Shown piece by piece: positions 1-64,000 of a stretch of 64,000 nt of DNA. Each line of letters starts with the position of its first letter. Position 1 is the stretch's first letter. Origin of the DNA: an uncultured Lentisphaerales bacterium (GTDB lineage: Bacteria > Verrucomicrobiota > Lentisphaeria > JABSQK01 > UBA12247); contig CALSSJ010000012.1 of assembly GCA_943788985.1 (NCBI GenBank), positions 222,290 to 286,289 of the forward strand. The letters run 5' to 3'. A program made the translations under genes and the position numbers. The notes below the pieces were generated by a model, which was not told the DNA's origin, made no database searches, and saw only the letters and a list, made by a program, of their open reading frames with translations.

Positions 1-1
1 C

Positions 2-877
2 CGTGGTCTCACCTAGCCGTGTTCCAGCCAGGCTGCGGCCGCGGGCAAAAGGAATGATCGCGACGCTATCGGCGATAACCGGGGAGGCAATGACACGCCA
101 GTTATGCTTGCCTCGCGGATTGTAGCTGCCCGCGTGCCAGAGTAATTCGCCTGTATCTGCGGCGTTTCCGGAGAGATGGTCTGCGGCCCAGCAGATGATG
201 GTCTCGCGACCGTTTACATCCATGACGATAGGCGTGGTGTATGCGTCGTAGGATTCCTCGACTGAATCGAAGGTGCGCGCGATCTTCCACACTTCTTTTC
301 CCGTCTCGCAGTCGAGGCTGGCCAGATAGGAGCCTCCGCCGTTCTGGAGGACGGCAATCACCAGCTTGCCGTCAGCTAGGACTGGGGACGTGCCGAGATC
401 CCAGCCGAGCGTATCCTCACCGTAGCGCTTCTGGAGGTTTACTTCCCATTTCAGTGTGCCAGTCAGGGTGAGTGCGGCCACCTTTCCTGACTTGAAATAG
501 ACGTAGATGCACGTGCCGTCGGTAATCGGGGAGGGGTTGCAACTACTGGCCGTCTTGTAGCGGGCTTGTACGCTTTTTCCAAAGCGATGGCGCCAGATTT
601 CTTTGCGGTTGAAATCGTAACAGACAACGGTGTCCCGCCCGTCGATGTCGCAGGTGAGCATGATGTGCTCGTTCCAGACGATCGGGGTGGAAGAACCGAG
701 GCCTGGTAACGGAAGCTTCCAGAGCAAGTTCTCATCGGGATTCAGTGTCGCCGGTGCGGCCGGATCGTCCACCGATCCGTTGGCGGTGGGGCCACGCCAT
801 TGCGGCCAGTTCGCGGCTGCTGCGGAACAGGTGACGAGGCTTAAGCAAAGGATGGAAGTCAGGATATGGGCCTTCAT
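2..877 (-). CDS. PQQ-like beta-propeller (BamB-family) secreted protein, runs off the left edge
   Basis: Manual translation from ATG at 877: MKAHILTSILCLSLVTCSAAAANWPQWRGPTANG...LLWKLPLPGLGSSTPIVW. Signal peptide plus NWPQWRGP motif; no stop inside the window, so absent from the ORF track. Confidence 0.85.
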   Translation of the reverse strand, partial: MKAHILTSILCLSLVTCSAAAANWPQWRGPTANGSVDDPAAPATLNPDENLLWKLPLPGLGSSTPIVWNEHIMLTCDIDGRDTVVCYDFNRKEIWRHRFGKSVQARYKTASSCNPSPITDGTCIYVYFKSGKVAALTLTGTLKWEVNLQKRYGEDTLGWDLGTSPVLADGKLVIAVLQNGGGSYLASLDCETGKEVWKIARTFDSVEESYDAYTTPIVMDVNGRETIICWAADHLSGNAADTGELLWHAGSYNPRGKHNWRVIASPVIADSVAIIPFARGRSLAGTRLGETT

Positions 878-1268
878 AAGGATCTCGCAGGAGCAGGGGG
901 AGTCGCAGGAACCGCGATAGTGTAGCGCGTCCGGTAGACTGGGCAAGTTAGCAGCGGCTGGTGCGCTGCTGCCCCGCATGGGAGACAGCTAACGCTGATG
1001 AACGCCAACGAGGCCGCCGTAACTCTTTCCGGAATGGGATATCCACGAAAGATCAGTGGTGTTCGCGACCTGGCGCGTTAGCTTTCCAGCTGGTAACATT
1101 CACGGGAATCTACTGCGAGGCCGTAATGCACTCACTCTCAACAACTTGCGTTGTTCGCCGAATTCGACGTATCTTGAGAGGACTTCATTCGCCTCACTGC
1201 CGCAAAATGCTGGTGGCAAGCCCGTCACAGCCTCTCGCGACGAATGGCATGAATGATTCCGGCTAACC

Positions 1269-1973
1269 ATGGATCGAATCACACACATCACTTTCGACGC
1301 TGGCGGAACACTGCTCTATCCGTATCCTTCAGTCGGCGAGATCTATGCTGAGTATATGGGCCGGCATGGGCTGCACTTGGCACCGGCGTGCATCGAGGCT
1401 GCATTTAGCCGGACGATCAAGGCCGCTCAGAGTCAGACCCGCATGGCGGTGACGGATCACGACGACAAAGAGTGGTGGCGGCAAGTGGTGGCAGAAACAA
1501 TTGCGGATCTTGGGACCGTCGACGATTTTGACGCGCTGTTCGAGGAGCTGTGGGTTGCCTTTGCCGAGCCCCGCTACTGGCGCCTTTTTGAGGGCGCGGC
1601 GGATACTCTGGCTGCCTTGAAAGGGCAGGGGTATCAGCTCGCCATCCTGTCGAATTGGGACAAGCGCTTGCGGACTCTGCTCGATGGTTTTGGCCTATCG
1701 CAGTACTTCACTCACGTCGTGATTTCGGCGGAAGTTGGGATCGAGAAGCCTGCTGCGGAGATCTTCCAGCATACGGAACGTGAGCTGGCCACCGCGCCGG
1801 AGACTATTCTGCATATAGGGGACAGCCGCCGGCACGATCAGGCGGGTGCCGAAGCTGCAGGCTGGCAGTGGTTGCTGATCGACCATGGCGAGGGCACGAG
1901 CACTCCAGATACGCTGGCGAACCTGCCGGAGTTGCTCGAGCGGCTCGGCGGCAAGGGGGCTCGAAGCCAGTGA
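1269..1973 (+). CDS. HAD-IA family hydrolase (REG-2/HDHD3-like)
   Basis: Motifs FDAGGTL, LSNWD, EKP, HIGDS..HD..GA. Confidence 0.9.
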   Translation: MDRITHITFDAGGTLLYPYPSVGEIYAEYMGRHGLHLAPACIEAAFSRTIKAAQSQTRMAVTDHDDKEWWRQVVAETIADLGTVDDFDALFEELWVAFAEPRYWRLFEGAADTLAALKGQGYQLAILSNWDKRLRTLLDGFGLSQYFTHVVISAEVGIEKPAAEIFQHTERELATAPETILHIGDSRRHDQAGAEAAGWQWLLIDHGEGTSTPDTLANLPELLERLGGKGARSQ

Positions 1974-2389
1974 GTTCCGGGCAAAGATCAGCGAGGGCAT
2001 TTTTGCCTGTGGGCACCCCGCGTTGCTGGAGGCGCGAAGCCGACGATTCATACTGCGGCAGCTTCGGGCTTGGTAGCGATCGTTCGCGTCTTTTCGGATG
2101 CGGACCCCGCAGCAGTGAATCATCTGGGTGGTGATGGCGGTAGGCCGTTTAATTTTGCCCGGAGCGTGGACGTGGTCCAGCTGCTGATGGTACGAAATTC
2201 CTGCTCTGCGCTCGGGCGAAACCAGACATCTTTTGGGCGGTGGCGCTCGTCGATGTCGTGCCGACGCGAGAGGCTATTGCCGCGAATCCGGACTGCGTCT
2301 GCTACCGCATTAGCGTACACTCAGGGCCGTTTCCGGGCATCGGCTTTGAGGGCAAGGGCGAGAGCATTCTGCAGTGGCGGCTCGGTTTT

Positions 2390-3200
2390 TACCGCGAGGC
2401 ATACGACTTGATGATCGCTGCCACCGGTCGTTACGGCGTGGCAAAGCAGATGGGCAATCAGGGGGATTCGCCCGGCCAACTATTCCAGTTTGAGGCTTGG
2501 CAGGAAGCCGGAAGGATTGAGGATGTCACTCGCGCAGACTCGTACGCGAACAAATGGCGCCGCTAGCACCAATGGGACGCATCCCCGTTGCGGTGGAATT
2601 GCCAAAGTCCATGAACTAGGACCTATGGCTGGGGACGACGCGTGAGACGACGTTCAGTTCGAAGTTCCACCCCGGGAACTGGCGCGGCTGGGATCGATAT
2701 GGCTGCGGTTGCCTTGGCGACTCGGTGCCGTACATCGTCGATACCGTTCATCGCTCCCCAGAGTTGGGGCCGCTGGAGAAGATTGAGCTTCCCTCATTGG
2801 TGCAGCCCAACCAGTCCATCTATCCGCTGGCGAGCACTTTAAAGTTTGGCTGTCCCGCGCGAAGCGAGGATCCTGCGATGACGCTCAGTTGGTACGATGG
2901 GCACGGCAAGACGCCGCCTATCCCCGTTGCGTTTGCCGGTCGCGACACCAACTGAGAGCCGGGCAAGTTTATCTACGCGAAGGGGCACATCCTGCAGCGG
3001 GACCATCCCGGGAGGCGGTTGCAGATCATCCTGTACGAGAAGATGCGCGAGATGTTGGAGGCTGGCACCATGCCGAAGGATTTCAGTAAGAATTCGGATC
3101 ACTACGCGAACTTCCTGCTTGCTTTTCGCGGGGACGAGGAGCCCTACTCGCCATTCTCGGTGTCCGGACTGCGATCGCAGATGTTGGCCCTAGCCCGAGT
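2390..3200 (+). pseudogene. Gfo/Idh/MocA oxidoreductase remnant (C-terminal part)
   Basis: Fragments QMGNQG, DLWLG, FHPGNWRGW, YPLASTLKF, WYDG, DHYANFLLA broken by stops and frameshifts; boundaries approximate. Confidence 0.7.
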
Positions 3201-3450
3201 TGCGAACTGCAATTCGGATTTTGCGGAATTGTGGGCATCTTTTCTACGGCTTCTCGGTCACAGTCCGGAGAACGAGCTTCGTAGTTACTGCAACGTCAAC
3301 TGCTTTCCTTGAAGTCGCGACATGACGGTGCCATCGCATTTTCATGTACTTCGCCACACGCACATCTCGAGGCAAACAGATCCTGCAACTGCTTGAGTCC
3401 TACCGCAATGCAGACAGCCAACCACGCAACCGCGTGGTCCCATCTTTGTA
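3195..3450 (+). mobile_element. IS1634-like transposase 5' remnant
   Basis: MYFATRTSRGKQILQLLESYRNADSQPRNRVV resembles the IS1634 transposase N-terminus (LQLVESYR..GKPRQRV); truncated, near the tRNA 3' end. Confidence 0.55.
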
Positions 3451-3551
3451 CCTGCAACGGCACGCAATTGGTCGCGAGTTCTGTGACGATGTGACGCTCG
3501 AAGACAACCGCGCCCCTGGCTTTGCGGGCGGCTCAGGGGAGCGAGGGGAGA

Positions 3552-3627
3552 TGGTACCCGGGAGAGGAATCGAACCTCCGGCACAGAGTTTAGGAAACTC
3601 CTGCTCTATCCACTGAGCTACCCGGGT
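3552..3627 (-). tRNA. tRNA-Arg(CCT)
   Basis: 76-nt cloverleaf: acceptor ACCCGGG/CCCGGGT, D arm GCTC-AGTGGATA-GAGC (A20), anticodon loop TTCCTAA, T loop TTCGATT, encoded CCA. Confidence 0.95.
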
Positions 3628-3797
3628 GCCTGTTGCGGCGGACTACAGCCGCGATGGTAAGGAAAGTAGTCACGAACCGCACCTTTGCAATCGCATGTCA
3701 CGCGGTCGCGCGAGCGAGGGCTTGCGGTTAGGCGGATTCTTCGTATGGTACCATGCCAGTTAGTGCGTATGAATGATTCTTCCCTGAGGTTCCTGAA

Positions 3798-5885
3798 GTG
3801 AAACGATTTATAGTGATTTTTTCTATCTGCCTGGCTAGCGTATGGCTGCAGGCTGAGCCTGTGCGCTTGGATGTTGCGCGGGCATTACGTCATGTCTCTG
3901 ATGCCATCGTGCTGGTCACGATGGATACCGGAATCCTGGAACAGCACGCCCCGGGCCTGATTTTCGAGCGGATAGATAACCGCGTTTACATCGTCACCGA
4001 CGCTGCTGTTGTGCAGACTCCGGAAGGGCAGGGCATTCACCGTGTCTGGGTGCGCTATAATGATCGCGGTATCTCCAAAGCCGATCTTTTGGACGATCAG
4101 TTCGCCGATGGCCTGGCACTGCTGGAAGCGACCTTTCGGCATCCGCATAATCCGCTCGAACAGTCAGAGCGCCATACGCGGGAGGACGTTATCACCGGCT
4201 ACCTGTGGGGCTATCCGCTTTCGGATCCGGCCGTGAGACGTCTGCTGACTAAGGGCGGCGGGCTTGGCGCAAGCTGGGCCATTTCAGACTTCCAACCCAC
4301 TCGTGATTTGCTTGGGCAGGTAGAATCTTTTCACATCGCCTATCGCCCGGTGGCCGGCGAAATCGACGGCACGCCAGGAACTGTGGCTGTGGATCGCTTC
4401 GGCGATGCGGTTGGTGTCGTCTCGGTGCTCGAGCCCACTGCGGACCAATCTCTGACGATCACGCCGATTCAGGACATTCGCGCGTCGCTGAAGGGCATCG
4501 TTCGCGAACTGTCGTTCGAGCCTATTCGCGGGCGCCGCGGCTATTTTCGAGTAAATGGCCGCACCGCGGACCCATGCCGTCGCGTAGGGGCCGTGATCCT
4601 AACGTCCAAGCGCTGGCAGCGCGACCAGGCGATGCCGCTCCAACAAGCTGATGGCTTCTGGCCACGGATGGCCCACGATGCCCGCGAGCAACAGCTGGAT
4701 CTGGACGGAAACATCATCAGCGGCGAAATTCGCCTGCGTCCCAGCAGTGATGCCGACGAGGCACATCTCTGCCAGATTAAGCTGCTCTACGGAGATCGCC
4801 AACCCTCGTTCTGCCAACCGCAGGTAGTCCACCTGTGGGGCGAACTGCCCGATAACAGCAATTGGTTTGCCCAGGATTACAGCGAGCACATGGAGCTGCG
4901 TGCTTCAGACGTTCGCGCCGGGCCGGTGGAGACAGTAAACAAGGTATCACTAGATGGCCGCAGCATCATTCGTCCCATGATCTGGTCGGCAGATGACCGG
5001 AACGTGCTGCTGCTGCACCGCACTGGCATTCTCGAAGAGCGAACGTTGCCTGACCTGGGCGTCAGCCGGACGTTGAAGCTGGGGCGTCGTCCTGTGGACA
5101 TGGCCCGCACTAAGCTGGGCCTAGCCATTCTTGTCGATGATGCTGTCCTCTGGATTGTGGACGAGAGAAGCTTGAAAGTAACCCGCCGCATTCCTGTTCC
5201 CGGTGCCCGGGCCATTGAAGGCAATGCGAGTAGCTACGACGTCTTGGTGCTGACCGCAGATAGGGACCAGATCGACATCGTCAGCCTGGCAGGGCAGGGC
5301 ACCAAAGTGCTGACTGCTAAGGAGCTGTGGATGGGCCAGAAGAGCTGGGTGCGTAAGCACGAGGCGGCCGAGGGGCACACACTCGCCGAGTTCTCCGACT
5401 TCTCCTTGGCCCCGGACGGCCGCCAGCTGCTGGTGCGGTCCAACCATTGCCTGCATCGATTCGTGTTCGAGTACCGCAGCCTCCACTACAAGGAAATGGG
5501 GCCGCCGATCGGCGAGGAGCCCGGTCGCCTCGTCTTTACGCGCGATTCTGCGTCCTTCGGCTTCGTCAATGTCAGCGATCAGCTGCTGCCCGCGCATCCT
5601 CCTGTCGGTTTTGGGAGCTATATCTACGCCACCCGCAACATTCAGGCACCGGTCCTGACTCTAAACTATGGCGCGATGCCTCGCGTGGTTGCTTTCAACG
5701 AAGGCATTATCTACGCCCAGAACAAGGACCAGAGAATGATTCGCTACGCACCGCGCGTCGGTGTCCGTGATGGCTATCGGTTTGATACGCGCGGTCGTAC
5801 GCTCGACATTCTGCCGGTTCCCACGAGTGAGTCCGAGGAAGTTGTCATCTTGAGCGAGTCTGACCTGCTCTGGGTTTCCTTCTAA
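3798..5885 (+). CDS. Secreted protein: degenerate trypsin-like domain plus C-terminal beta-propeller
   Basis: 695-aa ORF with signal peptide; YIVTDAAVV, GYP and VDRFGDAVGV resemble trypsin-like motifs without the catalytic His/Ser; WSADD and SLAPDGRQL blade-like repeats. Confidence 0.6.
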   Translation: MKRFIVIFSICLASVWLQAEPVRLDVARALRHVSDAIVLVTMDTGILEQHAPGLIFERIDNRVYIVTDAAVVQTPEGQGIHRVWVRYNDRGISKADLLDDQFADGLALLEATFRHPHNPLEQSERHTREDVITGYLWGYPLSDPAVRRLLTKGGGLGASWAISDFQPTRDLLGQVESFHIAYRPVAGEIDGTPGTVAVDRFGDAVGVVSVLEPTADQSLTITPIQDIRASLKGIVRELSFEPIRGRRGYFRVNGRTADPCRRVGAVILTSKRWQRDQAMPLQQADGFWPRMAHDAREQQLDLDGNIISGEIRLRPSSDADEAHLCQIKLLYGDRQPSFCQPQVVHLWGELPDNSNWFAQDYSEHMELRASDVRAGPVETVNKVSLDGRSIIRPMIWSADDRNVLLLHRTGILEERTLPDLGVSRTLKLGRRPVDMARTKLGLAILVDDAVLWIVDERSLKVTRRIPVPGARAIEGNASSYDVLVLTADRDQIDIVSLAGQGTKVLTAKELWMGQKSWVRKHEAAEGHTLAEFSDFSLAPDGRQLLVRSNHCLHRFVFEYRSLHYKEMGPPIGEEPGRLVFTRDSASFGFVNVSDQLLPAHPPVGFGSYIYATRNIQAPVLTLNYGAMPRVVAFNEGIIYAQNKDQRMIRYAPRVGVRDGYRFDTRGRTLDILPVPTSESEEVVILSESDLLWVSF

Positions 5886-5945
5886 GAGCCATCCTGTAAC
5901 GCCCCCGCAACCCAACCGCGTTGCGGCAAGACTGCGGCAGCTATT

Positions 5946-7370
5946 ATGAGCTCTCCTCTCCTTCATAAGCCCCTTTGGCGTCCCGCCGATCTCGGGCAGC
6001 CAATCCCTAGTTGGCCACATGCGACCAGTGTCTGCCTGCCGACCTGGGCCGATAATGTCGGCTACGAGGAGGGCGAGGAGCGTGTGCTCAGCCAGTTGCG
6101 CTGCGGTTATCCACGCTTTGTCCTACACCGCTGGACTGAGGAACTGCATCAGGTTGCAGCGACAACCCTGGGGACTGACATGGCCCGCGTATTTGGCGTC
6201 GAAGCCACTGCTTGCCGGGCCGCAGCGTATATCGGCGGTGCCACCGTGCGCGAGTTTCGCGGGGCCTGGGCCGTTGGGTTTGCGGAGTCCGCAAAAGAAA
6301 GGGCCAAGCAGTTTTGGCAGCACGGGGGCGAGGGGGTCTCCTGGCGCCAAGCGAGAGCCTTGCTGGACGGCGTGTATGTTGCGGAGTTCGCGGGCGCAGA
6401 CGCCCGGTCAGCGATTGCGGACCTTGCAGGCGTTCCAGCCGCTGATGTCTTTCTATTCAGCAGCGGCATGGCTGCCGTGTATGCGGCCTGGCGTTGCGTG
6501 ACCGACGGCGACGCGCCGACCATTCAGTTTGGCTTTCCGTACATCGACACGCTGAAGATTCAGCAGCGGTTTGGCAATGCCTCGCAGTTTTTTGCGAACT
6601 GCGCAACGGCCGACCATGTAGCCTTGGAGTCGCTGGAGAGCGCCTCGGCGGTGTTCTGCGAAGTGCCGGCCAACCCGCTGTTGCAGATGCCGGACGTGCC
6701 GCGTCTCGCGCGTTGGTGTCGCGAGCGGGGCGTGCCATTGGTGGTGGATGACACCGTTGCGACATTCGCAAATGTAGACCTGCTGCCGCACGCAGACCTG
6801 ATCGCTTCAAGCTTGACCAAGTTTGTCTCCGGGCTCGGAGATGTAATGGCTGGCTCACTGATTTTAAATCCTCGCTCCGCGCATTATGCACGGCTTCGCG
6901 CGCGGCTAGCTGCGGAGTTCGCACCGTCGCTTTGGTGCGAGGATGCGGCCGTGCTGCGCAGGAATGCCGCCGGTTTTCAGCAGCGGATAATGCGAATTAA
7001 TCGAAACGGCGAGGCGCTGGCCGACTTTTTGTACGGGCACCCCGAGGTCGCCCGCGTCTACTATCCCAAGTATCAGGACCGTGCGCACTACGATGCGTTG
7101 CTGCGCAAAGACGGCGGTTATGGCGGGTTGCTCTCGTTTCTATTGCGAACTCCGCAAGACGCCGAGGCCGTATATGACCGCCTGGAGGTTTGCAAAGGGC
7201 CCAGTTTAGGAACGGAATTTACCCTGGTCTCGCCCTACACCATTCTGGCGCATTACGATGAACTGGCGTTCGCTGAGTCATGTGGTGTATCCCGGTACTT
7301 GCTGCGTGTGAGTGCGGGAATCGAACCTGATTTGATCGATCGGTTTGAAAAGGCCTTAAGCCTCCCGTAG
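5946..7370 (+). CDS. Cys/Met-metabolism PLP enzyme, cystathionine gamma-synthase-like (long N-terminal type)
   Basis: [26 protein letters not shown] (PLP Lys), [14 protein letters not shown]. Confidence 0.85.
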
Positions 7371-7420
7371 ATTTGAGCCGTTACACTTTTTTCCTCACCC
7401 CCATCATCTGGAGCCTCTTC

Positions 7421-8392
7421 ATGGGTTACTCAGCAGACAATTCTCTTTCCATCGGCAACACCCCACTGGTTAAAATTAACCGTCTTCCGGGCGCTGATAA
7501 GGCCACCATCCTGGCCAAGATTGAAGGCCGGAACCCTGCCTACTCCGTGAAGTGCCGAATCGGTTCGAACATGATCTGGGACGCAGAGAAGAGCGGCAAG
7601 CTCAAGCCCGGCGGCCATATCGTGGAGCCAACCAGTGGCAATACTGGGATCGCCCTGGCGTACGTGGCAGCTTCGCGCGGCTACAAGCTGACTATCACGA
7701 TGCCCGAGTCGATGAGCATCGAGCGTCGGAAAGTGCTGAGCGCACTTGGTGCAACCGTGGTGCTAACGCCTGCTGCGAAAGGGATGAAGGGCGCGATCAA
7801 CAAGGCTGCGGAGATCGCAGCAAGCTCCGATGAGTATTTCATGCCCCAACAGTTTGAGAATCCGGCCAACCCCGAGATTCATGTCAAGACCACTGGTCCG
7901 GAGATCTGGGCAGATACAAATGGCGAGATTGACATCCTGATCTCCGGCGTCGGCACCGGCGGTACGATCACCGGTGTGTCACGCTACATCAAGAAGGAGA
8001 AGGGCAAGGCGATTACTTCGCTCGCCGTAGAGCCGGAAGAGAGCCCCGTGATTACGCAGGCACTCGCCGGTCAGGATCTGAAGCCTGGACCCCACAAAAT
8101 CCAAGGAATAGGAGCCGGGTTCATCCCGACAAACTTGGACCTGTCCGTCGTGGACGGCGTGGAGCAAGTCACAAGCGCCGATGCGATTGCTGTCTCCCGT
8201 GAGTTGGCCCGCCAGGAAGGGCTCCTCAGTGGGATTAGCTGTGGCGCTGCCATGGCCGCCGCGTCCAAGGTCGCCCAGCGCCCAGAGAACGCCGGAAAGA
8301 CCATTGTGGTGATTCTGCCCGACGCTGGCGAGCGTTACTTGAGTGGCGCCCTGTTTGACGGCGTGTTCGGCGATGACGGAATGGCTCTCTGA
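7421..8392 (+). CDS. cysK: Cysteine synthase A (O-acetylserine sulfhydrylase)
   Basis: [48 protein letters not shown]. Confidence 0.97.
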
Positions 8393-8426
8393 GGACGGGG
8401 GAAACGGTGCCAGGGTCGGCGCTGAC

Positions 8427-9242
8427 ATGAAGCCTGTCCTCGGGATAACCGTTGAGCCCGATCAGGTCCATGACCTGATCGGGCAAGAGTCCTTCGGTCA
8501 GGCTTGGCATGGCTTCGAGCTGCCAGGCTTTGTGCTGGGAGACCGCACCTGGGATGAGACGCTCAGTCAGGTGCAGCGCGGGATCTCGCACGTACGCGAC
8601 ATCCTGCCGGACGACGTCGCCCGCTATCTGCCAGAGACGGATACCACGGCTCGCCGTGCGATTCTGGACTCTCTGGTGGAGCAGCTTAAGCTGACTGTTG
8701 ACTACGGGGTCAAGTGCTGTACGCTTGAACTGGGAATCGAGCGGATTGCTGTGGAACATCGGGAAGCAGCGTTGCTGGCGCGCGAGGACTTAATCAAGCG
8801 ACTGTTGCCGGTTGCGGATTCGCTCGATGTCTCGATCTGCCTGCCGCAACGCGAACCATGCACGCCACCGGGCGCGCATTTTGCGGAGTACGCGACCCAG
8901 TTGGTGACCACGCTTGATCACGACGCCTGCAAGCTGACGCTAAACGTGTTCCCCAATGAGTTGCACACACTGACGGTGACTGAGTTGGTGCAGCGCAGCT
9001 ATTCGCATGTAGGCGTCATCCGGTTTTTCTACGAGCCAGGTATCGGACTACGACTAGATCGCGAGCAGCAGCTAATCTGGGCGCGGGCATTACATTTACG
9101 CCGTTATGATGGGCTGGTGGTGTTCTGTCCGCTGGTCAAGGATCGTGACAAATTTTGCTTTGAGGCTGATCAACTGCTGGGGCTGGTTCAAGAGATCTGG
9201 CTGGAGCAGAACCGGGAGTTCGACACGGTCGATGGCACCTGA
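8427..9242 (+). CDS. Hypothetical protein, possibly xylose-isomerase-like TIM barrel
   Basis: Long ORF between cysK and the methyltransferase; alternating helix/strand pattern, ending ...YDGLVVF; start uncertain. Confidence 0.55.
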   Translation: MKPVLGITVEPDQVHDLIGQESFGQAWHGFELPGFVLGDRTWDETLSQVQRGISHVRDILPDDVARYLPETDTTARRAILDSLVEQLKLTVDYGVKCCTLELGIERIAVEHREAALLAREDLIKRLLPVADSLDVSICLPQREPCTPPGAHFAEYATQLVTTLDHDACKLTLNVFPNELHTLTVTELVQRSYSHVGVIRFFYEPGIGLRLDREQQLIWARALHLRRYDGLVVFCPLVKDRDKFCFEADQLLGLVQEIWLEQNREFDTVDGT

Positions 9243-9316
9243 CCTGGATCATTCCTGAGATCTCGTCGTGAGAGCTCAGGACTTAATCAGGCTAAATAAT
9301 TCTACAAGGAGAACGC

Positions 9317-10663
9317 GTGGCTAAATCACAACGTGGCAGCCTGACGCGTATACAATCACAGGCACGTACTGCTGCGCGGGCAGTGTACGAGGTATCTGCG
9401 GATGTATGGGCATCCGGCAAGCCAGCGGATCGGCTGCTGGCTGCTTATTTTCGGAAGCACAAGAAATATGGCGCCCAAGACCGGCGGCTGATCAGTGAGA
9501 CTTTCTTTGCGGTCTTTCGCTGGTGGGGCTGGTTGCGTCTGCTCGCTCGCGATGAGGCCGGGATGTGGGAGCGCGACGCCGAGCGTGCGACGCAGTCGGT
9601 CGAATGGCAGTCGATGCTGGTGGGGGCACATGTGCTGGATACGGTCGCGCTGCACCCGGTCGCGGCCGTGTGGAAGGATCGCGTTGCCGAGAAGCGCCGG
9701 ACTGCGTCCTACGTCACTTGTGTCGGAGACAAGCCGCTGATGGAGCGTGCCGAGATGATGGAAAGCCTGTTTGGCCTTTCGGTGAGGCCGCATGACTTGT
9801 TGCCGGATTGGTTGCGCGAGGAGACGGGTGAGATGTCCTACGACTTGCTGGAAATGCTGCAGCGGCGCCCGCCACTTTGGTTGCGGACTTCGCACAGCAC
9901 GGTCGATAAGGCGATCTCACGCCTCGCGGATGAGGACCTGACTGCGGAGGCATTTCCGGCGCTGCTGGGTGCGATGCGGCTGGTGCCTACCCGGGTGAAT
10001 CTATATGAGTCGGCAACATTCAAGGCTGGGCTGGTCGAGATTCAGGATCTGGGAAGTCAAGCAATTGGTGCTGCCTGCAGCCCTGCGCCGGGACAGCGCT
10101 GGTGGGATGCCTGCGCCGGGGCCGGAGGAAAATCGCTGCAATTGGCTAGCATGATGAATGAGAAGGGGTTGGTGCTGGCTACAGATATCCGGGAGTACAA
10201 ACTCACGGACCTGCGCAAGCGGGCCCGCCGCGCACACTTGTCCAACATTCAGGCTAAGCCTTGGGACGGCAAGGAAATACCAGGGAAGCCCGGGAGCTTT
10301 CATGGGGTGCTGGTGGATGCGCCATGCACGTGCACCGGCACCTGGCGACGGAATCCAGACGCGCGCTGGACGATGAAGCGCGAGGAGATCGCAGCCGCGG
10401 TTGCGACGCAGAGTGAGATTCTAGAGGCTGTCATCCCCGCCCTGAGGCAGATGGGCGTGCTGGTCTACGCGACCTGCTCGCTGTGTGATGCGGAGAACGA
10501 GGGCGTGGTTCAGGGATTTCTGGATCGGCATCCGGAGTTCTCGCTGGATCCGATGGTTCATCCGTTGCACGGGGGCATGACCGAAGGGATGTTTCGGGTT
10601 ACGCCAACCTCGTTCGACTGTGATGCGATGTTTGTTGCTCGGATGCGCCGTCTCCGAGATTGA
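9317..10663 (+). CDS. RsmB/NOP (Fmu/Sun) family RNA m5C methyltransferase
   Basis: IQDLGSQ, DACAGAGGKS, VLVDAPCTCTG..RRNPD, VYATCS; RBS AAGGAG before GTG. Confidence 0.92.
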   Translation: MAKSQRGSLTRIQSQARTAARAVYEVSADVWASGKPADRLLAAYFRKHKKYGAQDRRLISETFFAVFRWWGWLRLLARDEAGMWERDAERATQSVEWQSMLVGAHVLDTVALHPVAAVWKDRVAEKRRTASYVTCVGDKPLMERAEMMESLFGLSVRPHDLLPDWLREETGEMSYDLLEMLQRRPPLWLRTSHSTVDKAISRLADEDLTAEAFPALLGAMRLVPTRVNLYESATFKAGLVEIQDLGSQAIGAACSPAPGQRWWDACAGAGGKSLQLASMMNEKGLVLATDIREYKLTDLRKRARRAHLSNIQAKPWDGKEIPGKPGSFHGVLVDAPCTCTGTWRRNPDARWTMKREEIAAAVATQSEILEAVIPALRQMGVLVYATCSLCDAENEGVVQGFLDRHPEFSLDPMVHPLHGGMTEGMFRVTPTSFDCDAMFVARMRRLRD

Positions 10664-10740
10664 TTCGTCGCGCTGCTGTGTGGGCGCGATTTACCGAAAT
10701 CGAAATTGCGCAGTGGAAATCCCTGCGAAAAACGTATAGT

Positions 10741-10774
10741 CCTTAATTCCTGTAGGGGAATAGGAGTTTTAAGG
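10741..10774. promoter_or_regulatory. Imperfect inverted repeat, candidate Rrf2/CymR-type operator
   Basis: CCTTAATTCCTGT-AGGGGA-ATAGGAGTTTTAAGG immediately upstream of the Rrf2 ATG. Confidence 0.45.
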
Positions 10775-10776
10775 GC

Positions 10777-11187
10777 ATGCATCTTTCCTGTAAGGCAATC
10801 TACGGATTACGGATTCTGTACCACGTGGCTGAAGCGACGCAGCATGGCGGGCTTGCGCGCGGCGCGAAGCTGGCGGTGGCCTTGTCGATGAATGATTCGA
10901 GCCTGGAACAGATCTCGGGACTGTTGCGCAAGGCCGGGCTGATCAAGACGGTCCGTGGCCGCAATGGCGGCTACACGCTTGGGGCGCATCCTGAAGAGAT
11001 TACCTTGCTGAGGATTATTGAGGCGGTGGATGGTCCGCTATCGATGCTGGGAGATGTGAGCGGCGAACACTGTACAGACCCCGCCTGGGAAGTGCTATCG
11101 GAGACGATGGCCGCAAAGGCGGGGACTGTGACCTTGGCCAAGGTCCTAGCGGAGAACCGACCACAAATGAATGATTTTGTTATCTGA
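10777..11187 (+). CDS. Rrf2 family transcriptional regulator (CymR-like, no Fe-S Cys triad)
   Basis: YGLR, LEQI..LRKAGLI.TVRGRNGGY.L, ITL.II.AVDG; heads cysDN-metXW. Confidence 0.92.
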   Translation: MHLSCKAIYGLRILYHVAEATQHGGLARGAKLAVALSMNDSSLEQISGLLRKAGLIKTVRGRNGGYTLGAHPEEITLLRIIEAVDGPLSMLGDVSGEHCTDPAWEVLSETMAAKAGTVTLAKVLAENRPQMNDFVI

Positions 11188-11201
11188 TTCGAGGAGTAAT
11201 T

Positions 11202-12104
11202 ATGTCAACCTATAAGTTATCGCATCTGGATGCGCTGGAAGCTGAGGCGATCCATATCATGCGGGAAGTAGCGGCGCAGTTTGAACGGCCGGTTCTGCTG
11301 TTTTCCGGCGGGAAAGATTCTATTGTGATGGTGCACCTGGCGCTGAAAGCCTTTCGGCCCGCTCGGCTGCCGTTTCCGGTGATGCACGTGGATACCGGGC
11401 ACAACTTCCCGGAATTGATTGAGTATCGGGATAATCTGGTGCGAGATATGAACCTGCGTTTGGTGGTAGCCTCTGTGGAAGACGCGATCAATACAGGGAT
11501 TGCGGACCAGCCACCGGGAGAGATTAGCCGTAATCAGGCGCAGGCCCCGACGCTGGTGCATGCGATCGACGAGCATCGCTTTCAGGCTGCGTTTGGTGGC
11601 GGCCGCCGGGATGAAGAAAAGGCGCGGGCCAAAGAGCGCGTGTTCTCATTTCGTGATGCATTTGGCGGGTGGGAGCCCCGCAGCCAGCGGCCGGAGTTGT
11701 GGAACCTGTATAACGGTGGTATCCATGAGGGGGAGAACATCCGCGCCTTCCCGATTAGTAATTGGACAGAACTGGACGTTTGGCAGTATCTGGATCGCGA
11801 GAAAGTGCCGCTGCCAAGTCTGTATTTCTCCCACCAGCGCGAGGTGTTTATGCGCGATGGCCAGTGGCTGGCGACTTGCGAATATCTGCAACCGCGTGAT
11901 GGTGAGGAAGTTCGCACGATGCAGGTGCGTTGCCGTACGATTGGCGACATGGTCTGCACGGGCCTGGTGGAATCCGACGCGGCGACCGTCGCGGACATTA
12001 TCGATGAAGTGGCAGCCACTCGGGTCTCAGAGCGCGGCGGGCGGGCCGATGACAAGTTTGCAGAAGACTCGATGCAGAAGCGTAAAGAGAAGGGGTATTT
12101 CTAA
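11202..12104 (+). CDS. cysD: Sulfate adenylyltransferase subunit 2
   Basis: LFSGGKDS, VDTGHNF, RRDEEKARAKER, QRPELWNLYN, KEKGYF. Confidence 0.97.
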   Translation: MSTYKLSHLDALEAEAIHIMREVAAQFERPVLLFSGGKDSIVMVHLALKAFRPARLPFPVMHVDTGHNFPELIEYRDNLVRDMNLRLVVASVEDAINTGIADQPPGEISRNQAQAPTLVHAIDEHRFQAAFGGGRRDEEKARAKERVFSFRDAFGGWEPRSQRPELWNLYNGGIHEGENIRAFPISNWTELDVWQYLDREKVPLPSLYFSHQREVFMRDGQWLATCEYLQPRDGEEVRTMQVRCRTIGDMVCTGLVESDAATVADIIDEVAATRVSERGGRADDKFAEDSMQKRKEKGYF

Positions 12105-13420
12105 TGAGCACGTGGCTTACAGATCATAAAGTTGAGCTGCTGCGGTTCTCGACGTGCGGAAGTGTCGATGATGGAAAGAGCACGCTGATTGGGCGGTTGC
12201 TTTACGATAGCAAGAGCCTGTTTCAAGACCAGCTGGATGCCTTGGAGAAAACCCGGGAATTTCTGGGTGACCAAACGGTGAATCTCGCGAATCTGACCGA
12301 TGGCCTGCGTGAAGAGCGCGAGCAAGGGATCACGATCGATGTGGCATACCGCTTTGTGGCGACACCGAGGCGAAAGTTCATCGTGGCTGATACACCAGGG
12401 CATGTGCAGTACACGCGCAACATGGTGACCGGCATGTCGACTGCGAATCTTGCAGTGATTCTGATCGATGCCCGGCATGGCGTCATTGAGCAGACGCGGC
12501 GCCACGCCTATATCGCCTCGCTGCTGGGGACGCCTCACATCGTGGTGTGCGTGAATAAAATGGATCTTGTCGACTACTCGCAAGATGTATTTGAGGCGAT
12601 CCGCGAGGATTTCGATAACTTCGCCACACGCCTGCAGACACAGGATATTCGCTTCATTCCGATGAGCGCCCTGAACGGGGACAATGTGGTCGATAAGTCG
12701 GATAAGATGCCGTGGTACGATGGCCCAGCTTTGCTGAGTTTCATGGAGAAACTTCATATCGCCAATGATGGCAACCTGAACGATCAGCGATTTCCGGTGC
12801 AGTGGGTGGTGCGTCCGCAGACCGAGGAGCACCATGATTTTCGTGGGTACGCTGGCCAGGTCGCTGGGGGCGTGTTTCGGCCTGGTGATGACATTGTTGT
12901 GCTGCCATCCGGGGTGCGGTCCAAGGTGGCTTCGATTCACCTGCATGATCAGGAGTTGGACGAAGCGTTCGCGCCGCAGTCCGTCACGATTCAGCTGCAG
13001 GATGATGTGGACATCAGCCGGGGTGATCTGCTGGTCGGTCCAGATAGCGCACCGTACGTAAGTGGAGAGGTCACGGCCATGGTCTGCTGGCTTCATGAGA
13101 AGCCGCTACGCGTGGGCGGCCGGTATCGTCTGATGCAGAACTCGAACGAGACGCGTGCCATCGTTCGCGAGTTGGAGTATTGCGTGAATGTCAATACGCT
13201 GCAGGAAGACGACGATTCGGACTCGCTGCGTTTGAACGAAGTCGGCCGTTTGGTCATCAAGACGCAGAAGCCCCTCTGCTATGACGAATACAGACGCAAT
13301 CGCGTAACCGGCTCATTTATTCTAATTGACGAGTCTACAAACGCGACTGTCGCGGCGGGAATGCTGCTCCGGCCGCCAATTCCACCGCCCCCAGTCGAGT
13401 TTGCGGACTACGCAATTTGA
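12104..13420 (+). CDS. cysN: Sulfate adenylyltransferase subunit 1 (no APS kinase domain)
   Basis: CGSVDDGKSTLIGRLL, EREQGITIDVAY, DTPGH, NKMD, GSFILIDE; overlaps the cysD stop. Confidence 0.97.
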   Translation: MSTWLTDHKVELLRFSTCGSVDDGKSTLIGRLLYDSKSLFQDQLDALEKTREFLGDQTVNLANLTDGLREEREQGITIDVAYRFVATPRRKFIVADTPGHVQYTRNMVTGMSTANLAVILIDARHGVIEQTRRHAYIASLLGTPHIVVCVNKMDLVDYSQDVFEAIREDFDNFATRLQTQDIRFIPMSALNGDNVVDKSDKMPWYDGPALLSFMEKLHIANDGNLNDQRFPVQWVVRPQTEEHHDFRGYAGQVAGGVFRPGDDIVVLPSGVRSKVASIHLHDQELDEAFAPQSVTIQLQDDVDISRGDLLVGPDSAPYVSGEVTAMVCWLHEKPLRVGGRYRLMQNSNETRAIVRELEYCVNVNTLQEDDDSDSLRLNEVGRLVIKTQKPLCYDEYRRNRVTGSFILIDESTNATVAAGMLLRPPIPPPPVEFADYAI

Positions 13421-13437
13421 CCGGAGACTGAGCGAAA

Positions 13438-15204
13438 ATGCGCGATCTGGTCGAAACGCAGTACTTGGACCTGCAACTGCCGGAGGAAGGTCTAGAGCTT
13501 TCCTCTGGCAAGCGGCTCTCTGCTGTCCGGATTGCGTACGAAACTCACGGGGTGCTTGCGGAGTCCGCAGATAATGTCGTGTTCATCTGCCACGCGCTGA
13601 CTGGAGACTCGCATTGTGCGGGCTACCACAGCGACGACCCGAAGTCTCGTGGCTGGTGGGAGCCGCATCCGGATTCTGATCAGCCGCGTCTGATCGGGGT
13701 CGGGGCGGCGATTGACACCAAACGGTTCTACGTGGTCTGTGCCAATATTCTTGGCGGGTGTGCGGGGACGACTGGGCCGAAGTCCAATAACCCGGAAACC
13801 GGAGAGCCATACGGCATTGAATTCCCGTTGGTTACGATCAAGGACGTGGTGCGCGTTCAGCGGCTGTTGCTGGACCAGCTTGGCGTGAAGCGTTTACACG
13901 CGGTGGTGGGCGGCTCGATGGGTGGGATGCAGGCGCTTGAATGGGCAATTTCCTTCCCAGAGTACGTGGCGCGTTGTGCCTGTATCGCGACGGCAGCAAG
14001 CCTCTCGCCGCAGGCACTGGCGTTTGATATCATCGGGCGGCAGGAGATCGAGAACGATCCGAACTGGAATGGGGGGCATTACTACGGGCAGGCCATTCCT
14101 AGGGCCGGGCTGTCGCGCGCTCGCCAAATCGGCCATGTGACCTATCTCAGCGACCAGTCGATGTACGCCAAGTTTGGGCGCGACGAGCATGATCGGCCGA
14201 GACCCGAGGACAGTAGTAAATTCTCGACCAGCTTTGAGGTGGAGTCGTACCTGAACTACAATGGCAACAGCTTTGTGGATCGATTCGACGCGAACTCCTA
14301 TCTCTATATCAGCCGGATGATGGATATGTTCGATCTGGCGAAGGAGCACGGATCTTTGCGCGAGGCATTGGCGAAAACCGCATCGAAGTTCCTGATCATC
14401 TCGATCGAATCGGATTGGCTGTTTCCGCCGCCCCAGCAGCTCGAACTGCTGCACGAGTTGCTAGCGCTTCGTCGGGAGGTGAGCTACCTGAACATGAACT
14501 CGCACTTTGGGCATGACGCGTTCCTGATCGAGTACGATCTGCTGTGTCCGGCCCTGGGGGCCTTTCTCACGGGCGAGGAACCTCGCAAGCCGGCCCCTGT
14601 GAATCGGCAGGATCTTAATGTGATCAAGTCGATGGTTCCGCGAGGAGAGCGTATTTTGGACTTGGGTGCCGGTGAGGGAAACATGATGCTGGCTGTCCAG
14701 CGCGCGACCGGCAGCACGGGAATCTGTTTAGACCTTAGCTATGGCAAGGTTGTCAGCTGCATGGAGAAGGGCCTGAGTGCCATCCAGTTAGACGCAGACA
14801 GCGGCCTAGAGTTGATCTCTGATGATGCGTTCGACTGCGTGATGACCAACCAGACCATCCAACAGTTGCACAGTGCACTTGGCGCGATGAAGCAGATGTT
14901 GCGAATTGGGCAACGTGCGATTGTGAGCTTTCCCAACTTTGCCTACTATCGCTATCGCTTGGCATTGCTCTACAGCGGGAAGTTGCCCGTCTCCGATGAC
15001 CTGCCATTTGAATGGTACGATACGCCGAATATCCATCTGGTTACCCTGACAGATTTTGTCGAGCTTTGTGAGAAGAACGAGATTCGCATCAATGCGCTTG
15101 AGTGTGCAGCCGATCACTGGCTGGGTCGAGCGCTGTTGCAGTGCGGTATGCGCAGTGCCGGGGCCGAGCGAGGGATCGCCTGCATCGGGAAAGCGAACGG
15201 CTGA
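13438..15204 (+). CDS. metX: Homoserine O-acetyltransferase fused to MetW
   Basis: CHALTGD, GGSMGG, RFDANSY, GHDAFL, then MetW-like DLGAGEG, SFPNF, LPFEWYDTPNIH. Confidence 0.92.
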   Translation: MRDLVETQYLDLQLPEEGLELSSGKRLSAVRIAYETHGVLAESADNVVFICHALTGDSHCAGYHSDDPKSRGWWEPHPDSDQPRLIGVGAAIDTKRFYVVCANILGGCAGTTGPKSNNPETGEPYGIEFPLVTIKDVVRVQRLLLDQLGVKRLHAVVGGSMGGMQALEWAISFPEYVARCACIATAASLSPQALAFDIIGRQEIENDPNWNGGHYYGQAIPRAGLSRARQIGHVTYLSDQSMYAKFGRDEHDRPRPEDSSKFSTSFEVESYLNYNGNSFVDRFDANSYLYISRMMDMFDLAKEHGSLREALAKTASKFLIISIESDWLFPPPQQLELLHELLALRREVSYLNMNSHFGHDAFLIEYDLLCPALGAFLTGEEPRKPAPVNRQDLNVIKSMVPRGERILDLGAGEGNMMLAVQRATGSTGICLDLSYGKVVSCMEKGLSAIQLDADSGLELISDDAFDCVMTNQTIQQLHSALGAMKQMLRIGQRAIVSFPNFAYYRYRLALLYSGKLPVSDDLPFEWYDTPNIHLVTLTDFVELCEKNEIRINALECAADHWLGRALLQCGMRSAGAERGIACIGKANG

Positions 15205-15557
15205 TTGTGCTTAGTTGGACGCCATGAACACCACTACGACAGCAACGATCAGCCCGCCGATCAATGCGGCAAGTGTGATATAGCCAGCAAAGGCATTGCG
15301 TCGTGTTCCTGGGGGAGGCGGCGGCATAAAATCGTGCCTTTGTGGAGCGAGCGGGTGATTTTCTTTATAAGGTAAGCATAAATTCATTCCTGTCAGGAGA
15401 ATATTTTCAGTAACGCGCCCGGATTAAAGCTTTCGTTTATTTCAGGTTTCCGCAGAGACGCGCGAATCTGGGGCACTGCTGTTTCGCACCTGCCACACTC
15501 TGGCGAAAATGGAGCCCAGGGAGCTGGCCCTCACGGCGCGCGATCATCTACCGACCG

Positions 15558-16456
15558 CTAGAGATCGCCGATAATGCGGCTTGGGGTGGTGGTGGCACCG
15601 ATATCGCCGTGGAGGATAAGCTCGATGGCTGCGCCCAGGCTCCGGGATGCGCGAGTGCGAAGCAGATGGATCGGCGTCATGGACTCACCAGCATTGATGC
15701 CGGTGAGCAACTCGTAGGATAATTCTGCCCAGCGATGGTGATCTGCCTGTGGCTTCAGGCCACGATCGAGATCGAGGCTACTGGAGACGTAGGGGGGCTG
15801 GACGCGTGTGGCTGCCGGGCCCCCAAAGTTCAGAACCTCAATGGTGCCTTGGTCGCTGACAAAGATGGAATCTCTGCGAAGGCGAATCCCGCAGACGCCC
15901 GAGGCATGGAAGTCATCGACGGCGCATTGGCGAAGCGCGCCTTCGATGTCGGACAGGTCGGACTTGGCACTGACGCATTGCATGAGCGGTCGCATTGAGA
16001 CTAGCTGGTAGACGATGACCCCGAGCCTGCGGTCTGCGTGCGCGCCGTAGGCTTCTGGCCGGACAAAGTAATGGCCGGAGGACTGCTGAATGATTTCTGC
16101 GGCTTGGAGCATCGCCTGGACCTAGTCGAAGGAAGGCGTATCCCACCAGGGCAGAGCTCTGATGCCAAGCGAGACGTAGTCAACTGCCCCCGCTTTGATG
16201 GCGCGCACGACATGGAGCACCTCATTGGGACCAATACCGACGATAATCAGGCAGGGAAAGTGTCGTTTGAAGGCTTCGATGGAAGCTTCTGCGGCCTCGT
16301 CCTCGCCTGCGCTGTAGGCCATGACGGAGCGAAAATTACGTGACGGCAGATAGTTCTGAACTTGAGCCGCGTTTATTTTAGCGGGCTCGAAAATTACGAT
16401 CTAAGGGCGGTAAAGGCTGCCGGATGCTTTGGCAATAGAATTTTTTTAGCTTTCAT
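15558..16456 (-). pseudogene. Degenerate receiver plus kinase-like gene
   Basis: RAIKAGAVDYV (receiver), in-frame TAG at 16122, then kinase-like VLNFG and YELLTG; 5' end frameshifted, boundaries approximate. Confidence 0.5.
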
Positions 16457-16571
16457 CAGGCACTCGCTTGCTCACAAAATTTGTCTTTCGTACTACGGCA
16501 GGTGTCTGCGGCTTCTCAACTGTAAGTGGGCGTCGGTATTAGGTGTTATTGTTTGTAAGGTGCCGAATATT

Positions 16572-17368
16572 ATGTTCTTATGGCCCTCGCAAAGGAGAGC
16601 CTGTTTTGATCGTCGATGACGATTCCGCGCTGCGTCGAATGCGGGCGCTGATGGTGGGAACTGCGCCAAATTTTGAGGTGAGTACGGCTGCGGATGCCAG
16701 CACGGCCTTGGAGCATCTACGGGACAATCGCGTGGATATTGTGCTGGCGAACGTGATTATTCCTGTCACTGGCGGGATGAAGGTCGGGGCGCAGGTTTAT
16801 CTAGTGAAGCCAGTTAAGCGAGAGAAGCTATTGATCGCGCTTTGCTGGACGCGATCGCGGTCACCTGCGATTGGGGTTACCGGAGAGATCGGGCCGTAGC
16901 AAGTGCTGCGCTTGGTGTACTGAAGGCAACTCACGCCGCCGGGATTGTGCACGGAGACTTCGAACCAGCCAACATCATGCTGGAGCAAGGCGGGCGAACT
17001 GTACTGGCGGATTATGGCTTGGCTCAACTGCCGGGTGAGTCTCGCGAGTAGATGACGAGCACGCCGTTCTACTTCTCACCCTAGCGATTTACCACCGGAG
17101 TGACCACCAGGCAGAGCGATGTTTTTCGTTTTGGACGGTGGCTTTTGAGCTGCTGGCCGACCGCCGGCCATCTGACTCGGCGTCGTTTACGCAACTGAGC
17201 GGTCAGATTGTGAGCGAGGAGCCGAGCTGGCCCGATCTGTCTCCAGTGTTTCCGGCGCGGGATCAGGATGTATTGCGCAGTTTTCTGGCGAAGAAACCTG
17301 CGGATAGGCCGGTGGTTCGCGACGTGTTTGTTCCCCTGCGTGATGCTGAATCTGGGATCGGCGCTTGA
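16572..17368 (+). pseudogene. Receiver plus Ser/Thr kinase remnants
   Basis: VLIVDDD..YLVKP, then GIVHGDFEPANIML..LADYGLA, with stops and frameshifts. Confidence 0.6.
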
Positions 17369-17426
17369 AGTCAGCTTCGCCGCGTCCATCTGTGTGCTGC
17401 ACGGGTCGTATTTTCGAGGAGTATTC

Positions 17427-17876
17427 ATGTCGCTAAAACGAATTCCAGCTGAGATTCGAAGCTACGGAATCTATAACGGCTGGGACCGCGAGAGCAAAGA
17501 ATTGCCGGAGATTGTCAAGCACACGCATGATGTGCCTGCTGAACCGGGGGTGGAGTTCGGCTATATCGTGCGCATTCGCAAGGCCCGCGGAAAGTGGCTC
17601 AGGTTCTGCATTGCGCATCCTGGAATTCCGGACGAGGATGGGCAGGTGATGCCGCCATTTGAAGGACGCGAGCGCATCAAGTCCAACGACTATCAGTTTT
17701 TTCTGGGTGATTGTATCTGGGAACCTACGCACAATAAAGTAGGCCGCTGGCAGCTCTCTACATGGATTGAGGACGAGCTGGTGGCAGATCAGAAATTCAT
17801 GGTACAAGTCCCGCAACCCGAGGCTAAGGAGAGTCCGCGCCCCAGCCCGTACAAGGACCCACAAAGACAATTCTAG
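17427..17876 (+). CDS. DUF3859-like protein
   Basis: SYGIY.GWDRESKELP, EFGY, IAHP, F.LGDCIWEP, GRW; RBS GAGGAG. Confidence 0.75.
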   Translation: MSLKRIPAEIRSYGIYNGWDRESKELPEIVKHTHDVPAEPGVEFGYIVRIRKARGKWLRFCIAHPGIPDEDGQVMPPFEGRERIKSNDYQFFLGDCIWEPTHNKVGRWQLSTWIEDELVADQKFMVQVPQPEAKESPRPSPYKDPQRQF

Positions 17877-17899
17877 TCTTCGAGGATGAGTGGCGAATG

Positions 17900-18579
17900 C
17901 GCGAGTTACTGCGTATTGCACTGACCCAGCATGGGCATCACTTGTTCAGCGCTGAGGATCGCGCAACGTGTCTTGCGATGTTAAAGCAGCATAAGATCGA
18001 CTTGGTGGTCTTGGATCTGCGGATCCCGGGCTGAGTCATCGGGACATCAAGCCGGAGAATATCATGATCTGTAAGGGGAACAAAGCGGTCGTGATGGGCT
18101 TTGGGCTCGTATTGCTGCCGAATTCAGAGCTGACGGGGAGCCATACGTGAATGGCTCCCCCAGCTACATGGCCCCTGAGTCCTTGCATTCCAGCCCAATC
18201 GATGCGCGGGCGGACATCTTCTCGCTTGGCGTGGTTTCCTACGAGCTGTTGACGCAACGGCGCCCGTTCGAATCCGACTCCATTATTTCCACGGGCATGC
18301 AGATTTGCTCCGTAGGTGGGGGCCGGCGAGTGACTTTCACCCCGGCGTTCCGCAGCTATTGATTCTATCGTGGCGTGTATGATGATCAAGAATACGGGTG
18401 AGAGATATAAGCACGCGGGCGACGTCTGGGGGCCAATTCGCAAGCGGCTCGAGCACCGTCCGCTGGAGTTAGCGCCGGAGCTTCTTAAGAATGCGAAGCG
18501 AAGCACGATGGGAACGAACCTGCGGGACGATGGCCTGGCGGATGGCGATTTTCACGACGCAGAGACAATTCTCAACTAG
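17900..18579 (+). pseudogene. Receiver fragment plus Ser/Thr kinase remnant
   Basis: IDLVVLDLRIPG, HRDIKPENIM, GSPSYMAPE, DARADIFSLGVV.YELLT across frames. Confidence 0.65.
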
Positions 18580-19918
18580 ACTCGTCGGCCAGCTCGGGGG
18601 GCGACGGGTGCGAAGCGCAGTAGTAGCCGCACCACAGCACCACCAACGGGGCCACGTGCAGCAGCAGCCGATCGCTGAGATTGGGCAGCAGGTGCTTGAG
18701 CTCCCAAGGCGTAACCAGAATGACGGCGATGTAGACGCCGAGTACGCTGGCCACGAAAAGCGGAATCCACCATAGCTCGAGCTCGCGCAGGCGTCGGGCA
18801 TTTAGAGCCAGCGTGACCAACGCCAGAACGGGCAGCAGGCCCCAGTGCGTCCAAGTGGCAGCTTCACGTGCAAACGCCACCAGAACGTGCGGGAGGCGGT
18901 CGCTGTGGTCCAAAAGGTTGGTGACAGAAATACGGGATGCGTAGTTCTCGTGGGTTCTCGGGAGGTCGCTGCGGAAGATGAACCACGGGGTCAGGGCCAG
19001 CAGGGTAAGCCCGTAGCCGATGGCGAGCGGGCGCAAGCGCGACCACTGTTTGCGGAGTCCGCAAATCACGGCAGTGCCGCCGGGAAGCAGCAGTAGCACA
19101 GCCATGCCCTCGTTCTTGGTGAAGATCACTCCGGCTAGACAAACCATCGCGATTGCTAGCATGCGCTTCTCACCACTTCTCTGCCACTGCCAAAAGGCAG
19201 ACGCTGCGGCTAGAAGCATGAAGGAGAAGGTGGCGTCCGCGGTGAGGGCAGGCAGCCAGCGCTGGGCGGTTGGCAAGGTGACCACGATAAGGGCCGCGAG
19301 CGTGCCCAGGGGAATCCCCGCACGGGAGCGAACGATGCCGTACACAATCGCAGCAGTGCCGAAAAGTTGGGTGACGTAGAGGTCGGCAAACTGAAATGCG
19401 CTAGCATCCCCGGCGGTGTTTGCGAGAGCAGCCAAGAGAAATGGAACCAGGAGTGGGTAGTCTAGATGGCTGAAGCTTAGGGTTGTGTCTTGGAAGTAAC
19501 CGCTGGTGAGGACTGGCTCGTGAGCCAGCACATTTGCCTTAAGACACCAGATCGCTAGTGCATCCCAGTAGCGGATACCGCAGACGTAGGCTGTGTACCA
19601 AAGCACAGCAGCCGCACCCAGCACCACCAGTATGCCAAGAGTCGCGATTCCGCGGCTACAGCGGCCGACTTGCGCTGCTGGGGGCACGATGCTGAGCTGC
19701 ACCTTGCGTGTATAGCAAACGATTCCACCCAGCACGCATAGTGCGAGCAGTGGCCCGGGGCCGGGAAGGATGCCTGCGCAGGAAAAAAGGAAGAGGGCGA
19801 CGGCTGTAAGCGCGTGCCCGCAGGCGATCGCGTAGCCCAGAATTTCGACGGTGATGGGGCGCTTGGTTGCGGAGATCGCAAGCCCTGAAATCAGGAGCGT
19901 GGCGAGGAGCAGAATCAT
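18572..19918 (-). CDS. Polytopic membrane protein, GT-C-fold glycosyltransferase-like
   Basis: Many TM segments; WDALAIW..KA, HLDYPLLVP, TKNEG, DRLLLH. Confidence 0.7.
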   Translation of the reverse strand: MILLLATLLISGLAISATKRPITVEILGYAIACGHALTAVALFLFSCAGILPGPGPLLALCVLGGIVCYTRKVQLSIVPPAAQVGRCSRGIATLGILVVLGAAAVLWYTAYVCGIRYWDALAIWCLKANVLAHEPVLTSGYFQDTTLSFSHLDYPLLVPFLLAALANTAGDASAFQFADLYVTQLFGTAAIVYGIVRSRAGIPLGTLAALIVVTLPTAQRWLPALTADATFSFMLLAAASAFWQWQRSGEKRMLAIAMVCLAGVIFTKNEGMAVLLLLPGGTAVICGLRKQWSRLRPLAIGYGLTLLALTPWFIFRSDLPRTHENYASRISVTNLLDHSDRLPHVLVAFAREAATWTHWGLLPVLALVTLALNARRLRELELWWIPLFVASVLGVYIAVILVTPWELKHLLPNLSDRLLLHVAPLVVLWCGYYCASHPSPPELADESS

Positions 19919-20376
19919 GGGGCAGGCACCGGGTACTGCTTGAAGTTGACCGTGTCTTTCTCGCGACGAATCTCCAAGATGGTAGTGACCTCTTGGGCAT
20001 GGAGCCAGGAGATAGTCGGGATGTTGTTGTGCTGCACAATATCTGCTGCATTGTTCAGCACCACGTCCTCGGTGGTCACGTACAGACGACGAGGATAGAA
20101 GGCGTTCACTGCGGCGTAATGAACGTTGCACAGTTCTACCTGGTCTGCGCCTCTGTCAGGGCGAAACCCCACATAGTTGGCATAGCAATTTCCCGCAGGA
20201 AGTTCTTGGAAGTAGGTGGCGTAACGGACGTTCCACAGCGCGCGGCCGCTTTGTTGCCTCAGCTGCAGCTTGCGCACTTTAGCCAAGCAATCTGGATGGT
20301 GCTGGAAGCCGACGATGTTAGCCAGTACGGCCACGGAGAAAAGAGCAACAAGCAGCAGGTGCGTTTTCGGGGACAT
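19915..20376 (-). CDS. Hypothetical protein with N-terminal hydrophobic segment
   Basis: ORF whose stop overlaps the next start (ATGA); YAAVNAFYPRR. Confidence 0.55.
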   Translation of the reverse strand: MSPKTHLLLVALFSVAVLANIVGFQHHPDCLAKVRKLQLRQQSGRALWNVRYATYFQELPAGNCYANYVGFRPDRGADQVELCNVHYAAVNAFYPRRLYVTTEDVVLNNAADIVQHNNIPTISWLHAQEVTTILEIRREKDTVNFKQYPVPAP

Positions 20377-20389
20377 AGAGGGCACCAGG

Positions 20390-20924
20390 TTAGCGGGATC
20401 TTCGGTTACTCGGCGCATCAGGGGCGCCAGTGGCAGGAAGATAGGTTCTCAAGCGCTTCTCGATACTGCTATACTCTGGATCTCTGGCGAGGTTGGTCCA
20501 CTCCATGATGTCCTTTTTGTGGTCGTAGAGTTCTTCGCCGCCGTTGTAAATGATGTCGCTGTAGCGGCCGTCGTAGATGCGATGATTGCCCCGAAGATCT
20601 GCGTAGAACATGTTGGTGCTGTTTCCGTAGACGCCGGTGCTACTCGGCAAAAAGCCGGAGAGAACAGCCGAGCGCGACGACCCACAGATCGGCGCGGCAC
20701 AGACTGCTTTTTTGAACATGCCTGCGCCATCTTTGCAGCAGCGATCGAGATGGGGCGTCTTGGCCTGCGGGGGCCCGCCAAGCGGGCCGACCCAGTCATT
20801 GATACCATCAAATAGCGCTGAATAGCACATTCGGGCGTTGAGCGAGCGGGGCGTCCGCCTGCCCCGAAAGAGCGAAGCAGAGGCCGAACAGCAGGAGTTG
20901 GCAGAAACGTGAATGTGATGTCAT
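20390..20924 (-). pseudogene. Internally deleted S1 sulfatase
   Basis: Signal peptide and RPNVLF, frameshift, INDWVG, TPHLD, CGSSRSAVLSG joined directly to C-terminal EELYDH..EWTNLA. Confidence 0.75.
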
Positions 20925-21018
20925 GAGCGCTCGCTTCCTTTGGGGCTGTCGTGACTTTGACCGGATCTGTACCAGACACTGGCGTGCATTGGAACAGTCT
21001 GGGCCAAGCCCAAGCGTG

Positions 21019-22059
21019 TCATTTTACGGAGAACTTCATCTCCGCTTCCTCGCCTTTCTTCCTAATGTCTAGTACGAACTTTGCGCCGTCATGCAGCGCT
21101 CGCTGCGCGTAGATCGAGAAGCTCCCATAAATGCTTCTGCCGTCGCGCTTGTATGGCGTGATCTTTGTGGTAAGACTGCGGTTGCCCCACGGTCCGACTA
21201 TAGTCGCTGTCTCGACGCCGGTCTGTGACTTGAGCGCGTTCCAGAATGTGAGCTTGGATTTCTGGATGTTCTTTCCCCTGAGCGACAGCGACCAGCCAGC
21301 GGTGGCTGCCTTGATCTGGGCCGTCTCCATGCTTTGGGCGTCCAGGGTCTGCGGCAGCCGCAAAATCAGACGCGTCATGGAATTGGCGTCGCTGACACTC
21401 GCGAGATCGTGCTCCAACTGAAAGGTGACCTCGTCCGGCTCTAGGTTGATTGCGAGTTTGTATGCGCAGCCATCTTGGAAGCTCCCCTTGATGCTGAGGG
21501 TATGTTCCTTGACAGTGAGTATCGTTGGCTCCGGTGCTTCGGTGAAGTCAGTGTGTTTGAGATAGGACAGCCGCCCCGCCTTAGCCTTCGGATCCAACCG
21601 TAAGCGCTGCACTTTCATTTCCATCGCCTTACCGACCGGCTCGCCGCCCGAGAGTGGTTGTAGGTAGAGACTGCCAGAGGCGCTCAGCTTGGCCACAAAG
21701 GTGGGCGCCTGATAGACTGTGTGGCATTGCTTCCACTCACCATTGGCAAAAGTAGGAAGCTGCCCCTTCTTTGCCTTCGTAATGAGGTTCTCGCCTGCCT
21801 TAGCACCCTTGGCTCTCTTCTCTGGTGGTAAACCCGCCAATTTTCTGGCGGCCTTTCTGTCTGCCGGGATTAGGCTGGTAAGAGGAATGGCACCGATCTT
21901 CCCGTCCGGCGATCGTAGCTGAACCTTTCCCGCTTTTACTCCGACGAAGCTGGCCTTGACTCCATTTCCTTTTGTACTGGTCCAGATTCGCTGCTCAGCT
22001 TCCTGTGCGCTGGCGGTCAGGAGCGAAACCATAAGCATGAGACGGATTAGTGAGGCCAT
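21019..22059 (-). CDS. Secreted SHD1-domain protein
   Basis: Signal peptide, then RIWTSTKG..VKASFVG...VQL...AIPLTSL..ADR; RBS AGGAG. Confidence 0.75.
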   Translation of the reverse strand: MASLIRLMLMVSLLTASAQEAEQRIWTSTKGNGVKASFVGVKAGKVQLRSPDGKIGAIPLTSLIPADRKAARKLAGLPPEKRAKGAKAGENLITKAKKGQLPTFANGEWKQCHTVYQAPTFVAKLSASGSLYLQPLSGGEPVGKAMEMKVQRLRLDPKAKAGRLSYLKHTDFTEAPEPTILTVKEHTLSIKGSFQDGCAYKLAINLEPDEVTFQLEHDLASVSDANSMTRLILRLPQTLDAQSMETAQIKAATAGWSLSLRGKNIQKSKLTFWNALKSQTGVETATIVGPWGNRSLTTKITPYKRDGRSIYGSFSIYAQRALHDGAKFVLDIRKKGEEAEMKFSVK

Positions 22060-22468
22060 TGAGGACTCCTTTGGTTGGCTGCAGGGAAACGTCCGCTGAA
22101 GAAGACCCCAACTATCGCACAGGTCAAGGTTACCAACAAGTACAAACCTGTAATATTCGAAAAGGATCTGTGATCTCGGTAAGGCGCTCTTGCAGCGCCG
22201 AAGCAGCGAGTTACGACTGAACTATGCCAAACCCCGAAATTCCCACGCCTAGGCGCCGGAGCCCGCCGAGAGCTAGGAGCACGCGTGGCGTGCTCGTGGA
22301 AACGTTGCCACCGTTGGTCCAGCAACCGCGTGTGGTTGGCGTTGGTAGACAGGTGATTGCGACCGAGGAAGTCTATTGTCCGGATGCAAGCAAGGTCTAG
22401 TGGCGGCCACAGGGCTGTGATGCAGTATACGCTGCGAAGGGAGAGGCACCTTTCCTCGCCGTGATTGG

Positions 22469-23105
22469 TCACTGCCTGGACTGTGGGAAGAGCGTGGCAG
22501 CCATCACTCTGGACAGGAGCCTGAAGCTGATGTATGACCTGCTCCGCGAGCTGGCTGCAACGGTCAGTTCACGGAAGATGTGCCACGCCGTCTGCTGCAC
22601 ACCGTCTCCAGTCATGTCCACGCGGACTTCGGGTAGGCGATCAACTTGGCTGGAATTGCTCGGGAGCTCAAGGTTTCCCGGAAGTAGCTCGCGCGGACCT
22701 GCCTGCACCAGTTCGACATCTCCTCTGGCGCCTGGGTGACGCAGGCAAAGATGCGAGAGGCAACCATCCTGCTGGCCGAGCCAGACTGGTCGGCTAAGGA
22801 AGTGCAACAGCGCGTCGAGAATACTTCGCAAGGGCAGGTAGACGGCAAATACCACAGTGGCGACCATCAGCTCTTCGGCCGAAGCCAGCAGTTGTCGGTA
22901 CGTAGGTGGCAGGTCAAGCAACGTCACGACGTCAGAAACCGTCGCGCCTTGCTCAGCACGCTCGCGCATCGTGCTGAAGCACAGCTGCTTTGCGCTGGCC
23001 CGGCGAGTGTGCTGCGATGTCCGCCAACGCCTCCGGTAGCGGCTGTCCGTACCGAAGGAGAAGGGCCAGGCTGGCCAGAATCTCGGCTTTGGCCTCTCGG
23101 GTCAT
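22469..23105 (-). pseudogene. Type II secretion F (GspF/PilC)-like fragments
   Basis: LALLLRYGQPLPEAL, EQGATVSD, FAVYLP; frameshifted and internally deleted. Confidence 0.5.
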
Positions 23106-23109
23106 GATC

Positions 23110-23303
23110 GCCGAAATGGGTACAGGATCTACCACGAAAGACGAGGGTGGCTCACCTGAAACCACTCCGTACGCTGTAGGCCAATCGCCTTTCGGAGATC
23201 TGTAGGTCCCGAGCATCATCTCGATGACCGGGAGATGCACCGCATAGCCCGCATCGCAGTATTCGCGGCCCTTGGCGTGGTGCCAATGATGAAAGTCAGG
23301 CAT
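23110..23303 (-). pseudogene. Sterol desaturase/fatty-acid hydroxylase C-terminal fragment
   Basis: PDFHHWHH...YAVHLPVIEMMLGTY. Confidence 0.6.
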
Positions 23304-23471
23304 AGAGCACTAATTGAAGCCAGGATAGCTTTGCAAAGGTAGGCATATTGCGCCTCAGCTTGGAGCAAGAACAAGCGCTGGATTCGCTTTTGTCGCAAGG
23401 GCATTCGGCAGAGAGCCGAGCACATCGTATGGTAACCGGGTTTTATTGCCCACATCCTGCCGAGTCCCATT

Positions 23472-24935
23472 ATGCCGGATAGCGCCGCGCCCCGCCCAAA
23501 TATCGTGTTCATCATGTCCGACGATCATGCTTCCCATGCCATGAGTTGCTACGGTAGCCGGATCAATACGACGCCCAACTTGGACCGGATTGCGAATGAA
23601 GGCATGCGGCTGGATAATTGCTTCTGCACGAACGGGATTTGCACGCCAAGCCGGGCCGCGATCCTGACTGGGCACCTACAATCACGTCAACAAGGTGACC
23701 ACACTTGCCACGCACTTGGACAACCGCATGACCACGTTCCCGGGCCTGTTGCGCGAGAGTGGATACCAGACCGCCGTCTTTGGGAAGTGGCACCTTGGCA
23801 TGGGACCTGATCATTGCCCGCGTGATTTTGATGATTGGGCAGTTCTGCCAGGGCAGGGCCTGTATCACAACCCAGACTTCATCTTCAAAAATGACGATGG
23901 TGGCGAAACTCGCACGGTGACGGGATACGTGACGGATCTGATCACTGACTTCTCGCTGGATTGGCTCAAACAACGGGATCCCGACAAGCCATTCTGCCTT
24001 TTGTATCATCACAAGGCACCACATCGTTCTTGGGAGCCGGACGAGAAGCACGCACACATGTATTTGAACGAGGTTATTCCTGAGCCGGAAACGCTCTACG
24101 ATGACTACTCCGAGCGAGCAGCCGCTGCCAAAGCAGCGACCATGCGCATCGGGCTGGACATGAATACCCAAGACATCAAGCGCGCGATCAATAAGAAGCT
24201 TCCGGAGATGGAGCTGCGCAAGTGGGCTTACCAGCATTACATCAAGGACTATCTCAGAGTCGTCGCCAGCATCGATGACAACGTTGGCCGGGTCCTCGAC
24301 TACCTGGATGAGGCGGGGCTGAGCGAGAACACGATCGTGGTGTACACCAGTGACCAGGGCTTCTTTCTCGGTGATCATGGCTGGTATGACAAACGATTCA
24401 TGTACGAAGAGTCGCTGCGGATGCCCTTTGTCGTCCGCTATCCGCGAGAGATTCAGGCTGGCAGCGTCAGCGAAGACATCGTCCACCAATGTCGACTTTG
24501 CGCCGCTGTTTCTGGAATTGGCAGGCGTGGACATTCCGGAAGCGTTCCAGGGGCGGAGTTTTCGCAGAGTCCTCCATGGCGAGGCAACCGTTGGATTGGC
24601 CCGAGGCTATGTACTATCGCTACTGGATGCACGCAGCCCATCATAACGTCGCAGCCCACTACGGGATCCGAACCAAGCGCTATAAGCTGATTTACTACTA
24701 TTTTGATGGCTGCGGCCAGGAAGGCGCGATTGGCGCAACGGGGAGCGATGCTCGGCTGGCAGCGATTCACAATCGCGAGCCCGAGTGGGAGCTGTTCGAC
24801 TTGGAGGCAGATCCGTACGAACTCAGGAATGTGTACGGCAAATCAGAGTATGCCGACGTAGTCAGTGAGTTGACCGAGCGACTTCATCGCCTGCAAGCGG
24901 CGATAAAGGACGAGCGTTACGTCAAGGATGCTTGA
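23472..24935 (+). CDS. S1 sulfatase, two +1 frameshifts (~23670, ~24483)
   Basis: [57 protein letters not shown]. Confidence 0.88.
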
Positions 24936-25727
24936 GGAACGTCAGTCTGCGGCGTAAATAATCATGCCATCGCACAGGGGCTTTCGCGGATTCATTTTCA
25001 TCCCGATCGCCGGTGAGCTACGGCGCGGCATCGCAGTTCGTTCCGTCAGCGTCTGGTTCCGATCTGGTAAGCCCGTCTGGGCCCTTCGTGCTGCCAGTCT
25101 TCTGGACCGCTATCTCAACTAACTGTTGCTTGCCCTTTCTGGAAAGCTGGACTTGGGGAAGGCTGGGATCGTGGAGCCGCCCCAGGTATCCGAGCTGGAT
25201 CGCGATGGCGATCTCCACAGCACCAATCGTTCGCAGCAATGATTGGCCTCGCGTCTCGCTTTGTGCTGCCCAAATGCCGAAAGTGATTGGGGCTAATGCG
25301 AGCAAGGAAAAAGTTTCCCTGTGGGGGTGCAGATGTAGCAACAATGGCGCATCCCCAGCAACATCATAAGTGTCCTAAGAATCCAAGTTCGGAACACAGA
25401 GTGTTCGAGCCTGCGTTACAATACGCGTTAGCTCACTGCTCGGCGAATCCATGTTAGTGCCGGTGGAAATGTGGCTTCTGAATGCTGACTTCGCAATCTA
25501 GTGACGGACTGGTCGCAGAAGAGTTCGATCGCAAAAGCAGACCGACCTTACCGTATCCTTTTTTTTTGAGTGTCTGACTGTTGCGATTGATGGTCCGACC
25601 GACCTGTCGGAATGATTCTGTGCCAATCGCCTGTCGGCATTGACGAACAGGCTAGCTCCGTTAGGTTTCGGCTGGGACTTTCGCTTAGAGGCGGAACACA
25701 AAGACACGTGCTGACAGTGGGCCGAGC

Positions 25728-27959
25728 ATGGAATTCAATTCAATTCAGGATCAAATCAACAGCGCCGAGCGCTTTGAGGAGATCATTTTTGATCTTGAGG
25801 AAGAGATCAAGGGGCTGCTTTGCGCCGAGCGCTTGACCTTCTATAAGCGCGACTCCAACGGGACCGAGATCGTGTCTTGGTATGGGGCCGACCTGGAAGA
25901 AGAGATTAGGCTGCCGCTTTCGCCCACATCGATCGCCGGATATGTGGCCATGAGTAAGCGCTCCGTAAAGATCGATGACGTGTACGATCCAGAGGAACTG
26001 GCGGCCGTTCATCCTAAGCTGCGCTTCGACTACAGCTACGATCAGGAATCAGGCTACGTGACCCGGGCCATGCTGGTAGTGCCTATTGCCCACAAGGACA
26101 CTCTCCTGGGCGTGATGCAGGTGATCAATCACATCGGCATCGAGAGCTTTAGCGCCGAGGACATCAGCCACGCTGAATCCGTGGCAGACCTGATCGCCCA
26201 GCGCTTTCGTTATGAATTCAAGGCCACAGTTGGCCCCTATGATTATCTGCTGAAAAACAAGAAGCTCACGCTTGATCAGCTCGAGGAAATGGAGCAGCTT
26301 GCCGTCGAACGTGACCTCTCAATCTCCTCGCTTTTGCAGACGGAGTGTGCCATCACTCATGATGAAATAGGCCAGTCATTCGAGCAGTACTACCAGGTGC
26401 CGTTCTTCAAGTACAATCCCGACTTGGAGCTAGATACCGCGATCCTTGACCAGCTGAACAAGGGCTATCTAGCGCAGAACTTCTGGCTGCCGCTGGCCTA
26501 CAGTCAGGACAAGGCGATCGTACTCATTGACGATCCCAACGATGCCGAGCGCATCATGGAGATCCAAAACGTTCTTACAGCCCAGAGCTATGAGTTTCTA
26601 GTCGGCACGCAGGATGACATCCTGCGCTTTCTCGGCTTCATCGAGGAACCGATCATTTCCGAGCCGGAAATGGACCTCGATGACCTGATCGCCAAGCTGG
26701 AGAGTAAGGCCCAGGAGGCGCTGGATGGTGATCAGGATGTGGTCAGCATCGACCAGACCAATCCCGAAGAGGGCGTGGTCGTGCAACTGGTGAACCGTAT
26801 CATCTACGACGCCGTGGCCATGAACGCATCCGATATTCACGTGGAGCCCAGCAAAGGCCGGCTGTCTGGCACCGTGCGCATGCGCGTGGACGGCGTCTGT
26901 CGCGTAGTTCTTGAGGTCCCCAACCGCCACGTGCGCGCGGTAGTCAGCCGCATTAAGGTTCTCTCCCGTTTGGACATCGCCGAGCGTCGCAAACCGCAGG
27001 ATGGCAAGCTTGCCGTCCGCATGGGGGGACGTCCACTTGAGCTACGAATTGCCACATTGCCGACCATCTGTGGCGAGAGTGTGGTCATGCGTATTCTCGC
27101 GCAGGGAGACGCGCTTCCCTACGACAAACTTGGCTTTTCGAAGCGTAACTATGAGATGATCGATACCTCGCTGGCGCACCCACACGGGCTTGTGCTTGTG
27201 GTGGGGCCAACCGGGTCAGGAAAGACCACCACCTTGCACGGGTTGCTCGGCTATTTGAACACGCCAGAACGCAAGATTCTTACGGCCGAGGATCCGGTGG
27301 AAATCACGCAGCCCGGCATGAGCCAGGTGCAGGTGCAGCCCAAGATTGGCTACACATTTGCCATTGCGCTGCGCGCATTCCTGCGTTGTGACCCGGACAT
27401 CATCCTCATCGGTGAGATGCGTGATCATGAGACCGCCAGCATGGGCGTAGAAGCCTCCCTGACCGGCCATCTGGTGTTCTCCACATTGCATACGAACTCT
27501 GCACCCGAGACCGTCGTGCGTCTGCTTGAAATGGGGCTAGACCCGCTGAACTTTGCTGACGCTCTGGTCTGCGTGGTTGCCCAGCGGCTGATGCGGACCC
27601 TGTGCAAAAACTGCAAAGAAGAGTACACACCCACGCAGGACGAGTTCGACCGGCTTGCGAACCTCTACGGTCTCGAATACTACCCCGAGTTGAACATTGA
27701 CCTGACCAAGCTGAAGCTGATGCGGGGTGTGGGCTGCGAGGAGTGTGGGACGACTGGCTACCGTGGGCGTTGTGGCGTGCATGAAGTGCTGGTTAATTCC
27801 AAGGAACTTAGCGCGTTGATTGCCGCCAACACTCCTGCAAAGATTATTCGCGAGTTGGCCGTGAAAGAGGGGATGCGAACCGTCCAACAGGACGGTGTGA
27901 TCAAAGTCTTCGAAGGGCTCTCCTCTCTCGACCAACTGCGGAAAGTCTGCGGGGATTAA
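25728..27959 (+). CDS. GAF domain plus GspE/PilB-type secretion ATPase
   Basis: GAF (SIAGYVA, YVTRAMLVVPI); ASDIHVEP, GPTGSGKTTT, AEDPVE, DPDIILIGEMRD, TGHLVFSTLHTN, CKNC/CEEC. Confidence 0.93.
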   Translation: MEFNSIQDQINSAERFEEIIFDLEEEIKGLLCAERLTFYKRDSNGTEIVSWYGADLEEEIRLPLSPTSIAGYVAMSKRSVKIDDVYDPEELAAVHPKLRFDYSYDQESGYVTRAMLVVPIAHKDTLLGVMQVINHIGIESFSAEDISHAESVADLIAQRFRYEFKATVGPYDYLLKNKKLTLDQLEEMEQLAVERDLSISSLLQTECAITHDEIGQSFEQYYQVPFFKYNPDLELDTAILDQLNKGYLAQNFWLPLAYSQDKAIVLIDDPNDAERIMEIQNVLTAQSYEFLVGTQDDILRFLGFIEEPIISEPEMDLDDLIAKLESKAQEALDGDQDVVSIDQTNPEEGVVVQLVNRIIYDAVAMNASDIHVEPSKGRLSGTVRMRVDGVCRVVLEVPNRHVRAVVSRIKVLSRLDIAERRKPQDGKLAVRMGGRPLELRIATLPTICGESVVMRILAQGDALPYDKLGFSKRNYEMIDTSLAHPHGLVLVVGPTGSGKTTTLHGLLGYLNTPERKILTAEDPVEITQPGMSQVQVQPKIGYTFAIALRAFLRCDPDIILIGEMRDHETASMGVEASLTGHLVFSTLHTNSAPETVVRLLEMGLDPLNFADALVCVVAQRLMRTLCKNCKEEYTPTQDEFDRLANLYGLEYYPELNIDLTKLKLMRGVGCEECGTTGYRGRCGVHEVLVNSKELSALIAANTPAKIIRELAVKEGMRTVQQDGVIKVFEGLSSLDQLRKVCGD

Positions 27960-28014
27960 CGGAGTTGCAGGTGCTGTATCCGCCGGATTCAGTCGGCAAT
28001 ACAGCGGCTAGCTG

Positions 28015-29086
28015 ATGCGTATCCTGCACGTAGTCGAGGCAACTGGCGGGGGCGTCAGGCGACACCTTCAACTGGTCCTGCCCGGCCTCCGAGCACGGGG
28101 GCACGAAGTCGCGCTGGCCTACTCCCTGCGGCGCGCAGATCCCGGTTTTAGCCAGGACTTGGCCCAGTTCGAAGCCGCTGGCATCGTCCTGAGGGAGATT
28201 CCGATGCGACGCCTGCCGGCTCCCGCAGATCGTGCCGCCGCGCGGAAGGTTGCGGAGTTCGCAACGGACTTTGGGGCAGAGATCATGCATTGCCATGGGA
28301 CCAAGGCCGGGATTCTGGGGCGCATGCAACGGCGCATCCGACCCGTGGTCTACAGCCCGCACGCATTCCTCTTTCAAGGAGCGACCGGCTTCAAGCGCAT
28401 CCTGCTGTTGATGCTGGAGAACATGTTCGTGCGCCAGACGGCCGCGCTCATCTGCGTATCCGAGGCCGAGGAGCAAGTGGCCAGAGCTGCTGACCTGCGA
28501 TTTGCGAAGGTCGCAATCGCCCGCAACGGTGTGCCAATCACGTCGCCTGCCAATCCGGCAGGTTTTGCGGAGTTCGCAATCGGCTGCGCCGCGCGGCTGG
28601 CCCCGCAGAAGGGGATCGACGTGCTGATTCGGGCGCTGGGCCAGGTGCCAGGCGCGAGGCTGACGCTGTGGGGGGATGGGCCGCTGCTGGCAGAGCTCCA
28701 GGCCTTGGCCGTAGCCGAAGGCGTCGCGGACCGTGTCGACTTTGCGGGGTTCGCAGAGGATGCTCGCGAGCAGGTGAAGAACATGGACCTTGGCGTGCTC
28801 CCCTCGCGGTTCGAGGGGCTGTCGTATCAGCTGCCTGGAAATGTTGGAAGCTGGCCTTCCAGTTGTCGCCAGCGACGTCCCCGGAAATCGCCTGCCCGCG
28901 ATTGACGCCGGGCTGACGCTGGTGCTGCCCGACGATGCGGTCGCCCTGGCAGCTGCGTTGCGCCACCAGCAGGCACTGACCCCGGCCGAGCGCAGCGCCT
29001 GCGGCGCGCAGGCCAGAGCTGGCATTCACGAGCACTATTCTCTGGAGTCCAGCTCGCAGCACTCGAGACCGCTTATCGAGACGTAA
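28015..29086 (+). CDS. GT4 glycosyltransferase, +1 frameshift ~28834
   Basis: MRILHVVEATGGGV, RLAPQKG, PSRFEGL, LEMLEAGLPVVASDVPG. Confidence 0.85.
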
Positions 29087-29311
29087 TGCGCATGAAGTGA
29101 GATGGGGCCGGGGTTGTGGCTCTAGCAGCCCGTGGATAAACTCCCGTCGTCGCGAGAACGACGAATTCCGAGGCGATTTGTCGCCTAAATACGCAAAACT
29201 GTAGCCACGCTGAACGTGTGCCCAGCAGACGTCAGGTTGTCCTCGGCTGCCAGTGATGTCGAAACCGAGCGCAGGTATTCACTGCCACAGTTGGGCCAGC
29301 CATACGAAAGA

Positions 29312-29363
29312 ATCGGCTCGAGTCGATTTCCAGCGACGACAGTCCTCTCGAGCCGATCTTTTT
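29312..29363 (+). terminator. Inverted repeat followed by T-run, terminator-like
   Basis: ATCGGCTCGAG ... CTCGAGCCGAT then CTTTTT; the 24-nt loop is long for a terminator. Confidence 0.35.
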
Positions 29364-29413
29364 ACTCTTTCCGCTGATTCTATGCAGGTCGAAAGGGCTA
29401 AAATCACCAACTT

Positions 29414-29429
29414 GTAACTAAATAGTTAC
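29414..29429. promoter_or_regulatory. Palindromic operator candidate
   Basis: GTAACTA-AA-TAGTTAC about 70 bp upstream of the Gfo-GH88 operon. Confidence 0.45.
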
Positions 29430-29501
29430 CTGTGGCTTGGCTTCGCCGCTTTTAGGTGCAATGGTACCGCAACCGATCATCCGAAAGAGCGAGGGAAGAA
29501 C

Positions 29502-30647
29502 ATGAGCGACTTGAGACTTGGAATTGTCATGCACGGCATTACTGGCCGAATGGGGAAAAACCAACATCTAATCCGTTCGGTAAAGGCAATCATGGACGAT
29601 GGTGGCCTACCGCTTGCCAATGGAGATGTGGTGAAGCTGGACCCGATTCTGGTGGGGCGCAATCTGGCCCGCGTCAAGGCTGTGGCCGATGAAGTTGGGA
29701 TCGAGAAGTACAGTGACGATGTCGACGCTGCGCTGGCAGATCCGGGCAACACCTTGTTCTTCGACGCGGCCTCGACGCAACGGCGTCCGGAATTGCTGCG
29801 GAAGGCGATTGCTGCTGGTATGCACGTCTATTGTGAGAAGCCGACTGCGGATCGTCTGGATGTGGCGCTGGCCCTAGCCAAAGAGGCCAATGCCGCCGGG
29901 GTGAAGCACGGCGTGGTCCAGGATAAGTTGTACCTGCCGGGTCTATTGAAGCTTAAGAAGCTGGTGGATGGGGGCTCCTTGGGGAAGATCCTTTCACTGC
30001 GAATTGAGTTCGGCTACTGGGTATTTACGGGAGATGGCGGTGAGCCGCAGCGCCCGTCTTGGAACTATCGCAAGGAAGATGGCGGCGGCATCATCATCGA
30101 TATGATGTGCCACTGGCAGTATGTTCTGGCTGGCATTTTTGGCCGTCCGTCGGCGATTTCCTGCACCATGGTCACACACATCGATGAGCGTGTGGACGAG
30201 AATGGCAAGACCTACAAAGGAACTGCGGATGACGCTGCCTACGCCACGGTCGAGCTCGAGAATGGGATTATCGCCCAGATCAATTCGGATTGGTGCACGC
30301 GAGTGAATCGGGACGATCTGGTGACGTTTCAGGTGGATGGCACCAAGGGCTCTGCGGTCGCAACACTCACCAGCTGCAAGGTGCAGTCGCTGGCGGAGAC
30401 GCCGCGCCCCGTATGGAATCCGGACGAGAAGCAGTCGCATTCGTTCCAGGATGATTGGCAGGAAGTGGACGCGGACCTCGAGGCAACAAATGGCTTCCGG
30501 ATCCAATGGGAGCAGTTTGTCCGGCACATCTTCGAAGACGGGCCATGGTCGCATGGGCTGGATAAGGGGGCGGACTCTGTACAGTTGGCCGAGTTGGCGC
30601 TGATCAGCCATGACGCACGCAGCTGGGTTGATGTCCCGCAGCTGTAG
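29502..30647 (+). CDS. Gfo/Idh/MocA oxidoreductase
   Basis: GITGRMG, HVYCEKP, GGGIIIDM.CHW, ADDAAY. Confidence 0.92.
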   Translation: MSDLRLGIVMHGITGRMGKNQHLIRSVKAIMDDGGLPLANGDVVKLDPILVGRNLARVKAVADEVGIEKYSDDVDAALADPGNTLFFDAASTQRRPELLRKAIAAGMHVYCEKPTADRLDVALALAKEANAAGVKHGVVQDKLYLPGLLKLKKLVDGGSLGKILSLRIEFGYWVFTGDGGEPQRPSWNYRKEDGGGIIIDMMCHWQYVLAGIFGRPSAISCTMVTHIDERVDENGKTYKGTADDAAYATVELENGIIAQINSDWCTRVNRDDLVTFQVDGTKGSAVATLTSCKVQSLAETPRPVWNPDEKQSHSFQDDWQEVDADLEATNGFRIQWEQFVRHIFEDGPWSHGLDKGADSVQLAELALISHDARSWVDVPQL

Positions 30648-30676
30648 AGTTTTTATTCGGTAAGGAAACTATTTCT

Positions 30677-32047
30677 ATGATTGACCTGCAGGCAGCACCG
30701 AAATTAGGCGAGCTGAGCCCCGCATTGGATCGCTTTTTTGAGCTGGCAAAGCACAAGACTGTGAATCTCGACAGAGAGTATGATGACTCGCAGGGCTCCC
30801 CTGTTTTTACCGTGGATGGCAAGTACACTACTCGTGGCTGGACGGAGTGGACCGAGGGATTTCGCTATGGTATCGCGGTGTTGCATTTCGATGCGACTGG
30901 CGATGAAGAAAGCCTGGCGTCGGGACGCAGACGGATTGTCGACCGCATGGCCAGCCATGTCAGCCATATCGGTGTCCACGATCACGGCTTTAATAACCTC
31001 TCGACCTACGGGAACCTGCGCCGGCTGATGAACGAGGGGCGCATCCCCGAGAACGAATGGGAGCGCCATTTCTATGAGCTGGCGATCAAGGTCTCAGGCG
31101 CGGTGCAGGCCGCACGCTGGACGGAGCGTCAGGGCGGCGGTTTTATTCACAGCTTTAATGGTCCGCATTCGCTATTCGTGGATACGATTCGCTCGGTGCG
31201 GATTCTGATGGCTGCGGATCGGTTGGGGCATGTGTTAATGGGGGAGGGCGATCAAGCCATTAGCCTGTTGGAGCGCGGGCTGCGGCACATCGAGTCCACG
31301 GCTGAGTATTCGGTCTACTACGGCGAGGGCCGGGATCGCTATGACGAGTCCGGGCGTACGGCGCATGAGATTGTGTTCAATACCAAGGACGGGGCCTATC
31401 GCTGTCCGAACTCGCAGCAGGGATATACCGGCTTCAGTACCTGGACACGTGGCCAGGCCTGGGCGGTTCTGGGATTTGCTGAGGAGTTGGAATTGCTGGC
31501 TGAGACGCCCGCGGAGGCCTACAAGGAGTTCGGCGGGAAGAGCAAGTGGGAGAGGCTGATGCTGCGCGCGGCCACTGCCACCGCGGACAACTTCATTGCC
31601 AACACGCCGGTGGATGGCATCCCGTACTGGGACACCGGCGCACCACGTCTGCACTTGATCGATGGCTGGCGAGATCGCCCATCTGATCCCTATAACGAGT
31701 ACGAGCCGGTGGACAGTTCTGCAGCTGCGATTAACGCGCAGGGGCTGCTTCGGCTTGGTCGCTACCTGAGTGGTAATGGGCAGGAGGTCGCAGGGGCGCG
31801 CTATCTGAAGGCGGGTCTGAAGGTGGCCCAGTCACTCTTTTCGGACCCGTACTTGTCCACGGATCCAAGCCATCAGGGGCTAATTCTGCATTCGATCTAC
31901 CATGAGCCAAATGGCTGGGACCACCGTCCTGATCCAAGCAAGGCTGCCTACGGCGAGTCTTCGATGTGGGGCGACTATCATGCGATGGAGCTGGCAGTGT
32001 ATCTCCAGCGTCTTGCGGGAGATGGGCCGTATCTGACCTTTTTCTAG
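30677..32047 (+). CDS. GH88-like unsaturated glucuronyl hydrolase
   Basis: GWTEWT.GF, HDHGF, WTRGQAW, PYWD, DSSAAAI, WGDY. Confidence 0.85.
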   Translation: MIDLQAAPKLGELSPALDRFFELAKHKTVNLDREYDDSQGSPVFTVDGKYTTRGWTEWTEGFRYGIAVLHFDATGDEESLASGRRRIVDRMASHVSHIGVHDHGFNNLSTYGNLRRLMNEGRIPENEWERHFYELAIKVSGAVQAARWTERQGGGFIHSFNGPHSLFVDTIRSVRILMAADRLGHVLMGEGDQAISLLERGLRHIESTAEYSVYYGEGRDRYDESGRTAHEIVFNTKDGAYRCPNSQQGYTGFSTWTRGQAWAVLGFAEELELLAETPAEAYKEFGGKSKWERLMLRAATATADNFIANTPVDGIPYWDTGAPRLHLIDGWRDRPSDPYNEYEPVDSSAAAINAQGLLRLGRYLSGNGQEVAGARYLKAGLKVAQSLFSDPYLSTDPSHQGLILHSIYHEPNGWDHRPDPSKAAYGESSMWGDYHAMELAVYLQRLAGDGPYLTFF

Positions 32048-32135
32048 CGGAACGCGCAGTGACAAAGCGCGGCAAGCGGTTTAATGCTGTCCGTAGGATC
32101 GGGCAACTGTAACCGTGTGATGGACGAAGAGCTTT

Positions 32136-33296
32136 ATGATTCAGCGTGAATCGGTAACGGTGCGAGCGATCGCCATCGCCTGGGCAGTCGCGATGATTGG
32201 AGGTGGGAATTTGCCGGCGAACCAAAGCGAATCATTTGTGGACGGCGTGTCTCCGGGCTCGCTCTTTCGGTATGGTGTCCATAGCCTGAAGTGGACGGCG
32301 GATGCGAATGGCAACGCTCTGATGGATCTGGGCGAGGTTGAGAGTGAGCGGGCTGGGCAGTGGGAACCGCTCACCAAGGGTGAGTTCGACCATACGGTCA
32401 AGCGCCGCCGTCTGTTGATGTACATGCCGAACGCATACATCTACAAGAAGACTCCCACTCGCGATCTAACACTGTATATCGATTTTCCTACGGAGTGGAA
32501 GGCTACGGATAAGCGCCCGGTAATGCTGTGGTTTTTTGGCGGTGCCTGGAATACTGGAGATCCAGCGGCCTTTAAGCCGCAGGCAGACTACTTCGCCAAA
32601 CGTGGGGTGGTTGGGATCTGTGTGGATTATCGAACCCGGACCATGGATGATATTCGCGGTGACGGCTATATCTCCGCGCAGGATGGCAAGACTGCCATTC
32701 GCTGGGTACGGAAGAACGCGGCGAGCCTGGGCATAGACCCCGACCAAGTCATGGCCGGTGGCGACTCCGCTGGCGGGCACCTCGCTGTTGCGACGCAAAT
32801 AGCGACCTTGAATGACCCCGCAGATGATCTGTCGATCTCAGGCAGCGTGTCCGCCTTGCTGCTGCACAATCCCTACGTGGTTAGGATCAACGATAAGTGC
32901 TGGGTATTTCAGCTGGATTTCAAGACGCTTCCTCCGGTCTGGATCGCATATGGGGGCAAGGACGTAGCAGCCTATACCGACGACCCGACCACGGCGCGTA
33001 CGACACAGAACGGCGAAAGTTTTATTCGCAAATTGCAGCAGGCCGGTGCTACGCTAAGGACCTACATTAAGGAAGAGTGCAGGCATGGGTTCTGCTCGGG
33101 CGGACCTCACCTGAACCCCAGCACCCGGGATATGGATGACTTCCTGCAAAGCTGCGGGCTGTTGCCGGCGCCGATAGCTGAGGTGCCTGGCGAGATTATG
33201 CGACAGGTGGTGTCCCGACACATGCAGAAGGCGAGTGCAGGAGAGCTCCCGCGCAGCGTTCCGCGTGTCCTTGAATTTGCAAATAAAGCTAACTAG
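32136..33296 (+). CDS. Secreted alpha/beta hydrolase (carbohydrate esterase-like)
   Basis: FFGGAW, VDYR, GDSAGGHLA, HGF. Confidence 0.85.
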   Translation: MIQRESVTVRAIAIAWAVAMIGGGNLPANQSESFVDGVSPGSLFRYGVHSLKWTADANGNALMDLGEVESERAGQWEPLTKGEFDHTVKRRRLLMYMPNAYIYKKTPTRDLTLYIDFPTEWKATDKRPVMLWFFGGAWNTGDPAAFKPQADYFAKRGVVGICVDYRTRTMDDIRGDGYISAQDGKTAIRWVRKNAASLGIDPDQVMAGGDSAGGHLAVATQIATLNDPADDLSISGSVSALLLHNPYVVRINDKCWVFQLDFKTLPPVWIAYGGKDVAAYTDDPTTARTTQNGESFIRKLQQAGATLRTYIKEECRHGFCSGGPHLNPSTRDMDDFLQSCGLLPAPIAEVPGEIMRQVVSRHMQKASAGELPRSVPRVLEFANKAN

Positions 33297-33304
33297 CCAC
33301 GGGT

Positions 33305-34372
33305 ATGTCTAAGATGAACGAAATGGACGTAATTGTTGAGTTATCGCACGAGTTCGGCGGTCCTGCGTATGTCAAAGGCGGAGGTGGCAACACCTCGGTC
33401 AAGAACGAAAGCACCTTGTGGGTTAAGCCCTCTGGGACCACACTTTCCGGATTGACCCCGGAAAGGTTCGTGGCGATGAACCGAGCCAAAATCGACGATC
33501 TGTACGCGGTGCCTACGCCTAAGGACGCTGGTGCCCGCGAGGAGACCGTGAAAAACCTGATGGCGGCGGCTGTAGAGAATGACGCGGGACGCCCCTCGGT
33601 AGAAGCACCGCTGCACAATGTCTTTGAGGCTACCTACGTCGTGCACACGCACCCTATGTTGGTGAACGGGCTGACCTGTGCCGTGGACGGCGAGGCCGCC
33701 TGTGAACGGCTTTTTCCGGATGCCTTGTGGGTGGAGTATATCGATCCTGGTTATACGCTCTGCATGGTGGTCCGCGAGCGCATTCAGCGCTACAAAGCGG
33801 AGCACGAGCATCAGCCAGCACTGGTGGTGCTACAGAACCATGGCATATTTGTTGCAGCTGATACAGCCGAGGAAATTCGTGCGCTCTACAGCCGAGTCAT
33901 GGATGCAGTGCGGGAAGAGTACCTCGCAGCTGGCATTGAGCTAGACCTGGCCATCGCTGACACGCCGGTTGCTCCGGAGACCGAGGCAGCAATCCAAAGC
34001 ACATTCGGAGCTGACGCAGCGTTTTTAGCTTCCTCGGGACTTTTCCCAGTTGCCCCTGGCCCAATCACGCCGGATCACCTTGTCTATGCCAGGGCATACC
34101 CGTATTCTGGAAGCTTGGGCGCAGAAGGCGCAGACGCGTACCGGGCTGAGCACGGCTTTGCGCCCAAAATCGTCATTGCTGGAGATCGCGTTTACGGAAT
34201 CGGTTCTTCGCAGAAGAACGCAGATCTGGCGCTCGAACTGGCGCAGGATGGTGCTTTTGTGATGCAGCTCAGCGTCGCCTACGGTGGCATCAACTACATG
34301 ACTGCCGGGCAGCGGGAGTTTATCGAGAACTGGGAAGTGGAAGCGTACCGGCAGGCGCAAGTCCAGGGGTAG
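33305..34372 (+). CDS. Class II aldolase/adducin family protein (RhaD-like aldolase domain)
   Basis: GGGGNTSVK, PSVE..LH, VVHTHP, LQNHG, TPDHLVY, NWEVEAYR. Confidence 0.9.
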   Translation: MSKMNEMDVIVELSHEFGGPAYVKGGGGNTSVKNESTLWVKPSGTTLSGLTPERFVAMNRAKIDDLYAVPTPKDAGAREETVKNLMAAAVENDAGRPSVEAPLHNVFEATYVVHTHPMLVNGLTCAVDGEAACERLFPDALWVEYIDPGYTLCMVVRERIQRYKAEHEHQPALVVLQNHGIFVAADTAEEIRALYSRVMDAVREEYLAAGIELDLAIADTPVAPETEAAIQSTFGADAAFLASSGLFPVAPGPITPDHLVYARAYPYSGSLGAEGADAYRAEHGFAPKIVIAGDRVYGIGSSQKNADLALELAQDGAFVMQLSVAYGGINYMTAGQREFIENWEVEAYRQAQVQG

Positions 34373-34373
34373 T

Positions 34374-34450
34374 GGCTCCGGAATATACTGCGTCACCTCA
34401 GCAATAAATTCGAGTGGCTCGCAGATCTTAAAGTTGCGCGGCACGCCACG
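34374..34450 (-). mobile_element. IS91-like (Y2) transposase fragment
   Basis: VPRNFKICEPLEFIAEVTQYIPEP resembles the PLEF.A..TQHIP segment of IS91-type transposases; very short. Confidence 0.45.
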
Positions 34451-34681
34451 TCGGAACTGAGTATCGTTACGGATCGGGAAGGCGTTACACGTCAAGCGCG
34501 GCCCGGTAGACGTCGCGCACTGTCTCCCACGCGAGACCAGGGAGATGCTTGAGCAGATCTCGGTCGTAGCGAAAGTGGGCACGGAACCGTTTCGGCATGG
34601 TGAATTCCGAAACGTCTTGATCTGCAGCCGATATCGAAGCATACTAGGCAGTAGAACGTGACCACGCGGCAACAATCAAGA

Positions 34682-34738
34682 TGCTAACCATCGCATTCCC
34701 CCAGCCTCGTACCTCGGCGGGTGAGCATGTCGTTCAAA
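34682..34738 (+). other. Degenerate attC-like site
   Basis: TGCTAAC ... GGTGAGC-ATGTC-GTTCAAA; left arm eroded. Confidence 0.35.
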
Positions 34739-34821
34739 AAAGGTAGGGATGCCTAATCTCCTATCGAAGATCCCTTGCGAAGTCCAGATCGAGCGTCTAT
34801 CGTGCGCCGACAGAAAACAGA

Positions 34822-34891
34822 ATTGAACATGAGCCATCAGCTGACCTGCCTCCGGGGAGACTTCGGCAGTCAGCTGTGGCAGACGTCATGT
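34822..34891 (+). other. attC-like site (R' GTT changed to GTC)
   Basis: ATTGAAC-5nt-CCATCAGCTGACCTGCC ... GGCAGTCAGCTGTGG-5nt-GTCATGT; arms pair with two extrahelical bases. Confidence 0.65.
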
Positions 34892-34910
34892 CCCTACAAA
34901 GGGAGCAGCA

Positions 34911-35360
34911 ATGATAATAGGACTCAGGCGTTTCGTGCTCATCGGGCTACTAATACCTACAATGTGCCTTCTGGCCGCCGATGCAGATGACTTCCCGGAA
35001 ACTGATAATGATCTGGAAATTAAAACGCTTGCTGACGCCTTCATGGTTAAGAAGGTTGAGAAGATCATTATCATTCAAGACCCAAATACCAGCAAGAAGA
35101 AGCCGAGCAAGACAACGGTCGTTACAGACAAGCAAACACTCATCGATGTGGGTGAACTTCTCGGCAAGCTGTATTCGGTGGAGGATAAATTAAAAAGGAT
35201 CGGCTCTGATACACCCACTACCTCGGTGTATGTGTTGCATCCCGGCAGCAAATACCTGGAAGTCACAATTTTCGGGAGGAGCGTTTGTAGCCCGCTTGGT
35301 GGATTCGGTCTCGGCCCCGATGAGGCCGAATTCACGAAAGCGATCCTTGGCAACAAGTAA
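34911..35360 (+). CDS. Cassette-like secreted hypothetical protein
   Basis: 149 aa, signal peptide, RBS GGGAG, bounded by attC-like sites. Confidence 0.7.
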   Translation: MIIGLRRFVLIGLLIPTMCLLAADADDFPETDNDLEIKTLADAFMVKKVEKIIIIQDPNTSKKKPSKTTVVTDKQTLIDVGELLGKLYSVEDKLKRIGSDTPTTSVYVLHPGSKYLEVTIFGRSVCSPLGGFGLGPDEAEFTKAILGNK

Positions 35361-35363
35361 CTG

Positions 35364-35429
35364 ATATAACTAATCGTGCGTTGGAACGCCGCTCCTAAGG
35401 TCGCACCGTCCCACCACTTGACGGTAAGC
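35364..35429 (+). other. attC-like site (R' GTT changed to GGT)
   Basis: ATATAAC-5nt-GTGCGTTGGAACG ... CGTCCCACCAC-5nt-GGTAAGC; extra C at L'' position 4. Confidence 0.55.
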
Positions 35430-35441
35430 ACAAATAATGAC

Positions 35442-35786
35442 ATGAAAACAAAGACGAAGCTGTGGCTAGCTCTATCGACACTGGCTGCTTCGCTGGTAAT
35501 TCTGATCCTCATCGCCTTGAGCGCTATTGGCTTCGCGCCGAACCTGGGCCTCCCGTTCGGATATTATGGAAAGTTCAACCGAGTCCTTGCTCGCGTCGAG
35601 ACGGATCCCGAGCTTGAAGTCATTCGGACTACTCTGCACCGAGATATTATGCTCGAAGATTTTTACATCACGGTTCGCACGCGGGACGAGCGCGAGGTGC
35701 GACTGCGGTTTGAGGAGGCGCACAAACGACAGTTGAGCGATCTTCTTCAAGAGCTAAAGAAGGTTGGCGTACGAGAGGATGTCTAA
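35442..35786 (+). CDS. Cassette-like membrane-anchored hypothetical protein
   Basis: MKTKTKLW plus TM helix; stop TAA lies within the GTCTAAC R'' box. Confidence 0.7.
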   Translation: MKTKTKLWLALSTLAASLVILILIALSAIGFAPNLGLPFGYYGKFNRVLARVETDPELEVIRTTLHRDIMLEDFYITVRTRDEREVRLRFEEAHKRQLSDLLQELKKVGVREDV

Positions 35787-35876
35787 CAAGCCGCTGGTGG
35801 CACGGGCAGCTAGCGCCTCTTGCTCGCTTCGCTCTGGAGAGTTTGACCCCGCCCTGCCACAGCTCTAAAGTTGGAT
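35781..35876 (+). other. Intact integron attC site
   Basis: R'' GTCTAAC (RYYYAAC), 5 nt, GCTGGTGGCACGGGC ... GCCCTGCCACAGC with two extrahelical bases, 6 nt, R' GTTGGAT (GTTRRRY). Confidence 0.8.
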
Positions 35877-36311
35877 GACAGGCGCATCAGGAGCGACAAG
35901 AAGTTGCCAGTCCATCTCCGGATTTTTGGAGAAATTGCAGTGCTGGTAAGTGTTGCACGCGCGGCGATTATTCTCACTGAAGTTCCGTTCAAATAAGGCA
36001 TCGGGCCGGTCTTGCTGGTGCTGTTGACTCTACGCTTGGTACATTCAGGTGACGACCAAGGCGAGGCTAGCTCGACTTCTTGGGCCACACCCGATCCTAC
36101 GTGGGGTGTTATCAGGGAAACGACGGCGGTGCCGGAGCAGCGACCCTTGCCATCCGCTACAGCGGCGAACGCCCTGCCGCCAACGGCCACTCGATGCAAC
36201 TCAGCGTGAATGGCGCGCTCTCGTCGCCTGAATCGACTGCGGCGGGGCTCTTTTCTCCGGCGATCACGCCATCCTGATTATCAAAGACCATCAGAAATAG
36301 GAATTTTACCC

Positions 36312-36755
36312 ATGATGAAAAACTACCGAAACTGCGTGGCTTTGGCCGCGGCCCTGACATTGCAACCTCTTTTGGGGCAGGGCGCCCAAACGGAGTCCAT
36401 CCCGGAAAACCCCAACGTGATTTTCGTCATGTGTGATGACATGGGCTATGGGCAATTGGGCTGCTACGGTCAGAAGGTCATTAAGACGCCCCGGATCGAC
36501 CAAATGGCGAAAGAGGGGCTGCGTTTGACGGATTATTATTACGGGACCTCCGTCTGTGCCTCTTCGCGCTGTTCCCTGATGACGGGCCAGCATGTGGGGC
36601 ACGCCCATATTTGCGGGAATTACGAAATTATGAGGAGCGTGGAAAACGAGTCGGGTCAGCTTCCGATCCCGGACGAAACCATTACGGTAGCCGAAAAGAT
36701 GAGTGAGGCGGGTTACTCGACGGCCTTGATCGGCAAGTGGGGCTTGGGGGCTTGA
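36312..36755 (+). pseudogene. Truncated S1 sulfatase (N-terminal third)
   Basis: PNVIFVMCDDMGYG, CASSRCSLMTG, ends right after GKWGLG. Confidence 0.8.
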
Positions 36756-36836
36756 CCATTCCCTGTCGGCACAAGCGTTCCGGTCTCCTTGTTCGGCACG
36801 ACGGTGCGAAATGGTACACTTCGGGGCAGCATCACC

Positions 36837-36865
36837 TTGACTGGCGGCTAATGCGATCGCATAAT
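36837..36865 (+). promoter_or_regulatory. Sigma70-like promoter
   Basis: TTGACT-17 nt-CATAAT upstream of the gene at 37001. Confidence 0.55.
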
Positions 36866-37000
36866 ATGTACGAGGAGACGATCGGGTATAAGTTTCCTGA
36901 CTGATTCTGACAACGCATCTCTGGGACATGGTTTCAGACAAGACCCGCCTGGATTTGTGTTAGCAATAACCCCATTTAGACTCATTGAGGTGTATCACCA

Positions 37001-38326
37001 ATGGCTGTTTCGACATCAATTCTTGCGGATAAACTGCACGAGTACCCACAACAAGACGTGATCGATGGGGCCAACGGAGCATCGGATTCGATTCTGGATG
37101 ACTGCCTGAATCAGAACGATGGCGTATTGCAGCTTCTGCACCGCTATGCGGGGCGAACGTTTTGTACGCCAGGTAAACGCCTTCGCCTGGATGCTCAATC
37201 TTACTATCCGGATTATATGGGCGGGACGGGTCTCGATGAGCTCTGGATGTGCTGTACCGTTCCAATTGTGACTGGCGTCATCGACACGCGTACGCAGAAG
37301 GCTCCGTTTCGTGAAGGCGAAGCACACGTCCTCACGCCCAGCGGGCAAGTTATCTCACTTCAGGATTTGATTGCCGCCAATCCTAAAGCCGTCATGGGGG
37401 AGAAGGTTACGGCCTTTGCGGAGTCAGTGTTCGGTGAGGCAACTTGGCCGATCGTTTCAAAGAAGTTCGACAATCTGAATCCGATTCCGAATCATCTTCA
37501 CTGGGCAAAGTGGGAAGTCTACGACATTAATTCGTTTGACAATCCCGGAGTTAGTCCGTCGCATTATCACACGACCGCCATGGGATTATATCCGTTCGTG
37601 ACGAAGGATCAGTTTCTCGCTTGTATGAAGAGCTGGGGCCAGGGCGAGTATAACGGGATCCGGCACTTGGCCCCGCACGTGATGATGCAGCTCGATAATG
37701 GTTTCGTAATGCCGAACGGTGTACTTCACTCACCGACGGATCTTTGTACGCACGAGTTGCATGTCACGATGGATGAGCATTTCCTCGCCGAGGACCTGAC
37801 GCTTGATGGCCGTATCGGCGCTGCGGATGCGTTCTACGCATGTCGGGAAGAGGATTATCCGAAGGACAAACATGAAGACTGGGAGTACCTGGTTGATCAG
37901 TTTGACTTCGCAGCTAACCAGGACCCTGACTTTGTCCTGAAGAATTCCCGACCGACGATCGTTGCCGAAGAATTCGCAGGCGAAGGCGTTGATGCAAAGT
38001 GGATTGTCTACGGTGAGGTCCTTGGCGAGCAGCGGTGTTCAATTCTCCGACTCACCATAGAGCCTGGCAGCAAGACCAACTTTCGTCCTGAGAGTCCCGC
38101 GCTGTTCCATACAAATGGTGGAAACGGTCGCGTCGGCAAGCTCGAAGTACGCTACAATCAGGGTATGATTCTCGGCGAGATCTATCCGGAGGTCGGATTT
38201 ATCACTCAGGCCGCGCTTGACCGCGGCGGGGTCGAGATAGCGAACACGGGAACTGAACCATTCGTGTTGACCTTCGACTTTCCGCAGGGTGCCCATTCCC
38301 AAACGCCTGGTCTTGCGGCGAACTAG
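37001..38326 (+). CDS. Cupin-like protein (type I phosphomannose-isomerase-like)
   Basis: 441 aa; ELW, KKFD..PIPNHLH..KWE, GVLHSP, C-terminal cupin-like IANTGTEP; RBS GAGG. Confidence 0.65.
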   Translation: MAVSTSILADKLHEYPQQDVIDGANGASDSILDDCLNQNDGVLQLLHRYAGRTFCTPGKRLRLDAQSYYPDYMGGTGLDELWMCCTVPIVTGVIDTRTQKAPFREGEAHVLTPSGQVISLQDLIAANPKAVMGEKVTAFAESVFGEATWPIVSKKFDNLNPIPNHLHWAKWEVYDINSFDNPGVSPSHYHTTAMGLYPFVTKDQFLACMKSWGQGEYNGIRHLAPHVMMQLDNGFVMPNGVLHSPTDLCTHELHVTMDEHFLAEDLTLDGRIGAADAFYACREEDYPKDKHEDWEYLVDQFDFAANQDPDFVLKNSRPTIVAEEFAGEGVDAKWIVYGEVLGEQRCSILRLTIEPGSKTNFRPESPALFHTNGGNGRVGKLEVRYNQGMILGEIYPEVGFITQAALDRGGVEIANTGTEPFVLTFDFPQGAHSQTPGLAAN

Positions 38327-38383
38327 CCGCTAACTGATAGGAAATCGTTTCCGGCACGCCCAAGATATGCGGACAGCGTGACG

Positions 38384-38570
38384 ATGCGATATGCTGTGGT
38401 AATTGAGCTAGCTGGCTCGAACTGTTCCGCCTATGTGCCGGATTTTATCGGTGGCGTTTCCACGGGGTGAACTCTGGCGAAAGCCAAGCGCAACAGTCAA
38501 AATGCGATTGTGTTTCACTTGGATGGGATGCGTGAGGATAAGGCTCTGATCTCCAACCTCGAACAGTCTG
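38384..38570 (+). pseudogene. HicB-family antitoxin remnant
   Basis: MRYAVVIE..SNCSAYVPD..GGVSTG*TLA..NAIVFHLDGMRED with in-frame TGA at 38468. Confidence 0.7.
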
Positions 38571-38686
38571 GGAGTATGTTGAGTCGTGACTGTCACCCAC
38601 GACATGCTGCCAATGCGATCCGTGCAATCGCAGAAGCCGGCGTTGACATATCCAAATCAAAATCGGGATCGGTATCGAACATTACG

Positions 38687-39020
38687 GGATTAGGACCTGA
38701 AAAACTGGATGTGCATCGAGTTGCGATCGACTATATAGCTTGTGTTTATAATCAAGCCGGGGACTTGAAGCGGGCGCCAGTCTATCCCGCTGAACATTGC
38801 CGTAGGCGACGGTAAGACGGCCCCCGCAGACCACCGGCGCTACTTTGAGATTGCTCGCGGGGGGACACTGGAATGTGCCGCCAGCCAGGGTGTCTCGGTG
38901 GTCGGCAAGGCATTGGGCCTAGACGAGAGTCGAAAGCACAAAGCCGAGCTGGATAGAATCGTGGCAATGCTTAGCCGACCCGGTGGTCGCCGATACCTTG
39001 TTGAAGAGGAGGTCGTACGA
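38687..39020 (+). pseudogene. Four-helix-bundle protein remnant
   Basis: EKLDV.RVAI, SIPLNIAVGDGK, RRYFEIARG, LECAA, ELDRIVAMLSR across frameshifts. Confidence 0.7.
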
Positions 39021-39657
39021 TCATGCGTCGCATCACGACAGCGAGATCGAGCTTAGGGCCCGCGCGGGATTAAGGTTACATTTTTTCGGGAGCGCCGAAT
39101 GGTCAGATGGCAGGCGCGTTGGCGGACTATCACTACCAGATCAACGGCATGGTCACGCTAGACCGCAAGGTTGTGAAGGTAGAGGCAGCGCAGCTGCGAG
39201 CGATCAACCAGCTTTTCAATGATGATCCATGACCCCAATGGCACTGACTTAAGCCGACCTTGAGCATTTGAAAAAGACTCGATCAGGCAGCGGTGTACAC
39301 CGTAGTGGAGCAGATCCTGTGTGGTTCGGAGAAGTATCCCCTTCGGCACTTCCCGCTGCGTGACACCGCCAAGAAGAAGCGTTGGGTCTCCGATCTGCGT
39401 CCGTGTTCTCGTCGCTGCAATGCCATCGCAACTCGGCTTAGAGAGCCAAGCTACCTGGTTTACTCATGGAATTCCTTCGAATGCGAACATGTGGGGGCAA
39501 ATAACTGTGCCGAATAACCTCCGAGATCAAACTTGCTGCGGGGTCAGTATCGCGGGTAGGGCCCAAGATTCTGTATTCTCGGTTAGGTAGCTGGAGAAGT
39601 GGTTAGTTCAAGAGTAGGTTGGGAATTTGCACTCGGCAATCACGGAAGAAGGTAACT

Positions 39658-39945
39658 ATGGCCAAAGTTCAAGACATTCTTGTGTTTTTTCAAACGGCTC
39701 CGGCACTCGACGTCAGGCCCTCTGCCTGGGCGAGATATGAGGCCTCAAAGGGATCAGGAGTCGGGGACTTGGTCGAAGAAGGCCAGCCGCCTTATCGGAA
39801 TGCGATGGCCGCGATGCGTGATGGCTGGCAGGTTATCCAGATGAGCGAGTTTAAGCAACGCACCGAAGCTGAGGGCTATGAATTGGGAGCCTTTCCCTAT
39901 CAAACGGTCCTGTCACGCTTCAGTGAGATGCAACCAGAATCATAG
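39658..39945 (+). CDS. Small hypothetical protein upstream of a PhyH-like gene
   Basis: 95 aa, RBS GAAGG, PPY..AMAAMRDGWQVIQ. Confidence 0.7.
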   Translation: MAKVQDILVFFQTAPALDVRPSAWARYEASKGSGVGDLVEEGQPPYRNAMAAMRDGWQVIQMSEFKQRTEAEGYELGAFPYQTVLSRFSEMQPES

Positions 39946-39958
39946 AAAGGTCTGCCCG

Positions 39959-40774
39959 ATGGAACATCTCATCTCGTCTCAAGACATGGCTCGCTTTGTC
40001 GCCTCGGGATTCTTGCGCTACGATCACATGGTACCCGAGGACCTGTGTCACGCCTGTAGAGAGGAGATGACCAGCTTCGGCGGCTATCGTCCTGTGGGGA
40101 CACCATTCGAGGAAACCTGGCCCAAGGATGGCGCCTTGGGAGAGCTCTTTCGCCTGCCGAAAGTGGCCGGTCTCATCCACTCTCTGGTCGGCCCAGATCC
40201 GCTCTATGACCACCATGCGGCGCATCTGGTCAAGGCGCGTACGATGCGCGGCCCCAACACGCATCAGGATTCGGTGATTGATTTTCGAAAGAATTACTTT
40301 GATATTCAGCTGTCATTTTTTCCTGTGGACACGCCCGATGAAATGGGGGGGACGTTTATCGTGCCAGGCTCGCACTTTCGCAACGTCAGAACCGGCGAGA
40401 TTAATGCCTACCAACATGTTCTCGGCAAGACTTGGGCTACCTGTCCGGCGGGCACGTTTTATGTCTGGAATACTCGCTTATGGCACGGGGCGCGGAGCAA
40501 TCATACAGACCAAGACCGCTATATGTTTAAGTTGCGTCTCAATCCGACGCAGCCGCAGGTTGGGCACTTCGATATGTCCGCGCTCGATGATCCGGAGATC
40601 CCTCGGATTCTGAACACGCGTCACGGCTGGGAAGGAAATGAGATGCGCTACGAACTGATGAAGCGCGTGGAGTTATGGCGCTACGTGTCCGCCCAGCCGG
40701 ACTACGACATCGGTGAGCGGTTCATGCGCCGGCGCGAGTACCAGCCACAGCTGGCAGACGATCAGCGCGGCTAA
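39959..40774 (+). CDS. Phytanoyl-CoA dioxygenase (PhyH) family Fe(II)/2OG oxygenase
   Basis: HQD (HxD), GGTFIVPGSH, LWHGA..N...R. Confidence 0.85.
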   Translation: MEHLISSQDMARFVASGFLRYDHMVPEDLCHACREEMTSFGGYRPVGTPFEETWPKDGALGELFRLPKVAGLIHSLVGPDPLYDHHAAHLVKARTMRGPNTHQDSVIDFRKNYFDIQLSFFPVDTPDEMGGTFIVPGSHFRNVRTGEINAYQHVLGKTWATCPAGTFYVWNTRLWHGARSNHTDQDRYMFKLRLNPTQPQVGHFDMSALDDPEIPRILNTRHGWEGNEMRYELMKRVELWRYVSAQPDYDIGERFMRRREYQPQLADDQRG

Positions 40775-40788
40775 CTCGGCGGCCTCAC

Positions 40789-41610
40789 TTATGGGGAGCT
40801 CCGCCGCCGGTAGTGTTGGGGCGTGATGTGATAGCGGGCTCGAAAGGCGCGTGAGAAGTAGAAGGGACTGGAGTAACCCGTTGCCGTGGCAACTTCCTTT
40901 ATGCTCATCGAACTGCCATTGAGCAACTGCCGGGCTAGGCTCATTCGTCGCCGTTGAATGTACTCGAACGGTGTGATCCCGATGGCCTCGCGAAACAGAC
41001 GATGAAAAGAATTTGGGGCCATGCCAACGGCTTTGGCGACTTGCTCTAGAGACGGATTGGACAGGTTGTGCTGGTGCATGAATTCCAGGGCTGGCTGAAG
41101 CCGCAGCGTGGTCTGGGTGTCAACATTTGGGACACCCCTGGCGGTGAGGGCCGCCCCGATGACTGAGCTGAGCGCGCCATGGACCAGGCACCGTGCCCCC
41201 GGCGCGGCATCTTTGCGGATTCCGCGGCCTAAATCCGGAGAGCCGAACACAGTACCAAAGGCAGTCAAGTGCGCAGGTGCCAGCCCGATGTCCGCGCATA
41301 TCAGAGGCGAAACGCCAGGTAAGCCATCCAGCAGATAGTCGAGGTAGGGTGACTCGGCTGTGAAATGTAACCAATGGATCGTCAGGCGAAGGGAGCATTC
41401 CCGGCTTTGGACCCGATGGGCGTTGATCAGGTAGGCATAGCCAGGCTGCAACTCGTATTCGCTGCCGTCCGCCCGCATTATCCCAGTGCCAGAATCGGGT
41501 ATGTAGAGTTTAAAGCAGTCATCCTTGCGCAGAACCGTCAGCGACCAGTCCGGTGTGCACTCAGCATAGCCCCCAGTAAGCAGTCGCAGATTAAAATCTT
41601 CGAGAATCAT
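40789..41610 (-). CDS. AraC family transcriptional regulator
   Basis: N-terminal cupin (WLHF); FHRLFR..GITP, IKEVA..GYSSPFYFSRAFR. Confidence 0.93.
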   Translation of the reverse strand: MILEDFNLRLLTGGYAECTPDWSLTVLRKDDCFKLYIPDSGTGIMRADGSEYELQPGYAYLINAHRVQSRECSLRLTIHWLHFTAESPYLDYLLDGLPGVSPLICADIGLAPAHLTAFGTVFGSPDLGRGIRKDAAPGARCLVHGALSSVIGAALTARGVPNVDTQTTLRLQPALEFMHQHNLSNPSLEQVAKAVGMAPNSFHRLFREAIGITPFEYIQRRRMSLARQLLNGSSMSIKEVATATGYSSPFYFSRAFRARYHITPQHYRRRSSP

Positions 41611-41854
41611 CGTATCCGGCCTTTAACGGGGGAGATTCAGAGGGCAGGGGATGTTGTGATCGTGCATTTATTGGATGATATCGTAGTGTTGACGGTATGG
41701 CGCCATGAGCATAGATTGTCTATATTATACGAAGCCGTTTCTGGTCTGCCAACTGATGTGTCCGGGCGAAGTTTGTCGAGGCTGGCGCGCGGTTTCGTGA
41801 ATCCAGTTCCCTCGCGAGTGATGGGATGGACCCGAATTGCCTCGGAAAGACGAC

Positions 41855-43207
41855 ATGAATGTCAATGCCACCACCCGTACCACGCTGGCTTGTACAGCAG
41901 CCGAGATCACCATCGCTGGCGCACGCATCGAATCGCGGGCCGGCTGGTACGCGATGCGAGAAGCTGCGACGCTGACTTGGACGGTCGAGGTTGAGGCGCC
42001 GGGCCAGTACGGCGTCGGCATTGCCTACTCATTGGCAGATAATGCTGCGCCGTACCAACTGCTGGTTGATGACTCGGTGAGCGGGGAAGGCGTCCTGGCC
42101 CGCACCGATGGCTACTTCGGTGACCAGCAGCCGTTGAAGAACTTCACGCTGTTTGAGCATCCTTCGCCACTGGTGTTGAGGGGCGCTGTGCTTCGGGTTT
42201 CGATCCGTATCGAGGCAGAAGGAGAGCCGCCGCCGCTGGGCTTTTGCGAACTGCGCCTGACCCCGGAAAGCGCGCTGGCAGCGCTGGCGGAGGAGGAGGG
42301 CAGGGCGGTCGCAGCGCGAGCGGATGTAAACTGGCTTCAGAACAGTGGCTACGGCCTGATGGTTCACTGGACATCGCAGACCCAGCCTCGCCGCGGCGCG
42401 CTGAAACCCTACGCTGAAGCGGTTGCCGATTTCGACGTGGCGGCCTTTGCCGAAACCGTCCGGGCCACAGGCGCGGCCTATGTGATCTTCACCGCCAATC
42501 ATGCCCAGCCCACTTTCCCGGGCCCCCTGAAGGAGTGGGAAGGCGTGTATCCGGGCTGGACCACAGAACGCGATCTGGTGGACGAGATGATTGAGGCGCT
42601 CGCAGCGCATGGCATCAAGTTCATACTATATCTGAATCTTTTTGTCGCTCACCGGGACTTCGGTGGCGCTGATTGCACGCAGGATTTCTTGGCGACGAGC
42701 TGTCGTTTGCTGGAGGAGATTGGCGAGCGCTACGGCGAACGCCTGCCAGGATACTGGATCGATAGCTGGCACGAGGCCTTTGGTCGTTTCGGTTCCATAC
42801 CAATGGAGCCGGTCTTTCGCGCGGCCAAAGCTGGTAACCCGGGGCGTCTGAGCTGCTTCAACTGGGGGATTCGTCCGATTGGTACGCCGTGGCAGGAGTA
42901 CTGGTCGGGCGAGACGGTGACGCCGGGCGATCTCCCCGCTGATCCGGCCAGCGGTCGCTTGCTCAGCGGCGCGGGGCAAGGTCTGAATGGGCACGCCCTG
43001 TTGATCATGGACGATTTCTGGGTCCACAAAGAGCCCGACACCGACATCGCTGCCCCGAGGCTGAGCAGCAACGAGCTGGTCGATTTCATCCAAGACTGCA
43101 AGGCGAAGAAGGCACCAGTTTCCATCAATCTCGGCATCTACCAAGACGGCAGCATTGCGCCGGCCACAGCTGAGATCATGAACAACGTGAAGAGAGGATT
43201 ACGATGA
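41855..43207 (+). CDS. Divergent GH29-like glycoside hydrolase with N-terminal beta-sandwich
   Basis: YGLMVHW, FD, GAAYVIFTANH, RDLV, GIKFILY, YWID, NLG..DGSI. Confidence 0.7.
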   Translation: MNVNATTRTTLACTAAEITIAGARIESRAGWYAMREAATLTWTVEVEAPGQYGVGIAYSLADNAAPYQLLVDDSVSGEGVLARTDGYFGDQQPLKNFTLFEHPSPLVLRGAVLRVSIRIEAEGEPPPLGFCELRLTPESALAALAEEEGRAVAARADVNWLQNSGYGLMVHWTSQTQPRRGALKPYAEAVADFDVAAFAETVRATGAAYVIFTANHAQPTFPGPLKEWEGVYPGWTTERDLVDEMIEALAAHGIKFILYLNLFVAHRDFGGADCTQDFLATSCRLLEEIGERYGERLPGYWIDSWHEAFGRFGSIPMEPVFRAAKAGNPGRLSCFNWGIRPIGTPWQEYWSGETVTPGDLPADPASGRLLSGAGQGLNGHALLIMDDFWVHKEPDTDIAAPRLSSNELVDFIQDCKAKKAPVSINLGIYQDGSIAPATAEIMNNVKRGLR

Positions 43208-44991
43208 AGAAGGACGAGCAGAAACATATTGATTTCATCACCGGGGCTTCGGGCGACCGGGCCTTCGGGAAGACGGAGAGATCCGCCTACACACCCGACA
43301 TACGAGCCAACATCGAGAAGCTGTACGAGGACAAGTTCGGCCTGTTCGTGCATTGGGGCCCTTATGCGCAGTTGGGCGGTGTCTGGCAGGGCGAGGAGGT
43401 CGCGGCTGAATGGATCATGAACCGGGCGAAGATCCCGGTAAAGGTCTATGAGGAACAGGCGGCGGGGCTGTTCACGCCGGAGCGCTTCAACGCCAAAGAC
43501 TGGGTGGATATTGCCGAGCAAGCGGGCATGAAGTTTATCGTGGTGACGGCGAAGCATCACGACGGCTTCGCCATGTATGGCTCGAAGCATCCTTATAACT
43601 TGGTGGACTTTGCGGATTTTGGCCGGGATGTCCTCAAGGAATTGGCAGAGGAATGCCGTCAGCGAGGCATGAAGTTGGGGTTCTACTACTCGCAGAGCCA
43701 GGACTGGCACGAAGAGGGGGCCGTCGGGAATATCTGGGATTTTCCGGCCAATGCCCGAGATGCGGGGTTTGATCCCTATTTCGAGGAAAAAGTGATGCCG
43801 CAGCTTGAGGAGCTGACCACGGAGTACGGTGATGTGTTCATGGTCTGGTTCGACACGCCGGTGCATATGAATGACAGGCACTGCGAAGCGCTGATGGCGC
43901 TGATCGCCAAGAACCAGCCGGGCGCACTGGTCAACTCGCGACTGGGCAACGGCTACGGGCATTTTGACGTCTCGATTGATGCTGGCAAACGGCCCAACGT
44001 CTGCAAGGCAGATTGGCTGCCCGACCTGAAGGTGCCGTGGCAGACCCACGAGACAGTCACCAAAGGGGGCTGGGGCTACACCACGTATGGGAGCGAAACA
44101 GACCGATCCGCCGACTATGCGGAACTAATCGGTCATGTCTGTAATGTGGTCTGCTACGGCGGCGTCTTCCTGCTGAACGTCGGGCCGCGCCCGGATGGCG
44201 TGATCCCACCCTCGCAGGTTTCCAGCCTGCGGGCCATCGGCGATTGGCTAACGGTGAACGGCGAGTCGATCTACGGCGCCGACCCAAGCCCCCTGGTCTT
44301 TCCACCCTACGCCATCACCAGCAAGCCCGGCAAGCTCTATCTGCACCTGCGAGAGATTCTGAACAACCAGGTGAGTCTTCAAGGAATCCTGACAGGGGTA
44401 ACCAAGGCCTATTGTCTGGCCGACCCCGCGCAGACGGCCCTGGATTTTAGTCAGGACGGAGCAGAGCTTGCGGTCACCGTGCCCGATGCGGCGATCCAGC
44501 TGCATGTCACCGTGATCGTGCTTGAGTTGGCCGCAGAGCAGGCCCAGGTGGCCGACGAGACCTTGCAGCAGAATGCCGATGGCAGCATTGAGCTACCGGC
44601 CGAGAGCTGCGAGTTCGCCGTCCGCCGCACCAGCTACGACTACGACCGCAAGGTCACCGTGCGCTGGGGCGAGCACCCCTTGCAGGGCTTGCTCTGGACG
44701 GTGAATGTCAGCGCGCCTGGCGAATTCTGCGTCATCAGCGAAGATTCGGGCGATGAACGGCTGGAGTACGAGCTGATCACCCGGGACGACACCTTGATGC
44801 TCAATGCCTTAAGCGGTGAGGTCGGCGTGCTGAGCAAGAAGCCCCAGACCGGGACGATTCGCATCGAGCAGGCTGGGCGCCAGCAGATCGTGGTTTACCC
44901 GAGAGTGACCGCCAGGCTCAACTGGAGCTACAACTTCAAGGGGCTGGAGCTGGTGCCCGTCCACGAAGGGGGAGAGGTGCGACGTCATTGA
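43204..44991 (+). CDS. GH29 alpha-L-fucosidase with C-terminal domain
   Basis: KFGLFVHWG, TAKHHDGF, GFYYS, WFD, LLNVGP, W..NGESIYG. Confidence 0.92.
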   Translation: MKKDEQKHIDFITGASGDRAFGKTERSAYTPDIRANIEKLYEDKFGLFVHWGPYAQLGGVWQGEEVAAEWIMNRAKIPVKVYEEQAAGLFTPERFNAKDWVDIAEQAGMKFIVVTAKHHDGFAMYGSKHPYNLVDFADFGRDVLKELAEECRQRGMKLGFYYSQSQDWHEEGAVGNIWDFPANARDAGFDPYFEEKVMPQLEELTTEYGDVFMVWFDTPVHMNDRHCEALMALIAKNQPGALVNSRLGNGYGHFDVSIDAGKRPNVCKADWLPDLKVPWQTHETVTKGGWGYTTYGSETDRSADYAELIGHVCNVVCYGGVFLLNVGPRPDGVIPPSQVSSLRAIGDWLTVNGESIYGADPSPLVFPPYAITSKPGKLYLHLREILNNQVSLQGILTGVTKAYCLADPAQTALDFSQDGAELAVTVPDAAIQLHVTVIVLELAAEQAQVADETLQQNADGSIELPAESCEFAVRRTSYDYDRKVTVRWGEHPLQGLLWTVNVSAPGEFCVISEDSGDERLEYELITRDDTLMLNALSGEVGVLSKKPQTGTIRIEQAGRQQIVVYPRVTARLNWSYNFKGLELVPVHEGGEVRRH

Positions 44992-45225
44992 TGCCGTCAA
45001 TCTGATCAACGATGTGAATAGGCTCGCGAACAACTCCCTGGTTCTTGAAAATGTGATCGAAAAAATCACATACACTCGACTTGCCTTGAATCCTGACGCT
45101 CTGCTCCCCATCCACTTCGACAAAAACGCTAAGTTTTCCCTGCCGCGTAGCCCAGGGGCTGATCTGCCTCCTGTGATTCGCCTTTTCCTGAAGTAGCCCC
45201 CACAAACAGCAAGGACACTCGCAGA

Positions 45226-46618
45226 ATGATCTCCAGAATCCTACCACTCTTCCTAGCGCTTTTGTGTGCTGCGACCCAGCACGCCATTGCCGAGCGTCCC
45301 AATGTCATCCTCTGTATGTCTGACGATCAGGGCTGGGGGGACGTCGGCTACAACGGGCATCCGGTCCTCCGGACGCCGCACCTCAATCAGATGGCGAGAG
45401 AGGGCATCCGCTTTGATCGCTTCTATGCAACTTCACCGGTCTGTTCGCCCACCCGTGCCGCCTGCCTCACTGGGCGTCATCCCTACCGGCACGGGATTCC
45501 GTTCGCCAATATCGGCAAACTGATGAAAGAGGAAATCACCTTGCCCGAAGCGCTTCAGGACCAGGGCTATGCGACGGGCCATTTCGGTAAATGGCATTTG
45601 GGCTCACTGACCACTACAATCAAGGATGGGCATCGTGGTCGCCCCGGTAGCACAGCTGTCTATTCCCCACCATGGGAAAACGGCTACGACGAGTGTTTTG
45701 TCGCGGAGTCCGGGGTCCATACCTACCATCACGAGGGCTCTTACGAGGCTCTTGGAACCCATTACTGGACCGGCTTGGATCAGATGGTTCCTGCAGCAGA
45801 AATCTCCGGCGATGATTCAAAACTGATCATGGATCGGGCTCTTAGCTTCTTGGAGAAAGCGGCTGGCACGGAGACTCCGTTTCTTGCCGTGATCTGGTTC
45901 CATACGCCGCATCAGCCGGTCGTCTCGGCCCCGCCCTATACGGATGGCTATGAGGAACACAAGGACTACTATGGCTGCCTCACCGCAATGGACGAACAGA
46001 TGGGCCGTCTGCGCGCCAAGCTGAAAGGCCTCGGGGTCGAGGATAATACCATGCTGTGGTTCTGCTCGGACAACGGGCCGACTAAGGTTAAAAACAGCTG
46101 GGGAAGTACGGGCGGCTTGAAGGGCGGCAAGCGGTCTCTTTATGAGGGGGGGCGTGCGCGTCCCGGGCCTGCTGATTTGGCCGCGGCTGATCGAACAGCC
46201 CCGTGTCGTCTCGATGTCGTGCAGTACGAGTGATTATTTCCCCACCGTGCTCGATGCGTTGGGCCTTCAGCTTCCCGACAGGCCCTATGATGGCATCAGC
46301 CTGCTGCCGCTGATTAAGGGCGAGATGAGCGAGCGACCGAAGCCTTTGTACTTTGAGCACTGCTTTCGGCAGTCGTTAGCCTTTGTCGATGATAACCCAG
46401 AGAATCAGACGGCGGTGATTGAGAATCGCTACAAGTTGCTCAGCATCGACGGGGAGAAAACCTACCAACTATTCGATCTGCTCGAGGACCGGGAAGAACG
46501 AAAGAATATTGCCGCACAGCACCCGGAGATGGTCCAGCGCATGCTGCGAGAACTCGAGGTGTGGCGCGAATCGTGGCGCGAGAGCGCCGCCGGCAAAGAC
46601 TATGGGAGTAGGCCGTGA
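45226..46618 (+). CDS. S1 sulfatase, +1 frameshift in G7 run ~46150
   Basis: RPNVILCMSDDQGWGD, CSPTRAACLTG, GKWHLG, SDNG, LYEGGVRVP. Confidence 0.9.
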
Positions 46619-48252
46619 GCCAAGGCGAGGGCACCCGAATCCTGTCGCTCTTCCTGGCCCTGCTCTGCGCTGCGGCTCTGAACGCGCTCGCCGCCCAGCC
46701 CAATGTTCTGGTGATTCTGACCGATGACCACCGGGCAGACTATCTGGGGTGTCAGGGCCATCCCATCGTCAAGACCCCTCATATCGACCGGCTGGCGGCC
46801 GAAGGCGTTCGTTTCCGAGAGGCGTTTGTGACCTCGGCCGCGTGCACGCCCAATCGCACCTGCCTGCTGACGGGGCAGTACGAGCGCAAGCATGGCGTGA
46901 CCTTCGGGTCGGCGAGTAGCCTGACCGAAGAGGCCTTCGCCGAGACTTATCCGATGCAGCTGCGTCAGGCTGGCTACTACGTCGGCTACGTGGGCAAGAA
47001 CCACACGCCGATTGGTGCCGGAGCCGGGATCAACAAGAAGCCAAAGATGACGACGCAACAGCTTGCCAAGGCAAAGCCGCATCTGGGCTACCATAACGGC
47101 GTGATGGAGGGGGGCTTCGATTACTGGTACGGCAATCATAACCATTCTACCTTTTATCCGAAATGGCGTCACCCGATTTACCTGAATTCCAGGGCAAATA
47201 CCCAGGTTGAGATCTTCCAGGAAGGCGCGCTGAGCTTTCTGAAGCCCGATCCTGAATTTGCCGGGGCCAAGGACTTTCTGCGGACCAAGCCAGCGGACAA
47301 GCCGTTCTGCCTGCTGGTGAATGTCAACGTGCCGCACGGGGCAGGTACCAGCAGCATGAAACAGCTCCCGGGGGATCCCGACCTCTACAAGACCACCTAC
47401 CGCGACCAGATCGACCAGATGCCCCTGCCGGAGACCTACATCGCCAAGGCGGAGATCAAGACGCCGAAGATCCCTAAGCACGTTTACAGCGCGGTGACCA
47501 TCCCATCCTATGACTATGTCCAGACCCCGGAGGCACTGCGCGAACGAATCGTGCGCACTTGCCAGACGGTGACGGGTGTGGATCGCTTGGTCGGCGCTCT
47601 GGTAGCCGAGTTGAAAGCGCAGGGCCTTTACGAGAATACGCTGATCGTCTTCACTTCAGATCACGGATTGCTGTTTGGGGAGCACGGCTTAGGGGGCAAG
47701 GTGCTGCTGTATGAAGACGCGCTCCGCGTGCCGCTGATCATCGTCGATCCCCGTCTGCCCGCCGCGCGTCGAGGCACGGTCGTGGATGAACTGGCGTTGT
47801 CCATCGACATCGCGCCGACGATTCTGGAAGCAGCCGGAGCGCCCACCCCGCAGGAAATGCAGGGCAAGAGCCTGACTCCCATCATGCGGCAAGAGGCCGG
47901 TGCGTGGCGGGACGATTTCTTCTGCGAAAACATGTTTATGGGCCAGTTCTACCCGCGCATCGAAGGCGTACGCAGCAAGACCTACAAGTACATGCGCTAC
48001 TTCGACAAGAAGAAGGACAAGCTGCACATCCAGGCTCTGACTGCCTCGATCAAGGGCGAGGAGCCCATCTACGAGGAACTATACGACATGAAAGCCGACC
48101 CGCGGGAAACCAGGAACTTGGCTGAGCTGCCGTCGCATGCCGAGATTCTGGCACAGTACCAGGCGCGCTGCCAGGAGTTGGTCGTCAATGCCAAAGGCGG
48201 CGACGACTATCCGAAGACGCACCGAATGACGCACATGCGGGGCAGAAGGTAG
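46615..48252 (+). CDS. S1 sulfatase
   Basis: PNVLVILTDD, CTPNRTCLLTG, GKNH, TSDHG, GGKVLLYE, EELYD..DP.E. Confidence 0.93.
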   Translation: MSQGEGTRILSLFLALLCAAALNALAAQPNVLVILTDDHRADYLGCQGHPIVKTPHIDRLAAEGVRFREAFVTSAACTPNRTCLLTGQYERKHGVTFGSASSLTEEAFAETYPMQLRQAGYYVGYVGKNHTPIGAGAGINKKPKMTTQQLAKAKPHLGYHNGVMEGGFDYWYGNHNHSTFYPKWRHPIYLNSRANTQVEIFQEGALSFLKPDPEFAGAKDFLRTKPADKPFCLLVNVNVPHGAGTSSMKQLPGDPDLYKTTYRDQIDQMPLPETYIAKAEIKTPKIPKHVYSAVTIPSYDYVQTPEALRERIVRTCQTVTGVDRLVGALVAELKAQGLYENTLIVFTSDHGLLFGEHGLGGKVLLYEDALRVPLIIVDPRLPAARRGTVVDELALSIDIAPTILEAAGAPTPQEMQGKSLTPIMRQEAGAWRDDFFCENMFMGQFYPRIEGVRSKTYKYMRYFDKKKDKLHIQALTASIKGEEPIYEELYDMKADPRETRNLAELPSHAEILAQYQARCQELVVNAKGGDDYPKTHRMTHMRGRR

Positions 48253-48289
48253 GCGATGAGGCGGCGCAGAGAATGGGACGTGACCGGAT

Positions 48290-48354
48290 TGACGTCAGTG
48301 ACGTCACTCACAGCAGTTACTAACGTCAATACAGTCAACAATGTCAGCACAGTC
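48290..48354. repeat. Degenerate 9-bp-period GTCA repeat tract
   Basis: GTCA/GTTA/GTCT at 48294, 48303, 48316, 48325, 48334, 48343, 48352; two TGACGTCA palindromes. Confidence 0.6.
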
Positions 48355-48383
48355 TCTCCCAAACCAACAGGACACACCGCACC

Positions 48384-51300
48384 ATGACCATCCGAATTCT
48401 GCTACTCTTCCTGGCCCTGCTATGTGCGGCGGCCGCACCGGCCTTGGCCGCCCGGCCCAATGTTGTCCTGATCATGACTGATGATCAGGGCTACGGCGAC
48501 CTTGCCTGCCATGGCAACCCGGTCCTCAAAACACCAAATCTCGATCAGCTGCACTCCGAGTCAATTCGATTGACCAACTTTCACGTCAGCCCCTTCTGCA
48601 CCCCCACCCGCGCGGCCCTGATGACCGGCCGCTACCCTGCCCGCACCGGGGCCTTCCGCACTTCCAGCGGCCGCAGCAACCTGCACGCTGATGAGCTCAC
48701 CATCGCCCAGCACTTCGCCAAGGCGGGTTATAGCACCGGCATGATCGGCAAGTGGCACCTCGGTGACAACGCCCCCTGCCGCCCACAGGACAAAGGCTTC
48801 CAGGATGTCCTCTGGCACAAATGCGGCGGCATCGGCCAGGCCTCTGACTACTACGGCAATGACTACTTCGATGACACCTACGAGCGTTCCCTTGACGGAA
48901 AGGTAAGCCAGGAAAAATTCAAGGGTTACTGCACCGACGTCTTCTTTGATGAGTCCCTGCGCTTCGTGCGAGGAGAACAAGGACAAACCCTTCCTGCTCT
49001 ACGTCTCCACCAACGCCCCGCACAGCCCCTACCGCGTCCGGCAAGCAATGGTCAGCGCCCTACCGGGATAGCGTCAAGTGGAAGTGGGGTGCCGAGTTCT
49101 ACGGCATGATCACCAACTCTCGATCACAACCTCGGGCTGACTGCGCGAACAAACTCTGCGTGCTCTACAATCGGCTGACAACACCATCCTCATCTTCCTG
49201 ACCGACAACGGCACGTCTGCCAAAGGCAACGTTGCTCGGCAAAGGACTGCTCGAGAAAGGAGACTATCCGCGGCTTCACCGCCGGCATGCGAGGCGTCAA
49301 GTCCACGGTGTACGAGGGGGGCCACCGAGTGCCATTTTTCATTCACTGGCCTGCTGGTGGTGTCCAAGGAGGCGAAGATCGTGCCCAGCTGACCGCGCAC
49401 TTGGATGTGTTACCGACTCTGGCCGAGCTCTGTGGATTTTCTCTGGCGGATTCAGTGACACTCGATGGCGCTTCATTTACCAACGTCTTGCACGATGCCA
49501 GTGCGCCGGCGCCACGGGACCATTACATCACCCAGCTACACGGCGGTGCCCGATTCGTCAGCGAACCCAAGCCCTTTCTCACATCCTGCGTGGTAAAGGA
49601 CGACTGGCGGCTTCTCGACGGCGAAAAGCTCTTTAATCTTAGGGAAGACCCGACGCAGAGCCGGAATGTTGCGGAACGACACTCGGACGTAGTGGCGAAA
49701 CTGCGCGCACTTTACCTGAAATATTGGACTTCGGTCTCCCCGCGAATGACGCCGGTCGCCCTCGACCTCGGTCATCCCGCAGAAAACCCCACCACGCTCT
49801 GTGCCCAAGACTGGTATCTGACGACCGGCAATCCGCCATGGAACTTCAGCGAGATCAATCGGCTCAAGCGCATCACCGGCCCCTGGCACGTCGATGTCGT
49901 CCAGGCCCGGCACCTATCGATTCACCCTGCGCCAGTTCCCCGCAGTCGCCGATAGACCCCGCGTCAAAGCCGTGCGCGCTAAGCTCCAGCATCGCCGGTA
50001 TCGAGAAAGAATGCCCCGGTCGAACACGGCGCCAAAGCAACGCCGCCGTTTTCGACCCTCGAGCTACCCGCCGGGCCAACCACCCTCGACCACCTGGCTT
50101 CACCATCGACAAAGGCTGAAGCTGGCGGCGCCTACTTCACCGAGGTCGAGCTGGCTCAGCGCGCCGCCGCATCGACCCCTACGAGTTCCACGCCTGCCCG
50201 GGCTGACTGGCTCGATCGAGGATAAATTTGGCCTCTTCATCCACTGGGGCCTCTACTCCCAGATCGCCAAGGGCGAGTGGTACATGCACTCCAGGAAGGT
50301 CCCCATCGAGGAATACTCCAAGCTCGCCGAAACCTGCAACCCGACCAAGTTCAGCGCCACCGAGTGGGTCAAGATCGCCAAAGACGCCGGCATGAAATAT
50401 ATCGTCATCACCAGCAAACACCACGACGGCTTCGCCCTGTTCGACTCCCAAGTCAGCGACTACAACATCGTCGATGCCACCCCCTTCAAACGCGACATGA
50501 TCGCCGAGCTCAAGGCCGCCTGTGACGCGCAGGGCATCAAGCTCGGCCTTTACTACTCCCACGCCCAGGACTGGTACCACCGTGGCGGATCACACCACTA
50601 CAACTGGAAAAACCCCTCCGGCATGGACGAGATGCAGCACTACCTCAACAACATCTCCCTGCCCCAGGTCAAAGAAATCCTCACTCAATACCAGCCCGCC
50701 ATCATTTGGTATGACACCCCCCGCCGCATGACCCCCGCCCTGCAGAGCCCTTCTCCAAGCTCGTGCGTGAAATCAGCCCCAGCACCCTGATCAACAGCCG
50801 CATTGCCCTCGATGGCAACAAGATGGACAAGGTTAGCCAAAAGGACCTCGACATGCTCAAGAGCCTCGACACCGATTACATCTCCTACGCCGACCGCGAG
50901 ATCCCCGCCAACAGCCCATGGAAACATTGGGAAACCTGCATGACCCTCAACGGCTCTTGGGGATTTACCAAGGGCGACAACGCCTGGAAAACCCCCAGCC
51001 ACGTCATCCAACAACTGCTCGAAGTAGTCAGTAAAAACGGCGCCTTCCTGCTCAACGTCGGCCCCACTGCCGAGGGAGAATTCCCCGCAGAATCCGTCAC
51101 CGTGCTCAAACAAGTCGGTGACTGGCTTAAGCTCAACGGCGACGCCGTCTACGGTGCCCAACCCGTCTCCTTCAACCTCCCCGGCACTCCCACCGCAGAA
51201 TCCCTCAAACGCAAAGCCGACAAGGAAAGCCCGCTTCGCCAAGCTCAAACGAGACGCCCCCCACACATCGCTCGAGCGAGACTTCCCCTGGCTCGCCACC

Positions 51301-51516
51301 CGCAAAGGCGACACCATCTACATCACCCTCTTTGAGTGGCCTGGCGACACCTTCCGGGTAGAGGGCTTCAAGCACGAAATCCGCCAAGCCGCCTTAGCAT
51401 CTGACCTGGCGGTAACGTTGGCTGTCGTCCTCCAGGGCGAGACGCTGACCGTAACCTTACCGGAAAAAAGCCCTGGTAAGTTACCTATCGTCCTTTGTCT
51501 GACTCTTGGTGAGTAG
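48384..51516 (+). CDS. Arylsulfatase followed by GH29 fucosidase, probably one fusion gene, multiply frameshifted
   Basis: [34 protein letters not shown], then [34 protein letters not shown]; no evident RBS, start or signal peptide for the GH29 part. Confidence 0.75.
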
Positions 51517-51592
51517 GCAGTTTGGGCCTTTCCGCCTATCGGCTGAAAGGCCCACAGCAGATACGATGAACCAAGTAATGGAGGAAATTTCA

Positions 51593-52396
51593 ATGACTAT
51601 GACAAAACCATGGCTCGGTCGTCGCGGATTTACCCTCATCGAATTGCTGGTGGTGATTGCGATCATCGCAATCCTGGCCAGTCTGCTGTTGCCTTCATTG
51701 AGCCTGGCGAGAGAGAAGGGCCGGGCTACATCTTGCAAGTCGAACCTCAGACAACTTGGGCTGGGAATCGCGATGTACGCGGACGATAGCGCCGGTGTGT
51801 TGCCGCGAGGATTCGAGGACATCCCCTGGAGAGGGTGGGATGACGACATCTTTGAGTATATTGGCGGCAGCGCCAAGACCGAAGTCGAGAGGAACAGGTA
51901 CTACTATCTCCCGGAAGACGCGCTTAAAAGCGTATGGTGCCCCTCGGCGAAGAGCCCTCGATTTGCCGCCAATACCTATCCCCGAAATCACTATGCCATG
52001 CCGGCCCTGAACGCCCGCTTCGGCAGACACTATTTTGGTGAGAGAAAAGCACAAGCTTCCGACTGGGCGCTCGAGGGCAGGACCCTCTCTATGATCGAGG
52101 AGCCAGTTGGTACGATCGCGCTTACAGAAGTCGATTCAGAGTCGACTGGCTTGCTGCTCGGGCAGGTAAATACGGTTCGTTCTCCCGAACAGCAACTTGC
52201 GGCCCGAGGAAATGGCAACTTCAACCCGGCCAGCAATCCAGTAAACCATACGCTGGCTTTGCATGGCCAAGGTCGGGTGAATTATCAGTTTGCGGATGGA
52301 CACGTGGCACTGTATCACGCCTACGACTCAGAACTTGTCGGTACTGGGGACCCAATCACCCCCAAAGGCGCTTGGACTATCGAGGCAGGCGATTAA
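51593..52396 (+). CDS. Prepilin-type N-terminal cleavage/methylation protein with H-X9-DG motif
   Basis: [52 protein letters not shown]. Confidence 0.93.
52184..52390 (+). repeat. 207-bp direct repeat, copy 1
   Basis: Matches 55334-55540 with 3 mismatches. Confidence 0.95.
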
Positions 52397-53032
52397 GGGC
52401 CCGGACGGCACCGGGGGCATTCCCCAAGGGGCCGTCACCTCCCTGTTGGGAGCCGGCGAATGGCTGAAGTTCAACAGCGAGGCGATCTACGGAACCAAAA
52501 CCTCAGGGATCTTGAGCCGGCGGAAATACTGACGGTACCGGTGGGCCCCAATGTGGGAGGGTCTGTCCCAGCCGCGACCCGTTTTGTCACATGGCACCGG
52601 TCGCCGCTGAGGACAGCGCCTCCCACATTGAGCCCCGCCGGTACCACTGACATTTTCCGAACCATCCCATCGATTCTCGCTCAGCGGAGGTGCAGGGATC
52701 AAGATTTCTGAACCTGGACCGTGCCCCATGAGGGCGACGAGGTGCAGATCAAGGGCACCCGGGACCGCTTCCTGGGTGGCTTTAATCATACCTTTGCTGC
52801 TGACGACTTCTGGTTCACGCGCAAGGAGGACACGGTCTATGTGATTGCCCTGGGCCGACCGGCGGACGGCCGCATTGCCGTCAAGGCCATCAAGGGGCTT
52901 GCCATACGCAGCATCCGCCTACTGGGAACCACAGGTGACCTCTCGTGGGCAGAAACACCCGACGCCGTCGAGATCAACCTGCCCGCCTGGAGTGATGACG
53001 GTCTGGGCTATGCTCTCGAGATCACATGCTAG
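52397..53032 (+). pseudogene. GH29 C-terminal remnant interrupted by a hairpin element
   Basis: GPDGTGGIP..GEWLKFNSEAIYGT, then FWFTRKEDTVYVI...IRLLG...EINLP. Confidence 0.75.
52534..52645. repeat. REP-doublet (REPIN-like) hairpin
   Basis: Left arm GGTACCGGTGGGCCCCAATGTGGGAGGGTCTGTCCCAGCCGCGACC; right-arm reverse complement GGTACCGGCGGGGCTCAATGTGGGAGGCGCTGTCCTCAGCGGCGACC. Confidence 0.7.
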
Positions 53033-53167
53033 TGCGGGCAAGCTTGGCAGCGGCACGGATCGAGGGCAACTGTGAAGGCTTTTGCCTTGCAAGAAGCTGC
53101 CGCGCAGTTAATGTTCACCTATTCGCATGCCGCGATCTGCTTGCAGTGAACCAGTAAACGTAAACGA

Positions 53168-54817
53168 GTGAGTGAAATTGTGAACAAACGCCTCTCCTTA
53201 AATTTTTTGACGGCCGTTGCCGCCGTGTTGTTCGTAGCTGCCGATGCGGCAGCTGCAGTCGCTTCCGGCGTGAGCCTGAATTTCGACGCCAATGATCCCG
53301 CCAGCGCCATTGACGCCGCGAATTGGAACACAACAGGGACCGTCAGCGGTCACGATTTTGATTTTGCGGGCGATGTGACGCTTGAAACGGTGACATCGAG
53401 CCGCCGCGGAATTTCCCAAGCCTACCGTTTTACGGGCGGCAACGGCGACAATAATCAGCTATCTTGGGACAATCTCTTCGGCCACAACGTTGGCGCAAGC
53501 TGGGAGTTCTGGCTAAAACCTGCGGATACCGGTGACGCAGGGCAAGTCATCTTCGAGTCTGGTGGCTCTGGCGTCGGCTATGCTATCTGGTACGCGCCAG
53601 GAACCATTGGAGATGACAGTGGCACGCTGAACTTCACCATCGACGGGGGCACTGGCGCTCAGATTGAAACGGTAAGCGCCACGATCGACACCACCGAATT
53701 TCGTCAGATTACCTTGCTCTACCAAGAAGGGGCGATTGACCTTCTGGCGATCTATGTAGACGGACAATTTGTCGATGACAATCTCTCCGCAACGGTCAGC
53801 GACGACGCGGGCAATGACAACGATAACACTAGCATCGACGATTTTAGCGGCGGCGACGCAGCGGCGCTGGGAAATGCTTCCGCTGCGATCGCACAGACTG
53901 TTGTAGACGGTGAATTCGAAGGCGACATCTCGATCTACCGCGTCTGGGGCGGAATAACCCTAAGCGCAAGCGAGATCTCGGATAACTACGAGGCCGTTGT
54001 CAACGCTAGTCTCGCGACCGCTGGCGCGGATTTCTACGTTGACGCCAGCGAGGATGCCGATGGGGATCAGGTTTGGGAAGACCTGACGCCGGGCAACCCA
54101 ACCGGCCATGAAATACTGCTGGACAGCTCTCCCGCCGTTACCCGGGTCGCCGTTTCCGGGTCGATTATGCCATTTACGCACGCCTATGACTTCCCTGGCG
54201 GGTCCACCGGAAACGACGCCGGTGGATTGTTCGTCGACACTGGCACAAGTACCCAGCAATCCTTCGAGACATCCAGTAATGCCAATTGGTCCCAACGCCC
54301 CGTCACCTTGGAATTGTGGGTCAAGCCGGATGACCTGACTCCCGGTCCCACAAATGGCCAGATCATCTTTGAAAGTGGAGGAAGCACTGGGTTGGGAATT
54401 CTGATTGATAACAATGAGTTGGTTGTCACGCACGATAATGGGGCACCCCAGATTGCCTACGATCTCAACACGGATCCGTCTGGTGTTTTGAATGCAGGAG
54501 CAACCAGCGACTTCTTCCAGATCGTGGTGACGCATGATGCCGTAACGCCATTTCAGACCATCCTTTACCTCAATGCTCAGCAGGTCGGCACCGCCAATGA
54601 TGACGACGGAGACTGGACCGGCGCCGACCCCACGGGCTTCGGAACCCTCGGAGCCACTAATGCTGGCGGATTGGGCGGAGGTCAGCAGAGCACTGAGAGC
54701 TTCGATGGCCAGATTGCTGTTATTCGAGCCTATTACAATCAGATTCTCACGCCGACCGAAGTCCAGGCCAACTACGGTGCGGCCCTTACGCCCGGAACCG
54801 TTATCCTCGTGCGCTGA
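53168..54817 (+). CDS. Secreted acidic protein with two LamG-like jelly-roll domains
   Basis: Signal peptide; two repeats WEFWLKP/LELWVKP, QVIFESGG/QIIFESGG, FEGDISIYR/FDGQIAVIR; ends TPGTVILVR. Confidence 0.8.
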   Translation: MSEIVNKRLSLNFLTAVAAVLFVAADAAAAVASGVSLNFDANDPASAIDAANWNTTGTVSGHDFDFAGDVTLETVTSSRRGISQAYRFTGGNGDNNQLSWDNLFGHNVGASWEFWLKPADTGDAGQVIFESGGSGVGYAIWYAPGTIGDDSGTLNFTIDGGTGAQIETVSATIDTTEFRQITLLYQEGAIDLLAIYVDGQFVDDNLSATVSDDAGNDNDNTSIDDFSGGDAAALGNASAAIAQTVVDGEFEGDISIYRVWGGITLSASEISDNYEAVVNASLATAGADFYVDASEDADGDQVWEDLTPGNPTGHEILLDSSPAVTRVAVSGSIMPFTHAYDFPGGSTGNDAGGLFVDTGTSTQQSFETSSNANWSQRPVTLELWVKPDDLTPGPTNGQIIFESGGSTGLGILIDNNELVVTHDNGAPQIAYDLNTDPSGVLNAGATSDFFQIVVTHDAVTPFQTILYLNAQQVGTANDDDGDWTGADPTGFGTLGATNAGGLGGGQQSTESFDGQIAVIRAYYNQILTPTEVQANYGAALTPGTVILVR

Positions 54818-54919
54818 GAGGGCCGCTTTCAACCTCCGGTGGCCAGAAACACCTGGCTGTTGAGAGATCAACCTGCCCGCCTTCAACGATGACGTCTTGG
54901 GCTACGTGTTGGCCGTGAA

Positions 54920-55588
54920 ATGCTGAATGTCGTCCTGGTCATGACAGACCAGCATCGGGCTGATTGCCTAGGCTTCAATGGCCATCCAATAGTTGAGACC
55001 CCGCACTTGGACAGCTTGGCCGCAGATGGCGTGAACTTCACGAGCGCCTACTCAGCGGTGCCCTCGTGCATCCCGGCCCGGGCGGTCCTGATGACCGGGT
55101 AAACCGCCTGGCATACCGGGGGCCTAGGCATGGGGCAAGGGCAAGCGCCTTCACCCGACCAACTGGACGTCTCGCGAAGCGATCAACCGCCAACCGTCGA
55201 TGGCGCCAGCGTCGTCGACGCCCTTACCGGCAAGTCCTGGCGCGACTACCTGCATGGCGAGCACTGCACCTGCTATGCCGCCTCCGAGGAAATGCAGTTT
55301 CTCACGGACGGCCAGCGCAGGTACATCTGGTTCCCCGAACAGCAACTTGCGGCCCGAGGAAATGGCAACTTCAACCCGGCCAGCAATCCAGTAAACCATA
55401 CGCTGGCTTTGCATGGCCAAGGTCGGGTGAACTATCAGTTTGCGGATGGACACGTGGCACTGTATCACGCCTACGACTCAGAACTTGTCGGTACTGGGGA
55501 CCCAATCACCCCCAAAGGTGCTTGGACTATCGAGGCGGGCCCGAAGGGCAGCCGCGCGAACGTTCCAAGTGTCGGTTTCTGGAAATAA
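54920..55588 (+). pseudogene. Sulfatase fragments fused to the duplicated prepilin-protein C-terminus
   Basis: NVVLVMTDQHR..CIPARAVLMTG*, then VDGAS..WRDYLHGEH..YIWF joined to the H-X9-DG repeat copy. Confidence 0.75.
55334..55540 (+). repeat. 207-bp direct repeat, copy 2
   Basis: Matches 52184-52390. Confidence 0.95.
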
Positions 55589-55750
55589 GACCAATGTCAA
55601 GCAAATAGATTGGCTAGCCATTTTGTCGGCCGCAGCCAATCTGCGGGACTTTGAAGTTGCCTGCGGTGCCGTCCAATTCGCACAACCATCCTCGCTTCAG
55701 CCCTGCTTCAGCCATAACCGTCTACCTTTACTCTACGCGCACAGGAAACC

Positions 55751-58700
55751 ATGATGCAAACCGAGCGATTCACGCTGGAATTCGACGACGCGGCCCGCCC
55801 GCGAGCCCTGAACCTGCTGGACGGCAATCCGCTGCTGACAACGCTGGCCCACGGAGACGGCTTCGTGCTGCACGGCGAGTGCCCAGAGTCCCCGCAAGTA
55901 CGCTTGGAACGCCTGGTGCCGCAAGGCGATAATCGGTTGCTCGTGACAGCCCGCGATGGAGGGCAGGGGATCCTGCTCGAAGTGAAGGAGCGGGCCCACT
56001 ACATCACCTTCCGGATCGTCGAACTGCAAGGCATTGATACCGCGGCCTTCGGGCGTCTCGACTTCTCGCTGAACGCTGACTCCCGCGTTGGCGTGATGGA
56101 GCTTGACCACATGACTGTGGTGCAGGATGATCCGGAAGGCGTGCGGGTAAGTTGGCCCTACCTCAAGCACGGCGGTACGGAAAATCCGTACGGTGGTTTC
56201 GCACTTTACGTTGCCCAAGACCCAGCTGACGAGGACGACATCATCCTGCACATCTGGGTCGACGAAGGCCTGCCGCATCCGCAGGTTGAGGGCCCGTGGG
56301 ACCTGGCCGCGGCCCGCGACCTCGTCGCAGAATGGCAGCGCAAGTACGCCGACCAGAGCCAGTTCTATCTGGAAGCTCAGAACCCGGAAGAACTCTACGA
56401 GGGCGTCCAATACGCCGAACGTGCCGGCGTAAAGGACATCTACCTTTTTACCAACACCTGGCATGCCGACGGCGGCTTCTGGCCACGTGCCAGCTTGAAC
56501 TGGGCCGTGCGCAAAGACGTCTTCCCCCGCGGCGAAGCGGACCTCCGCGCGTTCTCCAATCACCTTGAAAGCAAAGGCATGCACCTGAAAATCCACTGGG
56601 TCAGCGGGGGAATCTGCGAGCATGATCCGCGCTATATCCTGCCCCAGCCGGACCCGCGGCTGGCCAACTGGATCACCGGCCAGCTCGTGGCGGCAGTAGA
56701 CACCAAGGAGACGACACTCCTGTTCAAGCCGGAGCCCGGTTTCGACAAGCGTTCACTCGACGCAGTCGTCAACAATCATCGGGGGCAAATGCCGTCGCAT
56801 GTGCGTGTCGGCGCTGAGTTGATTCAGGTCGGATCGTTCGGCGACACCGATGCAGAGATTTGGACACTACGGGACTGCGTGCGCGGCGCGTCCGGCACCG
56901 GTGCCAGACAGCATGCCACGGGCGTCGAACTCACAGGGCTCCAACGCCCGTACAACATCGTCTTTACGCCCGATGTCGATTCAACCTTGCTCGACGAAAT
57001 GGCCGAAGGCTTTGCCGGGCTGGTCAATCGCTGCCGGATCATGAATGTCGAGTACGACGGCTACGAGATTCACGGCTATGCCGGCCGCTGGGGCTGCGAA
57101 AAGTTCGCCACAAAGGTCTACGCCGCGCTTGATCACACGGTCGCATCGAACACCAGTGGCGGGAGTGCGCCTCGTTGCTGGATCGAATATCGGCTTAACT
57201 CCACCAAGGAACTGATGCGCGGGAACAACCCCGCCACCCACGGCGGCTACAGCGCGGCTGTCATGCTTGACTCCCCAATGCGCCCGGCCAGCCGGGTCAC
57301 AGAAGCCCATTTCTCCATGAGCAAAGCGGCAGCCAATGACTCCAACCGCTTCAGCCTCACCAAGCCTCAGCCCATGTTTGGAATTTCGCCGGGCACCCTC
57401 AAGCAACATGGCCGGACAGACGAAATTATTGAAGTGGTCTGCGACTGGAAAGAGGTCAGCCGCCACCTCAGTGCTGAACAACGCCAGACCATGCGGGCGA
57501 CCTTCGGGCCGCCTGAGCTGCGCTTGCGGGACGCAAGTCGCGACCCGTCTTCCGAGATTGTCTGGATGCTGCGACATGCGCCCACCGCGTGGCACATCGT
57601 CCCAGTTCGGGTTCTGACCCGCCACGGCGGCGACATCAAGTGGCATAGCTGGCAGGAACATGGCCCAATTATGCCTCGCCAGTTCATCAAACCCGGTCAA
57701 CCGCTGCGCTTGCTTAACCCCAATCCGGCACAGGCACCGCGCTTCACCGTCCAGTGCCTCTCTGGTTTCGATCCCACAGAACCCACCGTAACGGTGGACC
57801 CCGTAGCGCTGCAAGGGCTGTACTGGATCTGCGACAAGGCGGCTGCGAATACCGCGTCCCATACAGCTCACGCCGAGAGCGTCCACTTCCGCAAGACCTT
57901 CAACGTGCCAGCGGACTTCCGCGCCGGCACCGCGCGCTTCTTATTTGCCACGGATGATCACTTGGAGCTGTGGGTCAATGGCGTCCAGGCAGGGGAGGGC
58001 GGAAGCCGCACGCAGATGACGGCATGGGACATCACCCCTTACCTCAAGGCTGGCGAGAACCTCCTGGCGGTTGCCGCCACCAGTGTGGTTGGCAAACTCG
58101 AGATCGTGCCGGTCCGCACGGCGGCTCAACAGCGCGAGGCCGAGCACGTCGCCGGCTTCGAAGGCAAAGCTGCCGCTGACAGCTTCGAAATTCCGATCGA
58201 CACGAGCTGGCGCTGCGCCGCCGTCGCATCCATGGGTTGGCAGCAAGCAGAGTTCGACGACTCTGGCTGGGGCCCCGTCGTGAGTCTGGTCGACGCGGGC
58301 GGCGCGCCGGTCACCGGCAGTATTCCGCTGCAGCCAGCTGCCAGCGACATGCAGGAAACCTGTGACATGGCCTTTGCGGACACCGCAAATGGCCTGCAGA
58401 TCAGCTGCGACAACGCAGCCGACGAACGTCGCACCTTTGAGGACGCCATCCCATTCTGCTCTCGTCGGGTGGACATGACCAGGCACCGCGGCATCGGCCT
58501 GGAAGTCACCGGCGACGGCAGCGGGGCTCTGCTTGTGATTCGGATTCCTGGTCGCGACTACCTCGTGCCCATCGACTTCACTGGCAGCCGCTACATCGAG
58601 ATCCCCAAGGGCGAAGTGAGCTGGGCCGACGATCGCTGGGGCTGGCGCGTGGCCACTCACCACGCAGACTACGCGCAGGTTGACCGCATCCACCTGGGCT

Positions 58701-59059
58701 TTGGTGCAGTACCAGGGAAAACACGTGCCAGCGTCGAGATCCGAAACCTTCGCGCCCTGCGCGAGATTTCCACGCAGTTGCAGGACCCAGTGATTCAGAT
58801 TGGTGCGGGCACCTTGCGTTGCACGGGCGCCGTGCAGAGCAGCGAATACCTCGAGTATAGCGGTGGGCAGACCGCGCGGGTCTACGACCGAAACTGGAAT
58901 CTACTGCGGGATCTTCCGGTCGAGACCGTGGACTTCTCGATGCCCAACGGCGAGGAGACCGTCACGATCACCGGCTCCGGCGGATCACCCGTCCCTTGGC
59001 TCGACGTTCAGATCATGACCGACGGAACGGCCCTTGTCGTCGCAAAGCCCGAGGCCTAA
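55751..59059 (+). CDS. Large hypothetical protein, possible glycoside hydrolase
   Basis: 1102 aa; barrel-like FPRGEADLRAFSNHLESKGMHLKIHW and EYDG; jelly-roll insert HFRKTF..ATDD..WVNG..DITPYLKAGENLLAV. Confidence 0.65.
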   Translation: MMQTERFTLEFDDAARPRALNLLDGNPLLTTLAHGDGFVLHGECPESPQVRLERLVPQGDNRLLVTARDGGQGILLEVKERAHYITFRIVELQGIDTAAFGRLDFSLNADSRVGVMELDHMTVVQDDPEGVRVSWPYLKHGGTENPYGGFALYVAQDPADEDDIILHIWVDEGLPHPQVEGPWDLAAARDLVAEWQRKYADQSQFYLEAQNPEELYEGVQYAERAGVKDIYLFTNTWHADGGFWPRASLNWAVRKDVFPRGEADLRAFSNHLESKGMHLKIHWVSGGICEHDPRYILPQPDPRLANWITGQLVAAVDTKETTLLFKPEPGFDKRSLDAVVNNHRGQMPSHVRVGAELIQVGSFGDTDAEIWTLRDCVRGASGTGARQHATGVELTGLQRPYNIVFTPDVDSTLLDEMAEGFAGLVNRCRIMNVEYDGYEIHGYAGRWGCEKFATKVYAALDHTVASNTSGGSAPRCWIEYRLNSTKELMRGNNPATHGGYSAAVMLDSPMRPASRVTEAHFSMSKAAANDSNRFSLTKPQPMFGISPGTLKQHGRTDEIIEVVCDWKEVSRHLSAEQRQTMRATFGPPELRLRDASRDPSSEIVWMLRHAPTAWHIVPVRVLTRHGGDIKWHSWQEHGPIMPRQFIKPGQPLRLLNPNPAQAPRFTVQCLSGFDPTEPTVTVDPVALQGLYWICDKAAANTASHTAHAESVHFRKTFNVPADFRAGTARFLFATDDHLELWVNGVQAGEGGSRTQMTAWDITPYLKAGENLLAVAATSVVGKLEIVPVRTAAQQREAEHVAGFEGKAAADSFEIPIDTSWRCAAVASMGWQQAEFDDSGWGPVVSLVDAGGAPVTGSIPLQPAASDMQETCDMAFADTANGLQISCDNAADERRTFEDAIPFCSRRVDMTRHRGIGLEVTGDGSGALLVIRIPGRDYLVPIDFTGSRYIEIPKGEVSWADDRWGWRVATHHADYAQVDRIHLGFGAVPGKTRASVEIRNLRALREISTQLQDPVIQIGAGTLRCTGAVQSSEYLEYSGGQTARVYDRNWNLLRDLPVETVDFSMPNGEETVTITGSGGSPVPWLDVQIMTDGTALVVAKPEA

Positions 59060-59491
59060 AAGCTAGCGAAACTCCAATCCTGGTGCGGGAATTACACAGG
59101 AAGGAAAGAAGAAAAGGAAGGACAAGCAGCTCACGGTCATGCCCGGGCCTCTCGTCGGGAGCACCGCGTGTTATTCCTCGTCGCTCGGTAGTACGCGTCC
59201 CATTTCAAATCCGCAAGCGCGACACGTTTGGCGCCAGTTCGGAGCCGGGTAGTTGCGGCGGTGGCGCTTCGCTCTCGCTATCGGGGGCCGTCTCCCTTTG
59301 GTCTGCTGTGATCATCAGTGGTCGCCCTGTTGCCCGATTGAACGCTCGACCCTGCCAGTCATCGGCAGCAAGGCGGTGGTTGTGACTTTGGGATTGTAGG
59401 CCGAGGAGATGCGGTCTCTGCGCATCGTCGCGCCTTCAGGTGTCGTCTGAATCGATTCGTTCACTTCTGCGTATATCTTTATCGCATGATT

Positions 59492-60943
59492 CTACTTCTG
59501 AGAACCGAAGTTTAATTGCTTGGTCCACTTCCTGAAACGCTGCGCCCAGTCGGCGGCCGTCGGGGTTGGAAAATTAAAGGCCATGTGGCCGCCACGATCA
59601 TAAATCTCAAGTTGCACCGGAACCTGTACCGCGCGAATCGCTTTGGCGATCTCTTCTGCTTTTTGGGTCGGTGCTGTGCGATCATCCCGGGTGCTGAGGA
59701 TTAAAGCGGGAGGAAGGTTCGGGTGTATAGCCCAGTCTGTTATGCTGTTCTGTTTATTATGCCAGAGCGCGGCGAGCACCATGAAATCGGGGTGACCACT
59801 CAAACTTTCAAGAGGATCTTCCGCCTTCGGGTCACCTCTGCCGTTTTGGCAGGCCAAATTCAAAATCATGTTGGCGCCGGCGGAAAACCCAATCATTCCG
59901 ACACGCTCAGGATCGATCTTCCATTCTTTGGCGCGACTCCTGATGAGTCGCACTGCTCGAGCGCCGTCCATACAAGCATCTTCGACGACTTGGGATGACG
60001 GTGGAGATAACCGGTACTTGAGAGAACAGACGGTGTACCCGTCGTTTAGAAACTCGTCAACGGCGCCAATGCCGAGCGGGCCGGAGGCCAGTTTTCGATA
60101 CCCACCGCCTGAGCAGATGATCAGGGTGAATCCATTTGGTTGATACGGACGGTAAACATCAAGCGTGGGGATACTAACGTGAGAGATACGGCCTCGAGGT
60201 TCGTCCTTTTCCGGCGAAAGATTTGCAGCAACTCCGGGAGCAGTTCCATTCCAAAGCCGTACCTGCTCATACGACAATATGTTCGCGTGGCCTAAAGCCG
60301 GCAAGAGTGCCGCTAGCCATTTGTTGGACATCTTCCTCGCTCCGGAGGCATTGGGATGCACCTTGTCCTGGACCGTATCCGTCTTCCAATCGAAGCCAAC
60401 TTCCTGATTCACAAGTGTAATACGACTCCCGTTCTGTACTAGGCGCGCCACAAGGGATTCCAGTTTCTTGTTCAATTCAGGAATGTACGCATACTTAGGC
60501 AGCTTTCCGGCAGGAATGACCTGAGCCAATAGGACCTGCACCTTCGGATTGATTTTCCGGATGTTGTCAATGATTGCCTCTGTATCGCGGATAATCCCGG
60601 GCACAGGCTTATCTTTGCTGAAGCTATTGTGCCCCGAATGAATCATGACAATATCAGCAGGATACTCGCGGTACGTTTTCTTTGAGACACTCAACAGATA
60701 ACCGGTATTTTTGCCTCCGTATCCAGCATGGGCTGAGACCGCATCTGTTTTGGGCCCAATGAATTTAAACGCGATGTTCTTTCTTCTTAATTCGGGAACC
60801 AAAACCTCACGATAACAGGCGAAGCTCTTTGAACCTTCCGTGATTGAGTCTCCCAGGGCCAAGATCGTAGGCGTCTCTCCCGCAAGCACTGAAATACTGG
60901 TCACCAACAGCATTGCCACCCCAGCGAACTTAAATTTATTCAT
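59492..60943 (-). CDS. Secreted SGNH/GDSL esterase plus alpha/beta hydrolase fusion
   Basis: LGDSITEG, HAGYGG, GHN, DKVHPN; then SGGGY, LKYR, GFSAGA, GGH. Confidence 0.88.
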   Translation of the reverse strand: MNKFKFAGVAMLLVTSISVLAGETPTILALGDSITEGSKSFACYREVLVPELRRKNIAFKFIGPKTDAVSAHAGYGGKNTGYLLSVSKKTYREYPADIVMIHSGHNSFSKDKPVPGIIRDTEAIIDNIRKINPKVQVLLAQVIPAGKLPKYAYIPELNKKLESLVARLVQNGSRITLVNQEVGFDWKTDTVQDKVHPNASGARKMSNKWLAALLPALGHANILSYEQVRLWNGTAPGVAANLSPEKDEPRGRISHVSIPTLDVYRPYQPNGFTLIICSGGGYRKLASGPLGIGAVDEFLNDGYTVCSLKYRLSPPSSQVVEDACMDGARAVRLIRSRAKEWKIDPERVGMIGFSAGANMILNLACQNGRGDPKAEDPLESLSGHPDFMVLAALWHNKQNSITDWAIHPNLPPALILSTRDDRTAPTQKAEEIAKAIRAVQVPVQLEIYDRGGHMAFNFPTPTAADWAQRFRKWTKQLNFGSQK

Positions 60944-61064
60944 CTCGTTACTCTCATATTCAGGCCGCCGCGCTCACTGGTGGGCGACTTCGCCTGGCTT
61001 TATTCAGGGGCCGCAGTGCAAATAGAACTGCGGCTTGGATCAGTACGCGACTCTAACCTCCAAG

Positions 61065-62858
61065 TCAGCGTGGGGACTGGCTGTAGTCGTCAGCAATGCT
61101 GCCATCCAGTTGGATGAAGCGGGAGCGCAGCTTGCTCTCACTTAAGTCCAGGCGCACGATGTGGTGCGCGCTACCGACCATGGCGCCGGCGTCCGCTTTC
61201 AGGTACCAGCGGCTGGTGTCAGCCTGGCGTTGGCCGACACCAAGACCGCCTTCTCCGAGGTAGACGATGCCAGTAGGATCTGCTTTGTCATTGCGAATCC
61301 GTACAGTGCGTTTCATGCAATGGCCGTCTGATTCCAAGGCCATGTCAACGTTGTGGCGCTCGAAAACCGGCACGAAAACACGCTTGTGGCTGGGGACGCC
61401 TTTGACGGCCGGCCACAACGGCCGGTGGTATTGGGTTATCAACCAACGGTGATCCGGGCGCAGCCGCGGCAGGGCTTCCTTGAGGTAGCTTTCCTGCGCC
61501 CCGGTGCCGGCGATGTTCGTATCCAGCGTCACCAGAGCAAACTGAGGGCCGAAGCTGACATCATAGTAGTATCTTTGCTTCTGCTGATCAAAGTCAAAGA
61601 CCTGCGCGATGAGGATCCCGCCGTCGTGATTGCCCTTGGCCGGCACAATCGGCACCAGGCGGCCTTCGGGAGTCGTGATCAATTCGTTCTGGCTGAGCCA
61701 CATGCGCCACTGGCCCCAGGAGCGGCCGGAGCCGATGTAATCGCCACCATGGATAAAGGCGATGATTTCGGGGAATTTGGACACATGCTGGGAGATCATG
61801 TCGTTGACAAGCGTACGCGCAGTTATGCCCGAGCGTGAGTCGCCACCATGGATGAAGCTCATAGCCAAATCCTCAATCGGCGCCGTTTTGAAATGGAATT
61901 CCCTGGACGCGACGGCATTGCTGACCATGACGACATAGTAGGTGGTGTTCGGTCTCAGCTCAGTCATACGGGCATGATGGTAGTAGGCTTCTGGCGGGCG
62001 CCTGTCAGCGGCGGCTTTCAACTCATTGTCACTCAGGCGGTACCTGCCGCTCAGCTGGCAGACCAGTCGATTGGCATACGCGTCAAGCCGGCCCTTGTGT
62101 GACACCGTGTCAAAGTAGATGAGGTGCTCACCATCGGGCTTGGCAGTGGACCAGGACAGCGTCGCCTTGTGAGCGGGATCTTCCTTCCAACTCAGCCGCC
62201 ACTGCGCGGGCGTGCTGCCTTTGAGCGGCGTGATGCGCGTGATGATCTTGTTGTGCTGGGACGCGCCAGGCTGGGATGTCTTCTGGCTGGCCTGCGCAGT
62301 TGGGGCAACCACAATCGACGCATCAAGGCCCATATCGCTGCTGCCCATGTTGCGATTGTGCAGTTCAATCGCCAGCACATTCTTGCCCTTGCGAAGCTTC
62401 GCTGATTGGATCTTGGCGATGGTCTCGTAGCGTCCCCCCTCGTGTGAATTCGGGTTGGCCTTCCTGCCGGTCATCGAGCTCGAGCGACCAATTTCCTCGC
62501 CATTGAGATAGGCGATGATGCCATCGTCATAGTTCGCCGTAAGATGGGCATGCGGGTATTTCGCTGGGTCGTCGACAGTAAAAACTTTGCGAAAATAGAC
62601 GACAGTGTGCGAATTCTTGGCCGTCAGAGAACGGTCACTTAGCCAGCCGTCCTTTCCATAACCAATCGGCGCTGTTTTGGTCGGCCAGGCGCTGTGATCG
62701 AAGTCGGGGGCCTGCCAGCCCTGGTCGACCTTGCCGTCATCGTCCACATGCCAAACGCTCCTGGCTTCAAGCAAAACGTTCCTTGAGGCGTCAGCAAAGC
62801 TGCTCAAACAGCCGACAAAGAGGATGGATACGACAAGACTGAGAGCATTGACTGTCAT
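61065..62858 (-). CDS. Purple-acid-phosphatase-like metallophosphoesterase with N-terminal jelly-roll and FN3-like domain
   Basis: YDDG..AYLNG.E; YHHAR.TELRPNTTYY; GGDSR, HGGDY, GNHD, YHRP, DGH. Confidence 0.85.
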   Translation of the reverse strand: MTVNALSLVVSILFVGCLSSFADASRNVLLEARSVWHVDDDGKVDQGWQAPDFDHSAWPTKTAPIGYGKDGWLSDRSLTAKNSHTVVYFRKVFTVDDPAKYPHAHLTANYDDGIIAYLNGEEIGRSSSMTGRKANPNSHEGGRYETIAKIQSAKLRKGKNVLAIELHNRNMGSSDMGLDASIVVAPTAQASQKTSQPGASQHNKIITRITPLKGSTPAQWRLSWKEDPAHKATLSWSTAKPDGEHLIYFDTVSHKGRLDAYANRLVCQLSGRYRLSDNELKAAADRRPPEAYYHHARMTELRPNTTYYVVMVSNAVASREFHFKTAPIEDLAMSFIHGGDSRSGITARTLVNDMISQHVSKFPEIIAFIHGGDYIGSGRSWGQWRMWLSQNELITTPEGRLVPIVPAKGNHDGGILIAQVFDFDQQKQRYYYDVSFGPQFALVTLDTNIAGTGAQESYLKEALPRLRPDHRWLITQYHRPLWPAVKGVPSHKRVFVPVFERHNVDMALESDGHCMKRTVRIRNDKADPTGIVYLGEGGLGVGQRQADTSRWYLKADAGAMVGSAHHIVRLDLSESKLRSRFIQLDGSIADDYSQSPR

Positions 62859-63874
62859 TGGGTGATTCCTTTCGTTTCAAGTTTATTCAGTTCGGGATTT
62901 TGCAGTGACTGCCATTGCCAGAACGATAGCAACACCAGCGCCAGCCCACCATTCGCCGCGCGTAGCATGGTCAAATCATAGACGCCCAGCCCCATGGCAG
63001 TCATTCGGCTGAATGCGGTGATGATTCCCCAAGCCCCCAGCCACCAGAGCAACCAGCGGGTACGCAGCAGGACAATCGTGATCGCCAGCAGGATATCCTG
63101 CCAGCCGATCACGGTCAGCAACCCACTGATGGTCGTTTCATCCAAGCTCAAGCCAATACGACGGCTAGAGAGGGAAATCAGATCCCGGAATGGAGCATGG
63201 CCCTGCACCGCTTTGTAGCCGTGGGCGCAAAAGGTGATAGCCAGACTCCAGCGCAGCAGCAGATCCAGGCTGCGGGTCGGCCCCTTGGGCCAGGGCTGCC
63301 AAGCATTACGAGGCTCGCGCTGCCCATCTGCACTGCCTTGGCTCTGACGGCGCGTGAATCCTATCCCCAGCGCCATTCCCAGCGGCGCGGCTACCCGTGT
63401 GGCCATACTCGGCAGACTTAAATCAGAAAAGGCTTTGCCCGCAATCAAGGTGGCACAGCACGCATCAACAACGATAAACACAGCGGCGAAAACCAATCCC
63501 ACGATCGTGACGCGGCTGCGACCGGGCCAGGCAATGACAAGGCAGGCTAGAAGGCAAAGGAAAATGCCAATGCCACGGTCAATCTTCCAGAAACGTTCTT
63601 GGCGTCTCTGGTCGACCTGACTTGGATCTTTATCCACAAAACCCGTCATTATTGACGCGTCGGCCGTGCCGGAAATCAATGCATTTAAGGCGTTTGCTGC
63701 ATCAGCTTCATGGCTTTGTTCCAGGTCCACTTGCTTGGTCGCGTAGCGATATACGTGGCTGCCGTCCTTGCTCAGGAGCGGGCGGGCCATGCCAAGGCAC
63801 TGCAGACAGAGCACGACTGCAAGCAGCCAAAGCCAAAAGGGACGTTGTTCAAGAATGGATCGTAGTAGCTTCAT
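62855..63874 (-). CDS. Membrane protein coupled to the phosphatase gene
   Basis: Multiple TM helices; LLRWSLAITF.AHG, WGIITAFSR, RAANGG; ATGA overlap. Confidence 0.7.
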   Translation of the reverse strand: MKLLRSILEQRPFWLWLLAVVLCLQCLGMARPLLSKDGSHVYRYATKQVDLEQSHEADAANALNALISGTADASIMTGFVDKDPSQVDQRRQERFWKIDRGIGIFLCLLACLVIAWPGRSRVTIVGLVFAAVFIVVDACCATLIAGKAFSDLSLPSMATRVAAPLGMALGIGFTRRQSQGSADGQREPRNAWQPWPKGPTRSLDLLLRWSLAITFCAHGYKAVQGHAPFRDLISLSSRRIGLSLDETTISGLLTVIGWQDILLAITIVLLRTRWLLWWLGAWGIITAFSRMTAMGLGVYDLTMLRAANGGLALVLLSFWQWQSLQNPELNKLETKGITQ

Positions 63875-64000
63875 ATGATCTACGAACGGGAAAACCCGAG
63901 TATCCAAACCGAAAATCCGAAACTCTCAAATGACGAAATGACAGAAGCGCTTGCCCCAGTTGCTAACCTGTTTGAATCATTGGTCATTTTTTCATTCGTA

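Follow-up and report, generated by a model that had tools for sequence, protein, structure and literature searches.

A conserved C-terminal extension of CysN in Verrucomicrobiota is a candidate docking tail for CysK

Results

The sulfate assimilation locus and the CysN extension

We analyzed a 64,000-nucleotide stretch of DNA (the window) from an uncultured Lentisphaerales bacterium, in which an earlier note had placed cysK and cysN in one cluster; this arrangement holds. The cysK gene (7421..8392, + strand) encodes O-acetylserine sulfhydrylase A, with 450.9 bits against TIGR01139 (cut-off 350.95) and E = 2.1e-134 against the E. coli cysteine synthase A chains 8zyc_A and 5j43_E. CysM models gave 273-291 bits, under their cut-offs, and no second CysK/CysM-type gene over cut-off was found in the 83.6%-complete genome. 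CysK residues T71, S72, N74, T75, Q144, and F145 occur without variation in 27 CysK sequences from the class and agree with those listed for PaCysK and SaCysK (bioRxiv 2024.09.19.614015 and the available part of PMC12895370). Because they are also catalytic, their invariance does not point to peptide binding in particular. Directly upstream of cysK lies a gene for a Cys/Met-metabolism PLP enzyme (5946..7370, +; PF01053 E = 3.8e-41), whose best NCBIfam match, BesB-like at 230.8 bits, is far under the 800-bit cut-off.

Downstream, an Rrf2-family regulator gene (10777..11187, +; Pfam Rrf2 E = 1.6e-23) heads an Rrf2-cysD-cysN-metXW run and ends 14 nt before cysD. The latter gene (11202..12104, +; NF003587 443.4 bits, TIGR02039 420 bits) encodes the catalytic subunit of sulfate adenylyltransferase, and its stop overlaps the cysN start in an ATGA at 12101-12104. 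The GTPase subunit, CysN (12104..13420, +), is a single open frame of 438 amino acids. A metX-metW fusion (homoserine O-acetyltransferase and MetW; 13438..15204, +; NF001209 464 bits, TIGR02081 187 bits) starts 17 nt past cysN, and the same order is seen in the loci of nine relatives (L007-L014, L023).

CysN matches TIGR02034 over its full length (residues 13-421, 560.3 bits, cut-off 336.1) and contains the Pfam domains GTP_EFTU and GTP-eEF1A_C, the latter ending at residue 421. It has the same GTPase body as E. coli-type CysN and CysNC, and cysD and cysN are likewise translationally coupled. The C-terminus reads ...STNATVAAGMLLRPPIPPPPVEFADYAI, followed by TGA at 13418-13420. Since both the TIGR02034 and Pfam models stop at 421, residues 422-438, LRPPIPPPPVEFADYAI (13367..13417, +), are an extension past the family body, made of a Pro-rich linker and then D-Y-A-I. 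Frame and profile searches therefore agree with the earlier note, which had seen an extra tail after the normal CysN end at about 13367-13420, and set its length at 17 residues. As read from the sequence, the D-Y-A-I and TGA stop (13406..13420, +) form the part proposed to anchor in the active site of CysK. Ordinary unfused CysN, unlike this protein, stops at ...AGMI(I/L) with no extension, and the CysNC fusions of Pseudomonas and Mycobacterium run on into APS kinase. An AlphaFold2 monomer model shows no secondary structure across residues 422-438, and its pLDDT falls below 50 over the last four (435-438). The average pLDDT of residues 421-430 is 79, so part of the modeled linker may pack on CysN itself.

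Conservation of the tail

The CysN tail is more than a chance ending. The genome has 11,249 stop-bounded frames of 120 or more amino acids, of which 30 end in [FYW]-x-I and eight in [DEGNS][FYW]-x-I; two of these eight are CysN and the Rrf2 regulator upstream of cysD. Conservation of the tail in CysN orthologues, a check set beforehand, was found in same-order, top-120, and phylum-wide samples. Unfused CysN with the tail is present in 12 of 14 same-order genomes, the remaining two having a cysN broken by a contig end and a fused CysNC alone. Among the top 120 homologues, 74 are extended, with an aromatic-x-Ile ending in 66 and a terminal Ile in 67. The phylum-wide sample held 36 unfused CysN loci; the tail was absent from 21, and all 15 extensions end in [FY]-x-Ile despite widely divergent linkers. 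In a wider contig set, none of 71 non-Verrucomicrobial loci carried the tail.

The last four residues of 101 CysN tails are GYVI (19), DYAI (17), DYVI (11), EYVI (9), and others, and one tail ends in DDYII. Tyr or Phe at -3 together with Asp, Glu, or Gly at -4 occurs in 63 of 66 tails, which were picked by their ending. In a set likewise selected by ending, the extension is kept along its whole length, with Pro at -15, -11, -10, and -8, an acidic residue at -7, and an aromatic at -6; its length is nearly fixed. A rigid linker, as the earlier note had it, is plausible from the sequence because the prolines are conserved at fixed positions. Whole-length conservation exceeds what a simple tether needs and could reflect a different or additional binding surface. 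Across a clade of 55-65% identical CysN, the terminal Tyr/Phe and Ile are retained and the linker is variable.

CysN trees were made without the tail columns. In the FastTree tree, 97 of the 101 tails fall inside one clade of 106 CysN with support 99, and IQ-TREE gave this clade support of 99/100. It is mainly from Verrucomicrobiota, and its named records include Kiritimatiellia. All nine of its motif-less members carry decayed extensions, and the frame of one MAG (L107) runs 27 codons beyond the motif. A CysN group ending in EFAI has the ending, not the linker, in common with the main clade; joining the two was rejected (p-AU 0.019), and the EFAI ending thus seems to have arisen separately, by convergence. 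In essence, the tail is a trait with a single origin.

A CymR-like regulator and the gene neighborhood

The Rrf2 regulator ends in ...PQMNDFVI, and NDFVI is a CymR-type tail, a feature absent from the earlier note. The regulator has two Cys residues only (5 and 98), with no three-Cys cluster motif, and its best equivalog-type match, CymR NF047409, scores 68.2 bits, under the cut-off of 195. By its tail, its context, and the absent three-Cys motif, the protein probably works like CymR, though it is not an equivalog-level member. Among the 150 best representative Rrf2 homologues, 88 end in [FYW]-x-I, including MFYI and MYYI types. Like CymR of Bacillus subtilis and Staphylococcus aureus, which binds CysK, the regulator combines an Rrf2 fold lacking the three-Cys motif with an aromatic-x-Ile end and a position beside sulfur-assimilation genes. 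It differs in being a distant relative in another phylum and in that a second tailed client candidate, CysN, is encoded in the same operon.

Similar arrangements recur in relatives. Rrf2 homologues adjoining cysDN end in PDYII at three loci of one family (f3), and in a second (f5) they end in PEYVI, PDYVI, or PDYII at all five loci, with the gene order Rrf2, cysK, a PAPS-reductase-like gene, cysD, and tailed cysN. In other families the Rrf2 proteins end in NYSI, DYTI, MYYI, or MYFI, and the orders cysK-Rrf2-cysD-cysN (L171) and cysD-cysN-Rrf2-cysK (L188) are found. In total, at least five families have a tailed regulator, cysK, and tailed cysN in one cluster. A tailed Rrf2 neighbor occurs at 9 of the 15 tailed-CysN loci in the phylum sample and a cysK neighbor at 3 of 15, as against none of the 21 tail-less loci for either; this association amounts to only 3-4 phylogenetically independent contrasts and has no statistical power. 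Six tailed Verrucomicrobial loci with 7-kb flanks in the wider contig set have no Rrf2 or cysK neighbor. The genomic context of the clustered loci supports a partner common to CysN and Rrf2.

Discussion

Resemblance to known CysK-docking peptides

CysK is bound by several short C-terminal peptides. DYVI inhibits the cysteine synthases of L. major and A. thaliana in competition with O-acetylserine (OAS), with a Ki of 4 µM and an IC50 of 7-8 µM according to the accessible portion of PMC3388911. S. aureus CysE, ending in ...DDYII, binds CysK in crystals and by SPR, and S. aureus CymR, ending in ...GYMFYI, binds at 25 nM (bioRxiv 2024.09.19.614015). The toxin CdiA-CT docks into CysK via GYGI, and about 80% of the CysK-peptide binding energy comes from the terminal Ile, as described in the available sections of PMC12895370. 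CysN ends in Ile with a free carboxylate, as the clients CysE, CymR, CdiA-CT, and EGL-9 do. The earlier note had called this end a D-Y-x-I docking peptide; the likeness to CysK-bound peptides (DYVI, DDYII, MFYI, GYGI) stands, and from it we infer docking. We found no report of CysN-CysK docking in the literature searched.

The closest precedent is the cysteine synthase complex, in which the serine acetyltransferase (SAT) tail is flexible and has an invariant terminal Ile, often an aromatic at -3, and acidic residues before it (DYVI in A. thaliana, DDYII in S. aureus, DFSI in M. tuberculosis). The receptor here would likewise be a canonical CysK, with OAS competition and blocking of CysK while bound to be expected. 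Whereas SAT makes CysK's substrate, the protein bearing the tail here is the ATP sulfurylase GTPase subunit, part of the enzyme that opens the pathway, and a fixed-length, proline-rich linker carries its tail. The CdiA-CT(EC536)-CysK and EGL-9-CYSL-1 pairs offer a second parallel, in which unrelated clients have acquired a ...GYGI or Ile tail that enters a CysK-type site (PMC12895370, in the part available); the similar GYVI ends 19 of the 101 CysN tails. CdiA-CT is a toxin and EGL-9 a prolyl hydroxylase, whereas CysN works at the core of the pathway to which CysK belongs; its coupling to CysK would therefore be metabolic feedback and not hijacking.

Proposed mechanism and alternatives

Taken from sequence, the 17-residue extension is probably a docking tail for CysK, and CysN is thus rather likely a new client of a known docking mechanism. 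A flexible proline-rich tether would hold out the C-terminal aromatic-x-Ile peptide (D-Y-A-I here), whose terminal Ile and free carboxylate would enter the active site of CysK in the manner of the SAT (CysE), CymR, and CdiA-CT tails. Because this is the OAS site, the tail would block CysK and OAS would release it, and CysD-CysN sulfate activation would therefore be coupled to the OAS/sulfide status of the cell. The Rrf2 regulator of the same operon also has a tail of this type. In the likeliest design, therefore, CysK would act as a single sensor with two outputs, on transcription via the CymR-like regulator and on enzyme activity via CysN. CysK may in this way sense and gate the first step of sulfate assimilation. 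By analogy with CymR, ATP sulfurylase might be restrained when sulfur is sufficient and OAS low and freed when OAS builds up, a direction of control that we consider conceivable rather than likely.

The tail could instead dock elsewhere, on CysD, an APS/PAPS reductase, or a PDZ-type C-terminus binder, with the likeness to CysK tails being coincidental. In CysK peptides 4-5 residues are known to matter, yet all 17 are conserved here at a fixed length with a second aromatic at -6, and in family f5 the PAPS-reductase-like gene lies between cysK and cysD. We nevertheless consider another receptor unlikely: the same motif class occurs in the same genomes on SAT (DWVI etc.) and CymR-like Rrf2, both proven types of CysK docker, the genes for these two are often clustered with cysK, some CysN tails are identical to validated peptides, and no alternative candidate receptor was found. 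An intramolecular or intersubunit element of CysD-CysN with no outside partner, such as one stabilizing the heterodimer or covering a site on the GTPase, would fit the fixed linker length, the conserved prolines, and the fairly high pLDDT of 79 at residues 421-430. Such a role appears improbable, since most CysN lack the tail (all 71 non-Verrucomicrobial loci and 21 of 36 in the phylum sample), the extreme C-terminus is the most conserved part yet is unstructured in the monomer model (pLDDT below 50), and the seemingly convergent EFAI group has the ending in common but not the linker.

That the tail has no specific function, being a leftover linker (from CysN-CysC fission, for example) or a degradation signal, is very improbable. 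CysN-CysC fusions do join at the same point, and the decayed tails of 8-9 clade members and the L107 frame that reads 27 codons past the motif would suit this explanation. The fusion linkers, however, are unrelated in sequence to the tail, Tyr/Phe and Ile are kept across 55-65% identical members while the linker varies, and decay in a few lineages fits the loss of a functional trait.

The known feedback on sulfate activation in bacteria is mainly transcriptional, through CysB and CymR. If CysN does dock on CysK, the final enzyme of cysteine synthesis would be tied directly to the energy-costly step at the start of the pathway, a level of control that would be new, and CysN would join a short list of natural CysK clients, given in the available part of a 2026 paper as CysE, CymR, CdiA-CT, and EGL-9 (PMC12895370). 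The same part of that paper considers alternative partners possible for CysKs whose SAT lacks Ile, such as that of P. aeruginosa; genomes with tailed CysN give a concrete candidate for such a partner.

SAT and CysNC in genomes with tailed CysN

Where SAT in tailed-CysN genomes does carry a tail, it is of the same motif class (DWVI, DWAI, AFQI), and in 17 of 31 such genomes SAT has no C-terminal Ile. We tentatively propose, at somewhat below even chances, that CysK in much of Verrucomicrobiota is a hub with three clients (SAT, a CymR-like repressor, and CysN), with CysN replacing SAT as the enzyme partner in those 17 genomes. A sulfate-activation/cysteine-synthase complex would then supplement or replace the classical cysteine synthase complex, and OAS versus sulfide would gate the ATP- and GTP-consuming first step at both enzyme and promoter. 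The order-level sample had pointed to a takeover of the tail by CysN from SAT. As a general rule this fails on the pooled genome counts, which show no either/or: 14 genomes have both the CysN tail and the SAT Ile, 17 the CysN tail only, 6 the SAT Ile only, and 20 neither.

This genome also encodes a CysNC paralogue, presumably for PAPS synthesis, and that protein lacks a tail of this kind. Among 20 fused CysNC forms examined, four end in EYCI or EYYI.

The C-terminal tail of CysN

Here we examined the C-terminus of CysN (cysN, 12104–13420, +), which together with CysD makes up ATP sulfurylase. TIGR02034 covers CysN residues 13–421 (560 bits, with a cut-off of 336), and past this point the protein has 17 more residues, LRPPIPPPPVEFADYAI, followed by a TGA stop. 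The earlier note had read this tail as a peptide that docks in cysteine synthase A (CysK), and its account of the tail itself is correct to the base, based on the frame and TGA stop read from the sequence and the end of TIGR02034 at 421. An AF2 monomer model of full-length CysN (66-sequence alignment, mean pLDDT 80.7) has no secondary structure in residues 422–438. The pLDDT is 79 for residues 421–430 and 51 for 431–438, dropping below 50 for 435–438, which fits an exposed end, though some of the linker may rest against domain III in the model.

Endings of this kind are rare in the genome, which has a completeness of 83.6%. Among its 11,249 stop-bounded frames (>=120 aa), the pattern [DEGNS][FYW]-x-I closes only 8, two of which are CysN and the Rrf2 regulator from its operon. 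A second CysN, fused to CysC and encoded on another contig, ends ...GGFFASS and does not have the tail. A glutaredoxin-2-like protein with a CPYC motif (genome G000, contig C13, about 16600–17190, +) ends ...SLYDDFAI. Across the genome, only four genes with an ending of this pattern are plausibly real, this one among them. This protein may be a further CysK client.

Conservation and origin of the tail

The unfused CysN ends in EGYVI, DGYVI, TDYVI, SDFVI, or EEYVI in 12 of 14 genomes of the same order; of the other two, one has a CysN cut by the contig end and one has the fused form only. Among the best 120 CysN homologues from a collection of 5.8 billion proteins, a manual count gave 74 that are extended by roughly 12 residues or more, 66 of which end in [FYW]-x-I, while the remaining 8 look like decayed tails. 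We also sampled 150 other genomes from across the phylum; a CysN at E <= 1e-90 is present in 48, and all 36 unfused-type loci were taken. The extension is present in 15 of these and ends in [FY]-x-I in 15/15, even as the linkers diverge strongly (EPKRAIPNTDDA, PPKQVVRADEI, RAVGDDTTTST). The other 21 stop at ...AGMI(I/L). The expectation that orthologues share the ending is therefore borne out at all three levels (12/14, 66/74, and 15/15). In a named genome collection, the tail-bearing records are Verrucomicrobia, Verrucomicrobiia, Opitutaceae, or Pedosphaera, and the tail is found in 0/71 loci from other phyla, with one of these (L103) cut by a contig end. Two tail-bearing protein clusters carry the name Kiritimatiellia. 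Among fused CysNC proteins, 4 of the 20 examined (loci L022, L032, L242, and L252) end ...EYCI or ...EYYI after the APS-kinase domain, and the docking-type ending may occur on these forms too.

The tail columns were left out of the alignments for tree building, so that the trees reflect the body of CysN alone. One clade of 106 holds 97 of 101 tails with a support of 99 (FastTree), and its remaining 9 members all have decayed extensions. The tail-bearing clade likewise has a support of 99/100 in an IQ-TREE analysis of 102 rows. Four tails ending in EFAI, on unrelated linkers, fall outside the main tail clade in the IQ-TREE tree. Forcing this group, which was defined after the tree was seen, into the main clade costs 58 log-likelihood units (p-AU 0.019). 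The EFAI group looks like a second, convergent gain with only the ending in common, and the tail otherwise has essentially one origin. The 9 clade members with decayed extensions include one from a Verrucomicrobiota MAG (L107, 5950–6125), in which 27 more codons without a stop follow ...PEYDDFAI, due either to loss of the stop codon or to misassembly.

CysK as the proposed receptor

The cysK gene (7421–8392, +) lies in the same cluster as cysN, as the earlier note had stated, and is the single gene of its kind in the 83.6%-complete genome. Its product matches E. coli CysK at E = 2.1e-134 and contains the carboxylate loop T71-S72-G73-N74-T75 and the Q144-F145 pair, neither of which varies among 27 CysK sequences from the class. 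Published work describes how the C-terminal Ile of CysE, CymR, and CdiA-CT goes into the CysK active site, where the terminal Ile supplies ~80% of the binding energy and O-acetylserine (OAS) competes for the peptide site (PMC9547175, PMC12895370). CysK crystals are described with S. aureus CysE ...QDDYII and CymR ...GYMFYI (bioRxiv 2024.09.19.614015), and the A. thaliana serine acetyltransferase (SAT) tetrapeptide DYVI is given as a competitive inhibitor of two heterologous cysteine synthases with a Ki of 4 µM (PMC3388911). The last four residues of the 101 CysN tails are GYVI in 19, DYAI in 17, DYVI in 11, EYVI in 9, and EYII in 7, with others making up the remainder, and one tail ends in DDYII. 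Endings of the conserved CysN tails, e.g. DYVI and DDYII, equal those of known CysK ligands.

The Rrf2 regulator and gene neighbourhood

CysK and CysN are encoded in a sulfur amino-acid cluster that, based on gene models and profile searches, is entirely on the + strand. Upstream of cysK is a Cys/Met-type PLP enzyme of 474 aa (5946–7370, +), the stop of which is 50 nt ahead of the cysK ATG. Its best NCBIfam match is BesB-like at 231 bits, far below the 800-bit cut-off. Between cysK and the gene for an RsmB-like methyltransferase (9317–10663, +) is an ORF with no Pfam or NCBIfam match (about 8427–9242, +), which resembles xylose-isomerase-like TIM-barrel proteins in a protein atlas (structure TM 0.78 to a PF01261 cluster). 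The Rrf2 regulator (10777–11187, +), cysD (11202–12104, +), cysN, and, directly 3' of it, a 588-aa metX-metW fusion (13438–15204, +) are spaced by 14 nt, an ATGA overlap, and 17 nt, and because of this spacing they look like one operon. In 9 loci of relatives, cysN likewise has the metX-metW fusion gene on its 3' side.

The Rrf2 regulator ends ...NDFVI, a CymR-type CysK-docking-like tail absent from the earlier note. The tailed CysN is thus encoded alongside both a canonical CysK and a CymR-like regulator with a tail of its own. An exhaustive representative search was used for its homologues, as a word-based search matched only 3 proteins; 88 of the best 150 representative homologues have a [FYW]-x-I ending, including the MFYI and MYYI types. 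The regulator has two Cys only. CymR is its best equivalog-type NCBIfam match, but the score of 68 bits falls short of the 195-bit cut-off, so while it is predicted to work like CymR, it is not an equivalog. A search for a shared operator reported no inverted repeat upstream of the Rrf2 gene in 10640–10800, and no common operator motif was seen by eye upstream of Rrf2 genes across families.

Tailed Rrf2, cysK, and tailed cysN co-occur repeatedly in several families of relatives. The order is Rrf2 (PDYII)-cysD-cysN in family f3 and Rrf2 (PEYVI/PDYVI/PDYII)-cysK-PAPS-reductase-like-cysD-cysN in 5/5 loci of family f5. Single loci have cysK-Rrf2 (NYSI)-cysD-cysN (EYII) (L171) and cysD-cysN (DYAI)-Rrf2 (MYFI)-cysK with a convergent cysE (DWAI) (L188). 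Within the stretch fetched, tail-bearing loci of the phylum sample have a tailed Rrf2 in 9/15 and cysK in 3/15, and tail-less loci have either neighbour in 0/21. In contrast, neither Rrf2 nor cysK is within 7 kb of cysN in the six Verrucomicrobial loci with the tail from the named collection. The raw counts for a tailed-Rrf2 or cysK neighbour are 12/35 with the CysN tail vs 1/103 without, a table that undercounts family f5 due to short flanks and to which 5 loci are to be added. With essentially a single origin of the tail, there are just 3–4 independent contrasts, too few for any power, which places the neighbour association beyond statistical testing.

Serine acetyltransferase and the proposed mechanism

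The SAT of this genome ends ...HLGSHI. In the order-level sample, 12 genomes have the CysN tail only, 4 have both the tail and a SAT Ile, 2 have the SAT Ile only, and 4 have neither, a pattern in which SAT might lose its Ile where CysN gains the tail. As a general rule this is ruled out by the phylum sample, where SAT ends in D-W-x-I or a similar aromatic-x-Ile in 10 of 15 tail-bearing genomes and not in 5, and where 16 of the 20 genomes without the CysN tail have no SAT Ile either, among them every one of the 14 from a single family. Pooled, the samples give both in 14, the CysN tail only in 17, the SAT Ile only in 6, and neither in 20. A balanced reading of these counts would have each lineage apply CysK docking to several clients or do without it, with the anchor on CysN rather than SAT in 17 sampled genomes. 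In family f21 (L178-L182, L184, L191-L196, L199, and L201; SAT loci L222-L240), the Ile end is missing from both CysN and SAT in 14/14 genomes, and this lineage may be without CysK docking.

CysN is probably a new client of the known CysK docking mechanism. The Ile of its tail would dock in the CysK active site and be released by OAS, allowing CysK to link the sulfur status of the cell to sulfate activation directly at the enzyme, alongside transcriptional control via the Rrf2 regulator. The sign of the CysK effect on ATP sulfurylase could only be guessed by analogy to CymR. A 2026 paper gives CysE, CdiA-CT, EGL-9, and CymR as Ile-tailed CysK partners (PMC12895370). Neither a CysN-CysK interaction nor the CysN tail was found described in the openly accessible full-text literature searched.

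Other features of the window

A sulfatase and alpha-L-fucosidase cluster spans 36210–50790 and is consistent with the use of sulfated fucans. Several of the genes in it seem to be split: the N-terminus of a sulfatase (181 aa) is at 36210–36755, apparently split sulfatase halves are at 48384–49109 and 49287–49955, and a partial fucosidase is at 49894–50790. The gene at 25728–27959 encodes a type II/IV secretion ATPase (T2SSE) that has a GAF domain at its N-terminus and also an MshEN domain.
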